Source of the DNA: Thermodesulfovibrionales bacterium
Lineage (GTDB): Bacteria; Nitrospirota; Thermodesulfovibrionia; Thermodesulfovibrionales; SM23-35
NCBI GenBank assembly: GCA_963715195.1
Contig: CAVQRT010000003.1
Location: forward strand, 64,001-128,000
Direction: 5' to 3'
Length of the DNA stretch: 64,000 bases
Shown here: piece after piece, positions 1 through 64,000 of the stretch
Position numbering within the stretch: the first letter of the stretch is position 1
How the letters are laid out: each line of letters starts with the position of its first letter
Notes under the pieces: model-generated
The model's input: the letters and a program-made list of their open reading frames with translations, nothing else
What the model was told of the DNA's origin: nothing
Database searches by the model: none
Translations under genes and position numbers: made by a program

Positions 1-1063
1 ATTCACGGTATTACTTTCTGAAATCAATACGATTCAAAATGCAGCACAGGTGGCGCACCGCATCCTTGATATCATCCGGCATCCGTTCACGATAGACAAT
101 CATGAAATATTTGTCACATCGAGCATCGGCATATCCGTCTATCCGCATGACGGCATCGAAGCCGAAAGCCTGCTGAAAAATGCCGATACCGCGATGTACT
201 ATGCCAAGGATCAGGGAAGGAACAATTTCCAGTTTTATGCGAAGCATATGAATACAACAGCCTGCGAGCGCTTTGAGATGGAGAACAAATTACGCAAAGC
301 CCTCGATAACCAAGAATTTCATCTGTATTACCAGCCGCAACTGGACATACGCAGCGGCAATGTTGTTGGGGTTGAGGCGCTCATACGCTGGATCGATGCA
401 CAGAACAATGTGATTCTCCCGGGCAGATTTATCTCGCTGGCGGAAGACACAGGCCTGATTGTTCCCATCGGGGAATGGATTCTGAACACTGCATGCAGAC
501 AAAACAGGGCTTGGCAAGATGCCGGCTTCGCACCCATGTATGTTTCCGTAAATATATCGAGTGTTCAATTCAGGCAACCATCGTTCATCAGAACCGTTGA
601 TGAGGTGCTGCAGGATACCGGATTGAACCCCCAGTATCTTGAATTGGAACTGACAGAGAGTATCCTCATGGAGACAACAGAATCTGCAATACAAACCCTG
701 AATGAGCTGAAATCCATGGGTGTACGGATTTCGATTGACGATTTCGGCACCGGATACTCATCCTTAAGTTACCTGAAGCGTTTCCCGATCGACACCCTCA
801 AGATCGACCGTTCTTTTGTGCGCGATGTGACTTCGGATCCCGACGATAAGGCAATAATCAATGCAATCATCGCTTTGGCCAGGAGTCTCAATCTCAAGGT
901 TATTGCCGAGGGCGTTGAGACGATACAGCAGCTTGTATGCCTGCATGAACAGGGGAGCGATGGGATGCAAGGGTACTTATTCAGTCCACCGCTGCCGAAA
1001 GACTCTCTGACACAACTACTGAAAGAAGGGAAAAATCTCAAAACCTGGTGGGTTCTCTCCTGA
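1..1063 (+). CDS. GGDEF-EAL c-di-GMP signalling protein (5' end outside the window)
   Basis: The frame is open from base 2 (FTVLLSEI..., the segment that follows GGDEF). It contains SSIGISVYP, NADTAMYYAK, EALIRW and DDFGTGYSSLSYLKRFPIDTLKIDRSFV, EGVET. Confidence 0.95.
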   Translation, partial: FTVLLSEINTIQNAAQVAHRILDIIRHPFTIDNHEIFVTSSIGISVYPHDGIEAESLLKNADTAMYYAKDQGRNNFQFYAKHMNTTACERFEMENKLRKALDNQEFHLYYQPQLDIRSGNVVGVEALIRWIDAQNNVILPGRFISLAEDTGLIVPIGEWILNTACRQNRAWQDAGFAPMYVSVNISSVQFRQPSFIRTVDEVLQDTGLNPQYLELELTESILMETTESAIQTLNELKSMGVRISIDDFGTGYSSLSYLKRFPIDTLKIDRSFVRDVTSDPDDKAIINAIIALARSLNLKVIAEGVETIQQLVCLHEQGSDGMQGYLFSPPLPKDSLTQLLKEGKNLKTWWVLS

Positions 1064-1081
1064 CCCTTCCTGTATGGACCG

Positions 1082-1516
1082 CTAAAGTCTGAGGAGAACC
1101 AGTCCGCTTTCCTGATCCACTTCCCGCTTTGCGTCAATCCCGTCTATCTCGAAAATGACTACTTCAAGAACAAGAAACGTTTCTGACGGGCCCCGAAGAC
1201 ATCCAACCTTGACGGCATCCCTTTTCCCGAAGGAACCGTGGAAATGGATCTTGGGTTCATTTTCGTGCCAGAATATGGTACCGACACCGATGACTTCCGT
1301 GCTCTCCTGAATAGCCCTCCAAACTGGCTTTGGCGGGAGAATCTCCTCCTCGGGACCGACCACGATTTTCCCCGCCTTTATTCCCCCTATCAGATTGAAC
1401 ACCGCACTGCGTATGTTCTCATTTCTTGCAATCACGGCAAGATTCTCCAGAATGTCCTCCCTGTCCTCAAATCTTGCAACAATAACCCTTCCCATCCGCC
1501 CTACCCGGTATTGCAT
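1082..1516 (-). CDS. PPC/DUF296 domain protein
   Basis: 144 aa with ARFEDREDI, IGG, GVGTI, HFH and a C-terminal SGLVLL, the typical PPC-domain pattern. Confidence 0.8.
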   Translation of the reverse strand: MQYRVGRMGRVIVARFEDREDILENLAVIARNENIRSAVFNLIGGIKAGKIVVGPEEEILPPKPVWRAIQESTEVIGVGTIFWHENEPKIHFHGSFGKRDAVKVGCLRGPSETFLVLEVVIFEIDGIDAKREVDQESGLVLLRL

Positions 1517-1749
1517 ATTCCCTCCTGAAGAGATTTTCGATGCTTTGTCACTTTGTTTTGTTCGAAGATATCATAAACATTTTCTGAATCACGTTCAAGG
1601 AAACAGGCCGGTCGATTCGCACCGGATGTTCCAGGTCGTGAATTCACCTGCACTTCAATGCTATTATATTCACACCTGTTGCTCTCAAGTGCAGCAGCAC
1701 TCTTGCATGCCTGACAGACCAGGCTGTATGAAATGAAAGGAACTCCCGT

Positions 1750-3543
1750 ATGAGACCTTCTGAATGGAATCTGAAACTTCTCTTTCGAGGCGACGACGAT
1801 CCCCGCATAGCAAAGACGCGAAAAATCGTTGAGCAGAAGAGCCGCGCATTCATCAACAAATGGAGGAACCGCACGGATTATCTCAGAAATCCTGCGGTAC
1901 TGAAGAAAGCCCTGGATGAATACCAGGAATGGAAACGATATTACGGCAGCGAAGGTGACGAAGGATACTATTTCTGGCTCAGAACATCTCAGAACCAGAA
2001 CGATCCTGTTCTGAGGGCAAAATTCAACCTCATTGAAGAGTTCAGCAAAAAGATCCAGAATGATATCCAGTTTTTTACGCTTCGGATTGCCAAGATTCCC
2101 GTCAGATTTCAGAAGAAGTTTATTCAACACCCAAGCCTGAGAAAATACTGGCATTACCTAGAGCGGCTTTTCGCTCAATCGAGATACCTTCTCAGTGAAC
2201 CGGAAGAAAAAATCATGAATCTCAAGTCGCCGGGTTCCTACGGAAACTGGGTAAGGATGACTTCAAGTTTCCTTGCAAAAGAAGAGAGACCGGTCATTCT
2301 GGAAAACGGACAGCGGTCACTGAAATCATTTTCAGAAATAGCGAGCCTTATGAATAGCAGGGAGAAGAGGGTGCGCAATACTGCAGCAAAGGCATTCAAT
2401 GAGATTCTGAATAAGCATGCTGATGTTGCCGAGGCAGAGATCAATGCTGTTCTTGCAAACAAGAAGGTAGATGATGAACTCCGCTGTTTTTCACGACCGG
2501 ATTCAGCCAGGCACATCAGTGATGACATGGACACAGAAGTGGTAGATACGCTGATCACGTCGGTGGCTGGCGGGTTTGACATCCCCTCACGGTTCTACAG
2601 CCTGAAGGCCCGTCTCCTGAGAGTCAGAACATTACAGTACCATGAGAGAAATGTAGAGTACGGGACGATCAGCAGCAAATACCCCTACCAGAATGCTCTC
2701 AACCTCATCAGAAAGGTTTGCGGCAATCTTGATCACACATTCGTGCATATCCTTGATGGTTTCATACGAAACGGTCAATTCGATATCTATCCGAGAAAGG
2801 GGAAAACAGGGGGAGCATTCTGCGCTCACAATCTGATTTCTCAGCCCACGTACATTCTCCTGAACCATACGAACAGACTGAATGACGTCCTGACATTGGC
2901 ACACGAACTCGGGCACGGGATCAATAATGAACTGATCAGGGAAAAGCAGCATTCCCTATATTTTGGCACGCCCGTGTCGACTGCTGAGGTTGCCAGCACC
3001 TTCATGGAGGATTTTGTCCTTCAGGAGATCATAAGGAAAGCAGACGATGAAATGCGCCTCGCGGTTATGATGATGAAACTGAATGATGAAGTATCCACCA
3101 TATTCAGGCAGATCGCATGCTACAGATTCGAGCAGGAACTGCACGAACGGTTCAGGAAGACAGGATACCTCTCGAAGGAAGATATCGGGCAACTCTTCCA
3201 GAAACACATGAAATCCTATATGGGCAATTCTGTGGAACAATCTCCCGGCTCGGAGAACTGGTGGGTATATTGGGGGCATATCAGGAGCTTTTTCTACGTT
3301 TATTCTTATGCGAGCGGTCTTCTGATCTCAAAATCACTTCAGAACTCGGTTAAGAAAGATCCCCGTTTCATCGGTAAAGTGAAGGAATTTTTATCAGCAG
3401 GACTATCGGATTCCCCGAAAAATATTTTTCGTGGGCTCGGGATTGACATCACTGATAAAAAATTCTGGGTCAGGGGGCTCGAAGAGGTCGAAACGCTCCT
3501 AAACGAAACAGCTCATCTGGCAACAAAGCTCGGAAAAATCTGA
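1750..3543 (+). CDS. pepF: M3B oligoendopeptidase F
   Basis: 597 aa. N-terminal WNLKLLF, KGKTGGAFC, HELGH zinc motif, AEVASTFME, FYVYSYA. Confidence 0.93.
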   Translation: MRPSEWNLKLLFRGDDDPRIAKTRKIVEQKSRAFINKWRNRTDYLRNPAVLKKALDEYQEWKRYYGSEGDEGYYFWLRTSQNQNDPVLRAKFNLIEEFSKKIQNDIQFFTLRIAKIPVRFQKKFIQHPSLRKYWHYLERLFAQSRYLLSEPEEKIMNLKSPGSYGNWVRMTSSFLAKEERPVILENGQRSLKSFSEIASLMNSREKRVRNTAAKAFNEILNKHADVAEAEINAVLANKKVDDELRCFSRPDSARHISDDMDTEVVDTLITSVAGGFDIPSRFYSLKARLLRVRTLQYHERNVEYGTISSKYPYQNALNLIRKVCGNLDHTFVHILDGFIRNGQFDIYPRKGKTGGAFCAHNLISQPTYILLNHTNRLNDVLTLAHELGHGINNELIREKQHSLYFGTPVSTAEVASTFMEDFVLQEIIRKADDEMRLAVMMMKLNDEVSTIFRQIACYRFEQELHERFRKTGYLSKEDIGQLFQKHMKSYMGNSVEQSPGSENWWVYWGHIRSFFYVYSYASGLLISKSLQNSVKKDPRFIGKVKEFLSAGLSDSPKNIFRGLGIDITDKKFWVRGLEEVETLLNETAHLATKLGKI

Positions 3544-3600
3544 TAGGATAAAGATACCTATATCCATAAACTGGATGGCAGATATTGCGAAGAACAGAGA

Positions 3601-4797
3601 ATGAACATAGCATACATTGACTGTTTTTCAGGCATCAGCGGTGACATGTGCCTCGGTGCCATCATTGATGCCGGCCTGCCCTTACGGACACTGGAAAAGG
3701 AACTGAAGAAAATTCCGGTAGCAGGATACCGCCTGAGGGCAAACAGGGTGCAACGCGGACACCTCATGGCGTTGAAAGTGGATGTTGTACTTAAACCGGG
3801 ACTCGGGGTCCAGGTTGCAAGAAAGTGGAAAGACGTCCGGAAGATCATTCAGGAGTCCACACTTCCTCAGGTTATCAAGAAAAAAGGTCTGTCTGTTTTC
3901 AGAACACTCTTTGAAGCTGAGGCGAAAGTCCATGGCGGAAGTCTTCAGACGGCTCACCTCCATGAGCTCGGTGCCGTCGATTGTATAGTAGATGTTTTTG
4001 GAACGATTATCGGATTGCATCTGCTCGGCGTGGAGAAAATATATTCATCTCCGGTAAATCTCGGAAGCGGTTTTGTAAGGACAAAGCACGGTATCCTTCC
4101 CATACCCGCACCGGCAACAGCGGAAATACTCAAGGATATACCGGTATATTCTCACCACGTCCGGGCCGAACTGACAACACCTACTGGTGCAGCGATCATC
4201 AAAGAACTGTCCTCCGGCCACGGCGGCATCCCGACGATGAACATCGAAAAGATCGGGATTGGAGCAGGCAGCCGTGACTTCAGAGACTGGCCGAATGTCC
4301 TGCGTATCTTTACAGGCGCTGCCCATTCACTTCTGCTGGCGGGCTACAGGACGGCTGTTCCGGAAGAAATGATAACCGTCATTGAGACAAATATCGATGA
4401 CATGAACCCTCAGGTATTCGAGCATATTATGGATATGCTCTTTCAAGCCGGTTCCCTTGATGCCTACCTCACACAAGTGATTATGAAAAAAGGGAGACCG
4501 GCAGTTAAACTGACTGTCCTCTGCGATACAAAGCGCCGGGAACCGATTGCGAAGATCATCCTCGGGGAAACCAGTTCTATCGGACTGAGATACTATGAGG
4601 CCGGAAGGTGCGTCATGCAGCGGGAGATTAAAACCATACATACAAAACTTGGGAAGATCCGGTATAAGTTTGCAAAGCTGGGGAATGAAATCATGAAATC
4701 TTCCCCTGAATATGAGGACTGCCGGAAAATTGCTCGGCGACTCAACATCCCGCTCATTGAAGTCATGAAGAAGATACAGCAAACAGAAAGTCCGTGA
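3601..4797 (+). CDS. larC: Nickel-pincer cofactor biosynthesis protein LarC
   Basis: DCFSGISGDMCLGA, AEAKVHG, HLHELGAVD, ELTTPTGAA, ETNIDD, MKKGRP, PEYED. Confidence 0.93.
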   Translation: MNIAYIDCFSGISGDMCLGAIIDAGLPLRTLEKELKKIPVAGYRLRANRVQRGHLMALKVDVVLKPGLGVQVARKWKDVRKIIQESTLPQVIKKKGLSVFRTLFEAEAKVHGGSLQTAHLHELGAVDCIVDVFGTIIGLHLLGVEKIYSSPVNLGSGFVRTKHGILPIPAPATAEILKDIPVYSHHVRAELTTPTGAAIIKELSSGHGGIPTMNIEKIGIGAGSRDFRDWPNVLRIFTGAAHSLLLAGYRTAVPEEMITVIETNIDDMNPQVFEHIMDMLFQAGSLDAYLTQVIMKKGRPAVKLTVLCDTKRREPIAKIILGETSSIGLRYYEAGRCVMQREIKTIHTKLGKIRYKFAKLGNEIMKSSPEYEDCRKIARRLNIPLIEVMKKIQQTESP

Positions 4798-4853
4798 CCC
4801 GAATATAACAGGCCACGGACTTCGGGATCTGCCAGGGTGCCTTGCCGCGGAAA

Positions 4854-5012
4854 CTACTTATGGGTTTTAAGACCCATATCCCATTTCTTATTTTCTTCCA
4901 TTAACTCTTTCAGCTCGTCATACATCTTGGTAATTCCTATTTTACAGGAGACACAAATGCCGTCTTTCTGATACGTATTATTGTTGCACTGCGCACATTT
5001 CCTGACTTTCAT
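4854..5012 (-). CDS. Small (52 aa) CxxC...CxxC zinc-ribbon-like protein, not in the ORF track
   Basis: Hand translation gives MKVRKCAQCNNNTYQKDGICVSCKIGITKMYDELKELMEENKKWDMGLKTHK*. An SD-like AAGGTGGTG lies upstream, and the ORF follows the degQ pair on the same strand. Confidence 0.65.
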   Translation of the reverse strand: MKVRKCAQCNNNTYQKDGICVSCKIGITKMYDELKELMEENKKWDMGLKTHK

Positions 5013-5072
5013 GTTTTCGATCACCACCTTTTATCGTATTACGTGTCTTTTTCATCTCTCTGTCTATGCACA

Positions 5073-6539
5073 TTATTTTGCTGATAATGTCACATACATG
5101 GTCGAACCTTTCCTGAATATGAGGAGGAGGATATTCTCGTCCTGACGTATTCCGGAAACAACTTCCTCGTAATCCGTTACGCTGTTTATCCTTTTTCTGT
5201 TGATTTCCATAATGATGTCGTTCTTCAGTAACGCGCCCTCAGCCGGACTCTCATCATCTATGTCAGTAATAACAACGCCTGTTACACGCTTTGGGATATT
5301 GAGGGTTTCCTTCAACTGAGGCGTCAGGCTCTGGACAGAGACGCCCCTGAATTGAGTATCAATTAATTGGGACTGTGCATGAATTTCAGAGGGCATCTCG
5401 GCAATCTTCACCTTAAGAGTCTTTATCTCCCCATCTCTGATGAGCCTAACTGACACTTCATTGTAAGGAGCTACTTCAGCCACCACATTCCTTAGCTGTC
5501 TCACATCCTTTACCTGCACACCTTTGAATTCAGTAATGACATCTCCTCTCTGAATTCCTGCTTTTTCTGCAGGGCTGTCTTCGACAACATCACCGACGAG
5601 CACACCGTTATCATCGCTTAGGTTAAACTGCTTAACGAGATCGGCGGTCAGTGGCTGAATCGAGACGCCGAGCCATCCTCTGATAACCTTGCCACTTTTG
5701 ATAAGGCTTTCCATAACGTTCTTTGCCATATTGCTCGGTATAGCAAATCCGATTCCCTGGTAACCACCTGATGTGCTGAATATTGCCGTATTAATTCCGA
5801 TGAGCTCACCCCTGATATTCACCAGGGCACCGCCTGAATTCCCAGGATTAATAGCAGCATCAGTCTGAATAAAATCTTCGTAGTCTGCAATACCTACATT
5901 CGCCCTTCCCGTTGCGCTCACGATACCAGTAGTAACTGTCTGTGTCAATCCAAAAGGATTGCCTATTGCAAGAACGGTTTCCCCGGCTTTCAGGTTATCG
6001 GAATCACCAAGCTGAACGACCGGTAAATTGTCCGAGTCAATCTTAATTATGGCAAGATCGGTTTTCTGGTCCGTTCCTATGACCTTGCCTTTGAATTCCC
6101 TTCTATCGGAAAGCGTCACGGTAATTTCATCAGCACCCTTAATGACATGGTTGTTGGTAAGGATATATCCGTTCTTATCTACGATAACCCCTGAACCGAG
6201 CCCTGACCTCTTATGTTCCCTCGGCCTTTCAAAACTTCTAAATTCATCTCCGAAGAATCTCTTGAAAAATGGGTCTTGAAAAAATGGTGCTTGTCGCTCA
6301 GCCGTTTTGACGGTCTTAACTGACGATATATTGACTACAGACGGCTTCACGGCAGCAACAACTTCTGCCAATGCCTGATTCGTTTTTGAAAGAACGTCCA
6401 AGGCTTCTCTCGAAATCTTTACATCGTCTGCATAACTCTCCTGATGGAACGAAAGCGTCGAAGAAATGGTAAGCCCGGCAATAAGTCCGACTGTAATGAG
6501 AATTGCAGCATAAGACAGAATTCTTCCTGAGAATATCAT
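5073..6539 (-). CDS. degQ: HtrA/DegQ (Do family) serine protease with two PDZ domains
   Basis: N-terminal anchor, GSGVI, TNNHVI, TDLA, QTDAAINPGNSGG, two PDZ domains. Confidence 0.95.
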   Translation of the reverse strand: MIFSGRILSYAAILITVGLIAGLTISSTLSFHQESYADDVKISREALDVLSKTNQALAEVVAAVKPSVVNISSVKTVKTAERQAPFFQDPFFKRFFGDEFRSFERPREHKRSGLGSGVIVDKNGYILTNNHVIKGADEITVTLSDRREFKGKVIGTDQKTDLAIIKIDSDNLPVVQLGDSDNLKAGETVLAIGNPFGLTQTVTTGIVSATGRANVGIADYEDFIQTDAAINPGNSGGALVNIRGELIGINTAIFSTSGGYQGIGFAIPSNMAKNVMESLIKSGKVIRGWLGVSIQPLTADLVKQFNLSDDNGVLVGDVVEDSPAEKAGIQRGDVITEFKGVQVKDVRQLRNVVAEVAPYNEVSVRLIRDGEIKTLKVKIAEMPSEIHAQSQLIDTQFRGVSVQSLTPQLKETLNIPKRVTGVVITDIDDESPAEGALLKNDIIMEINRKRINSVTDYEEVVSGIRQDENILLLIFRKGSTMYVTLSAK

Positions 6540-6678
6540 ACGTTTCTTTGTATACCTCCTTGTGATTTTTCTGTTATAAGCCTACAGGAATTTTATGAAG
6601 AAATTTCGAAGACACTGTGAAAATATTATGAAGATGCTTGAAAAGCAGGAAAAAACTACAAGCCGCAGCAAAAAATGC

Positions 6679-8139
6679 TTATTGATTCGAGAGCGTGATG
6701 AACAGGGAAGAACCGCCCCTGAATATAAGGAGCAAAATATCCGTATCCGCTTTTATCAGGGAAACAACCTGTTCATAGTCACTCATGCCGGTAATCTTCT
6801 TTCGGTTAATTTCCTGAATGACATCCCCTTTCATGAGGAGCATCGAAGCAGGGCTCTCTTCATCGACATGCGACACGATAACACCCGTTAACTTCTTCGG
6901 AAGATTCAGTCTGCCGGATAATTCAGGCGTAAGTTCCTCAACGGATACCCCGGCAAGCAGGTTATCATAGGCTCCTTTCGATGGTTTCAGCATATCGGCA
7001 GGCAGATCGAGGATGGTAACTTTCAGCGCATGTTTCCTGTTCTCTCTGATAATCTTCATATCGACAGTCTGTCCCGGGGCGGTATTGGCAATCAGATTTC
7101 TCAGCTGATTCGGTTCCTCAATCTTCCTGCCTGCACATTCGATTATGATGTCACCCCGCCGGAGTCCGGCTTGTTCCGCTGGGCCTCCTTCAACGACATC
7201 TCCGACAAGGACTCCCTTCTCGTCTAGCAAATTGAATTGTTTCGCGAGTTCAGGAGTCAGGTTCTGCACCGTAACTCCCAGCCACCCCCGAATGACCTTG
7301 CCTGTGCTGATAAGACTGTGCATGACAGATTTCGCCATGCTAGTTGGAATGGCAAATCCTATACCCTGATAGCCGCCGCTTGTGCTGAAGATAGCAGTGT
7401 TGATACCGATAAGTTCTCCCCGGACATTCACCAATGCTCCGCCCGAGTTTCCTGGATTGATTGCTGCATCAGTCTGGATGAAGTCCTCATAATCGGCTAT
7501 TCCAACATTTGCCCTTCCGACGGCACTGACGATGCCCATAGTTACGGTCTGACTTAACCCATAGGGAGTCCCGATTGCAAGCACAGTCTCTCCGACCCGC
7601 AAGCGGTCAGAATCGCCCCAGGTTATCGTCGGAAGGTTGTCGGCTTCTATTTTGATGATCCCGATATCCGTCATTGGGTCTGTGCCGACAATCTTTCCCT
7701 TTAACTCCCGTTTATCCGACAGGGTGACCTTAATTTCATCAGCACCCTGAATAACATGGTTCGCTGTCATGATATAGCCCTTCGGATCAACAATAACACC
7801 GGACCCGAGGCTTGCCGTCCTCCGTTCTCTTGGAACCCTGGACTGGTCCCCAAAAAACCTCCTGAAAAAAGGGTCATCAAAAAAAGGGGTCATTCCTCCC
7901 TGCATCCTTACGATTCTCATTGTCGAGATATTCACAACTGCAGGTCTCACCGCTTCAACAATCTCTGCCGTTGCCTGTCCGATCTTCGACAGGACATCAG
8001 AGGAGTGAGGGGAAATCTTCGCATCGCCGGCGTATGCCTCAGTGAAGCTTGCGCTAATGATAACAATACTGATCACAGCGGCGAGCAATGCATGTATACT
8101 ATGAAAAATGGGGAATGAAACGCTTTTTTCTGAATTCAT
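6679..8139 (-). CDS. degQ: HtrA/DegQ serine protease, second tandem paralog
   Basis: TANHVI, TDIG, QTDAAINPGNSGG, two PDZ domains. The protease core is very similar to the neighbouring copy. Confidence 0.95.
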   Translation of the reverse strand: MNSEKSVSFPIFHSIHALLAAVISIVIISASFTEAYAGDAKISPHSSDVLSKIGQATAEIVEAVRPAVVNISTMRIVRMQGGMTPFFDDPFFRRFFGDQSRVPRERRTASLGSGVIVDPKGYIMTANHVIQGADEIKVTLSDKRELKGKIVGTDPMTDIGIIKIEADNLPTITWGDSDRLRVGETVLAIGTPYGLSQTVTMGIVSAVGRANVGIADYEDFIQTDAAINPGNSGGALVNVRGELIGINTAIFSTSGGYQGIGFAIPTSMAKSVMHSLISTGKVIRGWLGVTVQNLTPELAKQFNLLDEKGVLVGDVVEGGPAEQAGLRRGDIIIECAGRKIEEPNQLRNLIANTAPGQTVDMKIIRENRKHALKVTILDLPADMLKPSKGAYDNLLAGVSVEELTPELSGRLNLPKKLTGVIVSHVDEESPASMLLMKGDVIQEINRKKITGMSDYEQVVSLIKADTDILLLIFRGGSSLFITLSNQ

Positions 8140-8273
8140 CGTGCCTCCTGCACTGTAACAAGAATAGCACTAATATAACATGTATTATTCATGAAACGCG
8201 CACATGGTCCCACAGTGAGAACGTTAAGCCGAATATGCTCTGTATGACCAGAGTGCCGTAGAGGAGCGATACC

Positions 8274-9353
8274 ATGAAAGTTGCGATCATCGGACTGGCA
8301 AATGCAGGCAAGACAACAGTTTTCAATGCGCTGACCGGTCAGCACGTTGAGACCACGATCTACCCAACAACGTCGGGAGATCCGCATGTGGGAACTGTGA
8401 AAGTCCCTGATTCAAGGCTTGACAGTCTCTCTGCGGTCTTCAAACCAAAAAAGACCACACACGCAACAATAGAATATATTGACTTCATCGGACTGACCAA
8501 AGGCGACATCAAACAGAACAGGAAGGTTTTTGATCTCATCAAGGATGCAGACGCCATTGTACAGGTTGTCAGGTTATTTGACAATGATGCAGTCATTCAT
8601 CCGCTGGGAACCGTCAATGCCTCCCGTGACATTGAAACGGTTGAGCTTGAACTAATTTTTGGAGACCTTGAATTCATCGAAAAGCGTCTCGAGAGAATGG
8701 AGGAGGGGGTTAAGCGGGGGAAGAAACCCGATGAATCAGAGAAAAAATTCCTCTTGAAATGCAGGGACACCCTTATGAAAGAATTTCCTCTGAGAAATCT
8801 TGATTTCACCGGGGAAGATTTGCAGGTTATGAGACCTCTGCAATTCCTGTCAACTATTCCTGAAATCGTCGTCCTGAATCATGGTGAGCAGGATATCGGG
8901 AGTGGAACCGAAAAATTCCTGTTCAAAGAACTCTCAGCCAGATATCGTGAAACACCCTTCCTGCCGCTATGCGGAAAGATCGAGATGGAAATTGCCCAAC
9001 TCTCACTTGCGGACCGGAAGATGTTTCTTGATGACATGGGACTGAATGAACCCGCAGCGCATAAACTGATTCAGGCATGCTTCGATCTCCTCGGACTCAT
9101 GTCTTTTTTCACCTATGCCGGGGATGAAGTGCGGGCATGGACGATCAAAAGAGGCACGCCTGCACAGAAAGCAGCAGGCAAAGTTCACTCGGATATCGAA
9201 AGGGGATTTATCCGGGCAGAGGTCATCTCATTTGATGACTTCATCTCAGCAGGGGATATCCACAACGCCCGGGGAAAAGGGCTTGCGCGACTGGAGGGCA
9301 AGACGTACGAAGTAAAAGACGGTGATGTCATAAACTTCCGGTTCAATGTATAG
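8274..9353 (+). CDS. ychF: Obg-family ATPase YchF
   Basis: GLANAGKTT P-loop, VKVPDSRL, AAGKVHSDIERGFIRAEVI, and the RLEGKTYEVKDGDVINFRFNV C-terminus. Confidence 0.95.
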   Translation: MKVAIIGLANAGKTTVFNALTGQHVETTIYPTTSGDPHVGTVKVPDSRLDSLSAVFKPKKTTHATIEYIDFIGLTKGDIKQNRKVFDLIKDADAIVQVVRLFDNDAVIHPLGTVNASRDIETVELELIFGDLEFIEKRLERMEEGVKRGKKPDESEKKFLLKCRDTLMKEFPLRNLDFTGEDLQVMRPLQFLSTIPEIVVLNHGEQDIGSGTEKFLFKELSARYRETPFLPLCGKIEMEIAQLSLADRKMFLDDMGLNEPAAHKLIQACFDLLGLMSFFTYAGDEVRAWTIKRGTPAQKAAGKVHSDIERGFIRAEVISFDDFISAGDIHNARGKGLARLEGKTYEVKDGDVINFRFNV

Positions 9354-9645
9354 GCTCACCCACTTGCAATAATATTCATTAAGTCATATCCATTGAATAG
9401 CAACAAATATAGTCGATACTTTCTTGATAAGCGGTGGAGTCACATATAGAAGAAATGCGCGCTACTAGTCGATAACACTTTTTGTGCCAGTCATTTCTAT
9501 TTTTCCATCTTAAACTTTACGATCTTAATCCTAAGATTGTTATACCCCAATAAAATTTAAATGTAATTATGATCATATTAATTAATGTTGAATTTTAATA
9601 TTGTTTGGTATAAGGCTTTGTTTTAATTAAATTCTTTTTAAATGC

Positions 9646-9659
9646 CCTACTTGGGTAGG
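9646..9659 (+). promoter_or_regulatory. CCTAC-N4-GTAGG palindrome, copy a (candidate transcription-factor site)
   Basis: CCTACTTGGGTAGG is identical to copy d read on the minus strand. It lies upstream of the inhibitor-protease operon. Confidence 0.55.
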
Positions 9660-9770
9660 GTTTACTTACTGATTTTTTTACAGAAACTATTTTCAAGATA
9701 CATATGAATACATCTTTTAGTGTTTCTTCGAACTTATTCCAAACTATTTTTTCTGAGTGGCAGGAAGAAA

Positions 9771-10232
9771 ATGCAAATCGGAAATGAAAAATGCTCTTCA
9801 ATATCTGCACAAACTGGGTTACAACGAGTTTTCCTCTTTTTTCTTCTGAGTATTGCAATCATCTTTCCATATAGAGGGTTCTGTAATGGAGGAGTAATGA
9901 CAGGCGATGAGATCAGAATTGTTAATGAAAAGGATAATGGGAAAGAAGTCGAAGCCAAAGTCGGAGATGTGATACGGATTGAACTTGAATCATTGGGTAG
10001 TGCCGGATACAAATGGTTTATAGACAATGTAGACGCCAAGTATTTAGAGCTCATATCAGAAAAAACAGAGGCAACTGGAGATAAAGACAAAATAGGATCT
10101 CCTGTTATATCGATATGGCGTTTTAGATTACTTCAAAATGGCTTAACTGAGATCAAGATGTCTCATTATCGTGTGTGGGAAGGAAAGGAAAAGGCATCAG
10201 ATAGTTTTCATATAAAACTAAACATCCATTAA
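9771..10232 (+). CDS. Secreted chagasin-like cysteine-protease inhibitor (I42 family)
   Basis: Hydrophobic signal region, then EKDNGKEVEAKVGDVIRIEL, GSAGYKW (cf. NPTTGYxW) and YHRVWE (cf. YxRPWE). The start is uncertain (9720, 9771 or 9897). Confidence 0.78.
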   Translation: MQIGNEKCSSISAQTGLQRVFLFFLLSIAIIFPYRGFCNGGVMTGDEIRIVNEKDNGKEVEAKVGDVIRIELESLGSAGYKWFIDNVDAKYLELISEKTEATGDKDKIGSPVISIWRFRLLQNGLTEIKMSHYRVWEGKEKASDSFHIKLNIH

Positions 10233-10246
10233 AAAAGGAGGAGATT

Positions 10247-12433
10247 ATGTTTAGGAAAAAATTAATTGTTTTTGGACTTTTAATGGTTGCCGCTCTCTTT
10301 GTGTTCAGTGCAGTATCTTTTGCTGATGAATTGAGTGAAATCCGGGAAGCCATAAAGGCAAAAAAAGCGAAGTGGGTTGCCGGCAAAACATCAATGATGA
10401 TGCTCTCACCAGAAGAGAGAAGGATGCGTCTTGGTCTTGGTCACTTCAAGGGTATCCCTGAAGATGAGGGCATTCCGTACGAAGAGACATTTACTGCGGT
10501 TCCGGCAACCTTCGACTGGAGGAATATTGATGGAAATGGGAAAAGCTATGTAACCCCCGTCCGGAATCAAAGAAGCTGCGGAAGTTGCTGGGCGTTTGCT
10601 GCTGCGGCCGGACTTGAGTCGTATACTCTCATGACGGAGAATATGCCGAATATCAACCTGGATCTCGGAGAGCAGATACTTATTTCGTGTTATAACACGA
10701 ACGGATGCAGTGGGGGATCACCTTCTGGTGCATCATCTTACATCAAGACCACAGGATTGCCATTGGAGTCATGTTTTCCCTATGAGGCATATGACGCCAA
10801 TGACGGAGGGAACTCGGTTTTCTGCAGTGAAGCATGTGACAACTGGCAGCAGAATACATATAAAATTTTAGCCTACGGCTCCGTATCCAAAAATGTATCT
10901 GCAATCAAGGATGCACTCGTCAGTTACGGTCCTTTGGTGACAACGTTCAGTGTATATTCAGACTTTTACAGTTATAACGGTGGAATCTATTCTTATACCA
11001 CTGGTACGTATCAAGGCGGACATGCGGTACTAATCATAGGATATGATGATGGAAACCAGTGCTTTATCGTAAAAAACAGTTGGGGAACAGGTTGGGGTGA
11101 GGCCGGGTATTTCAGGATTGACTATAGTGAACTTAATACTGCAGTTAATTTTGGCGCTGGTACGCTCACCTATTATGGGTCTCTGGAAGTAGCTTGTTCA
11201 ATTCATGCTGAGTGCGATGACTCAAATGTATGCACAGCGGATGTTTGCATAAATTCAGGAACAGCCGAAGCTTATTGCTCGAATACACCACAGGCAGGAT
11301 CGTGTGATGACGGCTTGTTCTGTACAGTAAGCGATATATGTACAGATGGTTTGTGTAGTGGAGTAGCAAGAGTTTGTTCAGATGGTATAGCATGTACAAC
11401 AGATAGCTGCGATGAGGTAAATAATAATTGTATCCATGCACCTCAAGACTCACTTTGTGATGATGGCTTGTTCTGTAACGGGACAGAGCACTGTGACGCA
11501 ATGAATGACTGTGTGTCAACTGGTGATCCGTGTCCAGCAGGAACAACTTGTAATGAGACTGCAAATACCTGTTATTCAGATGCAGTTTGCGGCGATGGCG
11601 TAGTCGAAGGAATAGAGGAGTGTGATGATAGCAACAGGGCTGACGGCGACTGCTGTTCTTCAAACTGCACGCATGAGGCAAGTGGCAGTTCATGCTCAGA
11701 CGGGGAATTCTGTAACGGCGTTGAGACATGCGATGGTGCAGGGGTATGCCGGGCAGGCATGCCGGTAAGCTGTGATGATGGTGTTGATTGTACAGCTGAT
11801 TCCTGTAACGAAGCCACTAATCAGTGCGATAACACGCCAAATGATGCTGACTGTCCTGATGATGGCTCGTTCTGTAACGGGACAGAGCACTGTGATGCAA
11901 CGGGTGGCTGTCAGTCAACTGGCAATCCCTGTTCAGTGGGCAATGACTTGCAATGAAGAAACAGATATCTGTGACAGGCTGCTGGAGACGGAATATGTGA
12001 AGGACGGCCACTTGAGGACTGTAGCAGTTGTCCTTCTGATTGCCCTGGGAAGAATGTTGGTAAACCAAGCAAAAGATGGTGTTGTGGAGATGGAGATTGC
12101 CAAAGTGATCTGGGCGAAACAGCAACTATTTGCCCGGTAGATTGTGGTACACCGCCGTCACCGCCAGTTTGCGGCGACGGAACCTGTGATCCTAATGAGG
12201 ACACGTGCAATTGTTCAAAAGACTGCGGCGTGCAGGATTCTGTTGAGGTCACTTGCAATGACGGCATCGATAATGACTGTGACAGTTTTATCGACTGCAG
12301 CGACAGTGATTGCACCAGCGATTCAGCGTGCGACGGGCAATGCTCTCAGTTTAAACAACCATGCAATGCCGACTCTGACTGCTGCGCGGGTTTAACGTGC
12401 CATCCTAACAAAGGCTATTGCGATAGTAATTGA
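10247..12433 (+). CDS. Secreted papain-family (C1A) cysteine protease with long Cys-rich repeat tail; two compensating frameshifts near 11940-11985
   Basis: SD AGGAGG, signal peptide, QRSCGSCWAF, GGHAVLIIGY, KNSWG. CDDGLFC/CGDG repeats continue through a +1 frame (MTCNEETDICD) and return to the original frame, ending at YCDSN* (12433). Confidence 0.88.
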
Positions 12434-12462
12434 CATTTGAAATTTTATGATCGAAATAGATG

Positions 12463-12497
12463 AAGGCAGAGTCAGCAATGGCTCTGCCTTTTTTGTT
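12463..12497 (+). terminator. Intrinsic terminator after the protease
   Basis: AAGGCAGAGTC-loop-GGCTCTGCCTT hairpin followed by a T run. Confidence 0.85.
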
Positions 12498-12690
12498 TGT
12501 TTCATCATACATTAACGAATTGCTTGTTGCCGTGACAGTCAACAACAAACTTACTTGTGCCTTAGCGAAAAGCTGATAGCATCTTGCCTCACGCAAAAAT
12601 CTACTCGAAATGATACGTTGACTTGACTGTTCTGTTGCGTTACTCTAATGAACGAAAAAAGACTCCATCAAAAGAGGGAACCAGACCAGT

Positions 12691-13278
12691 ATGAAAGATA
12701 AAATCCGCAGGGTATTCGAAGAGAGCATTCAGGTTACGGAAAAATTCCTTGATGAAAAGAATATCGACAGAATCTGTGAGGTTTCAAAGGTCATTGCCGG
12801 CGCGTTCAATGACGGAAAGAAACTGATCCTGTTCGGCAATGGCGGGAGTTCTGCAGATGCCTCCCACATCGCAGCAGAGTTTATCAACCGGTTCAAACGG
12901 GAACGCCCGGGACTTCCGGCTATCGCCCTCAACACCGATATGGCAGTGATAACCTCGATCGCCAATGATTATGATTTTTCCGAGATATTCGCAAAGCAGC
13001 TGAAAGCAATCTCCGAAGAAGGCGATGTTGTCATCGCGATGAGCACCAGCGGGAATTCTCCGAATATCCTGAAGGCAATGGATGTCGCCAAGAAGAAGAA
13101 ACTCGTGACCATTGCTTTTACAGGCCTCAAGGGTGAGAAGTTTGCAGCGAAAGCACAGTATGCCTTTACCGTACCTTCAGATAGTACCCCCCGGATTCAG
13201 GAGACCCACATAACGCTCGGACATGTTATTTGCCAGATGGTTGAGGAAATCCTTTTCGAGGTGCCAAGAAAAAAATAA
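12691..13278 (+). CDS. gmhA: D-sedoheptulose-7-phosphate isomerase
   Basis: GNGGSSADASHIAAE, ANDY, STSGNSPN, TPRIQETH. Confidence 0.95.
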   Translation: MKDKIRRVFEESIQVTEKFLDEKNIDRICEVSKVIAGAFNDGKKLILFGNGGSSADASHIAAEFINRFKRERPGLPAIALNTDMAVITSIANDYDFSEIFAKQLKAISEEGDVVIAMSTSGNSPNILKAMDVAKKKKLVTIAFTGLKGEKFAAKAQYAFTVPSDSTPRIQETHITLGHVICQMVEEILFEVPRKK

Positions 13279-13294
13279 TGATTCTTTCTGCTTG

Positions 13295-13780
13295 ATGATC
13301 ATTCTCGGGATAGACCCAGGTCTGACAACGACAGGATTCGGCGGAATTCTCTGTAATAATGCCACCCCTTCCCTGCTCACGTGCGGATCCATAAAAACTG
13401 TCCCTCGGGATCATATCTCCCGGAGGCTGTTTCAGATCCACACGGATATCAATACACTCATTCATTCCCTCCGGCCTGATTTGGTAGCAGTTGAGAATGC
13501 GTTCTCGCTCGTGAGGTATCCCAGGGCCGGTATATTATTGGGCGGAGTTTTGGGTATTATATATCTGTCCGTTTTCAACCATAGGGTATCCATGGTTGAA
13601 CTGACGCCGAGAGAAGTAAAGAAGGCCCTGGCAGGCTTTGGTGGAGCAGGGAAAGTGCAGATGAAATCCGCTGTCGAGCGTTTACTGAATATCGACGATA
13701 TACAGTCATCACATGCTTCTGATGCACTCGCTGTTGCGCTGACCGCATTTTACCGGAAAAGTACGAGAGTGAAACGGTGA
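13295..13780 (+). CDS. ruvC: Holliday junction resolvase RuvC
   Basis: MIILGIDPG, AVE, VKKALAGFGGAGK, HASDALAVA; precedes ruvA and ruvB. Confidence 0.92.
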   Translation: MIILGIDPGLTTTGFGGILCNNATPSLLTCGSIKTVPRDHISRRLFQIHTDINTLIHSLRPDLVAVENAFSLVRYPRAGILLGGVLGIIYLSVFNHRVSMVELTPREVKKALAGFGGAGKVQMKSAVERLLNIDDIQSSHASDALAVALTAFYRKSTRVKR

Positions 13781-14397
13781 TTTCTTACCTCAAAGGAACC
13801 ATGCAAAAGAGTTACGCCCACGATGACAGGATAACACTGATTGTCAACGGCGTTGGGTATGAGATACTGATACCGGCCTTCGTGATGAAGAAGATAAAAC
13901 ACGAAAACCCTGAAGGCAGTGCGCTGGAACTCTTTCTTTCCTATAATCAGACTGAGCGACAACCGAAACCTGTTCTTGTCGGCTTCCAGTCACCTCTGGA
14001 CAAGGAATTTTTCGAGCTCTTTATCTCCGTGGAAGATATCGGTCCAGCCGCAGCGGTTAAAGCTCTCACGAAACCAATAAGAGACATCGCCCGTTCGATC
14101 GAGGATAAAGATACAAAGGCTTTAAAACAGTTAAAAGGAATAGGCGAAAGAAAAGCCGAAAAGATCATTGCAACGCTCAAAGGCAAAGTTGCAAAATATG
14201 CACTTATGCCGGAAGTTGAGATTGCGCCTGAAGTCGTTGAGGACTTCCGGAAAGAAGTAGCGGATGTCCTCGTCAACCAACTCGGTCACAAGCACCTGGA
14301 AGCCCGAACAATGATCGAAGAGGCAATGAAGAGAAATCCGGGGATAAGTTCTTCTGAGGAATTATTCGAGGAAGTTTACCGGGGACAGAAGACATGA
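13777..14397 (+). CDS. ruvA: Holliday junction DNA-binding protein RuvA
   Basis: [15 protein letters not shown], HhH motifs IGPAAA and [10 protein letters not shown]. Confidence 0.93.
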
Positions 14398-15455
14398 TAC
14401 ACGAAGAATCCAACCAGGCTGATATGCTCCGGGATAATAATCCCCAGGATGAAGAACTGATTTTTTCTTTGCGGCCGGTTCATATTGCAGAGTATATAGG
14501 GCAACGGAATATTGTCGAAACTCTGAATATAGCAATTGAAGCGGCATTGCAAAGGAAAGAAGCGTTGGATCATGTGCTCTTTAACGGGCCCCCGGGGCTC
14601 GGGAAGACAACTCTGGCACATATCATAGCAAACGAGATGGGGACAAAGATTATCACCTCTTCAGGTCCTGCCCTGGAGAAAGGCGGGGATCTCATGGGAA
14701 TTCTTACTCATCTCGAAAGAGGCGACATTCTTTTCATCGATGAAATACACAGGATACCGAAAATTGTTGAGGAATTCCTCTACCCGGCCATGGAAGATTT
14801 TGCGGTGGATTTCATATTCGACAAGGGTGTGCATGCGCGGACCCACCGGTACAGGCTCGAACCGTTCACCCTGATTGGCGCAACGACACGTTCCGGACTT
14901 CTTTCCTCTCCCTTAAGGGAGCGTTTCGGTATCACCCGTGACCTTGATTTTTACGATGAGAGCGATCTCATTCTCATCATAAAGCGTTCCGCGTCGATTC
15001 TTGAGATACCAGTAGATCATGAAGGGGCTTATGAGATAGCCCGCAGGGCACGGGGCACTCCTCGTGTTGCCAACAGGCTCCTGAAAAGGGTCCGTGATTA
15101 TGCCCAGGTAAGAGCCGATGGAAGCATAACGCATGCAGTTGCCAGGGAGGCATTGGCCTTGGAGGGAATAGACGAATTTGGACTGGGAGTAACAGACAGA
15201 AAGCTCCTCAGTACAATCATTTTCAACTACAAAGGCGGCCCGGCCGGGATAGAAGCGCTCGCATCCACTCTGCAAATAGAAACCGACGTCCTGCTTGATG
15301 TCATTGAGCCGTTTTTGCTCAAAACAGGATTCGTTATAAGAACGTCACAGGGAAGAAAGGCCACGGAAAAGGCATACGCCCTTCTTGATATCCCGTTCAA
15401 ACATGAAATGAGTCTGTTCGCGGGCGGCAAAGGCAAACGGGAACCGCAGTCATGA
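14394..15455 (+). CDS. ruvB: Holliday junction helicase RuvB
   Basis: [38 protein letters not shown]. Confidence 0.97.
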
Positions 15456-16039
15456 AGCTCCTCATGCATATCTGCTGTTCAAACTGCTTTCTGTATCCTC
15501 TGCAAGCCCTGTCATCAAGAAATATTGCTATCAGAGGCTTCTGGTACAATCCGAACATCCATCCGTATACTGAATATGCACTTCGTCTGGAATCACTCCG
15601 GCGGCTGCAAAATGAATGGAACCTTGACATTGAATACGCCGACGCGTACGGTCTGAAAGAATTCTTAAGAGCGGTCGTGAATGAGGAGGACAAGAGATGT
15701 TCTGTCTGCTATACCATGCGGCTTGAAGAGACAGCCTCAACAGCAAAGCGAATGGGACTCGATGGGTTCACGACCACACTCCTCGTCAGCCCGTATCAGA
15801 AGTTTGACACCATCGTGAGTATCGGGAAGGAGGCCGGAGAAAAGTATGCAATCCCGTTTTATGCTGAAGATTTCAGACCGGGATGGAAAGAAGGCATGAA
15901 AATATCAAGGGAGCTCGGACTTTACCGGCAGAAGTACTGCGGCTGTATTTATTCTGAAATGGAACGATACACCAAGAAACCTCAGATAGTAGACAAGGGA
16001 AATTTAACACCCAGTATGCTGGTGAAAAACCCCCTTTGA
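15452..16039 (+). CDS. queH: Epoxyqueuosine reductase QueH (DUF208)
   Basis: [31 protein letters not shown]; lies near queA. Confidence 0.9.
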
Positions 16040-16141
16040 CAAATTGTCTTGCTGAGTTTATTTCCCACGCTCAGGGTGACACAAAAAGGCACTTTTTCAG
16101 TAACCTTTTAAAACTGACAACTGATAGGGAACAGGAAAATC

Positions 16142-16369
16142 ATGGTTGACGGGATACAAAACGCCGGGAAATTGCTCATTGTTCTCGGGATCATCATCAT
16201 TGCCCTTGGAGGACTGCTGCTCTTTTCTGGGAAAATCCCCTGGATCGGCAGACTGCCCGGTGATATTCTGATTCAAAAAAAACATTATACGGTTTATTTC
16301 CCGCTCGCAACAAGCATTATCATAAGTCTGATTATCACCCTTATTTTTTGGATTTTCGGGAGAAGATAA
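16142..16369 (+). CDS. DUF2905 small membrane protein
   Basis: GRLPGDI and YFPLATSIIISL motifs; usual position between ruvB and queA. Confidence 0.88.
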   Translation: MVDGIQNAGKLLIVLGIIIIALGGLLLFSGKIPWIGRLPGDILIQKKHYTVYFPLATSIIISLIITLIFWIFGRR

Positions 16370-17391
16370 TGATAAAATCCTTCTGCAAACAGCATACAAA
16401 ATTCATCATCCTTTGCATGCTTATTTCATTTTGTTTTCTTCATTTTCCCTCGTTCGCTTCAGATTCTTCTGCAAACAGCATCAAAATTCTGATCGTGAAT
16501 GAAATCTATCCAAAAATCCCTTCGAGGAATGAGAAAATTGAAAAACTCGGCTCCGTGCAGGGGGAACTCCTTGTCATGGGGTCGCGCTATGCCGGCAATA
16601 TCGATGTGTGGAAGGGTGAGAACGGTTTGTATATCATCAATGAACTGCCGCTCGAGGAGTATGTCAGGGATGTGGTTGCCGCAGAGATCAGTCCTGAATG
16701 GGATATGGAGGCATTGAAGGCACAGGCCGTTGTATCACGAACATACGCCCTCTATCAAAAGACCAAGAACGGCAATTCCCTGTATCACCTCGCATCATCT
16801 GTCCTCCATCAGGTCTACAAAGGGAAAAATACCGACATGCGAATAGCTTACGCTGTTTCAGCGACAACCGGTGAGGTGCTCACGTTTGACGGCACAATTA
16901 TTGAATCCCTCTATCATTCAACCTGTGGCGGAAAAACAGAAAATCCCGGAGAGGTCTTCGCGAAAAATTATCCGTATATGAAATCCGTTGAATCGAACTG
17001 CGACCTGTCACCATATTCGGTGTGGGAGCGGAATATCAGGCTCGATGAAATAGAAAAAGCCCTCGCTATAGAACATATTCAGGATATCAGTATCGAAGCC
17101 TACACATCCACGAACCGTGTCAGGCAGCTGAGCATAAAATCCGGCTTCGGCATCACCACAGTGAACGCAACCGATTTTAGGAAGGCACTCGGTTGGAACC
17201 GGCTCCCGAGTACAAACTTCACCCTCACGCGCACCGGCAGGGAAATTACCTTCCAGGGAAGGGGCTATGGTCATGGCGTCGGCCTCTGCCAGTGGTGTAT
17301 GCTGAGAATGGCACGTGAAGGGAAAAAATATGCGGAAATTCTGTCTTTTTTCTACCCCGGTACGACAATCCAGCTGTATGAAAACCGCTGA
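16369..17391 (+). CDS. SpoIID/LytB-domain protein
   Basis: INELPLEEYVRDVVAAEI, ALKAQAVVSRTYA, YHSTCGG, GRGYGHGVGLCQW. Confidence 0.92.
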   Translation: MIKSFCKQHTKFIILCMLISFCFLHFPSFASDSSANSIKILIVNEIYPKIPSRNEKIEKLGSVQGELLVMGSRYAGNIDVWKGENGLYIINELPLEEYVRDVVAAEISPEWDMEALKAQAVVSRTYALYQKTKNGNSLYHLASSVLHQVYKGKNTDMRIAYAVSATTGEVLTFDGTIIESLYHSTCGGKTENPGEVFAKNYPYMKSVESNCDLSPYSVWERNIRLDEIEKALAIEHIQDISIEAYTSTNRVRQLSIKSGFGITTVNATDFRKALGWNRLPSTNFTLTRTGREITFQGRGYGHGVGLCQWCMLRMAREGKKYAEILSFFYPGTTIQLYENR

Positions 17392-18454
17392 TTTCGACTA
17401 TGTTCTTCCCGAATTCCTGATCGCAGAAAAACCCCTAAAAGAGCGCTCTGTTTCCAGGCTTCTCGTGCTCCACCGGAACGGAAGGACAGAACACCGGCAT
17501 TTTTTCGATCTTCCCTCATACCTTGAGCAGGGAGATACCCTCATCATCAACAACACAAAGGTTTTTCCAGCGCGGCTCACCGGCACAAAAAAAAACGGTA
17601 AAACCCTGGATATCCTCCTCGTGAAAGAAGAATTCCCCGGTACCTGGGAGGTACTTTCGAAGGGAAATTTTTCCGGCAGACTGAGGATATCAGAAGAACT
17701 CGAGGTAGATCTGCAGAGGGGGACATCGGCCCGCTTTCAGTATTCCGGGGATCTTATGGATCTCATATGGAAATATGGGGATATGCCTCTCCCACCCTAT
17801 ATCGGGCGTTCACCTGATCAGTCAGACAAGCAGGCGTACCAGACAGTTTATGCCACAAAAGAAGGTTCCATCGCTGCGCCTACCGCCGGCCTTCATTTCA
17901 CCGGACCCCTTCTCGAAGCTATTGCCTCGAAGGGGGTCAAAATCAGGGAACTCACCCTGCATGTTGGTGTCGGCACATTCAGACCGGTACGAACAAAAAT
18001 GGCAGAAGATCATTGTATGGAAAGGGAATACTTTGAGATCTCAAAGGCAATGATTGCTGAGATACGGGAAGCAAAAGCTGCCAGGAAACGTGTTATTGCA
18101 GTCGGGACAACAACAACGCGTTCCCTGGAGGGGTATTTCAGCGGCAGATTCAACAACGGTTCAAAAATACGATCCTCCCCTGTTTCGCACCCGGAGTCGG
18201 CAGCGCATGATACTCGCGGAGAAGAGATGATGCCTTCCCGCTTCATTGCGGGCACTACAGATATCTTTATCTCGCCGGGGTATGCATTTCAGGTTATCGA
18301 TTCTCTCGTCACCAACTTCCATCTGCCTCGCTCGACTCCCCTTATGCTGGTATCTGCCCTCGCAGGAAGGGAAATGATCCTCACTGCATACAACGAGGCG
18401 ATCTCGAACGGGTATAGATTTCTCTCATATGGTGATGCTATGCTTATCTTATGA
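17378..18454 (+). CDS. queA: S-adenosylmethionine:tRNA ribosyltransferase-isomerase
   Basis: DFDYVLP, PLPPYI, YQTVYA, GSIAAPTAGLHF, AVGTT, TNFHLPRSTP, YRFLSYGDAMLI. Confidence 0.96.
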   Translation: MKTADFDYVLPEFLIAEKPLKERSVSRLLVLHRNGRTEHRHFFDLPSYLEQGDTLIINNTKVFPARLTGTKKNGKTLDILLVKEEFPGTWEVLSKGNFSGRLRISEELEVDLQRGTSARFQYSGDLMDLIWKYGDMPLPPYIGRSPDQSDKQAYQTVYATKEGSIAAPTAGLHFTGPLLEAIASKGVKIRELTLHVGVGTFRPVRTKMAEDHCMEREYFEISKAMIAEIREAKAARKRVIAVGTTTTRSLEGYFSGRFNNGSKIRSSPVSHPESAAHDTRGEEMMPSRFIAGTTDIFISPGYAFQVIDSLVTNFHLPRSTPLMLVSALAGREMILTAYNEAISNGYRFLSYGDAMLIL

Positions 18455-19176
18455 AACGGGGTGATGTTCGGAAGCCCTCTTCGGTCTTTTATATCGGGAA
18501 GGGATTGATTGTTGCGTCGATCGTGATTACCGCTTCCCTCGGTTTTCTGCTCGGTTTTTTTGTCGGGAAAAAATTCCAACCTCTATCGGAAACCCAATCG
18601 GCAAGCATGGTCCTCCCTGAAGGACCGGACCAGTTTCCTCAGGAAGCACCGGGGAAGGAATCGTTGCCGCAACAGCCTGAATTATCCCGGGAGCAGAATG
18701 ATAAACCGCTGAATGAGCAGCAGGAGACCACGCCCGTCAAAGCGCTTCGGGACACGGGTACAATCCCTTCAGAAAAACGTCATGATAAGCCGCAATCGAC
18801 GCCTTCATCGAAGACAACACACGTGCAGGAAACAAAGCCGGCGTCCGGGTCCTCTCAGACGAAACAAACAGCTATCTCCACAGACAAACTACAGCCCACA
18901 GTGACTTCCGTGACACGGAAATATACGGTTCAAATCGGTGCTTTCAAAAACCCTGAGGAGGCAGATGCACTCAGGAACAGAATGAGCAAGAAAGGATACA
19001 AGGCATTCGTCACTACAGCGAAGACGAAAAAACAGGAAATATTGCACAAGGTAATGGTGGGCACTTACACGACCAGGAAAGAAGCAGAGGTTTTATCGAT
19101 TAAACTCAAGAATTCCGAAGGTTTGCGCACGTTCGTCACTTTTTTCATGCAGGAGGGGACAACACGTCACCGGTAG
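18451..19176 (+). CDS. SPOR-domain (FtsN/DedD-like) membrane-anchored protein
   Basis: One N-terminal TM helix, a P/Q/T-rich linker and a C-terminal YTVQIGAF...VMVGTY SPOR domain. Confidence 0.88.
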   Translation: MKRGDVRKPSSVFYIGKGLIVASIVITASLGFLLGFFVGKKFQPLSETQSASMVLPEGPDQFPQEAPGKESLPQQPELSREQNDKPLNEQQETTPVKALRDTGTIPSEKRHDKPQSTPSSKTTHVQETKPASGSSQTKQTAISTDKLQPTVTSVTRKYTVQIGAFKNPEEADALRNRMSKKGYKAFVTTAKTKKQEILHKVMVGTYTTRKEAEVLSIKLKNSEGLRTFVTFFMQEGTTRHR

Positions 19177-20129
19177 AAATCGTATTCGACAGCGAGAAAG
19201 AGCCTGACCTCCTTTATGGCAAGCACGAAAGGGTCCTCAGAATTATCGGGGAAACGCTGGGAATTGTTGTTTCACAGCGGGGCAACAAGATTTTTTTGCA
19301 GGGAGATGATGTGTCAGTCCACAAGGCTGAAAACATTATCAGGGATCTTCGGTCCATAAGCGCCGAAGGATATAACCTCAGCCCTGAAGATATCCGTTAT
19401 GCCCTGAGGTCTATCGCATCCGACGAGCAGATATCAATAAAGGATCTCTTTCTCAATAATATACCCATTTCTTCAAAAAAGCGGTTCATCATACCAAAGA
19501 CGGAAACCCAGAGATTGTATATAGAAAGCATCAGGAATTTCGATATTGTAATAGGCATAGGGCCTGCGGGAACAGGGAAAACGTATCTTGCTATGGCGAT
19601 GGCGGTCAATGCCTTTCTCAAAAAACAGATAAGCAGGATCGTCCTTGCTCGGCCTGCGGTAGAGGCAGGGGAAAAGCTCGGATTCCTTCCCGGCGATATG
19701 TTCGAAAAAGTGAATCCTTACCTGAGACCGCTCTATGATGCCCTGTTCGACATGATGGAGGCTGAAAAAGTCGTAAAACTGATCGATCGCGGTACAATCG
19801 AGATTGCCCCCCTGGCGTTTATGAGGGGAAGAACCCTTAATGACTCCTTCATTATCCTCGATGAAGCACAAAATACCACTTCGGAGCAGATGAAGATGTA
19901 CCTGACCCGTCTTGGGTTTAATTCGAAAACTGTTATAACCGGGGATATCACCCAGATAGACCTTCCGCAGGGAAGGTCTTCCGGGCTTATAGAGGCAGAA
20001 AAGATCCTGAATAATATCGAGGGAATCAAAGTTATTTATTTTTCAGAGCGGGATGTCGTAAGGCACAAGCTTGTCCAGAAAATTATTCAGGCCTACGAAA
20101 AATATGAAAAACGGACAGCAGAAGAATAA
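19164..20129 (+). CDS. phoH: PhoH-family ATPase (apparent ACG start at 19164; first canonical start is TTG 19296)
   Basis: GPAGTGKTYLA, RPAVEAGEKLGFLPGD, PLAFMRGRT, DEAQN, GDITQIDLP. The PhoH-like N-terminus (LLYGKHERVLRIIGETLGIVVSQRGNKI) extends upstream of 19296. Confidence 0.93.
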   Translation, partial: TSPVEIVFDSEKEPDLLYGKHERVLRIIGETLGIVVSQRGNKIFLQGDDVSVHKAENIIRDLRSISAEGYNLSPEDIRYALRSIASDEQISIKDLFLNNIPISSKKRFIIPKTETQRLYIESIRNFDIVIGIGPAGTGKTYLAMAMAVNAFLKKQISRIVLARPAVEAGEKLGFLPGDMFEKVNPYLRPLYDALFDMMEAEKVVKLIDRGTIEIAPLAFMRGRTLNDSFIILDEAQNTTSEQMKMYLTRLGFNSKTVITGDITQIDLPQGRSSGLIEAEKILNNIEGIKVIYFSERDVVRHKLVQKIIQAYEKYEKRTAEE

Positions 20130-21708
20130 ACCTCGCCGCCTTTCATCACTTCTCAAGATGTTCCTCGACGGGAACCCGATAAAAGGAGAAGCCCCACCGG
20201 TGCGGCTCAGCAGACGGGATACCTTCATCAGAATATACTTTATTTTCATCTGTGGGCTTGTCGCCTCTGTCTCAATCCAGTCGAACATCGGTATTGAACA
20301 GATGCTCGGGGGATTTTTCATTTCATGCCTCCTCATGTTCATTTTTTACCGTGACATCATGCGATATAAGCCTGCATATACAAAAAAATACACCATGCTG
20401 TTTCTCCTCGGCCTGCTCCTTGTCGGGACACTCCTGCTGGGAAGATTGTTTGCCTATCTCCTCATCAATCTCTCAAAAGGTCTTGAATACCAGACGTTAG
20501 ACAGTTCCCTGTATGGAATTCCGATCCCTGTAGGCGCGATGCTGGTCTCTCTGCTGTTCGATTTTCACACCGCTATTACCTTTTCCTTCGCGGTCAGCTT
20601 GCTCACCGGTCTCTGGCTCCAGGACGCATCATTCACCGTATATGCCTTTGTCGGAAGCATTACAGCAGCCTTCAGCGTGATACGATGCAAGAAACGGTCA
20701 GGAATCCTGAAGGGGGGGGGATTTATTATTGCAGCAAATGTCATAACCCTCATCATCATTCTTCTCTTCCGGGGTGAGCTTTTCACGATAAAGGCACCAC
20801 CCGCTATCCTGTTTAGTGCTCTCTGCGGCATGAGCGTTGCAGCCGTTGTTTCATTAATTCTGCCGGTGATTGAGTACTTTTTTAAAGTTACAACTGATAT
20901 CAGCCTCCTTGAACTGCTTGATCTCAATCAACCCCTTATGAAAAACCTTATGGTAACTGCACCTGGGACATATCACCACAGCGTCATCGTAGGGAACCTT
21001 GCGGAATCAGCCGCTGAGATCGTTGGTGCAAACCCACTGCTCGCCCGGGTCAGCGCCTACTACCATGACATCGGCAAAATTAAGATGCCTGAATATTTTG
21101 TCGAAAATCAGAGCAGTACCGTGAGTAAACACGATAAATTAACACCCCATATGAGCAGTATGATCATTACAAACCACGTCAAAGAAGGGATTGAGCTTGC
21201 AAGGACCTACAAGCTTCCCGAGCCGATTATTGAGATCATCGAGCAGCACCACGGCACCATGCTCATCAGCTATTTCTATCAAAAAGCAAAAGAACGGGAA
21301 GGGAACGGCACACCGGCTGAGCAGGATTATCGGTACCTAGGGCCAAAGCCCCAGACCCGTGTAGCTGCCCTTGTCATGATGGCAGATAGCGTCGAGGCTG
21401 CATCACGGGTTCTTGCTGATCCTACGCCAGCAAGAATTGCTTCGTTGGTTGACCGGATCATCAATCATATATTCCTCGAGGGGCAGCTTGATGAGTGCGA
21501 ACTGACCCTGAAAGACATTCACGAAATCAAGAAGCGCTTTACGTACATTCTGACCGGCATATTCCATAAACGGGTAGATTACCCGGGATTCGATTTTAGC
21601 AATGAAGGTCTCTATAAAGAATCAGCAAAGACTCATAAGGGTAAACACGCAGAAAACAGCAAGGCTTCTCAGGAAAATGCTCAGTCTGCTCCGTCTCCCA
21701 AGAGCTGA
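20104..21708 (+). CDS. 7TM-HD (HDIG) phosphohydrolase, PgpH-like
   Basis: Multiple TM helices, APGTYHHS, YYHDIGK, QHHGT, YLGPKPQ, ADSVEAA; sits in the conserved phoH-HD-ybeY order. Confidence 0.9.
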   Translation: MKNGQQKNKPRRLSSLLKMFLDGNPIKGEAPPVRLSRRDTFIRIYFIFICGLVASVSIQSNIGIEQMLGGFFISCLLMFIFYRDIMRYKPAYTKKYTMLFLLGLLLVGTLLLGRLFAYLLINLSKGLEYQTLDSSLYGIPIPVGAMLVSLLFDFHTAITFSFAVSLLTGLWLQDASFTVYAFVGSITAAFSVIRCKKRSGILKGGGFIIAANVITLIIILLFRGELFTIKAPPAILFSALCGMSVAAVVSLILPVIEYFFKVTTDISLLELLDLNQPLMKNLMVTAPGTYHHSVIVGNLAESAAEIVGANPLLARVSAYYHDIGKIKMPEYFVENQSSTVSKHDKLTPHMSSMIITNHVKEGIELARTYKLPEPIIEIIEQHHGTMLISYFYQKAKEREGNGTPAEQDYRYLGPKPQTRVAALVMMADSVEAASRVLADPTPARIASLVDRIINHIFLEGQLDECELTLKDIHEIKKRFTYILTGIFHKRVDYPGFDFSNEGLYKESAKTHKGKHAENSKASQENAQSAPSPKS

Positions 21709-22087
21709 GATAAGCCTCCTGTTCGTCAACGACAGGAGGATGAGACTCCTGAACCGCCGTTACCGCGGAGTTGACCGGACAACGGATGTTCTGTCGTTCC
21801 CGCAATATAGCGCTGAGGAGCTGAAGGCAGAAAGCAGGAAATGTTCGCAGGTATCCACTTCAGATCTTCACACTTCATCCGGAGTGCTGCCGCTTGGTGA
21901 CATCGTTATCAATCTGCCACTTACAAAACGGCAGGCTCATGAAAACAGTCTCTCATTCGATGAAGCATTGAAGCAGCTCCTTATACACGGTCTTCTCCAC
22001 CTCATTGGGTACGACCATGAACAGGGCAGGAATGCAGCAGGGAAAATGCGAAAAAAATCACGGGAGGTTTTTGAAAAACTCCGGTAA
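21602..22087 (+). CDS. ybeY: rRNA maturation endonuclease YbeY
   Basis: LNRRYRGVDRTTDVLSFP, LGDIVI, HGLLHLIGYDH. Confidence 0.95.
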   Translation: MKVSIKNQQRLIRVNTQKTARLLRKMLSLLRLPRAEISLLFVNDRRMRLLNRRYRGVDRTTDVLSFPQYSAEELKAESRKCSQVSTSDLHTSSGVLPLGDIVINLPLTKRQAHENSLSFDEALKQLLIHGLLHLIGYDHEQGRNAAGKMRKKSREVFEKLR

Positions 22088-22164
22088 AATCAGAATCAGG
22101 AGCACCTATCCTTTGCGATAGGAATTCTAACAGACCGCGATCACCTCATGAAAGAAACGGTAGA

Positions 22165-23679
22165 ATGACACCGAAGAAGTCTCCCGATCAAAACCCGATA
22201 GAACCCCGGCAGAAGGGTAAAGCCACTGATCTGATCCTCGGTTCCGAAGAGATGGATGAGAGGTACAGAGCCCTCTTTGACAGTTCACTGTGCAGTGTCT
22301 TCATCCATGATCTGAAAGGCACCTTTCTCGATGCGAATGAGACGGCGCTGAGGATTCTGGGATATACCAAAAAGGACCTGCCTGCTCTTTCGATCTCGAC
22401 GATTCTTGACAAGGATCACGTGCCAGTCGCCAAAAAACGCATCGAAGACATCATCAAATTCGGATCTGCAAAAGACCCTTTCCTTTATAGGGTGAGAAAG
22501 AAAAACGGGGATTTTGTCTGGATGGAAGTCGTCTCTACCCTTATCCATCGCAATGGGAAACCGTTCGCAATACAGGGTATGGCATGGGAGGTAACCGAAC
22601 AGATCAAGATCAGAGATGCGTTGCGGAGAAGCGAAGAACAGTACAGGACCATGATAGAAACCATGAACGAGGGACTCTCTGTTCTCGACAAGAACGAGAA
22701 CATGATCCTGGTCAACAACCGTTTCTGTGCCATGACGGCATACCACAGGGATGAACTGCTCGGCAAGCATGTTTCCCTAATCTTGGATAAAGAGAACCAG
22801 AAGATATTGCGGAATCAGTGGTCATTGCGGAAAAAAGGCATTGCAGACACATATGAAATAATGCTGACCAGAAAAGACAGGGAAAAAGTCGATACCCTTG
22901 TTGCACCATGCCCGATGTTCGACGATGAAGGAAGATTGAGCGGCAGTCTTGGTATCTTTACTGATATCTCCAGACTCAAGCAGACTGAAAGGGAACTGCT
23001 GTCGTATCAGGCAAGGCTCCGTTCCCTCGCCTTGGAGATGTCGATGGTCGAAGAACGGGAACGCCGTTACATCACGATAGAATTGCAGGATAATCTCGGC
23101 CGGACGTTATCGTACTGCAGGGACCAATTGAAAGCAATTCAGGAGAAGTCGCTCCCTCATGACATACGGACATCTTTGAACGAAATCACCGGTCTCGTTG
23201 AGCGGAACATCCATTATGCGAAGACCCTGACATACGAATTCAGCACGCAGATCCTCTATGAAAAAGGACTGGAAGCTGCTCTACAGTGGCTCGGGAATCA
23301 CTTCCGTGAACTGCATGCCTTAACGTTCCATTTTGAAGATGATCTGAAACCGAAACCGTTGTCAGACGAAACGAATATACTTCTCTACCAGGCGGTGAGG
23401 GAATTATTCCTGAATATTGTCAGGCACGCTTATGCAAAAAACGTTACCGTATCGTTCGAGAGGGATTACAAGAATATCCGGATACATGTGCACGACGACG
23501 GAGTCGGGTTTGATATGTCCAGAATAGGATCCTATCAAGACAAGAAGGAAATGTTCGGCCTTTTCAGTATCTATGAACGGCTCAAATATCTGGGAGGACA
23601 TGTTCATGTTGAATCGGGCCCCGGAGAGGGCACCCGGTTTACCCTCGTAGCCCCGCTCAAATCCCCAGGGAGAAAATAG
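22165..23679 (+). CDS. PAS-PAS HisKA_3-type sensor kinase-like protein with Gln at the phospho-His position
   Basis: Two PAS/PAC domains. EERERRYITIELQDNLGR aligns with canonical EERxRIARELHDxxGQ. HATPase boxes NIVRHA, DDGVGFD, FGL, GEGT are present. Confidence 0.88.
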   Translation: MTPKKSPDQNPIEPRQKGKATDLILGSEEMDERYRALFDSSLCSVFIHDLKGTFLDANETALRILGYTKKDLPALSISTILDKDHVPVAKKRIEDIIKFGSAKDPFLYRVRKKNGDFVWMEVVSTLIHRNGKPFAIQGMAWEVTEQIKIRDALRRSEEQYRTMIETMNEGLSVLDKNENMILVNNRFCAMTAYHRDELLGKHVSLILDKENQKILRNQWSLRKKGIADTYEIMLTRKDREKVDTLVAPCPMFDDEGRLSGSLGIFTDISRLKQTERELLSYQARLRSLALEMSMVEERERRYITIELQDNLGRTLSYCRDQLKAIQEKSLPHDIRTSLNEITGLVERNIHYAKTLTYEFSTQILYEKGLEAALQWLGNHFRELHALTFHFEDDLKPKPLSDETNILLYQAVRELFLNIVRHAYAKNVTVSFERDYKNIRIHVHDDGVGFDMSRIGSYQDKKEMFGLFSIYERLKYLGGHVHVESGPGEGTRFTLVAPLKSPGRK

Positions 23680-23743
23680 GGATACTCAGTCTGCAGCGCT
23701 TTTTTAGACGCAGAAAGCGCGGCTTTTTCAGGGTTGTATTTCT

Positions 23744-23911
23744 TTATAAGGAATTATCAGGTATTTTTGAACTGCTCATTTCTCGCGACTTGTTTAATCT
23801 TATCTTCATCAATCTTAAAAGGAGATCATATCGTTCCTTCACTCCGAGAACAAAATATAATGGTGACTCCATAAGTATGGAAATGTATTCTTTTTCAATC
23901 TCGCTATCCAT
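23744..23911 (-). CDS. Small hypothetical protein (55 aa), not in the ORF track
   Basis: MDSEIEKEYISILMESPLYFVLGVKERYDLLLRLMKIRLNKSREMSSSKIPDNSL*. Upstream are AAGGA, a TTAACC-17-TATCAT promoter and palindrome copy b. Confidence 0.6.
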   Translation of the reverse strand: MDSEIEKEYISILMESPLYFVLGVKERYDLLLRLMKIRLNKSREMSSSKIPDNSL

Positions 23912-23963
23912 AATGATCACGTTCCTTAATGATATTTTGGGAAATTCTGCTGGTTAAGTGAAT

Positions 23964-23977
23964 CCTACCTAAGTGGG
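23964..23977 (-). promoter_or_regulatory. CCTAC-N4-GTAGG palindrome, copy b (1 mismatch)
   Basis: CCTACCTAAGTGGG on the plus strand, about 50 bp upstream of the 55-aa ORF. Confidence 0.5.
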
Positions 23978-24278
23978 GATAAACATTCTTTCTTGCTGGC
24001 TATGATTTGGGATGTGGCATTTATCAAAGAAGTGAAAGCATCATTGTTACAGGAAAAAAGAAATCGTTTCCTATTATTACAGAAAATAATGAAGCGAACC
24101 CAGGATGAGGTATCCTTGAGCTCTTTTGTTCAAATTGGTGTTTTGGTAGATGCTTTAGGCTTCCCTTCACTTGGGGCATGCTCACCACATCTAACACCTA
24201 CACCCTTCATATCTGACTTGATTCTCAGGCCTCATCTTCTGGGTATCGCATTAATGTTATTATGATAACAATAGATCA

Positions 24279-24303
24279 GGTAATCAATCCTACCTGAGTA
24301 GGT
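24279..24303 (-). promoter_or_regulatory. CCTAC-N4-GTAGG palindrome, copy c
   Basis: GGTAATCAATCCTACCTGAGTAGGT, the exact 25-bp reverse complement of 27137-27161. Confidence 0.65.
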
Positions 24304-24387
24304 TATATCTCTGAAATAATTATCATCTCATTTGTTATCACCTGAATACTCCAACGATTGGTCGATGTCATCCAGCTTTAAGGAACA

Positions 24388-24426
24388 AGCAAGAACTCCC
24401 TGTGCTCTTGGCGCAGGGTTCTTAAC
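24388..24426. repeat. Hairpin repeat (PATE/REP-like), related to copies at 46769 and 46933
   Basis: The reverse complement TAAGAACCCTGCGCCAAGAGCACAGGGAGTTCTTGCT matches 46769-46789 on the left and 46947-46963 on the right. Confidence 0.7.
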
Positions 24427-24464
24427 TTCGGGAAGAAGTCGATTAGCTATTGAAACGAGCGAAC

Positions 24465-24857
24465 TCAAGGATTGCTCAACGCAATCCGGAGGATAGCAGA
24501 TCTTGAAATTATTCCCACAAGGCGGAGACCATCGGTAACAGGTATTCTCAGTATCCCGTTCTCAAGCATAATATCCAATACATCGCTAAGTGGCGCATCG
24601 ACATTTACTGTAATGGGATTTCTCTGCATAACATCTTCTACTATGAGTTTATCGAGATCTTTTCCTTCGCGGATTTGGTCTAATAAGTCATGTTCAGTGA
24701 TGACGCCGATAACTCTTTCTTCCTCATCAATAACTGGCATGCCACTAAAACGACCTGAAACCATTTGCAAAGCACTGTCTCTTGCGGAGGCCCTTTTCTT
24801 CGTGGAAATAACAGGTATTTTTATAACATCTTTTGCTTCTAACTTTGCAATATCCAC
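24465..24857 (-). CDS. Stand-alone CBS-pair protein
   Basis: SGMPVID...IGVITEHDLL and VMQRNPITV...RIPVTD...VGIISRSAIL. Confidence 0.92.
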   Translation of the reverse strand: MDIAKLEAKDVIKIPVISTKKRASARDSALQMVSGRFSGMPVIDEEERVIGVITEHDLLDQIREGKDLDKLIVEDVMQRNPITVNVDAPLSDVLDIMLENGILRIPVTDGLRLVGIISRSAILRIALSNP

Positions 24858-25009
24858 ATTTTATTCCCCCTTATTTTTTTATTGATTATCTCATGAAACA
24901 TCAATCATTACAATAGGGTGTTATTTTGAATATTTCAGGATGGGGTTTGCATAAAAAGCACATTCTCTCAAAAGTGCATCGTTTCCCCCATCTTGCTAAG
25001 TAGAGCAAT

Positions 25010-25765
25010 TTAAGGCTTTTTTAAAAGAAGCCTTCTTTTTCCTTCAGGCAGCCTCTTCGAACCTTCTCTGAGAGTAAGCCCGGAGGCTCTGTCCTTGATC
25101 CTCATCAGGAAATCGAATGCTGCTTCGGGATCTGCTTTGGCTATTTCCCGGATGCACCAGCCGATAGCCTTCCTGATAAAAAATTCCTTCTCCGAAACCA
25201 TCCTTTCGGCAAAATCGTAGAAAAGTTGCCTGTCTCCCTTGCCCTTTCTAAACATGAGTATTTGTGAAATAAGCGAGGCGCGTTTCATCCAGAAATTCTC
25301 TGACCTGCTCCATTTATTTAGAAATGCATATGCCTTCTTGTCCATCTCCAGCACTGTGCCAACCAGATGGATCGAGATATCGTCAACCAGATCCCAAGTA
25401 GGCGATTCCATAAGCATTTTCTCAAGCATAGATACCATGCCGATATCAAGATACTCCGGGAAGAACTGTAATAACCTAAGAGCAAGCCTCTTTTCGTCGT
25501 GGTACTCGGAAGCCCAAAGTTTTCCCGCAAGTTCAATAACAAGTTTGTAGCTGGCCCCCGGGTTTTCCTTTCTGAACTCTTTGGCCACCTTATCCGCATA
25601 TGGAAGTGATGTACCAAAGAATTTGAAAGGGCTTTTCAGGTAGCGTTTCTCCTGAACGGCTCTTTCGGAGCTACCGCCGGATTTCATTTTCTCTCTGAGG
25701 ATAGAGAGGGATACAGCAACAGACTTCATGGATTGTGTCTCCTTTGCCAGCCTTCTACTCCTCAT
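25010..25765 (-). CDS. AlkD-family DNA alkylation repair protein
   Basis: YLKS, WDLVD, WSRSENFWMKR, EFFIRKAIGWCIRE, LTLREG. The start may be 25729. Confidence 0.88.
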   Translation of the reverse strand: MRSRRLAKETQSMKSVAVSLSILREKMKSGGSSERAVQEKRYLKSPFKFFGTSLPYADKVAKEFRKENPGASYKLVIELAGKLWASEYHDEKRLALRLLQFFPEYLDIGMVSMLEKMLMESPTWDLVDDISIHLVGTVLEMDKKAYAFLNKWSRSENFWMKRASLISQILMFRKGKGDRQLFYDFAERMVSEKEFFIRKAIGWCIREIAKADPEAAFDFLMRIKDRASGLTLREGSKRLPEGKRRLLLKKP

Positions 25766-26013
25766 AATTATACCACCTCTTTGTTTGCAACCTTTCAGAA
25801 AGAAAAGGTTAAACTGTAAAGGCCCCGGCTATTATCCTTTGTACTGTACATAGATCGATCAGGCTGCCGCCACAAGGACTTCAGGAAGGAAGATTTGGAT
25901 ATGGGATATAATTCATAATGGTTGACAAAGATATAGAGATTTAGACTTGTATTGTATGTTTATATTTGAAAAACGATTGTTCTCTAAAAGTAAACGAGGA
26001 ATAATTTTTTTTA

Positions 26014-26042
26014 TTGACATATAAAAATTATTGACATATTAT
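26014..26042 (+). promoter_or_regulatory. Near-consensus sigma70 promoter
   Basis: TTGACA-17 bp-TATTAT with an A/T tract upstream. TATTGACATAT occurs twice, 17 bp apart. Confidence 0.8.
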
Positions 26043-26099
26043 TTTCTTAAGTGTTGTTTGAATTTCTATCAACAACAAGAAAGGTAGGTGAAAGAGTTT

Positions 26100-26156
26100 A
26101 TGCCAGTAAAGAAAAAAGCTGCTGCAAAAAAGAAGACCGCAAAAAAGAAGAAATAA
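26100..26156 (+). CDS. 18-aa Lys/Ala-rich micropeptide MPVKKKAAAKKKTAKKKK
   Basis: SD-like AAGGTAGGTG upstream; it has its own promoter (26014-26042) and terminator (26190-26220). Confidence 0.62.
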   Translation: MPVKKKAAAKKKTAKKKK

Positions 26157-26189
26157 GTTTCCCTCGACACACATGCACACAATCTTTTG

Positions 26190-26220
26190 GGCTGGGGAAG
26201 ATTTTCTCCAGCCTTTTTTT
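26190..26220 (+). terminator. Intrinsic terminator
   Basis: GGCTGGGGAA-GATT-TTCTCCAGCC followed by T7. Confidence 0.85.
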
Positions 26221-26479
26221 ATGGTCTTCTCTTCTTGCGGTCTTTAGGTATTATAAAACTCCATTCCTAAGAAAATTTCAAGGTATTTTTATAACTCTCT
26301 GTAAATTCACAATTAATTAATGGTACGGATATTGCTATATTCTGGCTGTACAACTCAACCGAAGACTAATCCACAAAAAGCTCCATCAACAGGAGTTGGG
26401 AATGCTTTTCAAGCAACAACTTCATGGAGAAAAGTCTCCGGGTTGATTCTTCCTTGTCTTCGCATTTCAATATTATCTT

Positions 26480-26938
26480 CTAATTGTATGTATTCCCCTG
26501 AAGGCTTCCCATAAAAGCGTCATACATAGTACCCTCCACATTAGCCTCCAATAATCTTATGATTTCGGGTATTTCGCCCTTTATAACATCAATGAATTGC
26601 ATTCCAGCAATAAAAAGTGGGGTAATATCACCGTTGGCTTCCTTCACACTATCCGCTAATAAAGCCCAAACAACCAAAGCTTTAACAAAGACTGATTTGT
26701 CCTTATACCCTATTTTTAACGCATAACTCTTGCCGATATTTATAAACTTATCTACCATCACTAAAGCACCACCACTGCTGATGTTCATTACTTTCACCCG
26801 GCTGGCTGACGGTATATCGCAATCAACTCCCATATTCTCTACATTGAATCTCCTATGCTGTCTCTTCTCGTTCATACCATTTTCCGAGTACTCATCGTCC
26901 GCACGGCAAACTGACTCAGCGCTGTTATCTTGTATCAT
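26480..26938 (-). CDS. PilZ-domain c-di-GMP receptor
   Basis: RQHRR (RxxxR) and NISSGG (D/NxSxxG); SD AAGGAG before ATG 26938. Confidence 0.85.
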   Translation of the reverse strand: MIQDNSAESVCRADDEYSENGMNEKRQHRRFNVENMGVDCDIPSASRVKVMNISSGGALVMVDKFINIGKSYALKIGYKDKSVFVKALVVWALLADSVKEANGDITPLFIAGMQFIDVIKGEIPEIIRLLEANVEGTMYDAFMGSLQGNTYN

Positions 26939-26989
26939 TTTATCTCCTTCCTTTTGATTATTATTTCGATGGCTGCATTTACAATCAAT

Positions 26990-27003
26990 CCTACCCAAGT
27001 AGG
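26990..27003 (-). promoter_or_regulatory. CCTAC-N4-GTAGG palindrome, copy d
   Basis: AATCAATCCTACCCAAGTAGGAT, about 50 bp upstream of the PilZ start. Confidence 0.65.
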
Positions 27004-27058
27004 ATGGACGCTCCCAAGGCTATTCGTATAATAAGAGTACATTTTTCACTCTTTTCTC

Positions 27059-27097
27059 AAGCCTCCCATACTTTATGGGGGGCTTCATTTTCTTTTT
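27059..27097 (+). terminator. Hairpin plus T-rich tail (terminator-like; possible end of a short RNA)
   Basis: AAGCCTCCCATA-CTT-TATGGGGGGCTT then CATTTTCTTTTT; TATAAT at 27027-27032 lies upstream. Confidence 0.55.
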
Positions 27098-27136
27098 ACC
27101 TTATCAACAGCAAGCTGCAATCAATAAGTTATATCC

Positions 27137-27161
27137 ACCTACTCAGGTAGGATTGATTACC
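27137..27161 (+). promoter_or_regulatory. CCTAC-N4-GTAGG palindrome, copy e
   Basis: ACCTACTCAGGTAGGATTGATTACC, about 70 bp upstream of the response regulator. Confidence 0.65.
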
Positions 27162-27232
27162 AGGATGGAAAGAAGCAGAATTGAATTAAAGATGATATTG
27201 ACGGGACAATATGAAAAGAATGGAGGTCAATC

Positions 27233-27895
27233 GTGATAGATAGGAATCCCATGGGTTTGCCTCATTTGCCAAATGTCGATATAGACAGAAAGAAAACCCC
27301 ACTGGAAAGCAAACCAGTTCAGAGAGGGAAGGTGCTTATTGTTGATGATGAGATTGACGTTGTGAGCACGTTGCAGGGGTATCTTTCGGAGAAGGGCTAT
27401 AAGACACTCGGGTGCACATCAGCAAAAGGTGCGCTTGAGTCATTGAAGAAACATGATTTTGATATTCTCCTCATAGATCTTGCAATGCCTGAAATGAGTG
27501 GGATTGAACTGTTGAAGGCAGCGATGGAAATAGATCCCCATCTTATCGGTATCATCATCACGGGTAAGGGTACCATTGAGAGTGCCGTTGATGCCATGAA
27601 AGCAGGGGCTTTTGATTATTTGACGAAGCCATTTGAGTTTGCACTGCTGTCTCCGATACTGGCCCGTGCGATGAAAGTGAGGGAACTGAGTAAATCGGAG
27701 GATCAGTGCCGTGCTGCTGTAGCGGAACTTACTTATGAGGTGAACAAGCTCCAGAATGACTGTGATAAATCTTCAGTTAAGGAACTTGAAAATTATGAAC
27801 TGAAGGAACAAATAGAAGCCCTGAAGGAAACAGTGAGGAGATATAAAGAAATGCATGATACCTACTTTTTCAACGGCGGAGGGTTTGACTCCTAA
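27233..27895 (+). CDS. Response regulator (REC domain plus coiled-coil tail, no recognisable DNA-binding domain)
   Basis: VLIVDDE, DLAMPEMSG, ITGKG, AGAFDYLTKPF; the C-terminus is heptad-rich. Confidence 0.9.
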   Translation: MIDRNPMGLPHLPNVDIDRKKTPLESKPVQRGKVLIVDDEIDVVSTLQGYLSEKGYKTLGCTSAKGALESLKKHDFDILLIDLAMPEMSGIELLKAAMEIDPHLIGIIITGKGTIESAVDAMKAGAFDYLTKPFEFALLSPILARAMKVRELSKSEDQCRAAVAELTYEVNKLQNDCDKSSVKELENYELKEQIEALKETVRRYKEMHDTYFFNGGGFDS

Positions 27896-27910
27896 GAGCA
27901 CGGTATCTTT

Positions 27911-28732
27911 TTAGAAGCCTTGGTGTGTAGTTCTCTTGCTGAGAAATCCCATAATTTCTTGCCACCAAGGTTGCCCTACAATTCTTGGCCAATCGTTATG
28001 CCCAACCCCTTTCATTACCCACATCGCTTTGCTTCCAGGTAAGGATTGATACAATGCAGTGGCGTGCCCTATCGGGATTATCTCATCCCGTTCTGCTCCC
28101 ACTATGGCAGCTCTTCCCTGATAGCCTTTGAGATTCCCCATGGTGTCATATTTATCTTTCATAAAAAACTGTACCGGAAGCCAGGGGAATTTAGATTTGG
28201 CAACGGACAGGAGTGTATCCCACGGGGTAATGAGGAGAATTCCATCGATGTTACCAGGTGCATCCTTCGCTACTGCTGCTACCACTCCACAGCCTAAAGA
28301 TTCTCCCAAAAGAAAAAGTGGTCTTCCATAGCGTTTGTATGCAAGGCGTAATGTTTCTTTTGCATCGCTCACAAAAGACTTCTCTCCTAATTCTCCGGCT
28401 CTTGCTCCGTAACCTGGGTATTCGGCAAGGATAACCCGATACCCCAAAGGTTCTAATGCTTTCATATAATAGGTCCTATCTGCTGCTGTGCCGGCATTTC
28501 CATGAAAAACTATTATTGTACCTCTTAGGTGATTGATCTCAGCAGTGCCAACAAATCCTTTATAGCTGTCTTTGCCAGACGGCCAAAATTGAATATTGTT
28601 GGCATTGAGTGCTTCCTGAGAAGGTATAAAGGAACTTGGGTAATAGAGAAGTCTGTACTGAAAATCACAGCCGGAAAGAGCCATTAGAGTGATCATCGGG
28701 ATGAACACATTTTTCGCAATGATCGTAATCAT
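27911..28732 (-). CDS. Alpha/beta hydrolase, probable lipoprotein
   Basis: LSGC lipobox, FHGNAG, EYPGYG, GESLG nucleophile, DEIIP, GHND. Confidence 0.9.
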   Translation of the reverse strand: MITIIAKNVFIPMITLMALSGCDFQYRLLYYPSSFIPSQEALNANNIQFWPSGKDSYKGFVGTAEINHLRGTIIVFHGNAGTAADRTYYMKALEPLGYRVILAEYPGYGARAGELGEKSFVSDAKETLRLAYKRYGRPLFLLGESLGCGVVAAVAKDAPGNIDGILLITPWDTLLSVAKSKFPWLPVQFFMKDKYDTMGNLKGYQGRAAIVGAERDEIIPIGHATALYQSLPGSKAMWVMKGVGHNDWPRIVGQPWWQEIMGFLSKRTTHQGF

Positions 28733-28866
28733 TTACAATAACTTTTCCCGAAACCCAGCTCCCGCCCCAGATTACCATAGAAACAACAACCAATGACTTA
28801 GACAGCGCAGTTTTATTGGAGCTGCTTGTTTTCACAATATGACAACAAGTTTTTTGTAAGTCTAAT

Positions 28867-29868
28867 TTACTGTATCCCCTTTGCCATATCTTGCAGCTTT
28901 TTCAGTTTTGAGATTTCACCGACAGCTATCAAAGTATCTCCTGCATTTATTGCACTGCTAAAAGTAGGATTGAATTTCATATCGCCACCTGATTGTTGGA
29001 TGGCAACAATAATTACTCCAAAGTCTCTCCCAATACCACACTCAGATAGCGTAAGCCCAGCGAGTTTCGAACTTTCCACAACTGGTATTTCCGCAAGCTG
29101 GAGATCGATATTGCCACTCTTTGTTGCAAATTCCAGGAAATCGGCAACGGCAGGCTTTAAGACAGTATGCGCCATTTTGAGCCCTCCAATATGATATGGC
29201 GATACAACTCTGTCAGCCCCGGCTCTGAGCAACTTTTTCTCTGATCCTTCTTCTCCAGCACGTGCAACTATGAACAAATTAGGGTTTAAACCCCTCGCAC
29301 TTAAGACGACAAAAAGGTTTTCTGCATCAGAGGGAAGCACAGAGATCAAACACTTTGCTTTCCCTATTCCAACCGTCTTCAATGTCTCATCTCTTGTAGC
29401 ATCTCCATGAATAAGTAATATATCCTCTTTTTCGACTGAGGGTCCCGTTTCCTTCTCGATAACGATAAATCTTTTTCCCTCGTTAAGGAGCTCTTTTGCT
29501 ATTATCTTTCCCATTCTGCCAAATCCACAGATGATATAGTGATCTTCAAATTTTTCTAATCTCTTTTCCAACCTTTTCCTCCAGAATATTCTGTGTAATT
29601 CACCTTCTACGATAAACTGTGCTCCTATTCCTAAAGAATAGAATACAGTTCCAACACCACTTATGACAAGAATGATCGTAAATACCTTTCCAGCAACTGA
29701 TAAGTCATGAATCTCCTTAAACCCAACGGTTGTGAGAGTAATCATCGTCATGTAAAGTGAATCTAGGAGGCTCCAACCTTCTATGCTCATATACCCAAAA
29801 GTTCCAAAAGATATGATGAGGCAAAGCAGCATACCCGAAAGAATGAGCCGCTTTTTAAGCTCTTTCAC
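28867..29868 (-). CDS. MthK/TrkA-type potassium channel (2TM plus RCK_N and RCK_C)
   Basis: TLTTVGF filter, ICGFGRMG, GDAT, AGADRVVSPY, C-terminal TrkA_C domain. Confidence 0.92.
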   Translation of the reverse strand: MKELKKRLILSGMLLCLIISFGTFGYMSIEGWSLLDSLYMTMITLTTVGFKEIHDLSVAGKVFTIILVISGVGTVFYSLGIGAQFIVEGELHRIFWRKRLEKRLEKFEDHYIICGFGRMGKIIAKELLNEGKRFIVIEKETGPSVEKEDILLIHGDATRDETLKTVGIGKAKCLISVLPSDAENLFVVLSARGLNPNLFIVARAGEEGSEKKLLRAGADRVVSPYHIGGLKMAHTVLKPAVADFLEFATKSGNIDLQLAEIPVVESSKLAGLTLSECGIGRDFGVIIVAIQQSGGDMKFNPTFSSAINAGDTLIAVGEISKLKKLQDMAKGIQ

Positions 29869-30129
29869 TAATTATTGTTCCTCATATTCTTGATGAGCGA
29901 TTATTCTCAACATTATAGATACAATCATCTGAAAATTATACAGAATATTTATGTTAAAACTGTCTCTTTTTCCAGAAGCAGTATGTGTAGGAATGAAGCG
30001 TCAAGAAAACAACAATGTTACGCATAGCTGAACTACCAAAGTCATTATCCATTGAAATGGATACAAGCTTTGTCATTTCTTTCTATCGTGATGCTGGTAT
30101 GCTCTTCGTCCAGCACACGAAGAAATCAT

Positions 30130-30537
30130 TTACAGCATTGCTATTCTTTTGTCTTTGTAAGGCTGGGGCCAGTGGTATGTATCGATAAGCCAGGAGAGGT
30201 GCTCTATCAGCCGAGGCTGGTTCATCATGTTCAGCTCCTCATCGAAGATGATCCCGATAAGATAGAGGTCTGAAAATTTCCTCTGCCAGTCGACATTGCC
30301 TGCTGCAGAATCCTGCCGCATCTTTCCTTTTCTATCAACAAATGAAATGCTTATCATGACCCGCTTTCCTTTTCCGATCGGTTTCGATGAATAAATTCCC
30401 AGCCCGGAAAGGGAAATATTGGCAATGGTCGTCTTAAAAGTCATCTCCTCCTTCTGTGATGAAACATCAGCTACGCCGAAAAACTGATAGCGGTTCCAGT
30501 TGCGGGTATCGTGAGGAGCTGTCTTCTTTTTCTTCAT
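30130..30537 (-). CDS. PilZ-domain protein
   Basis: RNWNR and NISLSG motifs. Confidence 0.78.
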   Translation of the reverse strand: MKKKKTAPHDTRNWNRYQFFGVADVSSQKEEMTFKTTIANISLSGLGIYSSKPIGKGKRVMISISFVDRKGKMRQDSAAGNVDWQRKFSDLYLIGIIFDEELNMMNQPRLIEHLSWLIDTYHWPQPYKDKRIAML

Positions 30538-30564
30538 AATCCCTCCTGAGATAGTATGTCCGAA

Positions 30565-31446
30565 TTATAGCAGACCTGCACGCTCCATGATAACCGGCAC
30601 CTTATCCTCCATGCCGATCGCCATGATATGGACTCCGTCACAGATAGAACCAGCCTTCAATTGCTTGATATGACGAGCCGCGATATCCATCCCCGCTTCA
30701 AGTGCTTTTTCCTTTCCCGCTGCCTTCAGCTCATCGATCAATTCCTGCGGCACTCTTATTCCCGGGACATTTTTATTCATAAAATTGGCCATGCCGGCAG
30801 ATTTCAATACGACAATACCTGCGAGTATTTTTACCGGAAATTTCCGGGCATATTCCATAAATTTCCGAAAGGCCTCTATATCATATATCGCCTGTGTTTG
30901 AAAAAATTGAGCACCGGCATTCACTTTCTTTTCAAATTTCATGAGCTGTGGCTCAATGAAATCCGTCTCAGGCGTTACAACGGCACCCTGGAAAAATTCT
31001 GTCGGCCCTTTCAGTTCGTTTCCTGACATGTCTTTACCCTTATTCAGGCCGTCAAGAATCCTGAGCAACTGAACCGATTCGACATCATAGACCGGCTTTG
31101 CGTTTTTATGATCTCCGGCAGAGACATAATCTCCTGTCATGCAGAGAACATTTCGTATCCCAAGAATATGCGCTCCGAGCAAATCTGACTGCAGGCCGAT
31201 CCTGTTTCTGTCCCGGCATGTCATCTGGAGGATTGGTTCAAGCCCGTTTTCAAGGGCTATTTTGCATACTGCAAGCGAGCAAACCCTCATGACCGCAGAC
31301 TGATTATCGGTAACATTGGCTGCATCAATCTTTCCTTTTAGCAGTTCGATATGATGAAGCATGCCGCTAATATCAGTTCCCTTTGGAGGTCCTATCTCGG
31401 CTGTTACGACGAATTTTCCAGCATTTATGCTTTCTCGAAATGTCAT
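30565..31446 (-). CDS. metF: Methylenetetrahydrofolate reductase MetF
   Basis: TAEIGPPKG, NVTDNQ, TCRDRNR, TGD, FFQTQ, GVHIM. Confidence 0.93.
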   Translation of the reverse strand: MTFRESINAGKFVVTAEIGPPKGTDISGMLHHIELLKGKIDAANVTDNQSAVMRVCSLAVCKIALENGLEPILQMTCRDRNRIGLQSDLLGAHILGIRNVLCMTGDYVSAGDHKNAKPVYDVESVQLLRILDGLNKGKDMSGNELKGPTEFFQGAVVTPETDFIEPQLMKFEKKVNAGAQFFQTQAIYDIEAFRKFMEYARKFPVKILAGIVVLKSAGMANFMNKNVPGIRVPQELIDELKAAGKEKALEAGMDIAARHIKQLKAGSICDGVHIMAIGMEDKVPVIMERAGLL

Positions 31447-31459
31447 GGTATGCTCCTTG

Positions 31460-32761
31460 TCATTCCTTACCGATATCCATCCGGTAACGGATCCCTTCAA
31501 AGTGGATTTTTTCAATATTTCTGTAAGCAACAGACCTTGCATCCTTCAATGTCTTTCCCCTGCCAACCACATGGAGAACCCGGCCGCCGTCGGTAACCAT
31601 CCCTTTCACTTCGGAATTGCTCACACCAGCAAAGAAAATTTTACAATCCGGGTCATGGATATCATTAATTCCAGATATGGGGTATCCTTTTCCGTAGCGG
31701 GCCGGATAACCGGGATACCATCCCTTGTTTTTTCCATGTTTCAACTGTCTGGTTCTCCCTGCTGCCGCTACGACATCGCAGAAGTAATCTTTGCTCCATT
31801 CGACTTTCTTGTCACTGAGGACACCATTGGTAATCTGAAAACTGATATCACTCAGCGGAGTCTTCAGTCGCGGCAGAATTACTTCTGCCTCCGGATCTCC
31901 GAGACGCACATTGACCTCCAGGAGATGGGGAGTTTCATCAACCAGCATGAGTCCACAGTACAGAATCCCTTTATACGGTATACCTTCCTTTTCCCTGAAA
32001 CCGTGCACTATTGGTATTGCAACTTTGTCACAGACAAGTCTGTCGAGTTTTTCATCTTCAAGCCGGTGAGGGGAATATGCGCCCATCCCGCCGGTATTCA
32101 AACCCTCATCATTGTCATACGCCCTTTTATAATCCTGCGCTACAGGCATCGGGACAAGAGCGTCACCGTCAGTAAATGCAAAAAATGATATTTCTGTCCC
32201 GAAGAGTCTCTTTTCTATGACAACTTTTTGTCCTGCTTCGCCAAAGACTTTTTGGACCATGAGCTGATCAACGGCCAGGCACGCCTCCTTCGCATCTGAA
32301 CAGACGATAGAGCCTTTTCCCTGGGCTAATCCGTCGGCCTTCACAACGACAGGATATTTCACACACTCTATATAATCCTTCGCTTTCCGGTAATCAACAA
32401 AAACTTCGAATTCCGGCACCGGGACACCGATTTCACGGCATAACAGTTTTGTGTATGCCTTGCTCCCTTCAAGGACACTTGCCCGCTTATACGGACCAAC
32501 AATCGGAATTTTCTCGGATGAGATCAGATCAACGATCCCGTTCGTTAAAGGACTTTCAGGACCAATGAAAACAAGATCGACCTGCTCTCTCCTGGCAAGC
32601 TCCAGAATCTCCTCATTCGTCCGTGCATTTTCACACCTGATTTCACGGGCTATTCCGGCATTCCCGGGTGTACAGATAACTTCCTGAACATGGGGATCAT
32701 TCCTGAATTGCCATGCTATGGCATGGCCGCGGCCTCCGCTGTCAACAACCAGAACTTTCAT
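31460..32761 (-). CDS. purD: Phosphoribosylamine-glycine ligase (PurD)-family protein, divergent N-terminus
   Basis: PGNAG, GPESPL, LEGSK, KADGLAQGKG, QDYKR, GLNTGGMGAYSP, VRLGDPE, GGRVL. The N-terminus reads DSGGRGHA rather than GSGGREHA. Confidence 0.85.
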   Translation of the reverse strand: MKVLVVDSGGRGHAIAWQFRNDPHVQEVICTPGNAGIAREIRCENARTNEEILELARREQVDLVFIGPESPLTNGIVDLISSEKIPIVGPYKRASVLEGSKAYTKLLCREIGVPVPEFEVFVDYRKAKDYIECVKYPVVVKADGLAQGKGSIVCSDAKEACLAVDQLMVQKVFGEAGQKVVIEKRLFGTEISFFAFTDGDALVPMPVAQDYKRAYDNDEGLNTGGMGAYSPHRLEDEKLDRLVCDKVAIPIVHGFREKEGIPYKGILYCGLMLVDETPHLLEVNVRLGDPEAEVILPRLKTPLSDISFQITNGVLSDKKVEWSKDYFCDVVAAAGRTRQLKHGKNKGWYPGYPARYGKGYPISGINDIHDPDCKIFFAGVSNSEVKGMVTDGGRVLHVVGRGKTLKDARSVAYRNIEKIHFEGIRYRMDIGKE

Positions 32762-33661
32762 TTATATATTCAATCCTTTCTGAGCATTATCGAATAGGGA
32801 AATTATCACATGAGCATCACGCTTCCCTAATGTACCCTTTTCTTGAGCTATTGCAACGGTATATCTTCCCAATTCCGAGTAGAGGCGGATCATCTCCTTC
32901 TGTCTTTTTGCAATGGCCTTTAAATGACCTTCCACAATGCCGGCATCACCCCTTGAAATAGGTCCTGTAAGTGCTGCAGGAATACCCAGTAATTCGACAT
33001 TCCTTACGGTACCTTTTATTAACGGCATAAGCGCCTTGAGAGAATCTTCCTTTCTAATGCCAGCAGCATGAAAAAGAGCGAGTCCAAAACCGATGGTCGC
33101 CACGAGAAAATTCGATGCTACCGATGCACCTGCGTGGTAAAGTGATTTTTTCTTCGGCTGAAGTGTAATTTTTTTTCCTTTCAGATCGGAAATAATATGT
33201 TGTGCAACTGAAAGTGCATTTTCATTTCCTTCAATAGAAAAATACGAACCCTGCAGGTTCTTGACCGCTTCTTTTACGTTAGCAAAGCTCTGAAGCGGGT
33301 GAAGGGAAGCTGTGTATGCGCCTTTCCTTTTTGCTGATTTGAGTATATCCGATGACAATGCACCGCACGTATGGAAGATAATAGTACCCGGTTTAAATCC
33401 TCCTCCATCTGCAATCTTTTCGCAGGTTCCTTTGATGGCGTCATCAGAAGTCGTAATAAAAACGATATCCGCTTCACGGGCGGTTTTGATAAGATCTGCC
33501 GAGGCAGTGCCTTCCCCGATAATCTTTTTGGCCTTTTGAGCTGATTGCAATGTCCTGCTCGCTATCCCTGCAATCCGCCAGCCGGTCTTCCTGAGAAGAT
33601 ACCCGAAAGAAGTCCCGACAACCCCTGCTCCTATGATTGCAATCCTGCGGTTCCTCTCCAT
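32762..33661 (-). CDS. Rossmann-like plus DUF2520 oxidoreductase (PanG-like)
   Basis: GAGVVG, HTCGA, SLHPLQSF, YHAGASVASNF, ALTGPISRGD. Confidence 0.88.
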   Translation of the reverse strand: MERNRRIAIIGAGVVGTSFGYLLRKTGWRIAGIASRTLQSAQKAKKIIGEGTASADLIKTAREADIVFITTSDDAIKGTCEKIADGGGFKPGTIIFHTCGALSSDILKSAKRKGAYTASLHPLQSFANVKEAVKNLQGSYFSIEGNENALSVAQHIISDLKGKKITLQPKKKSLYHAGASVASNFLVATIGFGLALFHAAGIRKEDSLKALMPLIKGTVRNVELLGIPAALTGPISRGDAGIVEGHLKAIAKRQKEMIRLYSELGRYTVAIAQEKGTLGKRDAHVIISLFDNAQKGLNI

Positions 33662-33738
33662 GTAAAAACTCCCCCTGACATGCAGACTGTAAGACACTTT
33701 GCGGTGTGGTTGTTCTGTAAGCTAATAATGAAAGAGTT

Positions 33739-34413
33739 TCAGGAAACCTTTTCGCTTTCTTCTTCTTTTATCGCATATCTGCCTGGTCTCTGCTTTTTAG
33801 ACCAGTCCTTTGCACCGATTTCCTTTTTCAGTTCATTCAGCTTCCCCAGCTCTTTCATCCGTTCATAAATCCTGACCCATGCGCAGGGGACATCAGGACT
33901 TACTTCACACTTTCCCTTCTTGTTGCCGCCGCAGGGACCATTCAGAATGCCCTTTGGACATGATGTCACAGGGCATATTCCTCCGGTCATCCCGAGAACA
34001 CAATCTCCACAGGCAGCACAAATCTCAACCCATTTCCCCTGACCATCAGAGAGTCCGATGAACCGTGTATTCATTGCCGGTAAGACTACAACCTTCTTCA
34101 TCCACTCTGAAATACCCTGGACTCCCGCTCCACATGCCATCGAAAGCACGGCATCATACTGAGCAAATTCATCCTGTATCTGATGAATGAATTCCGGATC
34201 GCATTGACGGAGTATCGTCTTTTCACCGACGGTAATGTCACTTCCCTCTACGTTCCTTGCCATCCTGAGCGCAGAAGCCAACAGTTCCACTTGTCTTTCA
34301 CCCCCGCTCATGCAAACTGTTACGCAACTACCGCATCCCAGGACCAGTACCTTTTTATAGTCGATAACCATATCTCTGATCTCTTCAAATGGCTTGAGCT
34401 CTGCGACAATCAT
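33739..34413 (-). CDS. metV: MTHFR Fe-S small subunit MetV
   Basis: GCGSCVTVC, RQC, ACGAGVQ, CAACGDC, CPVTSCPKGILNGPCGG, CAW. Confidence 0.9.
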   Translation of the reverse strand: MIVAELKPFEEIRDMVIDYKKVLVLGCGSCVTVCMSGGERQVELLASALRMARNVEGSDITVGEKTILRQCDPEFIHQIQDEFAQYDAVLSMACGAGVQGISEWMKKVVVLPAMNTRFIGLSDGQGKWVEICAACGDCVLGMTGGICPVTSCPKGILNGPCGGNKKGKCEVSPDVPCAWVRIYERMKELGKLNELKKEIGAKDWSKKQRPGRYAIKEEESEKVS

Positions 34414-36431
34414 TCATCCACCTTCTTTCCTTTCCGCAATGGATTTATTCCCATGGTTTCAAGTCTCTCCCTGAAACCTGCAAAATCTTCTTCATGAGAA
34501 ATAACAGAGAGCCGGTCTTCACCCATCCCCGTTTCCTTCAGTATCCTTCTCGCTCTCTTCACATGCTCAGTCACCCAGTAGCTGCCTTTCCTGAAACGGC
34601 AGGCATCATCCGGGCACAGAGAGACGATCACACCGTCAGCACCAACCTCAAAAGGATAGATAATCTCTGACTCTTTCATCCGTCCCGTGCAGCCCCGCGC
34701 TATCCAGTATATCGCATCATCGTCAACAGGCGGGCCAAGGGGATCGTGATATCTGCAGTAATATCCGATAACCGCTATTTCAGGAATCTCCTCCCGCGCT
34801 CTATTCACAACACGCTCCACTTCCTGTCGAAAGTCATCGCGTCCGTCGTCTTTCAAATGGATCGCCGATGCGGGGCACTCTGCTGCACAGATACCGCATG
34901 CCTGACACTGGCTGATATCGATTTCTGCAATCTCCTTACCCGGCACGGGTATCTCGAATGGACAGATTCTCAGACAGTTAAGACAGGCTGCACAATTCGA
35001 ATCGACCGATGCCCCAGCCCCGCAATTCAGACATCTGAGAGCTTCTCTGCAAGCCTGATCACGATTATATCCAATATCCACCTCATCGAAGGTGCTTTTT
35101 CTTTGTTCAACAGGTAAAGCAGGCGCCTTTTGTCGCTCTGTTTTATGAATCATCTGAACAATCTGGTCATCCAATGATCGAAGCGAAACACGGTTATCAA
35201 CCAATTTGTCTTCGATACCGCGAAGGTAGAGATGCATTGCCCCTGATACTCTCCTTCCCGAGGCCATGGCCTCGATGACGCTCATCGGACCGGTTACAAC
35301 ATCGCCCGCAGCAAAAACGCCTTTCCTATCAGTAACGCCGGTATCATCGTTAACAATGATAGTTCCTTTCCTGTTCACCTTCAGCCCATCTTGTTTGAGA
35401 TGCTCGACATCAGGAATATATCCGATGGCCAGGATTACCGCGTCGGTCTCCAAATCAAATTCGGAATCTTTGATCGGGACAGGACGTCTTCTTCCAGATG
35501 AGTCCTGATCGCCAAGATCCATCTTGATAAACCTGCCACGCTGAACTGTACTTTGACCGGCAAACTCAAGCGGGGCAGCACGGTAAATAAATTTTATTCC
35601 TTCCATCTCAGCCTGCTCCACCTCTTCCCGTCCGGCCGGCATTTCTTCGATGGTACGCCGATAGACCACCGTAACATCAGGACACCCGAGACGGATACAG
35701 GTCCGTGCAGCGTCGAGCGCGGTATGCCCTCCTCCAATGACCAGGACTTTCTGACCCGGAGATGATGAATAACCTCTATCGATGAGCTTGAGAAATTCAA
35801 CACCTGACCAAATCCCGGGCAGGTCATCCCCCTTACATTTTGGATACAGACTTTTCTGGCTTCCAACCGCGATAAAGACAGCCTGATAATCCTTCAAGAG
35901 CCCTTCGATGGTAAAGTCTTTGCCCAGGGAAACGCCCGTCCTGACTTCTATCCCCAGAGAAAGAATACCGTCAATATCCTTTTGAACCGCCTCCTTGGGA
36001 AGCCTGTACTTCGGTATTCCCTCACTCAGCAGTCCGCCCAGGACTGGCTGAGCCTCGAAGATTGTTACCGCATAGCCGAGCAGCGCAAGATCGTGGGCTG
36101 CCACAAGACCGGTTGGCCCGCTTCCGATTATCGCAATCTTTTCATTGTATGAATTCAGTGGTTTTCCGGCGGAAATAAGATGATTCGCGTGATCCGACGC
36201 ATAGCGCTTCAAGGCCCTGATTGCAACAGGTGCATCCACCTGTGCCCTTCTGCATGCCGTCTCACAGAGCCTCGTACATATTCTCCCGCAGACTGACGGA
36301 AGCGGATTTACCCGTCGTATAATCCGGATCGCCTCATCCGCATCGCCCCGGGCAAGTGCAGATACATAGCCCCGCACATCGGTATTGATCGGGCACGCGG
36401 CCTGGCAGGGAGGGACGATGACCGTAGTCAT
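34410..36431 (-). CDS. GltD/NfnL-like FAD/NAD(P)H oxidoreductase with 2x[4Fe-4S] and C-terminal MvhD/FlpD domain
   Basis: PPCQAACP...CGRICTRLCETACRR, GSGPTG, GGGHTALD, VYRR, EALRCLNC, CAACLNCLRICP, CQACGICAAECP, then the MvhD pattern YYC...CTGR...GADGV..LC....C. Confidence 0.88.
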   Translation of the reverse strand: MTTVIVPPCQAACPINTDVRGYVSALARGDADEAIRIIRRVNPLPSVCGRICTRLCETACRRAQVDAPVAIRALKRYASDHANHLISAGKPLNSYNEKIAIIGSGPTGLVAAHDLALLGYAVTIFEAQPVLGGLLSEGIPKYRLPKEAVQKDIDGILSLGIEVRTGVSLGKDFTIEGLLKDYQAVFIAVGSQKSLYPKCKGDDLPGIWSGVEFLKLIDRGYSSSPGQKVLVIGGGHTALDAARTCIRLGCPDVTVVYRRTIEEMPAGREEVEQAEMEGIKFIYRAAPLEFAGQSTVQRGRFIKMDLGDQDSSGRRRPVPIKDSEFDLETDAVILAIGYIPDVEHLKQDGLKVNRKGTIIVNDDTGVTDRKGVFAAGDVVTGPMSVIEAMASGRRVSGAMHLYLRGIEDKLVDNRVSLRSLDDQIVQMIHKTERQKAPALPVEQRKSTFDEVDIGYNRDQACREALRCLNCGAGASVDSNCAACLNCLRICPFEIPVPGKEIAEIDISQCQACGICAAECPASAIHLKDDGRDDFRQEVERVVNRAREEIPEIAVIGYYCRYHDPLGPPVDDDAIYWIARGCTGRMKESEIIYPFEVGADGVIVSLCPDDACRFRKGSYWVTEHVKRARRILKETGMGEDRLSVISHEEDFAGFRERLETMGINPLRKGKKVDE

Positions 36432-36432
36432 G

Positions 36433-37305
36433 TCACCCGGTTAAGCCTGCATGCATCTTGGCAGATCTGACGGTATTTTTCATCAGCATAACGATCGTCA
36501 TCGGACCGACGCCCCCCGGTACAGGAGTGATTGCCTTCGCCTTTTCCTTCACCCCGTCGAAGTCAACATCACCGACTAATCCCGTCTCAAGGCGGTTAAC
36601 CCCGACATCGATAACGACAACACCTTCCTTCACCATATCGGCGGTTATTGTCTTTGGCCTGCCTGCTGCCACAATGAGGATATCCGCCCTTTTGGTGTGG
36701 AACAGTAAATCCCTCGTACCGGTGTGGCATATTGTAACAGTAGCGTTTGCACCTTTCCTGTTCTTCTGAATCAGCATGTTCGCAATCGGCTTGCCGACAA
36801 TATTGCTCCTGCCGACAACAACGACTTCTGCCCCGTCCGTCTCGATGCCGGTCCTGAGGAGCAATTCCTGTATGCCGTGTGGAGTGCATGGAAGAAAATC
36901 CGGTACGCCGAGCATAAGCTTTCCAACATTCACCGGATGAAATGCATCAACATCTTTTTGGGGGTCGATAGCATAAAGAACCTTTGTCTCATTGATATGT
37001 CTCGGAAGAGGAAGTTGCACCAGGATACCGTGGATTTTTTCATTCTTGTTTAACTTATCTATCAGGACCAGCAAATCGTTTTCGGTTGTATCTGGAGACA
37101 GGTCAATTCGTTCGGAATAAATCCCGAGCTCCTTGCAGGCCTTTTCCTTGGCCCCGACGTACACTTTTGATGCTTCATCTTCGCCAACGAGAACCGTAGC
37201 AAGTCCAGGAACTAATTTATTATTTATCAGTAAGTTATTTATCTCTTCTTTAAGTTCCTGTTTAATTTGTTTTGCAATTTCAGAACCTTTGATCAAAATA
37301 GCCAT
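36433..37305 (-). CDS. folD: Methylene-THF dehydrogenase/cyclohydrolase FolD
   Basis: GILVQLPLP, KDVDAFHP, PCTPHG, GRSNIVGKP, TPVPGGVGPMT. Confidence 0.97.
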   Translation of the reverse strand: MAILIKGSEIAKQIKQELKEEINNLLINNKLVPGLATVLVGEDEASKVYVGAKEKACKELGIYSERIDLSPDTTENDLLVLIDKLNKNEKIHGILVQLPLPRHINETKVLYAIDPQKDVDAFHPVNVGKLMLGVPDFLPCTPHGIQELLLRTGIETDGAEVVVVGRSNIVGKPIANMLIQKNRKGANATVTICHTGTRDLLFHTKRADILIVAAGRPKTITADMVKEGVVVIDVGVNRLETGLVGDVDFDGVKEKAKAITPVPGGVGPMTIVMLMKNTVRSAKMHAGLTG

Positions 37306-37363
37306 ATCTGCTCCTTTCGGAATGGACTGCCATTAATAAATAGCGTAAAACAGAGCTCACGTC

Positions 37364-37387
37364 TGTCATTCTGGCTTGTCCAGAATC
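37364..37387. repeat. REP-like palindrome (TGTCATT-headed)
   Basis: TGTCATTCTGGCTTGTCCAGAATC, same architecture as 46817-46847. Confidence 0.7.
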
Positions 37388-37535
37388 GCTCTTTATTTTT
37401 TAAAAAAAGTCCTGAAAGACAAGATCAAAAACTGCTCAAGAAACCTATAAAATACAATACTCTCTCAAATAAAGATCGTGCAATTTAATAGTAAGTAATA
37501 CTTTAATATTTTATATATAACTTATTATTAAAAAA

Positions 37536-38093
37536 CTATTTTTTTATAAGATCGAGCAACTCGTCTCGCGTTGACTGTTTCGTTCTGAATATTCCGCGGA
37601 CAGCCGAAGTAACCGTTCGTGTGCCCGGTTTTTTCATACCCCTCATGCTGATGCAAAGGTGTTCCGCGTCAATAATGACCATAGCTCCTTTCGGTTTGAG
37701 TCTGACCATGATCATATCAGCAAGCTGAGTTGTCAGCCGTTCCTGAACCTGCAGTCTTTTCGCAAGAACGTCAACCGCTTTTACTAACTCGCTGAGGCCG
37801 ACAATCTTGCCGGCTGACGGGATGTAGGCAACATGGGCTTTTCCTATGAAAGGGATCAGATGATGTTCACAGACGGAATAGAAAGGGATATCCTTGAGCA
37901 AGACCATTTCATCGTGGCTTTCTCCTTCGATTGATTTCAGCAGCTCCTCGGTGGGCGTCTCAATCCCTGAAAATATCTCCTGGTACATGCGGGCAACCCT
38001 CTCAGGGGTCTCCCTTATTCCCGGCCTTTCAGGATTTTCCCCAATCCCTTCGAGAATCAGCCGCACGCCTTTCTCGATTTTCTTCACATTCAT
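37536..38093 (-). CDS. folE: GTP cyclohydrolase I
   Basis: [37 protein letters not shown]. Confidence 0.96.
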
Positions 38094-38105
38094 AGTCTTA
38101 AACGG

Positions 38106-38162
38106 ATTGTATCACGCGGTATTCTTGTCTGTCAAAAAAGACAGGGGATTTCGCCCTGGTCA
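38106..38162 (-). promoter_or_regulatory. ygfA terminator overlapping the folE promoter
   Basis: On the minus strand a CAGGG-loop-CCCTG hairpin with a T6 tail runs into TTGACA-18 bp-TACAAT (extended TG), 12 nt before the folE ATG. Confidence 0.65.
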
Positions 38163-38246
38163 CCTCAGCGCCCCGCCGAAGCAAGCGAATCCGCCCGGTG
38201 CGGAAAGGATTTGGGAATACATGGATTCAAGTGCTACAGATTCGCC

Positions 38247-38813
38247 TCACAAAATGCGTATCACTCTTTTATCCGTCACGATGATGGTAACCCTTATATC
38301 ATGCTCTTCTGAAGGAATTGCATCAACAAGCTGTTCTTCGTATGCGAATGCAACGACGGGCATCTTCTTTGCACTCGTTGACAGAAGAATATCATAATAG
38401 CCTGCACCGTATCCGAGGCGGTTGCCCATCAAGTCGAAGGCTGCACCGGGGACAACCGTGAGATCAGCCTCGTCAATGACTGAACGTCGCACATCCGGCA
38501 GGTGCGGTTCCGGAATGCCCTTGTAACCGGGAGACAGTTCTTTTACGCTTTTAATCTCATACAGGGCGAGAAGAGATTTTTTTGCATCCACTTTTGGAAG
38601 GAGGACCCTTTTCTCCATTGAGAGTGATTCCCGGATCAGACTCAATGTCTCGACTTCAGACCGGAACGATGCATAGAGAAGTACTGTTTTCGCTGAAAGA
38701 AATTCCGGGAGGGAAAACAGCCTCTCCCTGATATTCAGGTCTTTTTTTTCCCTTATATCTAAAGGTATCTTATCCCTGATTGCAAGGACTCTATTTCGAA
38801 TGTCTTTTTTCAC
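38247..38813 (-). CDS. ygfA: 5-formyltetrahydrofolate cyclo-ligase
   Basis: YASFRSEVET, GIPEP, VPGAAFD..GNRLGYGAGYYD, EEHDI. Confidence 0.94.
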   Translation of the reverse strand: MKKDIRNRVLAIRDKIPLDIREKKDLNIRERLFSLPEFLSAKTVLLYASFRSEVETLSLIRESLSMEKRVLLPKVDAKKSLLALYEIKSVKELSPGYKGIPEPHLPDVRRSVIDEADLTVVPGAAFDLMGNRLGYGAGYYDILLSTSAKKMPVVAFAYEEQLVDAIPSEEHDIRVTIIVTDKRVIRIL

Positions 38814-38847
38814 CTGACCCCTGGGCCCCTCGAATCCTCGGATCCTT
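38811..38847. repeat. Octamer-array element (half copy)
   Basis: CAC-CTGACCCC-TGGGCCCC-TCGAATCC-TCGGATCC; same family as 41516-41609. Confidence 0.7.
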
Positions 38848-38850
38848 CCC

Positions 38851-39874
38851 TCAGCTTTTCCCCGCTATCAGTACAATTGCATAGATTAGATACAATCCTC
38901 CGCCGAAGAGCATGGTGAAGGGTGAGATGCGTTTCCTCACCATCAGCTCGAGCAGCACTATGCATGTTGAAAAAAGCGCGATGAAGGCAGAGAAAAATGC
39001 CATGCCGGTCAGCTTCCACTCGGTAAACACTAATCCGATTGAAACCGGGAAAGTAGACTGAAAAACCATCGCACCTGTTATGTTGCCGATTGCCAAAGTA
39101 TCGCGTCCTTTCCACGTCCATGTTACGCTGTTAAATTTCTCCGGTAGTTCCGTGGCGATGGGTGCAAGGATAAGGGCAAAAAGGAGGGGGTTCATGCCGA
39201 ACCGCACCGAAACATGCTCGAGACTTTCCACAAATGTATGAGCCCCGGTTATCATCACCCCCAGGGCCCCAAGAATTTGAAACAGGATGAGTACAACATG
39301 CGGCTTCTCCGACTGTGAGAGTCCTGTCTTCCTGTACAACCTCCACAGATACATATCTTCAGAATGCTCAATTTCTGCACTTTCGCCCCTGAACGTCCGG
39401 TATGCATACATGACGTACCCGATAATGAGCAAAACAGCAATGAAGGGAGACAGTGACCTCCCCGCGACTGCCGGCAAAATGATCGCCGTCGAATACATGG
39501 CTAAAAAAAACAGGATATCCCGTTTCGTTGAATGGGCTTCCACATTGATCTCGAATTTCCTCCGTTTTCGTGCATAGGAGATCAGGACCGTAAGACCAAT
39601 CAGGAAAAAAGCGAGCGTGGACAGCATGAAGGGCGCACCAAGAATCGCGCCGACCCCAATATCATGCGCAGACGAACCGCTGTAGAAGAATATCGCCACG
39701 ATGGGGAGCAGCGTCTCGGGGAGGGCAGTCCCTACGGCAGCCAGGAGACTCCCCACAACCGCCTGCGAGAGATTGAATCTTCTTCCGAACGTTTCGACGC
39801 CGTTCGTAAACGTCTCGGCAGCGAAACAGGATCAGCAGCAGGCCGAGGAGGAGAAAGAATAACTCATAAACCAT
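38851..39874 (-). CDS. Ca2+/cation antiporter (CaCA, YrbG-like), single frameshift near 39825
   Basis: Alpha repeats GTALPE and ATELPE. The N-terminus MVYELFFLLLG... joins AAETFTNGVE if one T is removed from the TTT at 39824-39826. Confidence 0.88.
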
Positions 39875-40725
39875 CAGTGTATGACAAAAACAGGACAGGG
39901 GGCAGATTTCAAAACCGCATCGGTGACGCTGCCGATAAGCATGCCCTTGATGAATCCAAGGCCACGGGCTCCCATAACAATCAGGTCAATATCCTCTTCT
40001 TTTGCGAACGAGACGATTCGTTTATACGGCTCGCCCTGTTCCATAATACCCCGGGAATCAAAAGATGATGCGGTGAGAACATCCTCCAGTCTGCTTTTTT
40101 CCCGCTCGTATATCTTTCTCATAGCCTCTTTTTTGGCACCACGAACCTTTATTTTTTTCATGGCAGATTCCTGAAGAACATGCATGACCTCAATCTCCGA
40201 TGAAAATGTCCGTGCCAGTTCCCGGGAAATCCCGAGCGCCTGTTTTGAGGAATCCGAAAAATCCACCGGACAGAGAATTCTCCTGATGGAGATATTTCCG
40301 GCAGAGGCGGTCTCCGATTTCTTTCCCCTGACGACGAGCATGGGCATCTGCAAACCCTTGATCAACTTCTCGGAGCTGCTCCTCCGGAATCCGTGAGACG
40401 CAAATCCGAGAACAAGCAGGTCGGCTCCGGTCTTCTGTAGCGCAGTTTCGAATGACGCCTGAAGCCTCCCGACAAGAACCGTTGAATTCACCCCTATGCC
40501 TGAACCAGCCAATTCCCGCTGTATTGTCGCGAGCTTCTCTTCCGCTGAACTTTTTTCCTTTTCTATATACTGGTCAAGATATGCAGGGGGCGTTACGAGA
40601 TAATCGATAACATGGAGAAGATGAAGGGATGCCTGGAAATTTTGCGCAAACAGCGAAGCATATGCAAGGATGCGCCCTGTTTGTTTTTCAAAGTCAATTC
40701 CCGCAAGAATGTGCTGAATTTTCAT
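39874..40725 (-). CDS. Tandem universal stress protein
   Basis: ILAGIDF...ADLLVLG and ILCPVDFS...DLIVMGARG...GSVTDAVLKSAPCPV. Confidence 0.93.
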   Translation of the reverse strand: MKIQHILAGIDFEKQTGRILAYASLFAQNFQASLHLLHVIDYLVTPPAYLDQYIEKEKSSAEEKLATIQRELAGSGIGVNSTVLVGRLQASFETALQKTGADLLVLGFASHGFRRSSSEKLIKGLQMPMLVVRGKKSETASAGNISIRRILCPVDFSDSSKQALGISRELARTFSSEIEVMHVLQESAMKKIKVRGAKKEAMRKIYEREKSRLEDVLTASSFDSRGIMEQGEPYKRIVSFAKEEDIDLIVMGARGLGFIKGMLIGSVTDAVLKSAPCPVFVIH

Positions 40726-41507
40726 TATAAGGTATTCAGGCTCATCTCGATTTTCTTCTTGATCTCCCTGACTTCATTGACAGTGTCCCCGGAGTAACTG
40801 CACGGAGCAGCTCCTTTCATATCGGCTTCCATGATGGCATGGCTGTATGCGATTGAACCTATGAGATAGTGCTTTCCGATTTGACTTTCAATAAATTCGA
40901 TATCCCCTTTCCCTCTCACCTTGTTTGCAACAACAAAAACTTTGTTCACACCAAGATTACGGGCCATAGCAAAGACGGTCTTTGCTGTCTGGATGCTCCT
41001 CTGTCCGGGCTCAACGACAACAATGAAAGCGTCAACCGACTCTGCTGTGCCCCTGGTGAGATGCTCAATACCGGCTTCCATGTCAACGATGACTACCTCG
41101 CTTCGTTTCACGATGAGATGTCTCAGCAAACTTCTTAAAAGCACGTTCTCCGGACAATAACAACCTGAGGCCGCATCCTTTACTTTGCCCATGGTAAGCA
41201 AGAGAATCCGGTTCATTCGATAACCGACACCTTCAGGAAGATCGTCAACCTTTGGATTCAACGTAAATGTTCCGCCCATGCTCCCCTTTTTTGCTCCTGT
41301 CCGCGCCTGGATGAGCTCTGCCATTGCTGTAATCGGTTGTATCTTTTCTGCTTCTTCATTCGGGATACCAAGAGCCGAGGCTAAATTCGCATCAGGATCT
41401 GCATCCACTGCTATGACACTCTTGCCCTCCTCCGCATAGAGGTGAGCCAGAATAGACGCAAGAGTGGTCTTGCCTACGCCGCCTTTACCTGTAATTGCGA
41501 TTTTCAT
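40725..41507 (-). CDS. cooC: CooC/AcsF nickel-insertion ATPase
   Basis: GKGGVGKT, DADPDANL, GCYCPEN, DMEAGIEHLTRG. Confidence 0.92.
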   Translation of the reverse strand: MKIAITGKGGVGKTTLASILAHLYAEEGKSVIAVDADPDANLASALGIPNEEAEKIQPITAMAELIQARTGAKKGSMGGTFTLNPKVDDLPEGVGYRMNRILLLTMGKVKDAASGCYCPENVLLRSLLRHLIVKRSEVVIVDMEAGIEHLTRGTAESVDAFIVVVEPGQRSIQTAKTVFAMARNLGVNKVFVVANKVRGKGDIEFIESQIGKHYLIGSIAYSHAIMEADMKGAAPCSYSGDTVNEVREIKKKIEMSLNTL

Positions 41508-41515
41508 AATAGTAA

Positions 41516-41609
41516 AAAGGGGTCAAGGATCCAAGGGGACAAGGATTCAAGTGGTTGGTTTTTTTGTATCACACTCGGACCCTTGAATCCTGGACTCCTC
41601 GAACCCTTT
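41516..41609. repeat. Octamer-array palindromic element (complete, two arms)
   Basis: GGGGTCAA-GGATCCAA-GGGGACAA-GGATTCAA-GTG...CAC-TCGGACCC-TTGAATCC-TGGACTCC-TCGAACCC. Confidence 0.8.
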
Positions 41610-41610
41610 C

Positions 41611-42201
41611 TTATCCTAATACTCTTTTTGTCGATGGAATGCCTTTCACCCGCGGGTCAATAGTCACAGCCTGACGCAAAGCCCTTCCTAATGCCTTGAA
41701 TACCGCTTCAATGATGTGGTGCGTATTTCTCCCATACTGGGTTGATACGTGGAGCGTTATCCCGCTGTTGCTCACAAATGCCTGGAGAAAATCCTCAATG
41801 AGATCAGGATCAAAATTCCTCAGTTTGCCTCTCTTCGGGAATTCCACGCGATAGACAAGATAGGGCCTTCCGCTGATATCAAGACTGACAGATGCAAGCG
41901 ATTCGTCCATGGGGACGGATGCCTGACCGTACCGCGATATCCCCTTCATGTCTCTAAGCGCCTGTTTCACTGCCTTGCCCAGTACGATCCCCAGATCCTC
42001 TACGGTGTGATGGTAATCGATTTCGATATCCCCCTTTGCCTGTATCTTCATATCGATCAGTCCGTGCTTGCTCATCAACGAAAGCATATGGTCAAGAAAG
42101 GGGATGGTTGTATTTATTGCATAGGTACCTTTTCCATCGAGATCAATCGAAACCGAAATGTTGGTCTCCTTCGTTTTTCTTTCAATCTTCGCTGTTCTCA
42201 T
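41611..42201 (-). CDS. hisB: Imidazoleglycerol-phosphate dehydratase
   Basis: RKTKET, FLDHML, HHTVED, PMDE, NTHHIIEAVFKA, PSTK. Confidence 0.97.
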   Translation of the reverse strand: MRTAKIERKTKETNISVSIDLDGKGTYAINTTIPFLDHMLSLMSKHGLIDMKIQAKGDIEIDYHHTVEDLGIVLGKAVKQALRDMKGISRYGQASVPMDESLASVSLDISGRPYLVYRVEFPKRGKLRNFDPDLIEDFLQAFVSNSGITLHVSTQYGRNTHHIIEAVFKALGRALRQAVTIDPRVKGIPSTKRVLG

Positions 42202-42234
42202 ATAATCCTCAGTTATATTTTATAATTTCAATAC

Positions 42235-42329
42235 TCGAGATTCTTCGCTTCGCTCAGAATGACAGCACGTCCTCTATTTTGTCATCTCTGAAGGAGTCAC
42301 GGCTTTCGCCGGGGCGACTGAAGAATCTC
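42235..42329. repeat. REP-like doublet; the first unit is an exact inverted copy of 46677-46707
   Basis: GAGATTCTTCGCTTCGCTCAGAATGACA plus TGTCATCTCTGAAGGAG...GACTGAAGAATCTC, the latter overlapping the hisC 3' end. Confidence 0.8.
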
Positions 42330-43370
42330 AATCTTTTCAATTACTTGTTTTAGTGCATTTATGAACATCCTGTTCTCTTCCCGTGTCCCGACCGTTACCC
42401 TGAGACACCCATCGACAACCCCCTTCATGTTCCGGACGAGCACACCGTTTTTCAGAAGGCCTTCATAGACCCTATCCGGGTTTGGTACCCTGAATAAGAT
42501 GAAATTTGCCTCTGAGGGATATGGCGTGATACCGTTCATTTGTGAGAGTTTGTAAAAGAGGGTTTCCCGCTCCGATACGATTATACGAATATTCCGCCTC
42601 ATCACCGCCTTATCCTTCATCGCTTTCAGGGCAACGACCTGAGAAAGGGCATTGAGATTGAACGGAAGCCTGACCTTGTTCACTTCATGAATGATGCTCT
42701 CTTCCGCAATGAGGAAACCCACCCTCAGTCCTGCCAATCCGACCTTGCTCAGTGTCCTTATAATGACAAGGTGCTCATAGTCGCGGAGCATCGGCATGAA
42801 ACCCCGGTTACTTGCAAAAGGCTGATACGCCTCGTCAACCGCAACGATCGCCTTGCCTTTTGCCGATTCGATGATCTTCAGTATGCTTTCTGCTGCAAAA
42901 CAATTTCCTGTCGGGTTATTCGGTGAACTTAGGAAAATCAGTTTCGGCTTATTTCGCCGAATCTCAATGAGCATTCTCTTCAGATCGAGATCGAATGCAT
43001 CATCAAGCCGGACACCGATTCTCTTCTCTCCGAGGGCCTGTGCGATGATGCCGTACATCGAAAAGGTTGGAACCGGGTAAAGCACCGGCCCGCCAAAGGT
43101 CGTTATGAGATAGTAAATGAGTTCATCCGATCCATTACCCTGAAGGATGTTTCCGGGTCTGATTTTCAGATCCTTTGCGATGGTTTTCTTCAGCGATTTT
43201 GCTTCGGGGTCGGGATACCTGTTTGTCTGGACAGACTGTATAATTTCTTTCGCAATAGTGAAGCCGAAAGGGCTTTCATTCGCATCGAGCTTTGCTATGC
43301 ATGGAATTTCTTTGGCCTGATAAGCCGACAAAGATCTGATATTCGGACGAATGAGTTTTTTGATGTTCAT
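42297..43370 (-). CDS. hisC: Histidinol-phosphate aminotransferase
   Basis: LDANESP, NRYPD, GNGSDE, SPNNPTG, DEAY, RTLSKVGLAGLRVG; directly upstream of hisB. Confidence 0.95.
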   Translation of the reverse strand: MNIKKLIRPNIRSLSAYQAKEIPCIAKLDANESPFGFTIAKEIIQSVQTNRYPDPEAKSLKKTIAKDLKIRPGNILQGNGSDELIYYLITTFGGPVLYPVPTFSMYGIIAQALGEKRIGVRLDDAFDLDLKRMLIEIRRNKPKLIFLSSPNNPTGNCFAAESILKIIESAKGKAIVAVDEAYQPFASNRGFMPMLRDYEHLVIIRTLSKVGLAGLRVGFLIAEESIIHEVNKVRLPFNLNALSQVVALKAMKDKAVMRRNIRIIVSERETLFYKLSQMNGITPYPSEANFILFRVPNPDRVYEGLLKNGVLVRNMKGVVDGCLRVTVGTREENRMFINALKQVIEKIEILQSPRRKP

Positions 43371-43412
43371 GCATGTGCATTATACCACAATAAATATGGT
43401 ATATTTAGTACC

Positions 43413-45299
43413 ATGACTCAGGGCGAAGACCTTTTCGGCACAAGCTGCGAGAAAGATGAAGTCATCTTCAGAGAAGGTGATCAGGGCGACACCATGTATA
43501 TCATCCAGTCCGGGACTGTTGAGATCAGCCAGGATAAGGATGGCAAAAAACTTGTGCTTGCTCTCCTTGAGAAAGGCGACTTCTTCGGAGAGATGGCCCT
43601 GATTGACAAACACCTGCGTTCTGCCACCGCTGCAGCTGTCAGCAACAGCCGCCTTCTTCCCTTCACCCGCACGTCAATCATGGAGAGAATTCGCCAGGAT
43701 CCCGGGGTAGTCCTTCATCTGCTCACAACGCTCTGTCACCGGATTACGCAGACAAATCAGCGTCTGCATGCCATGGTGCAGAGTAATGAGGCATTACGAT
43801 CATTTGTTGAATCAAAAGGACAAATCCTTCCTGAATCAACAGAAAATGGCAGCAACTTCGAGACCTCGCCTTCTGCTGATATATCACCTAAATTCTCTGC
43901 AGATACCCATACGTCTGTTCTGCAAGAACCTCCAAAACGCACAGTTGATCTCAGCATACCACATGAAGAATGCATCCTTGTTGAAAACGGAAAAGCTGTT
44001 TTTCACCAGGGCGACCACGGGAATTCGCTCTACATCATCGTCGAGGGAGGCGTGGAGATCAGTCAGGGACCCGAAGATGACAGGAATGTCCTGGCATATT
44101 TAGGTCCCGGGGATTTCTTCGGTGAGACAGCGATGATCACTGATCAGCCCCGAACTGCTCATGCCTTTGCATTAGGAAAAACATACCTGTTCCCGATTAC
44201 CAAAGATGATTTTTTGGAGCAGTTCAAGACGAAACCGGAGCTTGCGCTATATATCCTTCAGGGACTAATCATCCGCCTCAGGGGATTGCTGGCAGTTTTA
44301 AATGATCCCACAAAATCCATTTCGACTGTGATACAAGCCTTTCCACCCCCCCTGAAAAAGAAAAGTCTGATTAGGACTGCCCTTGTCTCTCTTTCCACCT
44401 GCGGGGGCTGCGCAGCGGTTCTGCTTGAAGACCAGGATGAGCTTGCCCGTCTTCTGAAGCGCGTGAATATCTCCTACTGTCCCATGCTGATCGATGCGGA
44501 GGAACTTGGGGAGGTTGATGTTGCTGTTGTTGACGGAGTTGTGAGGGTAAAGGAAGACGAGGAAAAGATCAAAGAAGTCAGACACAAGAGCCGTTACCTC
44601 GTAGCGTGGGGTACCTGTGCCGCATCGGGCGGCATCCCCGCATATGCAAACCAGCACGAACTGGAAGAATTGATCGAAGAATCATACGGACATGCAAAGG
44701 ATCCTTTTGCCTATTATCTCTCCGGGAGCCGGGGTATTGACGGCGCAACCTACCAGGAACAGGAAAACGAACTGCAACTTCTCCGCCGTTCCCAAAAGCT
44801 GGATGACTTTGTGAGGGTCGACTACTACATTCCCGGTTGTCCGCCGAACGCCCGCCTCCTGAATCTTCTCGTGGATGAACTCAGGGGAGACGGACAGGCT
44901 GAGAAACCAAAATCGATTGTCTGCGGCGAGTGCAGCAGGAAGCATGTCAAAGCAACCGTCGAACATTTTTATATGTTCCCGCGACCGGACTGGGATGTGA
45001 GGCACTGTTTCACTTCACTGGGTGCTGTCTGCCTCGGCTTCATGACCAAGGGCGGATGCGGTGCTGTCTGCCCTCGCGGTGGTCTTCCCTGCTGGGGTTG
45101 CCGCGGACCATCCGAGACCGTCTTTAAAAAAATGGAAGAAGGGAACAGTTTTGAAGAATATATGGTTGATGCGTTTATCGCACGCCACCGCCATCTCGAG
45201 GATCAGATCAGGCCGGTTTTGAAATTATTTCGCAAGAATGCAAACAGCCCTGTGCCGTTCAGCCGGCATGCTACCAATGACAGATCGAGGATCAGATGA
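43413..45299 (+). CDS. Fusion of two cNMP-binding domains with a group-3 [NiFe]-hydrogenase small subunit (MvhG/HydD/HoxY-like)
   Basis: cNMP1 FGEMALID..RSAT and cNMP2 FGETAMIT..RTAH, each followed by a CRP-like C-helix. Then STCGGC, WGTCAASGGIP, PGCPP, VCGEC, CF..GAVCLG..TKGGCGAVCP..GLPCWGCRGP. Confidence 0.92.
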   Translation: MTQGEDLFGTSCEKDEVIFREGDQGDTMYIIQSGTVEISQDKDGKKLVLALLEKGDFFGEMALIDKHLRSATAAAVSNSRLLPFTRTSIMERIRQDPGVVLHLLTTLCHRITQTNQRLHAMVQSNEALRSFVESKGQILPESTENGSNFETSPSADISPKFSADTHTSVLQEPPKRTVDLSIPHEECILVENGKAVFHQGDHGNSLYIIVEGGVEISQGPEDDRNVLAYLGPGDFFGETAMITDQPRTAHAFALGKTYLFPITKDDFLEQFKTKPELALYILQGLIIRLRGLLAVLNDPTKSISTVIQAFPPPLKKKSLIRTALVSLSTCGGCAAVLLEDQDELARLLKRVNISYCPMLIDAEELGEVDVAVVDGVVRVKEDEEKIKEVRHKSRYLVAWGTCAASGGIPAYANQHELEELIEESYGHAKDPFAYYLSGSRGIDGATYQEQENELQLLRRSQKLDDFVRVDYYIPGCPPNARLLNLLVDELRGDGQAEKPKSIVCGECSRKHVKATVEHFYMFPRPDWDVRHCFTSLGAVCLGFMTKGGCGAVCPRGGLPCWGCRGPSETVFKKMEEGNSFEEYMVDAFIARHRHLEDQIRPVLKLFRKNANSPVPFSRHATNDRSRIR

Positions 45300-46597
45300 G
45301 CAAGAAGATTATCTTTCAGAAAGCCACACGCATCGAGGGCAATGCAAATATTCAGGTTGAGGTCGACAGAGGCAGCGTCAAGACAGCCCGTTTCATGGTC
45401 CAGGAATTCCGTGGCTTTGAAGGGTTCATGCGCGGTACCCGAGTCGAGTATGTCCCCCATATGGTGTCCAGGATCTGCGGCCTTTGTTCATCGGCACATC
45501 AGGTAGCATCCATTAAGGCCGTCGAGGAAGCACTTGGCGTTCAGACACCGCGCTCGGTGAGTGCCCTGCGTGAGATTCAAGTCCTCGGAGAGTGGATCAA
45601 CAGCCATGCCCTGAGTTATTTCTTTCTGACCATGCCGGACTTTGTCGGAGCTTCGTCAGGAATCTTCGAACTCTTGCAGAGCCACCCGGAGATCACCAAA
45701 GAAGCCTTTGCCCTGCGCGATGCGGGATTGAAAATCGTGAGGCTCCTCGGGAAACGCACATCCCATGCGGTTACGACGGGGGTCGGCCGCTTTTTTGCAG
45801 ATCCCGATCACAATGACCTCGAAGAAATTCGTGCTATCGCATCCGACGTAAAAGAACGTTCCCTGCGGCTTATTGGTCAGGTCGGGAACATTCACCTGAC
45901 TTCAAAAAGCATTCCCTTTCCCCCTGACCAGCAGATCAACTTTGTAACATATGACGGCAACCCTGCTAAAGATGTTTTCTGCGTATACAACCAGTCCGGA
46001 GCCCTCGAATTGTGCTTCAGCAGGTCAGAGTTTATGGACAATATATCGGAACTGAGGGCAGACTGGACACTGGCTAAATTTCCGTATCTGACGAAGCTGG
46101 GGTTCCCTGCCGGGATTATGCTGGTCGGCCCGCTTTCGCGCAGTTTTCAGGAAAACGGTTTTTTACACGATAAGGATTTGTCGAACCTCGAACTCGCCGC
46201 CCTGCTGCGCGACCGCACATCGCTGACACTCGAAAGCTACGATGCATGCCGCCTTCTTGAGATATACTCGGCGGCAAAGAAAATCCTCCATCTCCTCGAT
46301 GAGGTCGATCTTTCACAGATGAGCGCAGAGGTTGACCTGAAATCAAGCGGACAGGGTATCGGGGTGCTCGAAGCGCCGCGGGGTATCCTCATGCACAGCT
46401 ATTTAGTAAATCAGGGCAAGATCGAACGTATGCGCCTCATGGTCGCCACGCAGTTTAATAATGCGTATATCAATCTCCTCCTCAGGGATCTTGCCGAAAA
46501 ACATCTCGACGGAGACAGCATTTCAGCGGAAGGTGAAAGACTCATCGGCCGCTGTGTGAGGATATTCGACCCCTGCCTCAGTTGCGCCACACATTGA
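45296..46597 (+). CDS. Group-3-like [NiFe]-hydrogenase large subunit without C-terminal extension
   Basis: TRIEG, RGFE, L1 RICGLCSSAH, EAPRG, VATQFN and L2 DPCLSCATH immediately followed by TGA. ATGA overlap with the upstream gene. Confidence 0.92.
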   Translation: MSKKIIFQKATRIEGNANIQVEVDRGSVKTARFMVQEFRGFEGFMRGTRVEYVPHMVSRICGLCSSAHQVASIKAVEEALGVQTPRSVSALREIQVLGEWINSHALSYFFLTMPDFVGASSGIFELLQSHPEITKEAFALRDAGLKIVRLLGKRTSHAVTTGVGRFFADPDHNDLEEIRAIASDVKERSLRLIGQVGNIHLTSKSIPFPPDQQINFVTYDGNPAKDVFCVYNQSGALELCFSRSEFMDNISELRADWTLAKFPYLTKLGFPAGIMLVGPLSRSFQENGFLHDKDLSNLELAALLRDRTSLTLESYDACRLLEIYSAAKKILHLLDEVDLSQMSAEVDLKSSGQGIGVLEAPRGILMHSYLVNQGKIERMRLMVATQFNNAYINLLLRDLAEKHLDGDSISAEGERLIGRCVRIFDPCLSCATH

Positions 46598-46605
46598 AAA
46601 AGACA

Positions 46606-47081
46606 GGATTCGAGGATTCCAGGGGTCAAGGGTTCAGATTGCAGACTTGACCCTACTGGGGCAACTCCTTTGCCCTCTGTCATTCTGAGCGAAGCGAAGA
46701 ATCTCGAATTTTCTGCAGTGCATTTTATCCTTCATCGTTGCCGTTCCGACTTCACCGGAATCCACAGCTAAGAACCCTGCGCCAAGAGCGCAGGGCGTAA
46801 AAATCAAACTCAATACTGTCATTCTCCGGCTTGACCGGAGAATCCAGTTCCTTCTCTCTGGATTGCCCGATCAAGCCTGCCCCAGACTTCGATCGGGGGT
46901 CGGGCAATGACACAAATGAGGAAGCAATTCATCCCTGCGGCAAGACCACAGGGAGTTCTTGCTGATTATTGAATCGGATAGTGAGCGCATTCCTCGCAGC
47001 TTGCTGCGGGGTTAGCGAGCGAATATGGAAATAATAACTCCTTGCGATAAGATACCTCGCAGCTCTGCTGCGGGGTTCTTC
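46606..47081. repeat. Dense cluster of at least three short palindromic repeat families
   Basis: Octamer array 46606-46637; TGTCATT-headed REPs 46678-46705, 46817-46847, 46858-46912; hairpins 46769-46795, 46933-46963, 46992-47011, 47055-47075. Confidence 0.82.
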
Positions 47082-47141
47082 ATTGTCTCTCCACAAACTA
47101 ACTTCTTTACCGGCTGAATTGGCCTGTGCTATAGTTTACCC

Positions 47142-47594
47142 ATGAAACTTGATGACATAAGAGCTTTAGCCGAAAGACATCATATACTCCTTATCTATGT
47201 CTTTGGCTCACAGGCAGAAGCGGGGAAAAGATACCTTGAAGGCGAAAATATGATGCCCGAAGATGCTTCCGACCTTGATGTGGCAGTTCTCCTTGACGCA
47301 CCTCCTCCACAGGCCATTGAGATCTATGGGATTCTTTACAGGGAATTCTCAATAATATTTGATCCTTTTGCCATTGACCTCATATTGCTGCATGAAGCAA
47401 ATCCCCTCTTTCAATACGAAATAATTAAGGGGTTCCGGATCTATGAACGAGATGAAGTCTCTGCTGATGACTATGAGGAAAACGTAATGAAGAGGGCTGA
47501 AGACCTCTCCTATAATAAAAGGATTCTCGATAACGAAATCATGGAGTCAATAGAGAATGGTTATTTCGAATTTGAATACAGCCCGAATCCTTGA
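47142..47594 (+). CDS. Minimal nucleotidyltransferase (MntA-like antitoxin)
   Basis: YVFGSQA...SDLDVAV, IDLILL, PLFQYEII; overlaps the HEPN gene. Confidence 0.88.
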   Translation: MKLDDIRALAERHHILLIYVFGSQAEAGKRYLEGENMMPEDASDLDVAVLLDAPPPQAIEIYGILYREFSIIFDPFAIDLILLHEANPLFQYEIIKGFRIYERDEVSADDYEENVMKRAEDLSYNKRILDNEIMESIENGYFEFEYSPNP

Positions 47595-48012
47595 ACTCCT
47601 GAGATTTATCGAGAACTGTGTTCAGGAGCTGAAGCCTTTTTCAACTCTTTCAAAAGAAGATTTTCTTGCAGACAGGAAGAATCCCCCCTTCGTGGAAAGC
47701 TACCTCAGGAGAGGTCTTGAGGCTGTATTTGATATCGGAAGACATATCCTTGCGAAGACATCTGGTTTTAAAGAAATAGAATACAAAGCCATTGCGAGAG
47801 AACTTGGAGAAAAGGAAGTTATTACAAAAGAACTCTCTGAAGTATTGTACATAATGGCAGGATACAGAAATCGCATGGTTCATTTTTACAGAGAAATCAC
47901 TTCTGAGGAGCTTTATCATATTACTGCGAATAATCTGAAAGATTTCGAAAGCTTTATCAGAGAAATTGTCTCATTTATAAGAGCATACGAAGGGAAAACC
48001 AAGACAGGTTAG
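47557..48012 (+). CDS. HEPN/DUF86 RNase toxin (HepT-like)
   Basis: MAGYRNRMVHFY (Rx4H-Y), DIGRHI. Confidence 0.9.
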   Translation: MVISNLNTARILELLRFIENCVQELKPFSTLSKEDFLADRKNPPFVESYLRRGLEAVFDIGRHILAKTSGFKEIEYKAIARELGEKEVITKELSEVLYIMAGYRNRMVHFYREITSEELYHITANNLKDFESFIREIVSFIRAYEGKTKTG

Positions 48013-48023
48013 AACCACTTTTA

Positions 48024-48443
48024 TTACACGTCGTTAATATGTCTTTTCAAAAACTTCTCTATCGCCTTCACAGCTTCATCTTTAAACTGTGCGGGACTTT
48101 GAGCTATCCAGACAGTAAAGTTGTAGAGCTCCTTGATATCGGCCACTAACCATTTCTTGTTTGCGAAAAGAAACGTAAAGAGCGTTGTTATAGCAATCCT
48201 TTTATTCCCGTTTTCAAATGGATGGTTTTTGATCATGAGATAAAACAGCGTGCCCGCCCTTGTAAGGAACCCGGGGTAAAGGAATTTTCCTTCAAACGTT
48301 TGGAAAGGCGCTGCCAAACAGCTTTCCAGAATATTTGGCGCACGTGTCGAGAAGTCTGGAATGGGTTCGTTGAATGCCAAGAGTGCCTGGGCCATCTTAT
48401 GCGTTATATGTTCGACATCTTTCACGGTAACTCTCTTGACCAT
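48024..48443 (-). CDS. Doc/Fic-family toxin
   Basis: NHPFENGNKR Doc-type motif; ESCLAAPFQTFEG..LYP. Confidence 0.9.
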   Translation of the reverse strand: MVKRVTVKDVEHITHKMAQALLAFNEPIPDFSTRAPNILESCLAAPFQTFEGKFLYPGFLTRAGTLFYLMIKNHPFENGNKRIAITTLFTFLFANKKWLVADIKELYNFTVWIAQSPAQFKDEAVKAIEKFLKRHINDV

Positions 48444-48446
48444 CTG

Positions 48447-48713
48447 CTATTCTCTGCCAAGGAGTTTCAGTAATTCCCCGTATTCCTGAAATGTTTTCTT
48501 CACGGCTCGATCGATAAGTTCCTTGTCCTCCTCACTCAACGTTTTGCCTGTAATGTCGGTTACATACTTTCTGGGGATTGCATAACTTCTTCCTATTCTG
48601 ATGGCTTTTATTTGTCCTCTTTTAATTTTTTGGTAGATAGCGATTCTGCTCACTCCCAGAATTTTCGCGAACTCCGCAATTGAAATATATTCGCCTTTTC
48701 CCATAGACCCCAT
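48447..48713 (-). CDS. Excisionase-like HTH protein, probable Doc antitoxin
   Basis: YISIAEFAKILGVSRIAIYQKIKRGQIKAIRIGRSY (HTH_17-like) and a C-terminal helix EYGELLKLLG; 3 bp upstream of doc. Confidence 0.75.
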   Translation of the reverse strand: MGSMGKGEYISIAEFAKILGVSRIAIYQKIKRGQIKAIRIGRSYAIPRKYVTDITGKTLSEEDKELIDRAVKKTFQEYGELLKLLGRE

Positions 48714-48769
48714 CTTATAAATAAATCAATATCATCAAGGTATTATGTTGTTAACTAATCATTTAATAC

Positions 48770-48783
48770 TTAACAATTGTTAA
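48770..48783. promoter_or_regulatory. Perfect 14-bp palindrome, candidate operator of the HTH-doc operon
   Basis: TTAACAATTGTTAA, with additional TGTTAA/TTAACA half-sites nearby. Confidence 0.45.
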
Positions 48784-49014
48784 TTTTATGGTTCAGATTA
48801 ACATAATATCCTCATATAATCAATGGGCGGACTTTTCAAAATACCGTCGCTACAAAAACCGGAAATGCATATACATAATGACGCGTGTAGCCGGGAATCG
48901 GTTTCTTTTTGAAGGGAACGCTTTTTGTAATGCGTGGTCCATCCAGGCACAATGAAATCGATGAGAATCTGGCGAGACACATTATAAAAGAATTAGCGTA
49001 ATGGCTGTAGAAAG

Positions 49015-49080
49015 AGGTTTAGCCGAGGATTTGTATGCACTGCACTTGAATCCTCGGCCTCTTGAATCCTTGAACCCTTT
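49015..49080. repeat. Octamer-array element
   Basis: CAC-TTGAATCC-TCGGCCTC-TTGAATCC-TTGAACCC-TTT with a degenerate left arm. Confidence 0.72.
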
Positions 49081-49081
49081 C

Positions 49082-49189
49082 TTATATCCGTATCGTATCC
49101 CCGTCTTTCAGTATCCTGAGATTCTTGATCCTGAGGGCCTTCAGCTCACCTTTTATCATCTTGAAATACTGCGGCTTTAAGTGGGTAAT
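49082..49189 (-). pseudogene. 3' remnant resembling a class II cAMP phosphodiesterase / MBL-fold hydrolase C-terminus
   Basis: Hand translation ITHLKPQYFKMIKGELKALRIKNLRILKDGDTIRI*; the rest of the gene is absent. Confidence 0.5.
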
Positions 49190-49200
49190 ACAGAAATTGC

Positions 49201-49305
49201 GAGGAGCTCTATGACATTATTTCGAATAATCTGAAAGATTTCGCCAACTTCATCAGGGAAATCGTGGCCTTTATCAGAGCATACGAATAGAACAAGACAC
49301 GTTAG
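49201..49305 (+). pseudogene. 3' remnant of a HEPN paralog
   Basis: EELYDIISNNLKDFANFIREIVAFIRAYE* aligns in DNA and protein with 47905-48012. Confidence 0.8.
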
Positions 49306-49309
49306 AAGC

Positions 49310-49501
49310 CTAAGCAAATCTTCCCGAGCAGCCGAACAGATAACCGGAAAGGGCTGCCTGCACAGGCCTGCTGTGCCGCAGTGCATAAAAAAATGGCGCG
49401 AGGCAGAACCAGGCAAAAGCACTCGCATCGAATGGTGGGAAAGAAGCAATGAGGAAGATGGCGGAGGCAACAGTCAGAAAGAAAAGAAACGTCATGCTCA
49501 T
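49310..49501 (-). pseudogene. lnt: 5' remnant of apolipoprotein N-acyltransferase
   Basis: ASFPPFDASAFAWFCLAPFFYALR...AALSGYLFG resembles the Lnt N-terminus; it is truncated where the HEPN remnant ends. Confidence 0.6.
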
Positions 49502-49599
49502 TTCTTTCAGCCTATATTGGTTAACCTCCACCCGTTGCTGGTTCGTTGTCTGTTCCCTTTCTCCATTAACCTTTCTTTACAGACATCCTCCTTTCGATA

Positions 49600-50106
49600 C
49601 TATTCTACTATAGCGAGTATAATGTCAACAGTCGTAAACAGCGTGTCACAACCGGGCTCGTTATTGCCATCGATTCCAAATCCGCAATCCGCGATTGTGC
49701 TGTAACCTTTCACCGCCCACGATTGATAAGAACTAAACACGCCCGGAATAACAGTATTATTGAGCCAGTTATACACAAAAGCGCTTTGCTCACTGGGGTC
49801 CAAGTAACACACAGGGGCTGATTCTCCCGAAGAGAATTTGTAGACACTAGAGCCTTTGGTCAACCGCAGGGAAACAACCATACTGACTTCATAATCATCA
49901 GGGCATTCGATACTTTCGCCGGGCTCTGCTAAGATCTCATAATGAGCGGTCATAGGACCAAAGACCTTTGTGCCGGCAGCACTCTTGTCCACGTAAGGGT
50001 CGAGAATAGTTCCCGCCGGTGTTTCAGAAGTCCGGCCTGCAAAGGTTAACTGTGCTACACCACATACTATGATTACAGCTAATACCACAACAAAAAGCCG
50101 TTTCAT
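49600..50106 (-). CDS. Hypothetical secreted protein
   Basis: SD AAGGAGG, signal peptide MKRLFVVVLAVIIVCGVAQLTFA, 168 aa; no family recognised. Confidence 0.8.
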   Translation of the reverse strand: MKRLFVVVLAVIIVCGVAQLTFAGRTSETPAGTILDPYVDKSAAGTKVFGPMTAHYEILAEPGESIECPDDYEVSMVVSLRLTKGSSVYKFSSGESAPVCYLDPSEQSAFVYNWLNNTVIPGVFSSYQSWAVKGYSTIADCGFGIDGNNEPGCDTLFTTVDIILAIVE

Positions 50107-50201
50107 GTTCTTATACCTCCTTAAATAAGTTAATGGTTACTCCAGAACAATCGTTGTCTTACATCACCTCCTCCCATGATCTCTCTTTGTGCTGTATACA
50201 T

Positions 50202-51042
50202 TTATTGCAGTTGCAACACTGCCTGGTCAGCAGGGGTGAACGCACTTCCGATATACCACGTCACCTTATCGTTTTTATTGGTGTAATACACTGACTGATC
50301 CAGAACCGTCGCTGATCCCGTCTTGTAATGGTACCCTCCAAAGCGTTTGTTGTATGTATCCGTGAGTACCATGTTATGGCCAACCTCATGCGCAATCGTA
50401 TGCTTGATGTATTTGTTGATTACAGCTGCACGTCCTATTGTAACTCCATCTGCATCCTTGCAATCTCCATCCGATACCGCCGGGCTACATACCGAATTCA
50501 CATGCCCTATTATCCGCGCCGTATACACAGTGGCAGAGAGTCCAGACCATTCGGTGTCCCATAGTTGGCAAAGCCAAGGACATCCGGTATAGGTCATATC
50601 CAGATCCTCGGTGATTTTTACGCCTTCTGTGGTGATGCCAGGCTGACCTTCTGTCAGGATATGCTTGCTCCGGGTAAGTCTCATGGGCAATGCCAGACCC
50701 ACCGTCTGCCTCCGGCGCGGTGATGTATGCCAGGGGCTCTGCGGTCATGTTGCTTGGCGCCTCTGGAACAAAAATCACAAACAGGTCCTTCGATTCGGGT
50801 CCAGACGATTTTCTCTCGGAACGGCCTCTGATGCACCAGCTACGATATCACCGCTCATAAGTGTTATTCCCTCACACTCCAGCTGGTCTGTAAACCCGTC
50901 TGCATCAAAATCATCTGCACCCGCTGTGGCACAGTCAACTGCGTACGCAGGCATGTGACCGAGGAGAATGGCCAATCCTAATGCCAACAACGTCATCAGA
51001 ATGTGGCTCTCTTTCTGATCTTATAATGTCTCCTTTGTCCAT
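50202..51042 (-). CDS. Secreted zinc-metallopeptidase-like protein, split by about 3 frameshifts
   Basis: SD GAGGAGG before ATG 51042. Fragments 50775-50996 (signal peptide, DFDADG), 50485-50778 and 50202-50702 (HTIAHEVGH) are collinear. Confidence 0.62.
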
Positions 51043-51178
51043 TTTTACACCTCCTCTGTAATACTCGTGTTCACATTAGCCGAAAAAGCCGCCTATCATT
51101 TCTTTTTCATCCTTCCCTCCTTTCCGACAATTTAATGCATAGATCACACTTCCATTTTCTCATCCGTATTTTCTTCAC

Positions 51179-54100
51179 CTATTTCTTATGAATAATAATT
51201 GAACCACCTCCGATAATCGTTGCAGGGTCATCTGTATCAGGAGCACCCATCTTATTGTCATAGACAATCTGGTCAGTATCCTTGTCCCAAATCTTGATCC
51301 TGAACTTATCGTACCGTCCGCCGCCTTTATTTGACCGTCAATCGCGGTCAGCATGAAGCCGTAGTTTCCTGTGCCGTTGATTGTTCCGGTCACCTTTGTA
51401 CTGTGCTCTCGGTCCTGCAACTACAAGCCATTCATAAGAATCTGAATGGAATTTCAGATCTGCAACTTTGAACTGGAATTGAGTTTCGCCGGTCGGAATC
51501 GTCGCACCTTTCTTGTACTTGGATACGAATCCAAAGGTTGCTTTGCCAGTGAGGTCTGTATCGGCCGCGTAGGCTCCATCAGGTGAATCAATCCATCCCC
51601 CGCCGGTCACAAAACCGCCATCCGGATCATACACAACGATATATTCAAAACGCCCCGTGTCAGTTTCATCATGATTGTCTGTAACCGTGAGTGTTACAAC
51701 ATAGACACCGGGTGTACTATATTCATGTGAACCGGTCACTGTTCCGGAACCATTTGATTCATCGACAGTCCCAACCGTTGTCGAGTCGTCGCCCCAATCC
51801 CAAACAGCAGTGTGGACATCTTCGTATTAGCGTCTGTAAACTGTGCACTCGTTGATATGGTTGTATCTACTTGAACAGGATCAATTGGTGCTGTAATCAC
51901 ATCAACAACGGGTGGTACATTAGCTGAGATAACTCCAAAGCTTGCGCCTATTGTGTGATCGGTTGTCACATTGTGGAAGGTGTAGCTCGCGACCACACCC
52001 ACTGAAGTACCGTCGACAAGAACATCTACTATGTAACAGCCCTCTGCAGGCGAAATTGTAAATTCCTGACTTTCCCCCTCAGGAACCGCTGCATACACTG
52101 TCGGACTGATACTTCCATTAACGCATTCTGTCACTGTTATCACATAGGTATCCGCTGCGATCACGGTTACCGGGCTCTCCCCTGAGTGGATCGCCCCCAC
52201 CCACAGGTCTACACACGGTTCCGGCCCGCGATGTGCACACACCTGCGCCGGACAAGGTCAGGATCCGTAATGTAGTTCGAGTAGGTCGCCTCTACCGTGT
52301 AAGCCCCTACCCCCAGCACCGACGGATCGTACATATCCCTTAGGTCGCAGCTCACCGAGAACGACGCCCCCGCTGCCAGCGTCATTACGTCGTCCGGTAT
52401 CCCGTAGGCATGCCACACCCGGTCCCGCGGCGGCAGGACATCGCCCAGGCCGTCCCTCACCGTGAAGGTCGTGTTGTAGCAGTCAGGCGTGATGATCTCT
52501 ATCGCACTGCCGCTCTGGTTCCAGAAGATGGCCTCCACCATCAACGCCTCCCCTTCCCGCGTCGGTACAGCCGGCACCTCCAGTTCCTCGGTGTTTGCGT
52601 CACACGCATCGCCCAGCCCGTCGCCGTCACTGTCTGTCTGCGATGCATTGGCCACCAGTGGACAGTTATCATCAGGTCCGGTACCCCGTCCCTGTCTGTG
52701 TCGATGAGGTCTAATCCGCACAGTCCTGGTCTATCCCGTCATTTGGTATCTCGGCGACCGGGTTCAGGAGTACAGGTATAGGTGTGTACTCCTCCCGTGC
52801 GGTCTGCACCCCGGCTGCTGCCATGCTCCCACTCCACAATGTGCATCCCCATCCCAGCTCTCTCGAGCCGTGCTCCGTTAATGCATCCGGTCATGTCTTC
52901 GTGTCGCAGACCTCCGTCGCACCCGGGTGATCGAGCTGTACCGTCGTACAGTCATCCCCGCCGTAGGCAACCGAGATATATCCGTGTCGATCCCCGTCGA
53001 GCTCGCAAAGCTCGCCTCTATCGCATGATCAGCCGTGACGTTTATAAATTCATAGGTCGTTACTGCTCCTACTGATACCCCATCAACCAAGACATCCTCC
53101 ACGTGGTAGCCCGTATCAGGGGTTATGGTAAAGGTCTGGTTATTGCCCGAGGTTACCAGCACGTACCCTGACGGATCAGTCGGCGTAATGCTCCCGTTAG
53201 CACCCGCTGTCACTGTTATCACATAGGTATCCGCTGCGATCACGGTTACCGGGCTCTCCCCTGAGTGGATCGCCCCCACCCACAGGTCTACACACGGTTC
53301 CGGCAGCGAGTGCACACACCGCCCGGACAAGGTCAGGATCCGTAATGTAGTTCGAGTAGGTCGCCTCTACCGTGTAAGCCCCTACCCCCAGCACCGACGG
53401 ATCGTACATATCCCTTAGGTCACAGCTCACCGAGAACGACGCCCCCGCTGCCAGCGTCATTACGTCGTCCGGTATCCCGTAGGCATGCCACACCCGGTCC
53501 CGCGGCGGCAGGATGCTGCCCAGTCCGTCCCTCACCGTGAAGGTCGTGTTGTAGCAGTCAGGCGTGATGATCTCTATCGCACTGCCGCTCTGGTTCCAGA
53601 AGATCGCCTCCACCATCAACGCCTCCCCTTCCCGCCTCGGCACTGCCGGCACCTCCAGTTCCTCGGTGTTTGCATCACACGCATCGCCCAGCCCGTCGCC
53701 GTCTGTATCATCCTGCGATGCATTGGCCACCAGTGGGCAGTTGTCCTCTGTGTCCGGTACCCCATCATTGTCTGTGTCGATGAGGTCTAATCCGTCACAG
53801 TCCTGGTCTATCCCGTCATTTGGTATCTCGGCTACCGGTGTGCCAGGCGTACACGTGTCATCCTGTGCTCCGGCTGTACAGGTAAGTACTCCGGCTGCTG
53901 CACATGCTCCCACACCGCATGATGTCGCATCCCCATACCAGCTCTCTCCTGAGCCGTCCTCCGTTAATGCATCACAATCATTGTCTATCGTGTCGCAGAC
54001 CTCCGTCGCACCCGGGTTGATCGAGGCATCTGTGTCATCGCAGTCTGTATCGTCCGCCACATATCCGCCAGGTACAGTACACGCCTCGGTGCTCGCTGTA

Positions 54101-57100
54101 GGATCACCATAGGTGTCTCCATCGCTGTCCAGATAGAAGGTTGTCAAAACTCCGTTATCTACAACACCGTCACAGTCGTTGTCCAATCCGTCGCAGATCT
54201 CTGCCACCGATGTGCCGGGTGCGCAGGGAGTCTCAACTCCTGCCACGCAACTGCTCGGGGTATTATTGGTCAGGCACTCGCCAACTCCGCAGGTGTCATC
54301 TACAACGTAATCCTCATCAGCTGCACCATCGCAATCATCATCCACACCGTCACACGTGGCATCGTCTGCTGCCGGTGTGCCAGGAGTACAGGTATCAACT
54401 TGTACTCCTCCCGTGCAGGTCTGCACCCCGGCTGCTGCACATGCTCCCACTCCGCATGATGTCGCATCCCCATACCAGCTCTCTCCTGAGCCGTCCTCCG
54501 TTAATGCATCACAATCATTGTCTATCGTGTCGCAGACCTCCGTCGCACCCGGGTTGATTGAGCTGTCACCGTCGTCACAGTCATCCCCGCCGTAGGCAAC
54601 CGAGATATATCCGTCTCCATCCCCATCAGAGCTTGCAAAGCTCGCCTCTATCGCATGATCAGCCGTGACGTTTATAAATTCATAGGTCGTCACTGCTCCT
54701 ACTGATACCCCATCAACCAAGACATCCTCCACGTGGTAGCCCGTATCAGGGGTTATGGTAAAGGTCTGGTTATTGCCCGAGGTTACCAGCACGTACCCTG
54801 ACGGATCAGTCGGCGTAATGCTCCCGTTAGCACCCGCTGTCACTGTTATCACATAGGTATCCGCTGCGATCACGGTTACCGGGCTCTCCCCTGAGTGGAT
54901 CGCCCCCACCCACAGGTCTACACACGGTTCCGGCAGCGATGTGCACACACCGCCCACAAGGTCAGGATCCGTAATGTAGTTCGAGTAGGTCGCCTCTACC
55001 GTGTAAGCCCCTACCCCCAGCACCGACGGATCGTACATATCCCTTAGGTCACAGCGTCACCGAGAACGACGCCCCCGCTGCCAGCGTCATTACGTCGTCC
55101 GGTATCCCGTAGGCATGCCACACCCGGTCCCGCGGCGGCAGGATGCTGCCCAGTCCGTCCCTCACCGTGAAGGTCGTGTTGTAGCAGTCAGGCGTGATGA
55201 TCTCTATCGCACTGCCGCTCTGGTTCCAGAAGATGGCCTCCACCATCAACGCCTCCCCTTCCCGCCTCGGCACTGCCGGCACCTCTAGTTCCTCGGTGTT
55301 TGCATCACACGCATCGCCCAGCCCGTCGCCGTCTGTATCATCCTGCGATGCATTGGCCACCAGTGGGCAGTTGTCCTCTGTGTCCGGTACCCCATCATTG
55401 TCTGTGTCGATGAGGTCTAATCCGTCACAGTCCTGGTCTATCCCGTCATTTGGTATCTCGGCTACTGGTGTGCCAGGTGTACACGTGTCATCCTGTGCTC
55501 CGGCTGTACAGGTAAGTACTCCGGCTGCTGCACATGCCCCCACTCCGCATGATGTCGCATCCCCATACCAGCTCTCTCCTGAGCCGTCCTCCGTTAATGC
55601 ATCACAATCATTGTCTATCGTGTCGCAGACCTCCGTCGCACCCGGGTTGATCGAGGCATCTGTGTCATCGCAGTCTGTATCGTCCGCCACATATCCGCCA
55701 GGTACAGTACACGCCTCGGTGCTCGCTGTAGGATCACCATAGGTGTCTCCATCGCTGTCCAGATAGAAGGTTGTCAAAACTCCGTTATCTACAACACCGT
55801 CACAGTCGTTGTCCAATCCGTCGCAAATCTCTGCCACCGATGTGCCGGGTGCGCAGGGAGTCTCAACTCCTGCCACGCAACTGCTCGGGGTATTATTGGT
55901 CAGGCACTCGCCAACTCCGCAGGTGTCATCTACAACGTAATCCTCATCAGCTGCACCATCGCAATCATCATCCACACCGTCACACGTGGCATCATCTGCC
56001 GCCGGTGTGCCAGGAGTACAGGTGTCATCACCCCATACTCCAGCCGTACAAGTCTCTTCCCCAGTAGAAGCACAGGCGCCTATTCCACAAGTTGATGGAC
56101 GAGTAAGTTCTTCATCAGTACTTCCATCGCAGTCGTTATCTATGTTGTCGCAGCCCTCTGCAGTAGCACCTGCCAATGGATCACACGTGTCATCGCCCCA
56201 TACTCCAGCCGTACAAGTCTCGATTCCCGTGTTGCCTGCGCACTGGCCGACACCACAGGAAGTAATTTGGGTGATCCCGTCTATCGTTCCATCACAATCA
56301 TTATCTATGTTGTCACATACCTCGGTTGCACCCGGGTTGATTGATGAATCGCCATCATTGCAATCTTCTTCTGTAGCAGAGCCTGTACATCCAATTATTA
56401 CGCCTACTCCATAGGTGTCACCATCTACATCCAGACATGTATCCACAGGATCGCATATGCCATCTCCATCATCGTCAGGGCCCTGAGATGCATCTCCATA
56501 AACATTAGGAACATGACTAACAGGATCAAAATCAGAAATGCAGTTATCTGCAAGATAGAGGGTTTGTAAATTTATTAGACTACTTAGTGCTGCTATGTCA
56601 GATATTTGATTGCTGGATAGAACCAGAACAGTCAGACTGCTCAGATTTGACAATGCAGAGATGTCAGATATCTGATTGCTGCCAAGATTTAGATCAGTCA
56701 GACTGGTCACATTTGATAATGCTGCTATAGCAGCTATCTGATTACTGGATAGAACCAGCTCAGTCAAACTGGTCAAATTTGACAATAAAGAGATGTCAGA
56801 TATCAGATTGTTGTTCAGATAAAGATGAGTCAGACCGGTCACATTTGTTAATGCTGCTATATCAGCTATCTGATTGCTGGATAGAACCAGAACAGTCAGA
56901 CTGCTCAGATTTGACAATGCAGAGATATCAGATATCTGATTGCTGCCAAGATTTAGATGAGTTAGACTGGTCAGATTTGATAATAAGGAGATGTCAGATA
57001 TCAGATTAGCGGTTAGAACCAGAGTAGTCAGACTGCTCAGGTTTGACAATGGAGTGATGTCAGATATCTGATTGCTGTCTAGATAGAGAGTAGTCAGACT

Positions 57101-60100
57101 GCTCAGATTTGATAATGAAGAGATATCGGATATCTGATTGCGTGATAGAAGCAGAACAGTCAGACTGCTCAGATTTGATAATGAAGAGATATCAGATATC
57201 TGATTGGTGTCCAGATAGAGCTCAGTCAGACTGGTCACATTTGATAATGCTGATAAACCAGATATCTGATTGTTGTTCAGATTTAGATAAACCAGACTGC
57301 TCAGATTTGATAATGAAGAGATATCGGATATCTGATTGCTACTCAGATTCAGATGGGTCAGATTAATGGCATATTCGAGGCCTGTAAGATCAACGACTCC
57401 TTTATTAGTGGCACCAAGGGTAATTAAATTAAGCATGTCAGCAACAGTCGGATCAGAAACACCCAGTTCCGTCTCTATCGCTGCCTTGAGGTTTGCATCG
57501 GGGATATTAACCGGACAGGGATTATCAATAATGTCGTCGCAGTCATTATCCAACCCGTCGCACGTTGTCTCGGTAGCTTCGTAAGTTGCGATACCGCTGT
57601 AGTCATTAACCCAGCCGCCTGCCCCGCTACAGGTCTTAGTTGAGCCTGAGCAGACGCCGTCCTGCAGGTCATTGAGCGGAGCAGTAAGGCCGTTGTCAGT
57701 AGTTCCATCACAGTCATTGTCTAATCCATCACATATTTCAGCTCCAGGTGTTCCAGGTGTACACGAATCTTGTACAACTCCTGCAACGCAACTCGTTACG
57801 CCTGTTGATGCACAAGCACCTACTCCGCAGCTGGTGGCCGTCGATACATAGTCTTCATCAGCTACACCATCGCAATCATCGTCTGTACCGTCACACGTGG
57901 CATCATCTGCTGCCGGTGTGCCTTCAGTACAGGTATCAACTTGTACTCCTCCCGAACACGTAAGTTGACCAGCTGCTGCACATGCCCCCACTCCGCATGA
58001 TGTCGGATCTCCGTACCAGCTCTCATCAGAGCCATCAAGAGTACCTGCATCACAATCATTGTCTATCGTGTCGCATACCTCCGTTGCGCCCGGGTTGATT
58101 GAGGAATCGGTATCATCGCAGTCATCCCCCATAGGCCCTCATACCCATCACCGTCTGCATCGATATCACAGGCATCGCCTATACCATCCGTATCTGAATC
58201 TTCCTGGCCTGGATTGCTATCATCAGGACAGTTGTCACAGACATCGCCTATGCCATCACCATCCGTATCGCCCTGAGCAGGATTAATATCATCAGGGCAA
58301 TTGTCGCACAGATCGCCTATGCCATCAGTATCTGAGTCTGCCTGATCGGGGTTATAATCATCTGGACAGTTGTCAGAAGTATCACCAACGCCATCGCCCT
58401 GATATCGATAGATGTCCCAGGAACTGCCATTATATTTCTGCCAAACAATTCTATTTGAAAAGACAGTCGGGTAATAGTTAGCCGAGGAATCCGTTGTTAC
58501 TCGGTGAGGTGGTATTGCAGGCGTAGATAAATCATATTCGTAGATATCATAGTTACCGTGAGTGGAATCCTGCCAAACAATAATGTTCCCAGAGATAGAA
58601 GGTGCTTTTTGATCATAAATACTGTCGGTAATCTGGGTTTCAATCCCCGTCGAAATCTCATACATATAAATGTCCCATCGGCCATCCCTAAAATCTTGCC
58701 AGACGATTCGGTTTCCTGAGATTGTCGGTGCTTCTTGATTTCCTGGCTCATCGGTTATCCGGGTTTCAACCCCTGTCGAAATGTCATACAAAAAAATGTC
58801 ATAATTGCCATATCTGTCGTCCTGCCAGACGATTTGGTCTCCTGAGATAGCCGGTTGTGATGAAGTCGAAATGTCGGTAGTAGTATTGACCTTGGTCTCT
58901 ATCCCAGTAGATATATCATACAGGAACACGTCCCATCTGCTCGCGCCGTTATCATAATTGTAGACAATGCGATTTCCTGATATCCGCGGATAAGATTGTG
59001 TTTGTGCATCGGAAGTTATCCGAGTTTCAGCTCCGTCGAACATGTAAATGTCCGTATTGCCATGCCTGTTATCGTGCCAGACGATACGGTCACCTGAAAT
59101 AGATGGTCTCTCCTGACTTCCCGGGTCACTGGTTATCCGGCTTTCAGACCCGTCATATGAATAAATTTCAAAGTCGCCAACTCTGTAATCTTGCCAGACA
59201 ACCCTATCCCCCCAAATTGAACTTAAGACGAAAAAGCCGGTGTTGGTATCAGCAACATCTTCCCTAATCCGGGTCTCACTTCTGTCAGAGTCTCGGCTCT
59301 CATTGTCATCCAAAGGAAATGCATCATTGAGGTCATCTACTCCATCACCGTCTGAGTCTGAATTCAATGAGTTAGTCCCGAAGACTGATTCTTCATAATC
59401 CGTGAGTCCATCGCCATCATCATCTGCGTCTAAGCAATCATCTATCCCATCAGAATCAGTATCACCCTCGTCAACTTCACTATCACAGTCGTTGTCTATT
59501 CCATCGCATATCTCCGTAGCATCCGGATTTATGGATGAATCACCGTCATTGCAATCCCCCTCACATATCCTAAAGCCATCGGTGTCAGCATCCGCTTCAT
59601 CAATAGGCACTTCCGTGTCACAATCATTGTCTATCCCATCACAGAGCTCTGTTGCACCCGGATATGTATTGCCGTCATTGTCATCACAGTCAGTTTCAAG
59701 ACCGGTTAGCTCTGTTGAAACTTTATAACCCGCTGGTCTTTCACATGACGTGTTATCAACGGTTTGATCCGAGTATCCATCATCATCCGCATCTTTCCAC
59801 CAAGTCTGCCCAGGATGCTCGTTCGGATCAGCGTCATCACAATCAGTATTGTCAGCAACATATCCTCCTGGTGCAGAACATGCCTGAGTAGTTACCGAAG
59901 GATTGCCATAGGTGTCGCCATCGCTGTCCTGATAGAAAGTCATCAGAACTCCATTATCAACACTGCCGTCACAGTCATTGTCCAACCCATCACACGTTGT
60001 CTCGGTAACTTCATAAGTTGCAATACCGCTGTAATCATTAACCCAGCCGCCTGCGCCACTACAGGTCTTAGTTGAGCCCGAGCAGACGCCAGCCTGTAGG

Positions 60101-63100
60101 TCATTGAGCGGTGCTGTAAGGTCGTTATCAATAACACCGTCACAGTCGTTGTCTAATCCATCACAGACTTCTGAAGATGATTCTTCTGGTACGCAGGTGT
60201 CAGCTTGTGCTCCACCAGAACAAATAAACATACCGTTTGATGCACATTCTCCGACTCCGCAGTTGGTCGTTTGTTCATACCACGTTTCCCCGGAACCATC
60301 AGCAGTGCCTCCATTACAATCATTGTCTTTCGTGTCGCAGATCTCCGTTGCACCTGGATTAATTGAGGAATCGGTATCATCGCAGTCATAATTAGTAGTT
60401 GAACCCGCACATTCACTTATATCCAATCCGCTTCTTCCGTAATTATCACCATCAGCATCTGTGCACGTATCACATGCATCACCTATACCATCGGTATCTG
60501 AATCTTCCTGGCCAGAATTCCATACGGTAGGACAGTTATCTGTGACATCAGGCACTCCATCCCCATCTGTGTCAGTTACGGTGTCTGTTGTGAAACTCCA
60601 ATGTAATCTGACGCCATGTTGTTGCCTGCGCTATCTTTCACTCTGTAGTAATAGTTGCAGTGTATGTCGTGTTACTATTAAGGTTCGCATCTGGATTGAA
60701 CGTCGCGGTTCTGGTGCCGGGATCGTATGACACGGCTCCCGTTACCCCGCCATTTAAATAAAATGTCGTCTCGTTAATGGTTGTTTCATCCATGTTTTCG
60801 CTGAATGTTGCGGTGATATTGCTATCAACCGATACATCAGTTGCAGCATCGAGCGGATAAGTGCTGGTTACTGCCGGGGCTGATGTGTCGACATATCTGG
60901 AATAGAGATAGTATTCCACTGAACCCCTCTCACCGTGACTGAGCGTAGGGTTATAAATGATGAGCTCGGAAATATCTCCATTAAAATATTTGTCATCACT
61001 CGCATCTCTTCCGATCTCATTCGCATATCCAGTCCCCGCCGATAAATGTGGTAGCGATAAGGGCCTTTTCATCGTCGTCTTTAACGAATGTAAAATGTGC
61101 AGGCTGATCTTTATCCAACCCGTTATGCTGCAAGGTAACAATTGATATTGGTACAAAGTCTGAAGAGTAATTAGACGGCGAGGTCGTAATCCCATCAAAT
61201 CCCCTGTATCCGAAGTACGGTGAGTCTCCAATAAAGCCCAGATTTCCGGGTGCCCCAAAACCAAAGAGCACTTCCTCATCAGTGGTTGTTGTTCTCACCC
61301 TGAGCGGAACCACAGAGTCCTTTGAGTCATCTGTCAATCTCAATGCAGCAAAGATGGAGAATCCATTCCCAATGAGGTTGCTTTAACCGTAATCCAGGTA
61401 ATCGTTCAAACCGTCAAAACGCAGGGTCGGCAACCCGCCCGGTCCATATTCGATCCATAGCGGTCGCCTGGACAGGTCTGCTTGTGTGGCATCGTTCAAA
61501 AAGCCGCTTTGGTCTGCCCATGCGCTTACATAATCTGTCACATCTTTCGTAATTCCAGCATCTGCCTTCAGCCAGAGCTGCATGCCAAGTGGCAGATAAA
61601 AGGACGAAATATAGGCAGAAGCGTCAACATAATCGCTCACCATGTTTGTCCCGGATAATGGCGGCCCCGATGCGCTTCCCCAGTAGTTAAACTGGGCATT
61701 GACTGTTATGGCACTACTCGTGTTCTGTACCGAGTACGTTGTGTTGTCAGCAATGTTGTTGCTGGCGACTTCCGATCCTCCGATCACCGGATCGGCATTA
61801 GACATACAATAGATACCGATGTCGTTTGAATGAATGGTGTTGTTGTAGATATCCGCATTGGCAGTCGTCAGATAGATGCCTTCGTTTGTATTGGAAGATA
61901 TGGAGTTCCACTGTATTGTTGGATTAGAGCTAAGGACGTAAATCCCCTGGTCATTGTTCTTGATGATATTTCCATCTATCATTATGGTGCTGCCTGTGTT
62001 ATTCGCGAGATTTATGCCTCTTCCAACGTTATCCCTGATGATATTATTGCCGATAAAGTGGTTCCCCGATGAGCTGGTTATAACGACTCCGTGAAGGTGC
62101 GTGTTTCTGATTACGGAGTTGGTCAGTGTGAGATTTCCAGTCCCGCTTTTGTACACTGCGCAGTTACCCGAAGTATAGCCAGCGTAACTGATTTCGCAAT
62201 AATCCAATGTTGCAGAACTGTTGGTGTCTATCCAAATTGGTCCCCACCAGTTTGGTGCCGGAGTAGTAGCGCGCCCGTCACCATTGCTATCACCGCCAAC
62301 GGTATCATCACTGTCAGCGGTGAAGTAAATCTTGTTTGCCGGATCTCCCACTGCATTGAGTGTCCCATTATTGATACTCAGATATTTGGACTGCGCAAAC
62401 TTGATGATTCTTCCCGGTGCTATCGTAAGGGTAATGCCGCTGTTGACCGTCACATTATCATTTATATAATAGACTCGTGTGCTCGACCAGGTGGTATTGC
62501 TGCTGATATAGCCGGTTTCAACATATACGGGGTCTGTGATCACTGAGTCATAGTTAGAGGCAACACCGGAAGCACTTGCAGAAAACCCCATGGCGCCAAG
62601 GGTGTTGAAGGTAGATGGAGGGCCTGCATCACCAAAATTATTACCGCTGATAGTTGGTACCGATGTGCCGTCAAGATATATCCCGTATCCCCCATTGTCC
62701 TCTATGTAACAGTTACTTATATCAGGACTGCTGTTCCACAGGCTTATTCCATGGTCGGCGTTGTTTCTGATTGTGCTGTTGTTTATCGAAATTACGCCGC
62801 TCGCACCGTAAAGGTCTATTCCGCTATAAGTGCTATCCTCTATGGTGCTTCCGCTGATGGTTACATTCGCTGATCCAATGTTTACCTGGACGCCATAGCC
62901 TTTTGTATGGGTTACTTTTGAATTGATTAACGGAGAGGCTTCCTGCTCCTGACTTATAAATTGCATAATTAGTGTCGCCCGCATACCTGACTTCACAGTG
63001 AGTCAGCGTCGCATGGGCGTTGTTCACTATATAGATTAATCTCCAGTGGCCTGCTGTACCCGTGCTAACACCGTCACCATTCGTATCCCCTCCAACGTAT

Positions 63101-64000
63101 CATCACTGTCAGCGGTAAAGTAAATAGTGTTTCCTTCACCCGAGTGTCCCGTTTGCATTCAGTGTCCCACTGATATAAAAACGCACCTTGGATGCAAACT
63201 TGATGACGACACCTGGATCTATCGTAAGGGTAACACCGCTGTTGACCGCAACTTCGCCTTTCAGATAGTAAACCCTGCTGCTCTGCCACGCGGCGTTGGA
63301 GTAAACAGTTCCAGCCACTACATATACCGGCTCTGTCGGGAGGATACCGTCATAGATTTGAGCTGCATTTGCACCGTCCGGAGAAAACCCCATGGACCCT
63401 GAGGTATTGCCGCTTGCGTTAGCAGCAGTAAAGCTATCTATAGTCGGGGCAGATGTGCCATCAACATAAATACCAAAGCCTCCGTTATCCTGAATGGTGC
63501 AATTCTGCAAGGTTGGATTGCTGTTCAAAAGGGTTATCCCGTTTGCGTTGATGAAGTTGCTTATGGTGACGTCTGACAATGCAACTCCGCTACCTGCATC
63601 TATGAGATATATTCCACTGTAATAGTCTAGTGCCACTGACATTAGTCGTTATAGTTGTGCCACTGACAGTATGAGTACCTGCTGAGCTATATATCTCGAC
63701 TCCATATCCAGTTGTGTCGGTTGACTGTAGAGTTGGTATGGTGAGGCTACCTGCACCCACTTTAAAATTGCTCTCTTATAACTCGCTCCACCGGTATACC
63801 TCACTTCAGTGTAATTCAGTGTCGCCGATCCGTTCCGTATACACAGAGATACCTGCCCACCAGCCTGCTACTCCGGAGCTCGGAACCATCACCATTAGAT
63901 GTCTCCAGTGGCCAAGGCAGTGTATCATCACGGTAGTCGGTGAAGTAGATCTTGTTTCCGAGGGTCCCGTTTGCGTTCAGCGTTCCATATACTCGCAAGG
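51179..64000 (-). CDS. Giant multidomain surface/adhesin-like protein (>4200 aa if intact; start outside the window), many frameshifts
   Basis: Collinear minus-strand fragments, N to C: parallel beta-helix repeats, LamG-like (LWLKADAG), Big_5-like Ig, TSP3 and MopE-type DCDD/PGATEVCD repeats, IVWQD beta-propeller, internalin LRR, InlB-B-like repeats, PKD and the terminal FVTGGGWI...GGGSIIIHKK* domain. Confidence 0.8.
52128..56020. repeat. Near-identical tandem duplication within the giant gene (period 1630 bp, plus a shortened third copy)
   Basis: CTGTCACTGTTATCACATAGGTATCCGCTGCG recurs at about 52128, 53207 and 54837; 53207-54390 matches 54837-56020. Confidence 0.9.
56510..57430 (-). repeat. 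Internalin-type LRR array, 66-bp / 22-aa units
   Basis: Twelve regular units from 57361 down to 56570 (LTxLxLxxNQISDISxLSNLSS) plus flanking irregular units and the N-cap IPDANLKAAI. Confidence 0.92.

Follow-up and report, generated by a model that had tools for sequence, protein, structure and literature searches.

A candidate cyclic-nucleotide-gated [NiFe] hydrogenase with tandem cNMP-binding domains fused to a group-3 small subunit

Hydrogenases are known to be controlled at the level of gene expression, during maturation and by O2. In the HydDB table of PMC5037454, [NiFe] enzymes linked to signalling appear in group 2 only, and the large subunit of the sensor HoxC is given as tail-less in PMC7294309. 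A hydrogenase subunit with a cyclic-nucleotide-binding (cNMP) fold and a degenerate pocket, HoxI, is already known, and PMC12319191 treats it as a stand-alone protein that accompanies hydrogenases of groups 3d and 3b and, citing Burgdorf 2005, is thought to bind NADP. Here we describe a locus in a stretch of 64,000 nucleotides from a Thermodesulfovibrionales bacterium (contig CAVQRT010000003.1; henceforth referred to as ‘the window’), for which an earlier note made from the sequence alone had proposed control of a hydrogenase by cAMP or cGMP, or alternatively a relay of H2 status through the cNMP domains, and had known of no characterised enzyme of this architecture. As regards the latter, we found no description of the family, or of direct allosteric control of a hydrogenase by cAMP/cGMP, in a literature of which subscription journals, supplements and HydDB itself might hold a mention, but the claim has to be narrowed by HoxI as a known cNMP-fold companion of group 3d/3b enzymes.

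The two-gene cassette and its family

The single 628-residue frame that the earlier note had read as two cNMP domains plus a group-3 small subunit was confirmed by the open reading frame and by Pfam, which matched cNMP_binding twice (158.5 bits) and Oxidored_q6 once (88.8 bits); the features are collected in Table 1. As had been noted, the Fe-S motifs of the small subunit are complete: 12 cysteines (C330, C333, C402, C476, C504, C507, C532, C540, C549, C553, C560 and C563) are each kept in 108–109 of the 109 full-length homologs aligned, and by analogy with MvhG they would ligate three [4Fe-4S] clusters. The Fe-S domain also carries a conserved insert at about residues 426–447 that is peculiar to the fusion family. 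The proposed translational coupling to a large subunit with intact ligands is borne out by a four-base overlap (ATGA) of the two frames, present in all 16 homolog loci checked, with the ribosome-binding site of the large subunit (GAGG, 45287–45290) lying inside the small-subunit gene, and by the nickel ligands C61, C64, C427 and C430.

Table 1. Features of the cassette (window positions; residue numbers are those of the encoded protein)
Feature	Position	Strand	Basis or detail
Extended -10-like box TG-n-TATATT	43397..43405	+	7 bases 5' of the start codon, without Shine-Dalgarno; read from sequence
Fused small subunit, (cNMP-binding)2 + MvhG-like Fe-S subunit, 628 aa	43413..45299	+	ORF, Pfam, solved-structure match
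cNMP domain 1, aa 8-124	43434..43784	+	G59/E60/R69/S70 cassette; C-helix with R110, T114, N115
Flexible linker, aa 135-180	43815..43952	+	Length and sequence variable
cNMP domain 2, aa 186-297	43968..44303	+	G237/E238/R247/T248 cassette; C-helix runs into Fe-S domain
Hydrogenase small-subunit domain, aa 320-570	44370..45122	+	12 cluster cysteines; best solved match 5odc_E MvhG, 165.8 bits
C-terminal helical extension of small subunit	45123..45299	+	Helices in predicted model; last codons hold GAGG ribosome-binding site and ATGA overlap
[NiFe] large subunit, group-3 type, 433 aa	45296..46597	+	Pfam NiFeSe_Hases; best solved matches 7t2r_D, 5odc_F

The -10-like box is probably a leaderless promoter, judging from the sequence: a similar box lies 7–9 bases ahead of the start in six of seven homolog loci compared, and the divergent hisC has one too, back to back with that of the cassette. 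The box was absent from a consensus promoter scan, which also demands a -35 box, and the promoter and terminator scan gave a result at chance level. In the one RNA run, X20 (share 0.15), which may contain DNA, only short pieces of 112–173 bases at a depth of 2–4.5 were seen at the cassette. Together, hisC and the cassette are flanked by 36-base inverted repeats; these are copies of a dispersed palindrome (five in the genome) that is very deep in all four sequencing runs, and were therefore not read as the ends of a mobile element.

The source assembly is 97.8% complete with 6.6% contamination and repeated cAMP-gene regions, and a chimeric assembly or chance read-through could in principle have joined a cNMP protein to a hydrogenase. 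However, both Pfam parts are fused in 119 of the 120 best homologs listed, the exception being a 368-residue fragment on a 1.2-kb contig; full-length homologs of the fused subunit share 46–98% identity, and both domains occur in 100% of a 53-member ESM Atlas cluster. At the junction, where the note had asked whether a stop or indel intervenes and whether homologs are consistently unfused, independently assembled contigs rather than raw reads provide the check: one from run X1 covers 42559–45527 and one from X5 crosses the cNMP/hydrogenase boundary (44034–44852), each with 0 gaps. Since a fused family exists, we regard an artefact as already refuted, with a negligible residual chance.

Carriers were found in sediment Nitrospirota, Desulfobacterota and Chloroflexota, and databases currently label the family F420-non-reducing or F420-reducing hydrogenase. 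Samples drawn at phylum and class level around the carriers from Deltaproteobacteria and Anaerolineae returned the seed genome only (1 of 301 each); the family is thus rare in these sampled groups, which does not imply absence. When the entire fusion was used to scan genomes for further loci, hits to the cNMP motif dominated, and 4 of 80 loci were true members. Among 120 shorter hits listed and screened for unfused members, most start within a domain and lie on short contigs; P0308 (313 residues, 13-kb contig) and P0336 (287 residues) are unfused in appearance, and P0336, at 35% identity, has the same C-terminal region as the family small subunit. Broken copies of the cassette occur in 3 of 10 carriers of the class (G229, G1115 and G1124).

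The cyclic-nucleotide-binding domains

Both phosphate-binding cassettes (FGE..RSA and FGE..RTA) and the CRP-like C-helix that the earlier note had pointed out are present in sequence and model, and no HTH follows. The Gly, Glu and Arg of the cassette pattern G-E-x(8)-R-(S/T/A) are intact in both domains in 107 of 109 full-length members, and the residue after the cassette Arg is Ser or Thr in domain 1 in 96 of 109 and Ser, Thr or Ala in domain 2 in 93 of 109. In domain 1, G59, E60 and R69 are found in all 109, R110 in 108, T114 in 70 and N115 in 65, the last three being what we take to be CRP-type adenine contacts; in domain 2, G237, E238 and R288 are found in all 109 and R247 in 107. From two comparisons each, dN/dS was 0.16–0.17 for domain 1, 0.09–0.10 for domain 2 and 0.06–0.08 for the Fe-S domain and large subunit, and by this sequence measure both cNMP domains are under purifying selection. 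The linker gave 0.63–0.81 (two pairwise comparisons), has a mean identity of 13% and a pLDDT below 50, and is about 30 residues shorter in some members.

In the predicted model the C-helices span residues 98–124 and 275–297. Complex prediction of domain 1 against domain 2 scored 0.62, compared with 0.00 for the best of three controls; in the calibration, 51 of 78 solved complexes attain this mark, as do 2 of 108 mismatched pairs. At least 90% of contacts recur between runs, with a partner pLDDT of at least 80. The modelled arrangement is an intramolecular CRP-like pseudo-dimer held by a parallel C-helix coiled coil, in which residues 104, 107, 111 and 114 lie against 282, 285, 289 and 292. The score may stem from likeness to solved CRP dimers, and domain 1 might also pair with domain 1 across chains. 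The 312-residue model (pTM 0.72, with 51 residues under pLDDT 50) has CRP proteins and the cAMP-bound enzyme Bd1971 as its top structural matches (Z 14–15; rmsd 2.1–3.8 Å over one domain). A PKA/PKG-like tandem arrangement fits poorly, as both domains align together only at rmsd 10–16 Å.

These domains need not sense a cyclic nucleotide. As with HoxI, they might be structural or bind a pyridine nucleotide or other small ligand, on an ordinary 3c-like enzyme working with an MvhD module taken from elsewhere, such as the FAD/Fe-S/MvhD fusion encoded at 34410–36431 of the window in a metF/metV/folD block. cNMP-fold genes do occur both in the SH operon of C. necator and in a 3b operon of Rhodococcus, NADP is the ligand suggested for HoxI (PMC12319191), and the FlpD-containing gene lies 7 kb upstream of the cassette here and also in loci L111 and L115. 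Yet the family pockets are canonical and conserved whereas those of HoxI and the 3b protein are not, cAMP-type genes neighbour the cassette, and at L110, L112, L113 and L114 the cassette is not near the metV block. Moreover, domains 1 and 2 share only 27% and 20% identity with HoxI and group with each other (bootstrap 75), HoxI falling outside, in a weak tree of 120 columns that leaves descent from HoxI unsupported. We consider this account unlikely.

Large subunit and genomic context

The large subunit is by motifs and tree a group-3 [NiFe] hydrogenase, and activation of H2 at a NiFe(CN)2CO site is predicted. E14, E42, R59, C61, C64, H68, D115, R362, H367, D425, C427, C430 and H433 are invariant in 119 of 119 aligned sequences, as are the group-3 marks (L1 RxCGxC, L2 DPCxxC(A/S)xH, the Glu of TRIEG and the Arg of APRG). 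In a FastTree phylogeny of 142 sequences rooted on HoxC and HoxG, a set without references for group 3a or for MvhA of methanogens, the family (support 1.0, stem 0.74) lies among 3c/3d-like sequences, and placement in group 2 was not recovered. By this sequence-based placement it is a group-3 clade of its own, outside MvhA and HoxH.

A feature that the earlier note had overlooked is that the large subunit stops at the final L2 histidine, without a maturation tail, as do 120 of 120 homologs. The same end is seen in 15 of 119 group-3 representatives outside the family, some of which may be truncated records; tail loss is therefore not diagnostic of a sensor, and we rejected it as proof of a sensory role. 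The nearest large subunits outside the family, P0354 and P0355, retain tails of 17 and 13 residues, so tail loss and fusion coincide, and an unfused-looking small subunit (P0336) shares the C-terminal region of the family. Both points would suit a scheme in which the nucleotide controls assembly rather than turnover, the cNMP module replacing the proteolytic checkpoint for joining of the subunits; but maturation proceeds with no such module in other hydrogenases that lack the tail, and we find this scheme very improbable.

Of 13 readable loci, 9 carry within about 2 kb of the cassette a gene for a cyclase or for a PDE-II-like, cNMP-kinase, GNAT-cNMP or SulP-cNMP protein, although seven of the nine come from one family or are mutually similar, so that the positive loci are not independent. 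In five of six genomes tested the nearest cAMP-type domain is 0.8–2.0 kb away (chance 0.9–3.7% each; the counts include one hit in G1115 that is a truncated beginning of the cassette gene itself, which is not the nearest, and the chance figure is slightly higher for it), and none of the 15 other NiFe large-subunit genes in these six genomes has such a domain within 2 kb. The source genome is itself an exception, its nearest cAMP-type domain lying 19 kb from the cassette (chance 0.2). In a genome consisting of one contig (G1096), the single cyclase is 10 kb from the cassette. The neighbours comprise six different cAMP-type genes, none of them fixed.

All 13 carrier genomes examined have at least one further NiFe large subunit. 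The true 3c operon of the source genome is on another contig (C14), where MvhA has a 24-residue tail and stands behind hdrA and mvhD. In the window and the loci read, no mvhD or heterodisulfide reductase gene belongs to the transcription unit of the cassette, and no locus read has a redox-partner or protease gene in the cassette or diaphorase genes, which are present in the reference 3b/3d operons. Searches of the source assembly with hypD and HycI models and with hypA/B/D/E/F queries gave no match at 97.8% completeness; hypC alone was found.

This context could also fit an H2 sensor, in line with the alternative of the earlier note. A hydrogenase of low activity would then feed H2 into cAMP signalling, as a group-3 parallel to 2b/2c, its redox state changing either how tightly the cNMP module binds nucleotide or how that module contacts a cyclase, phosphodiesterase or kinase. 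The lack of redox-partner and protease genes in the loci read, the tail-less end shared with the sensor HoxC, the other hydrogenases of the hosts and the signalling genes that adjoin cassettes even without cAMP genes nearby (L004 with response regulators and kinases, L095 with PP2C/FHA) all favour a sensor. Conversely, the family lacks an output domain, no one partner gene is conserved beside it (no conserved adjacent histidine kinase or diguanylate cyclase was found in the loci read), cNMP domains serve as modules for ligand input, all three cluster sites are complete, and the L1 histidine H68 is kept in 119 of 119 where HoxC has Gln. We consider a sensor possible but doubtful.

Proposed mechanism and comparison with known systems

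Intact cNMP pockets together with the usual cAMP-gene neighbours lead us to favour, at about an even chance, a cytoplasmic two-subunit [NiFe] hydrogenase derived from group 3 that is gated directly by cAMP/cGMP and whose electron partners are encoded elsewhere. The earlier proposal of cyclic-nucleotide control thus gains support from the pockets, the purifying selection, the neighbours and the pseudo-dimer model, while nucleotide binding and gating themselves we still infer. As read from the sequence, a leaderless-looking two-gene cassette would yield a large subunit lacking the tail, together with a small subunit that bears two intact cNMP pockets, the Hyp machinery loading the NiFe site with no protease step, as it can in other tail-less hydrogenases. 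In the model the cNMP domains fold onto each other through the parallel coiled coil as an intramolecular copy of the CRP dimer. Nucleotide binding may shift this coiled coil. The end of the domain 2 C-helix lies some 30 residues ahead of the proximal-cluster residues C330/C333, and this helix could relay the shift to the Fe-S subunit and switch either H2 turnover or docking of the electron partner, possibly a ferredoxin or an MvhD-type module encoded elsewhere. The usual neighbours, genes for a class III cyclase and a class II phosphodiesterase-like protein, would supply the signal, and the enzyme would be an accessory beside the ordinary hydrogenases of the host.

On balance, we think it fairly likely that the cassette represents the first hydrogenase under direct control of a second messenger, with H2 oxidation or evolution turned on or off in step with a local cyclase/phosphodiesterase circuit or, in reverse, with H2 reported into that circuit, and an unnamed group-3 lineage with a single-chain pseudo-dimer and two unequal pockets, domain 1 with putative CRP-type adenine contacts and domain 2 with an Arg-Thr cassette. 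If so, second-messenger signalling would be tied directly to H2 flux in the sediment phyla named above, a so far unclassified group-3 clade would be added, and an easily tested two-gene, protease-independent, ligand-switchable hydrogenase would be at hand. Because the pocket is intact in the fusion family, it also offers a handle on the role of HoxI-type domains on group-3 enzymes.

Among described systems, MvhAG(D) of group 3c (F420-non-reducing; PDB 5odc, 9sw2) comes closest to the Fe-S domain in both sequence and fold: MvhG, aligned as 5odc_E, has the same 12 cluster cysteines at three Cys-ligated cluster sites, and the large subunit matches solved MvhA with 186.6 bits. In contrast to MvhAG(D), the family has a large subunit without C-terminal tail and two fused cNMP domains, and neither mvhD nor hdrA is part of the cassette; it reaches 167 and 187 bits against NCBIfam cut-offs of 450 and 800, and its clade is separate from the source genome's own MvhA. 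HoxI of the C. necator soluble NAD-reducing hydrogenase (3d) and the 3b cNMP-fold gene resemble the family in their cNMP fold, C-helix, lack of HTH and tie to group 3, but HoxI is a stand-alone single domain in a diaphorase operon with His for Arg in its pocket, and the Rhodococcus 3b-operon protein is without the Glu and Arg. HoxBC/HupUV (2b) and the putative diguanylate-cyclase-linked 2c enzymes share two subunits, a tail-less large subunit, the lack of a redox partner and a signalling context, whereas HoxBC/HupUV belong to group 2, show about 24–29% identity in two short stretches, act with a separate histidine kinase and have no cNMP domains. Finally, CRP/CAP and Bd1971 (PDB 4ev0, 6hq5, 7pza) are the top structural matches of each domain, C-helix included, and share the C-helix dimer interface; unlike in these proteins, the dimer of the family is predicted to form within one chain and its output would be an Fe-S subunit instead of an HTH or EAL domain.

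Organization, conservation and distribution of the fused cassette

The earlier note had described one continuous frame joining two cNMP-binding domains to a hydrogenase small subunit, and this is borne out by the ORF and its Pfam domains and by contigs of independent runs (estuary and sediment), which span the cNMP/hydrogenase junction (where it had advised a check) without gaps. The translational coupling it described also holds: the 628-aa and 433-aa ORFs share a four-base overlap, which is an identical ATGA in 16/16 loci checked. The closest solved relative of the Fe-S part is MvhG (5odc_E), and those of the large subunit are the group-3 large subunits 7t2r_D and 5odc_F; no NCBIfam hydrogenase model scored above cut-off with either protein. 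The Fe-S motifs reported as complete are so almost throughout the family, the cluster cysteines being kept in 108-109 of 109 full-length small subunits.

Features of the window and of contigs C3, C4, C5 and C7 of the source genome; positions without a contig name are window positions
Feature	Position	Strand	Content
Fused small-subunit ORF, 628 aa	43413-45299	+	Pfam: two cNMP-binding domains, Oxidored_q6
[NiFe] large-subunit ORF, 433 aa	45296-46597	+	Pfam: nickel-hydrogenase large subunit
hisC and hydrogenase gene starts	43368-43415		Starts 42 bases apart
36-base palindromic element	42230-42265, 46677-46712		Inverted copies enclosing hisC and cassette
673-aa fusion gene	34410-36431	-	GltD-like FAD/Fe-S, ferredoxin and MvhD/FlpD domains
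Genes downstream of cassette	47142-48713		Nucleotidyltransferase and HEPN pair, then Fic and HTH genes on opposite strand
Large secreted-type ORFs	51300-63000	-	MopE-like cysteine repeats, leucine-rich repeats, beta-helix domains
cAMP clusters	C3:128800-136300, C4:676-4110, C5:7231-16526		Cyclase, class II phosphodiesterase-like, cNMP-kinase, large P-loop regulator
hypC	C7:143354-143647

Nearly all of the best-matching homologs are fused: both domains are present in 119 of the best 120 of 968 protein matches (full-length identity 46-98%) and in all 53 members of an ESM Atlas cluster. Named members belong to Nitrospirota/Thermodesulfovibrionales, Deltaproteobacteria, Syntrophobacterales, Desulfobacterales and Chloroflexota/Anaerolineae. 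The family is rare and patchy, with carriers in 3/401 genomes of a phylum sample and 10/390 of a class sample, the latter all from one family (9/56 besides the source genome), and the seed genome as sole carrier in samples of 301 genomes around each of two other carriers. Three of the ten class carriers hold broken copies (frameshifts, possibly assembly errors, in G229 and G1124; an IS110 insertion in G1115), and all 13 carrier genomes examined encode further NiFe hydrogenases. The two-gene unit behaves like an accessory cassette.

An extended -10-like box precedes each of the hisC and hydrogenase starts by 7-8 bases, with no Shine-Dalgarno sequence at either, and the intergenic region probably contains two overlapping divergent leaderless promoters. 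At loci L001, L086, L087, L089 and L091 an 11-base-period direct repeat, which we take to resemble an OmpR/PhoB-type box, lies just upstream of the -10 box, 20-45 bases before the start; it is missing upstream of the window's cassette. The palindromic element occurs in five copies in the genome and is very abundant in sediment runs.

The cNMP domains and their modelled pairing

The phosphate-binding cassettes seen in both domains are confirmed, with G, E and R intact in 107/109 members, and two pairwise comparisons gave dN/dS values of 0.09-0.17 in the domains as against 0.63-0.81 in the linker. Domain 1 keeps C-helix residues R110 (108/109), T114 (70/109) and N115 (65/109), presumably equivalent to CRP R123, T127 and S128; of these contacts domain 2 retains the arginine only. 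Fold searches matched CRP proteins and the cAMP-bound enzyme Bd1971, and the cNMP half looks functional. A PKA-type tandem arrangement fitted badly over both domains in structure comparison.

The full small-subunit model had a mean pLDDT of 74.8, and that of residues 1-312 a pTM of 0.72 despite 51 low-confidence residues, which suggests that the orientation of the two domains is fixed. When the two domains were given as separate chains and folded alignment-free, the pair scored 0.62 (best control 0.00; the mark was passed by 51/78 solved complexes and 2/108 mismatches), with contact agreement between runs of at least 90% and partner pLDDT of at least 80. In agreement with the CRP-like C-helices noted earlier, the modelled pair packs C-helix on C-helix, in register, in the geometry of the CRP dimer, so the passing score may stem from likeness to CRP. 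The model points to a pseudo-dimer within one chain, with pairing between chains as the alternative.

A tail-less large subunit and its maturation

The Ni/Fe ligands are intact, as claimed: the 119 aligned large subunits show no variation at the four metal cysteines or at E14, E42, H68, D115, R362, H367, D425 and H433. Among the matches listed, 120/120 homologs end at the last L2-motif histidine; the hydrogenase part, though unusual, looks competent. The source genome's own MvhA, on another contig behind hdrA and mvhD, keeps a 24-residue tail. A tree built from 142 large subunits, drawn without methanogen MvhA and group 3a references, places the family as a single clade (support 1.0, stem 0.74) within the 3c/3d-like radiation, apart from HoxH and that MvhA, with tailed sisters. 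Tail-lessness is not to be over-read, since 15/119 non-family tree members also lack the tail; other large subunits that are 3b-like and tail-less (P0438, P0482, P0448, P0439, P0460, P0419, P0463, P0497) cluster separately, which suggests that group 3 lost the tail on more than one occasion. The pre-fusion state may be represented by sister large subunits that keep a tail and by small subunits that look unfused (P0354, P0355, P0336, P0308).

Natural tail-less [NiFe] enzymes are described in groups 2b, 2d, 4c, 4e and 4g, and mature by the ordinary Hyp machinery (PMC7294309). The source genome (97.8% complete assembly) encodes two NiFe hydrogenases and hypC as the sole maturation gene found; searches with models of hypD and HycI and with queries for hypA, B, D, E and F gave no match there, and no protease gene was found. 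Relatives tested had hypD in 4/4 (one split) and HycI in 12/12. Either the hyp cluster escaped assembly or it has been lost, and in the latter case maturation would fail for both hydrogenases of the strain. That the nucleotide controls assembly seems highly improbable.

Neighbourhood and comparison with known systems

The unit consists of just these two genes in the window and loci read, where mvhD, hdrA, diaphorase and protease genes are absent from it. ORFs were listed for 25 loci, and 41 then 30 ORFs scanned against Pfam, the remaining neighbours being named by BLAST matches to the source genome or left unnamed. Flanks were readable, and the downstream side could be assessed, at thirteen loci (window, L003, L004, L088, L090/L091 counted once, L095, L110-L116; the short contigs were left out, as was G229, whose sequence stops 205 bases downstream). 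Nine carry a cAMP-type gene within ~2 kb, a pattern and not a significance test because most positive loci are kin: a CHASE2 cyclase (L110), class II phosphodiesterase-like genes (L111, L113, L116), cNMP-Ser/Thr kinases (L090/L091, L112, L114), a GNAT-cNMP protein then a phosphodiesterase-like gene (L115) and a SulP-STAS-cNMP protein (L003); within that distance the other four (window, L004, L088, L095) have none. In 5/6 genomes, whole-genome family searches placed the closest cAMP-type domain 0.8-2.0 kb from the cassette (chance 0.9-3.7% each); in the source genome the distance was 19 kb (chance 0.2); 0/15 other NiFe large-subunit genes of the six genomes had one within 2 kb.

In the source genome a cAMP cluster with a stop in its cNMP-kinase, a split phosphodiesterase and a shortened cyclase is located 18-26 kb downstream of the cassette, past genes for large secreted proteins. 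Further copies on contigs C4 and C5 make three such related clusters in this genome, two partly broken, adjoining large secreted repeat proteins, which may reflect island duplication or mixed strains. The nucleotidyltransferase, HEPN, Fic and HTH genes downstream of the cassette appear toxin-antitoxin-like, at a putative island edge; the secreted-type ORFs have higher G+C, internal repeats and some frameshifts. The 673-aa fusion gene, between folD and metV near metF and syntenic in L111 and L115, may encode an unusual electron-input module for methylene-THF reductase.

Direct cyclic-nucleotide gating of the hydrogenase has about an even chance of being correct. Anatomy, conservation, tail loss and neighbourhood are direct observations and the pseudo-dimer is a model; we infer the binding, the signal direction and the electron partner. 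H2 sensing into cAMP signalling is rather unlikely; the HydDB table agrees with the earlier note that sensory hydrogenases are group 2, listing as signalling-linked [NiFe] enzymes only groups 2b and 2c (PMC5037454).

Overall, the fusion marks a genuine and conserved group-3 lineage that seems not to have been described before. Our search of openly accessible literature found no description of a cNMP-hydrogenase fusion, and the earlier note likewise knew of no such characterised enzyme. Its statement that known group-3 small subunits lack such domains stands with a qualifier: cNMP-fold proteins do accompany group-3 hydrogenases, but the known companions, HoxI from the soluble-hydrogenase operon of C. 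necator and the product of a similar Rhodococcus 3b-operon gene, are stand-alone, whereas the domains here are fused. A HoxI-like, non-signalling role of the domains is improbable: the pocket arginine, absent from HoxI and the Rhodococcus 3b protein, is kept in the fused domains. HoxI is described as CAP-like and as a presumed NADP binder, with Burgdorf 2005 given as the source (PMC12319191). By operon, tail or tree the cassette falls outside groups 3c, 3b/3d and 2b, with an Fe-S subunit built like MvhG and a regulator built like CRP.
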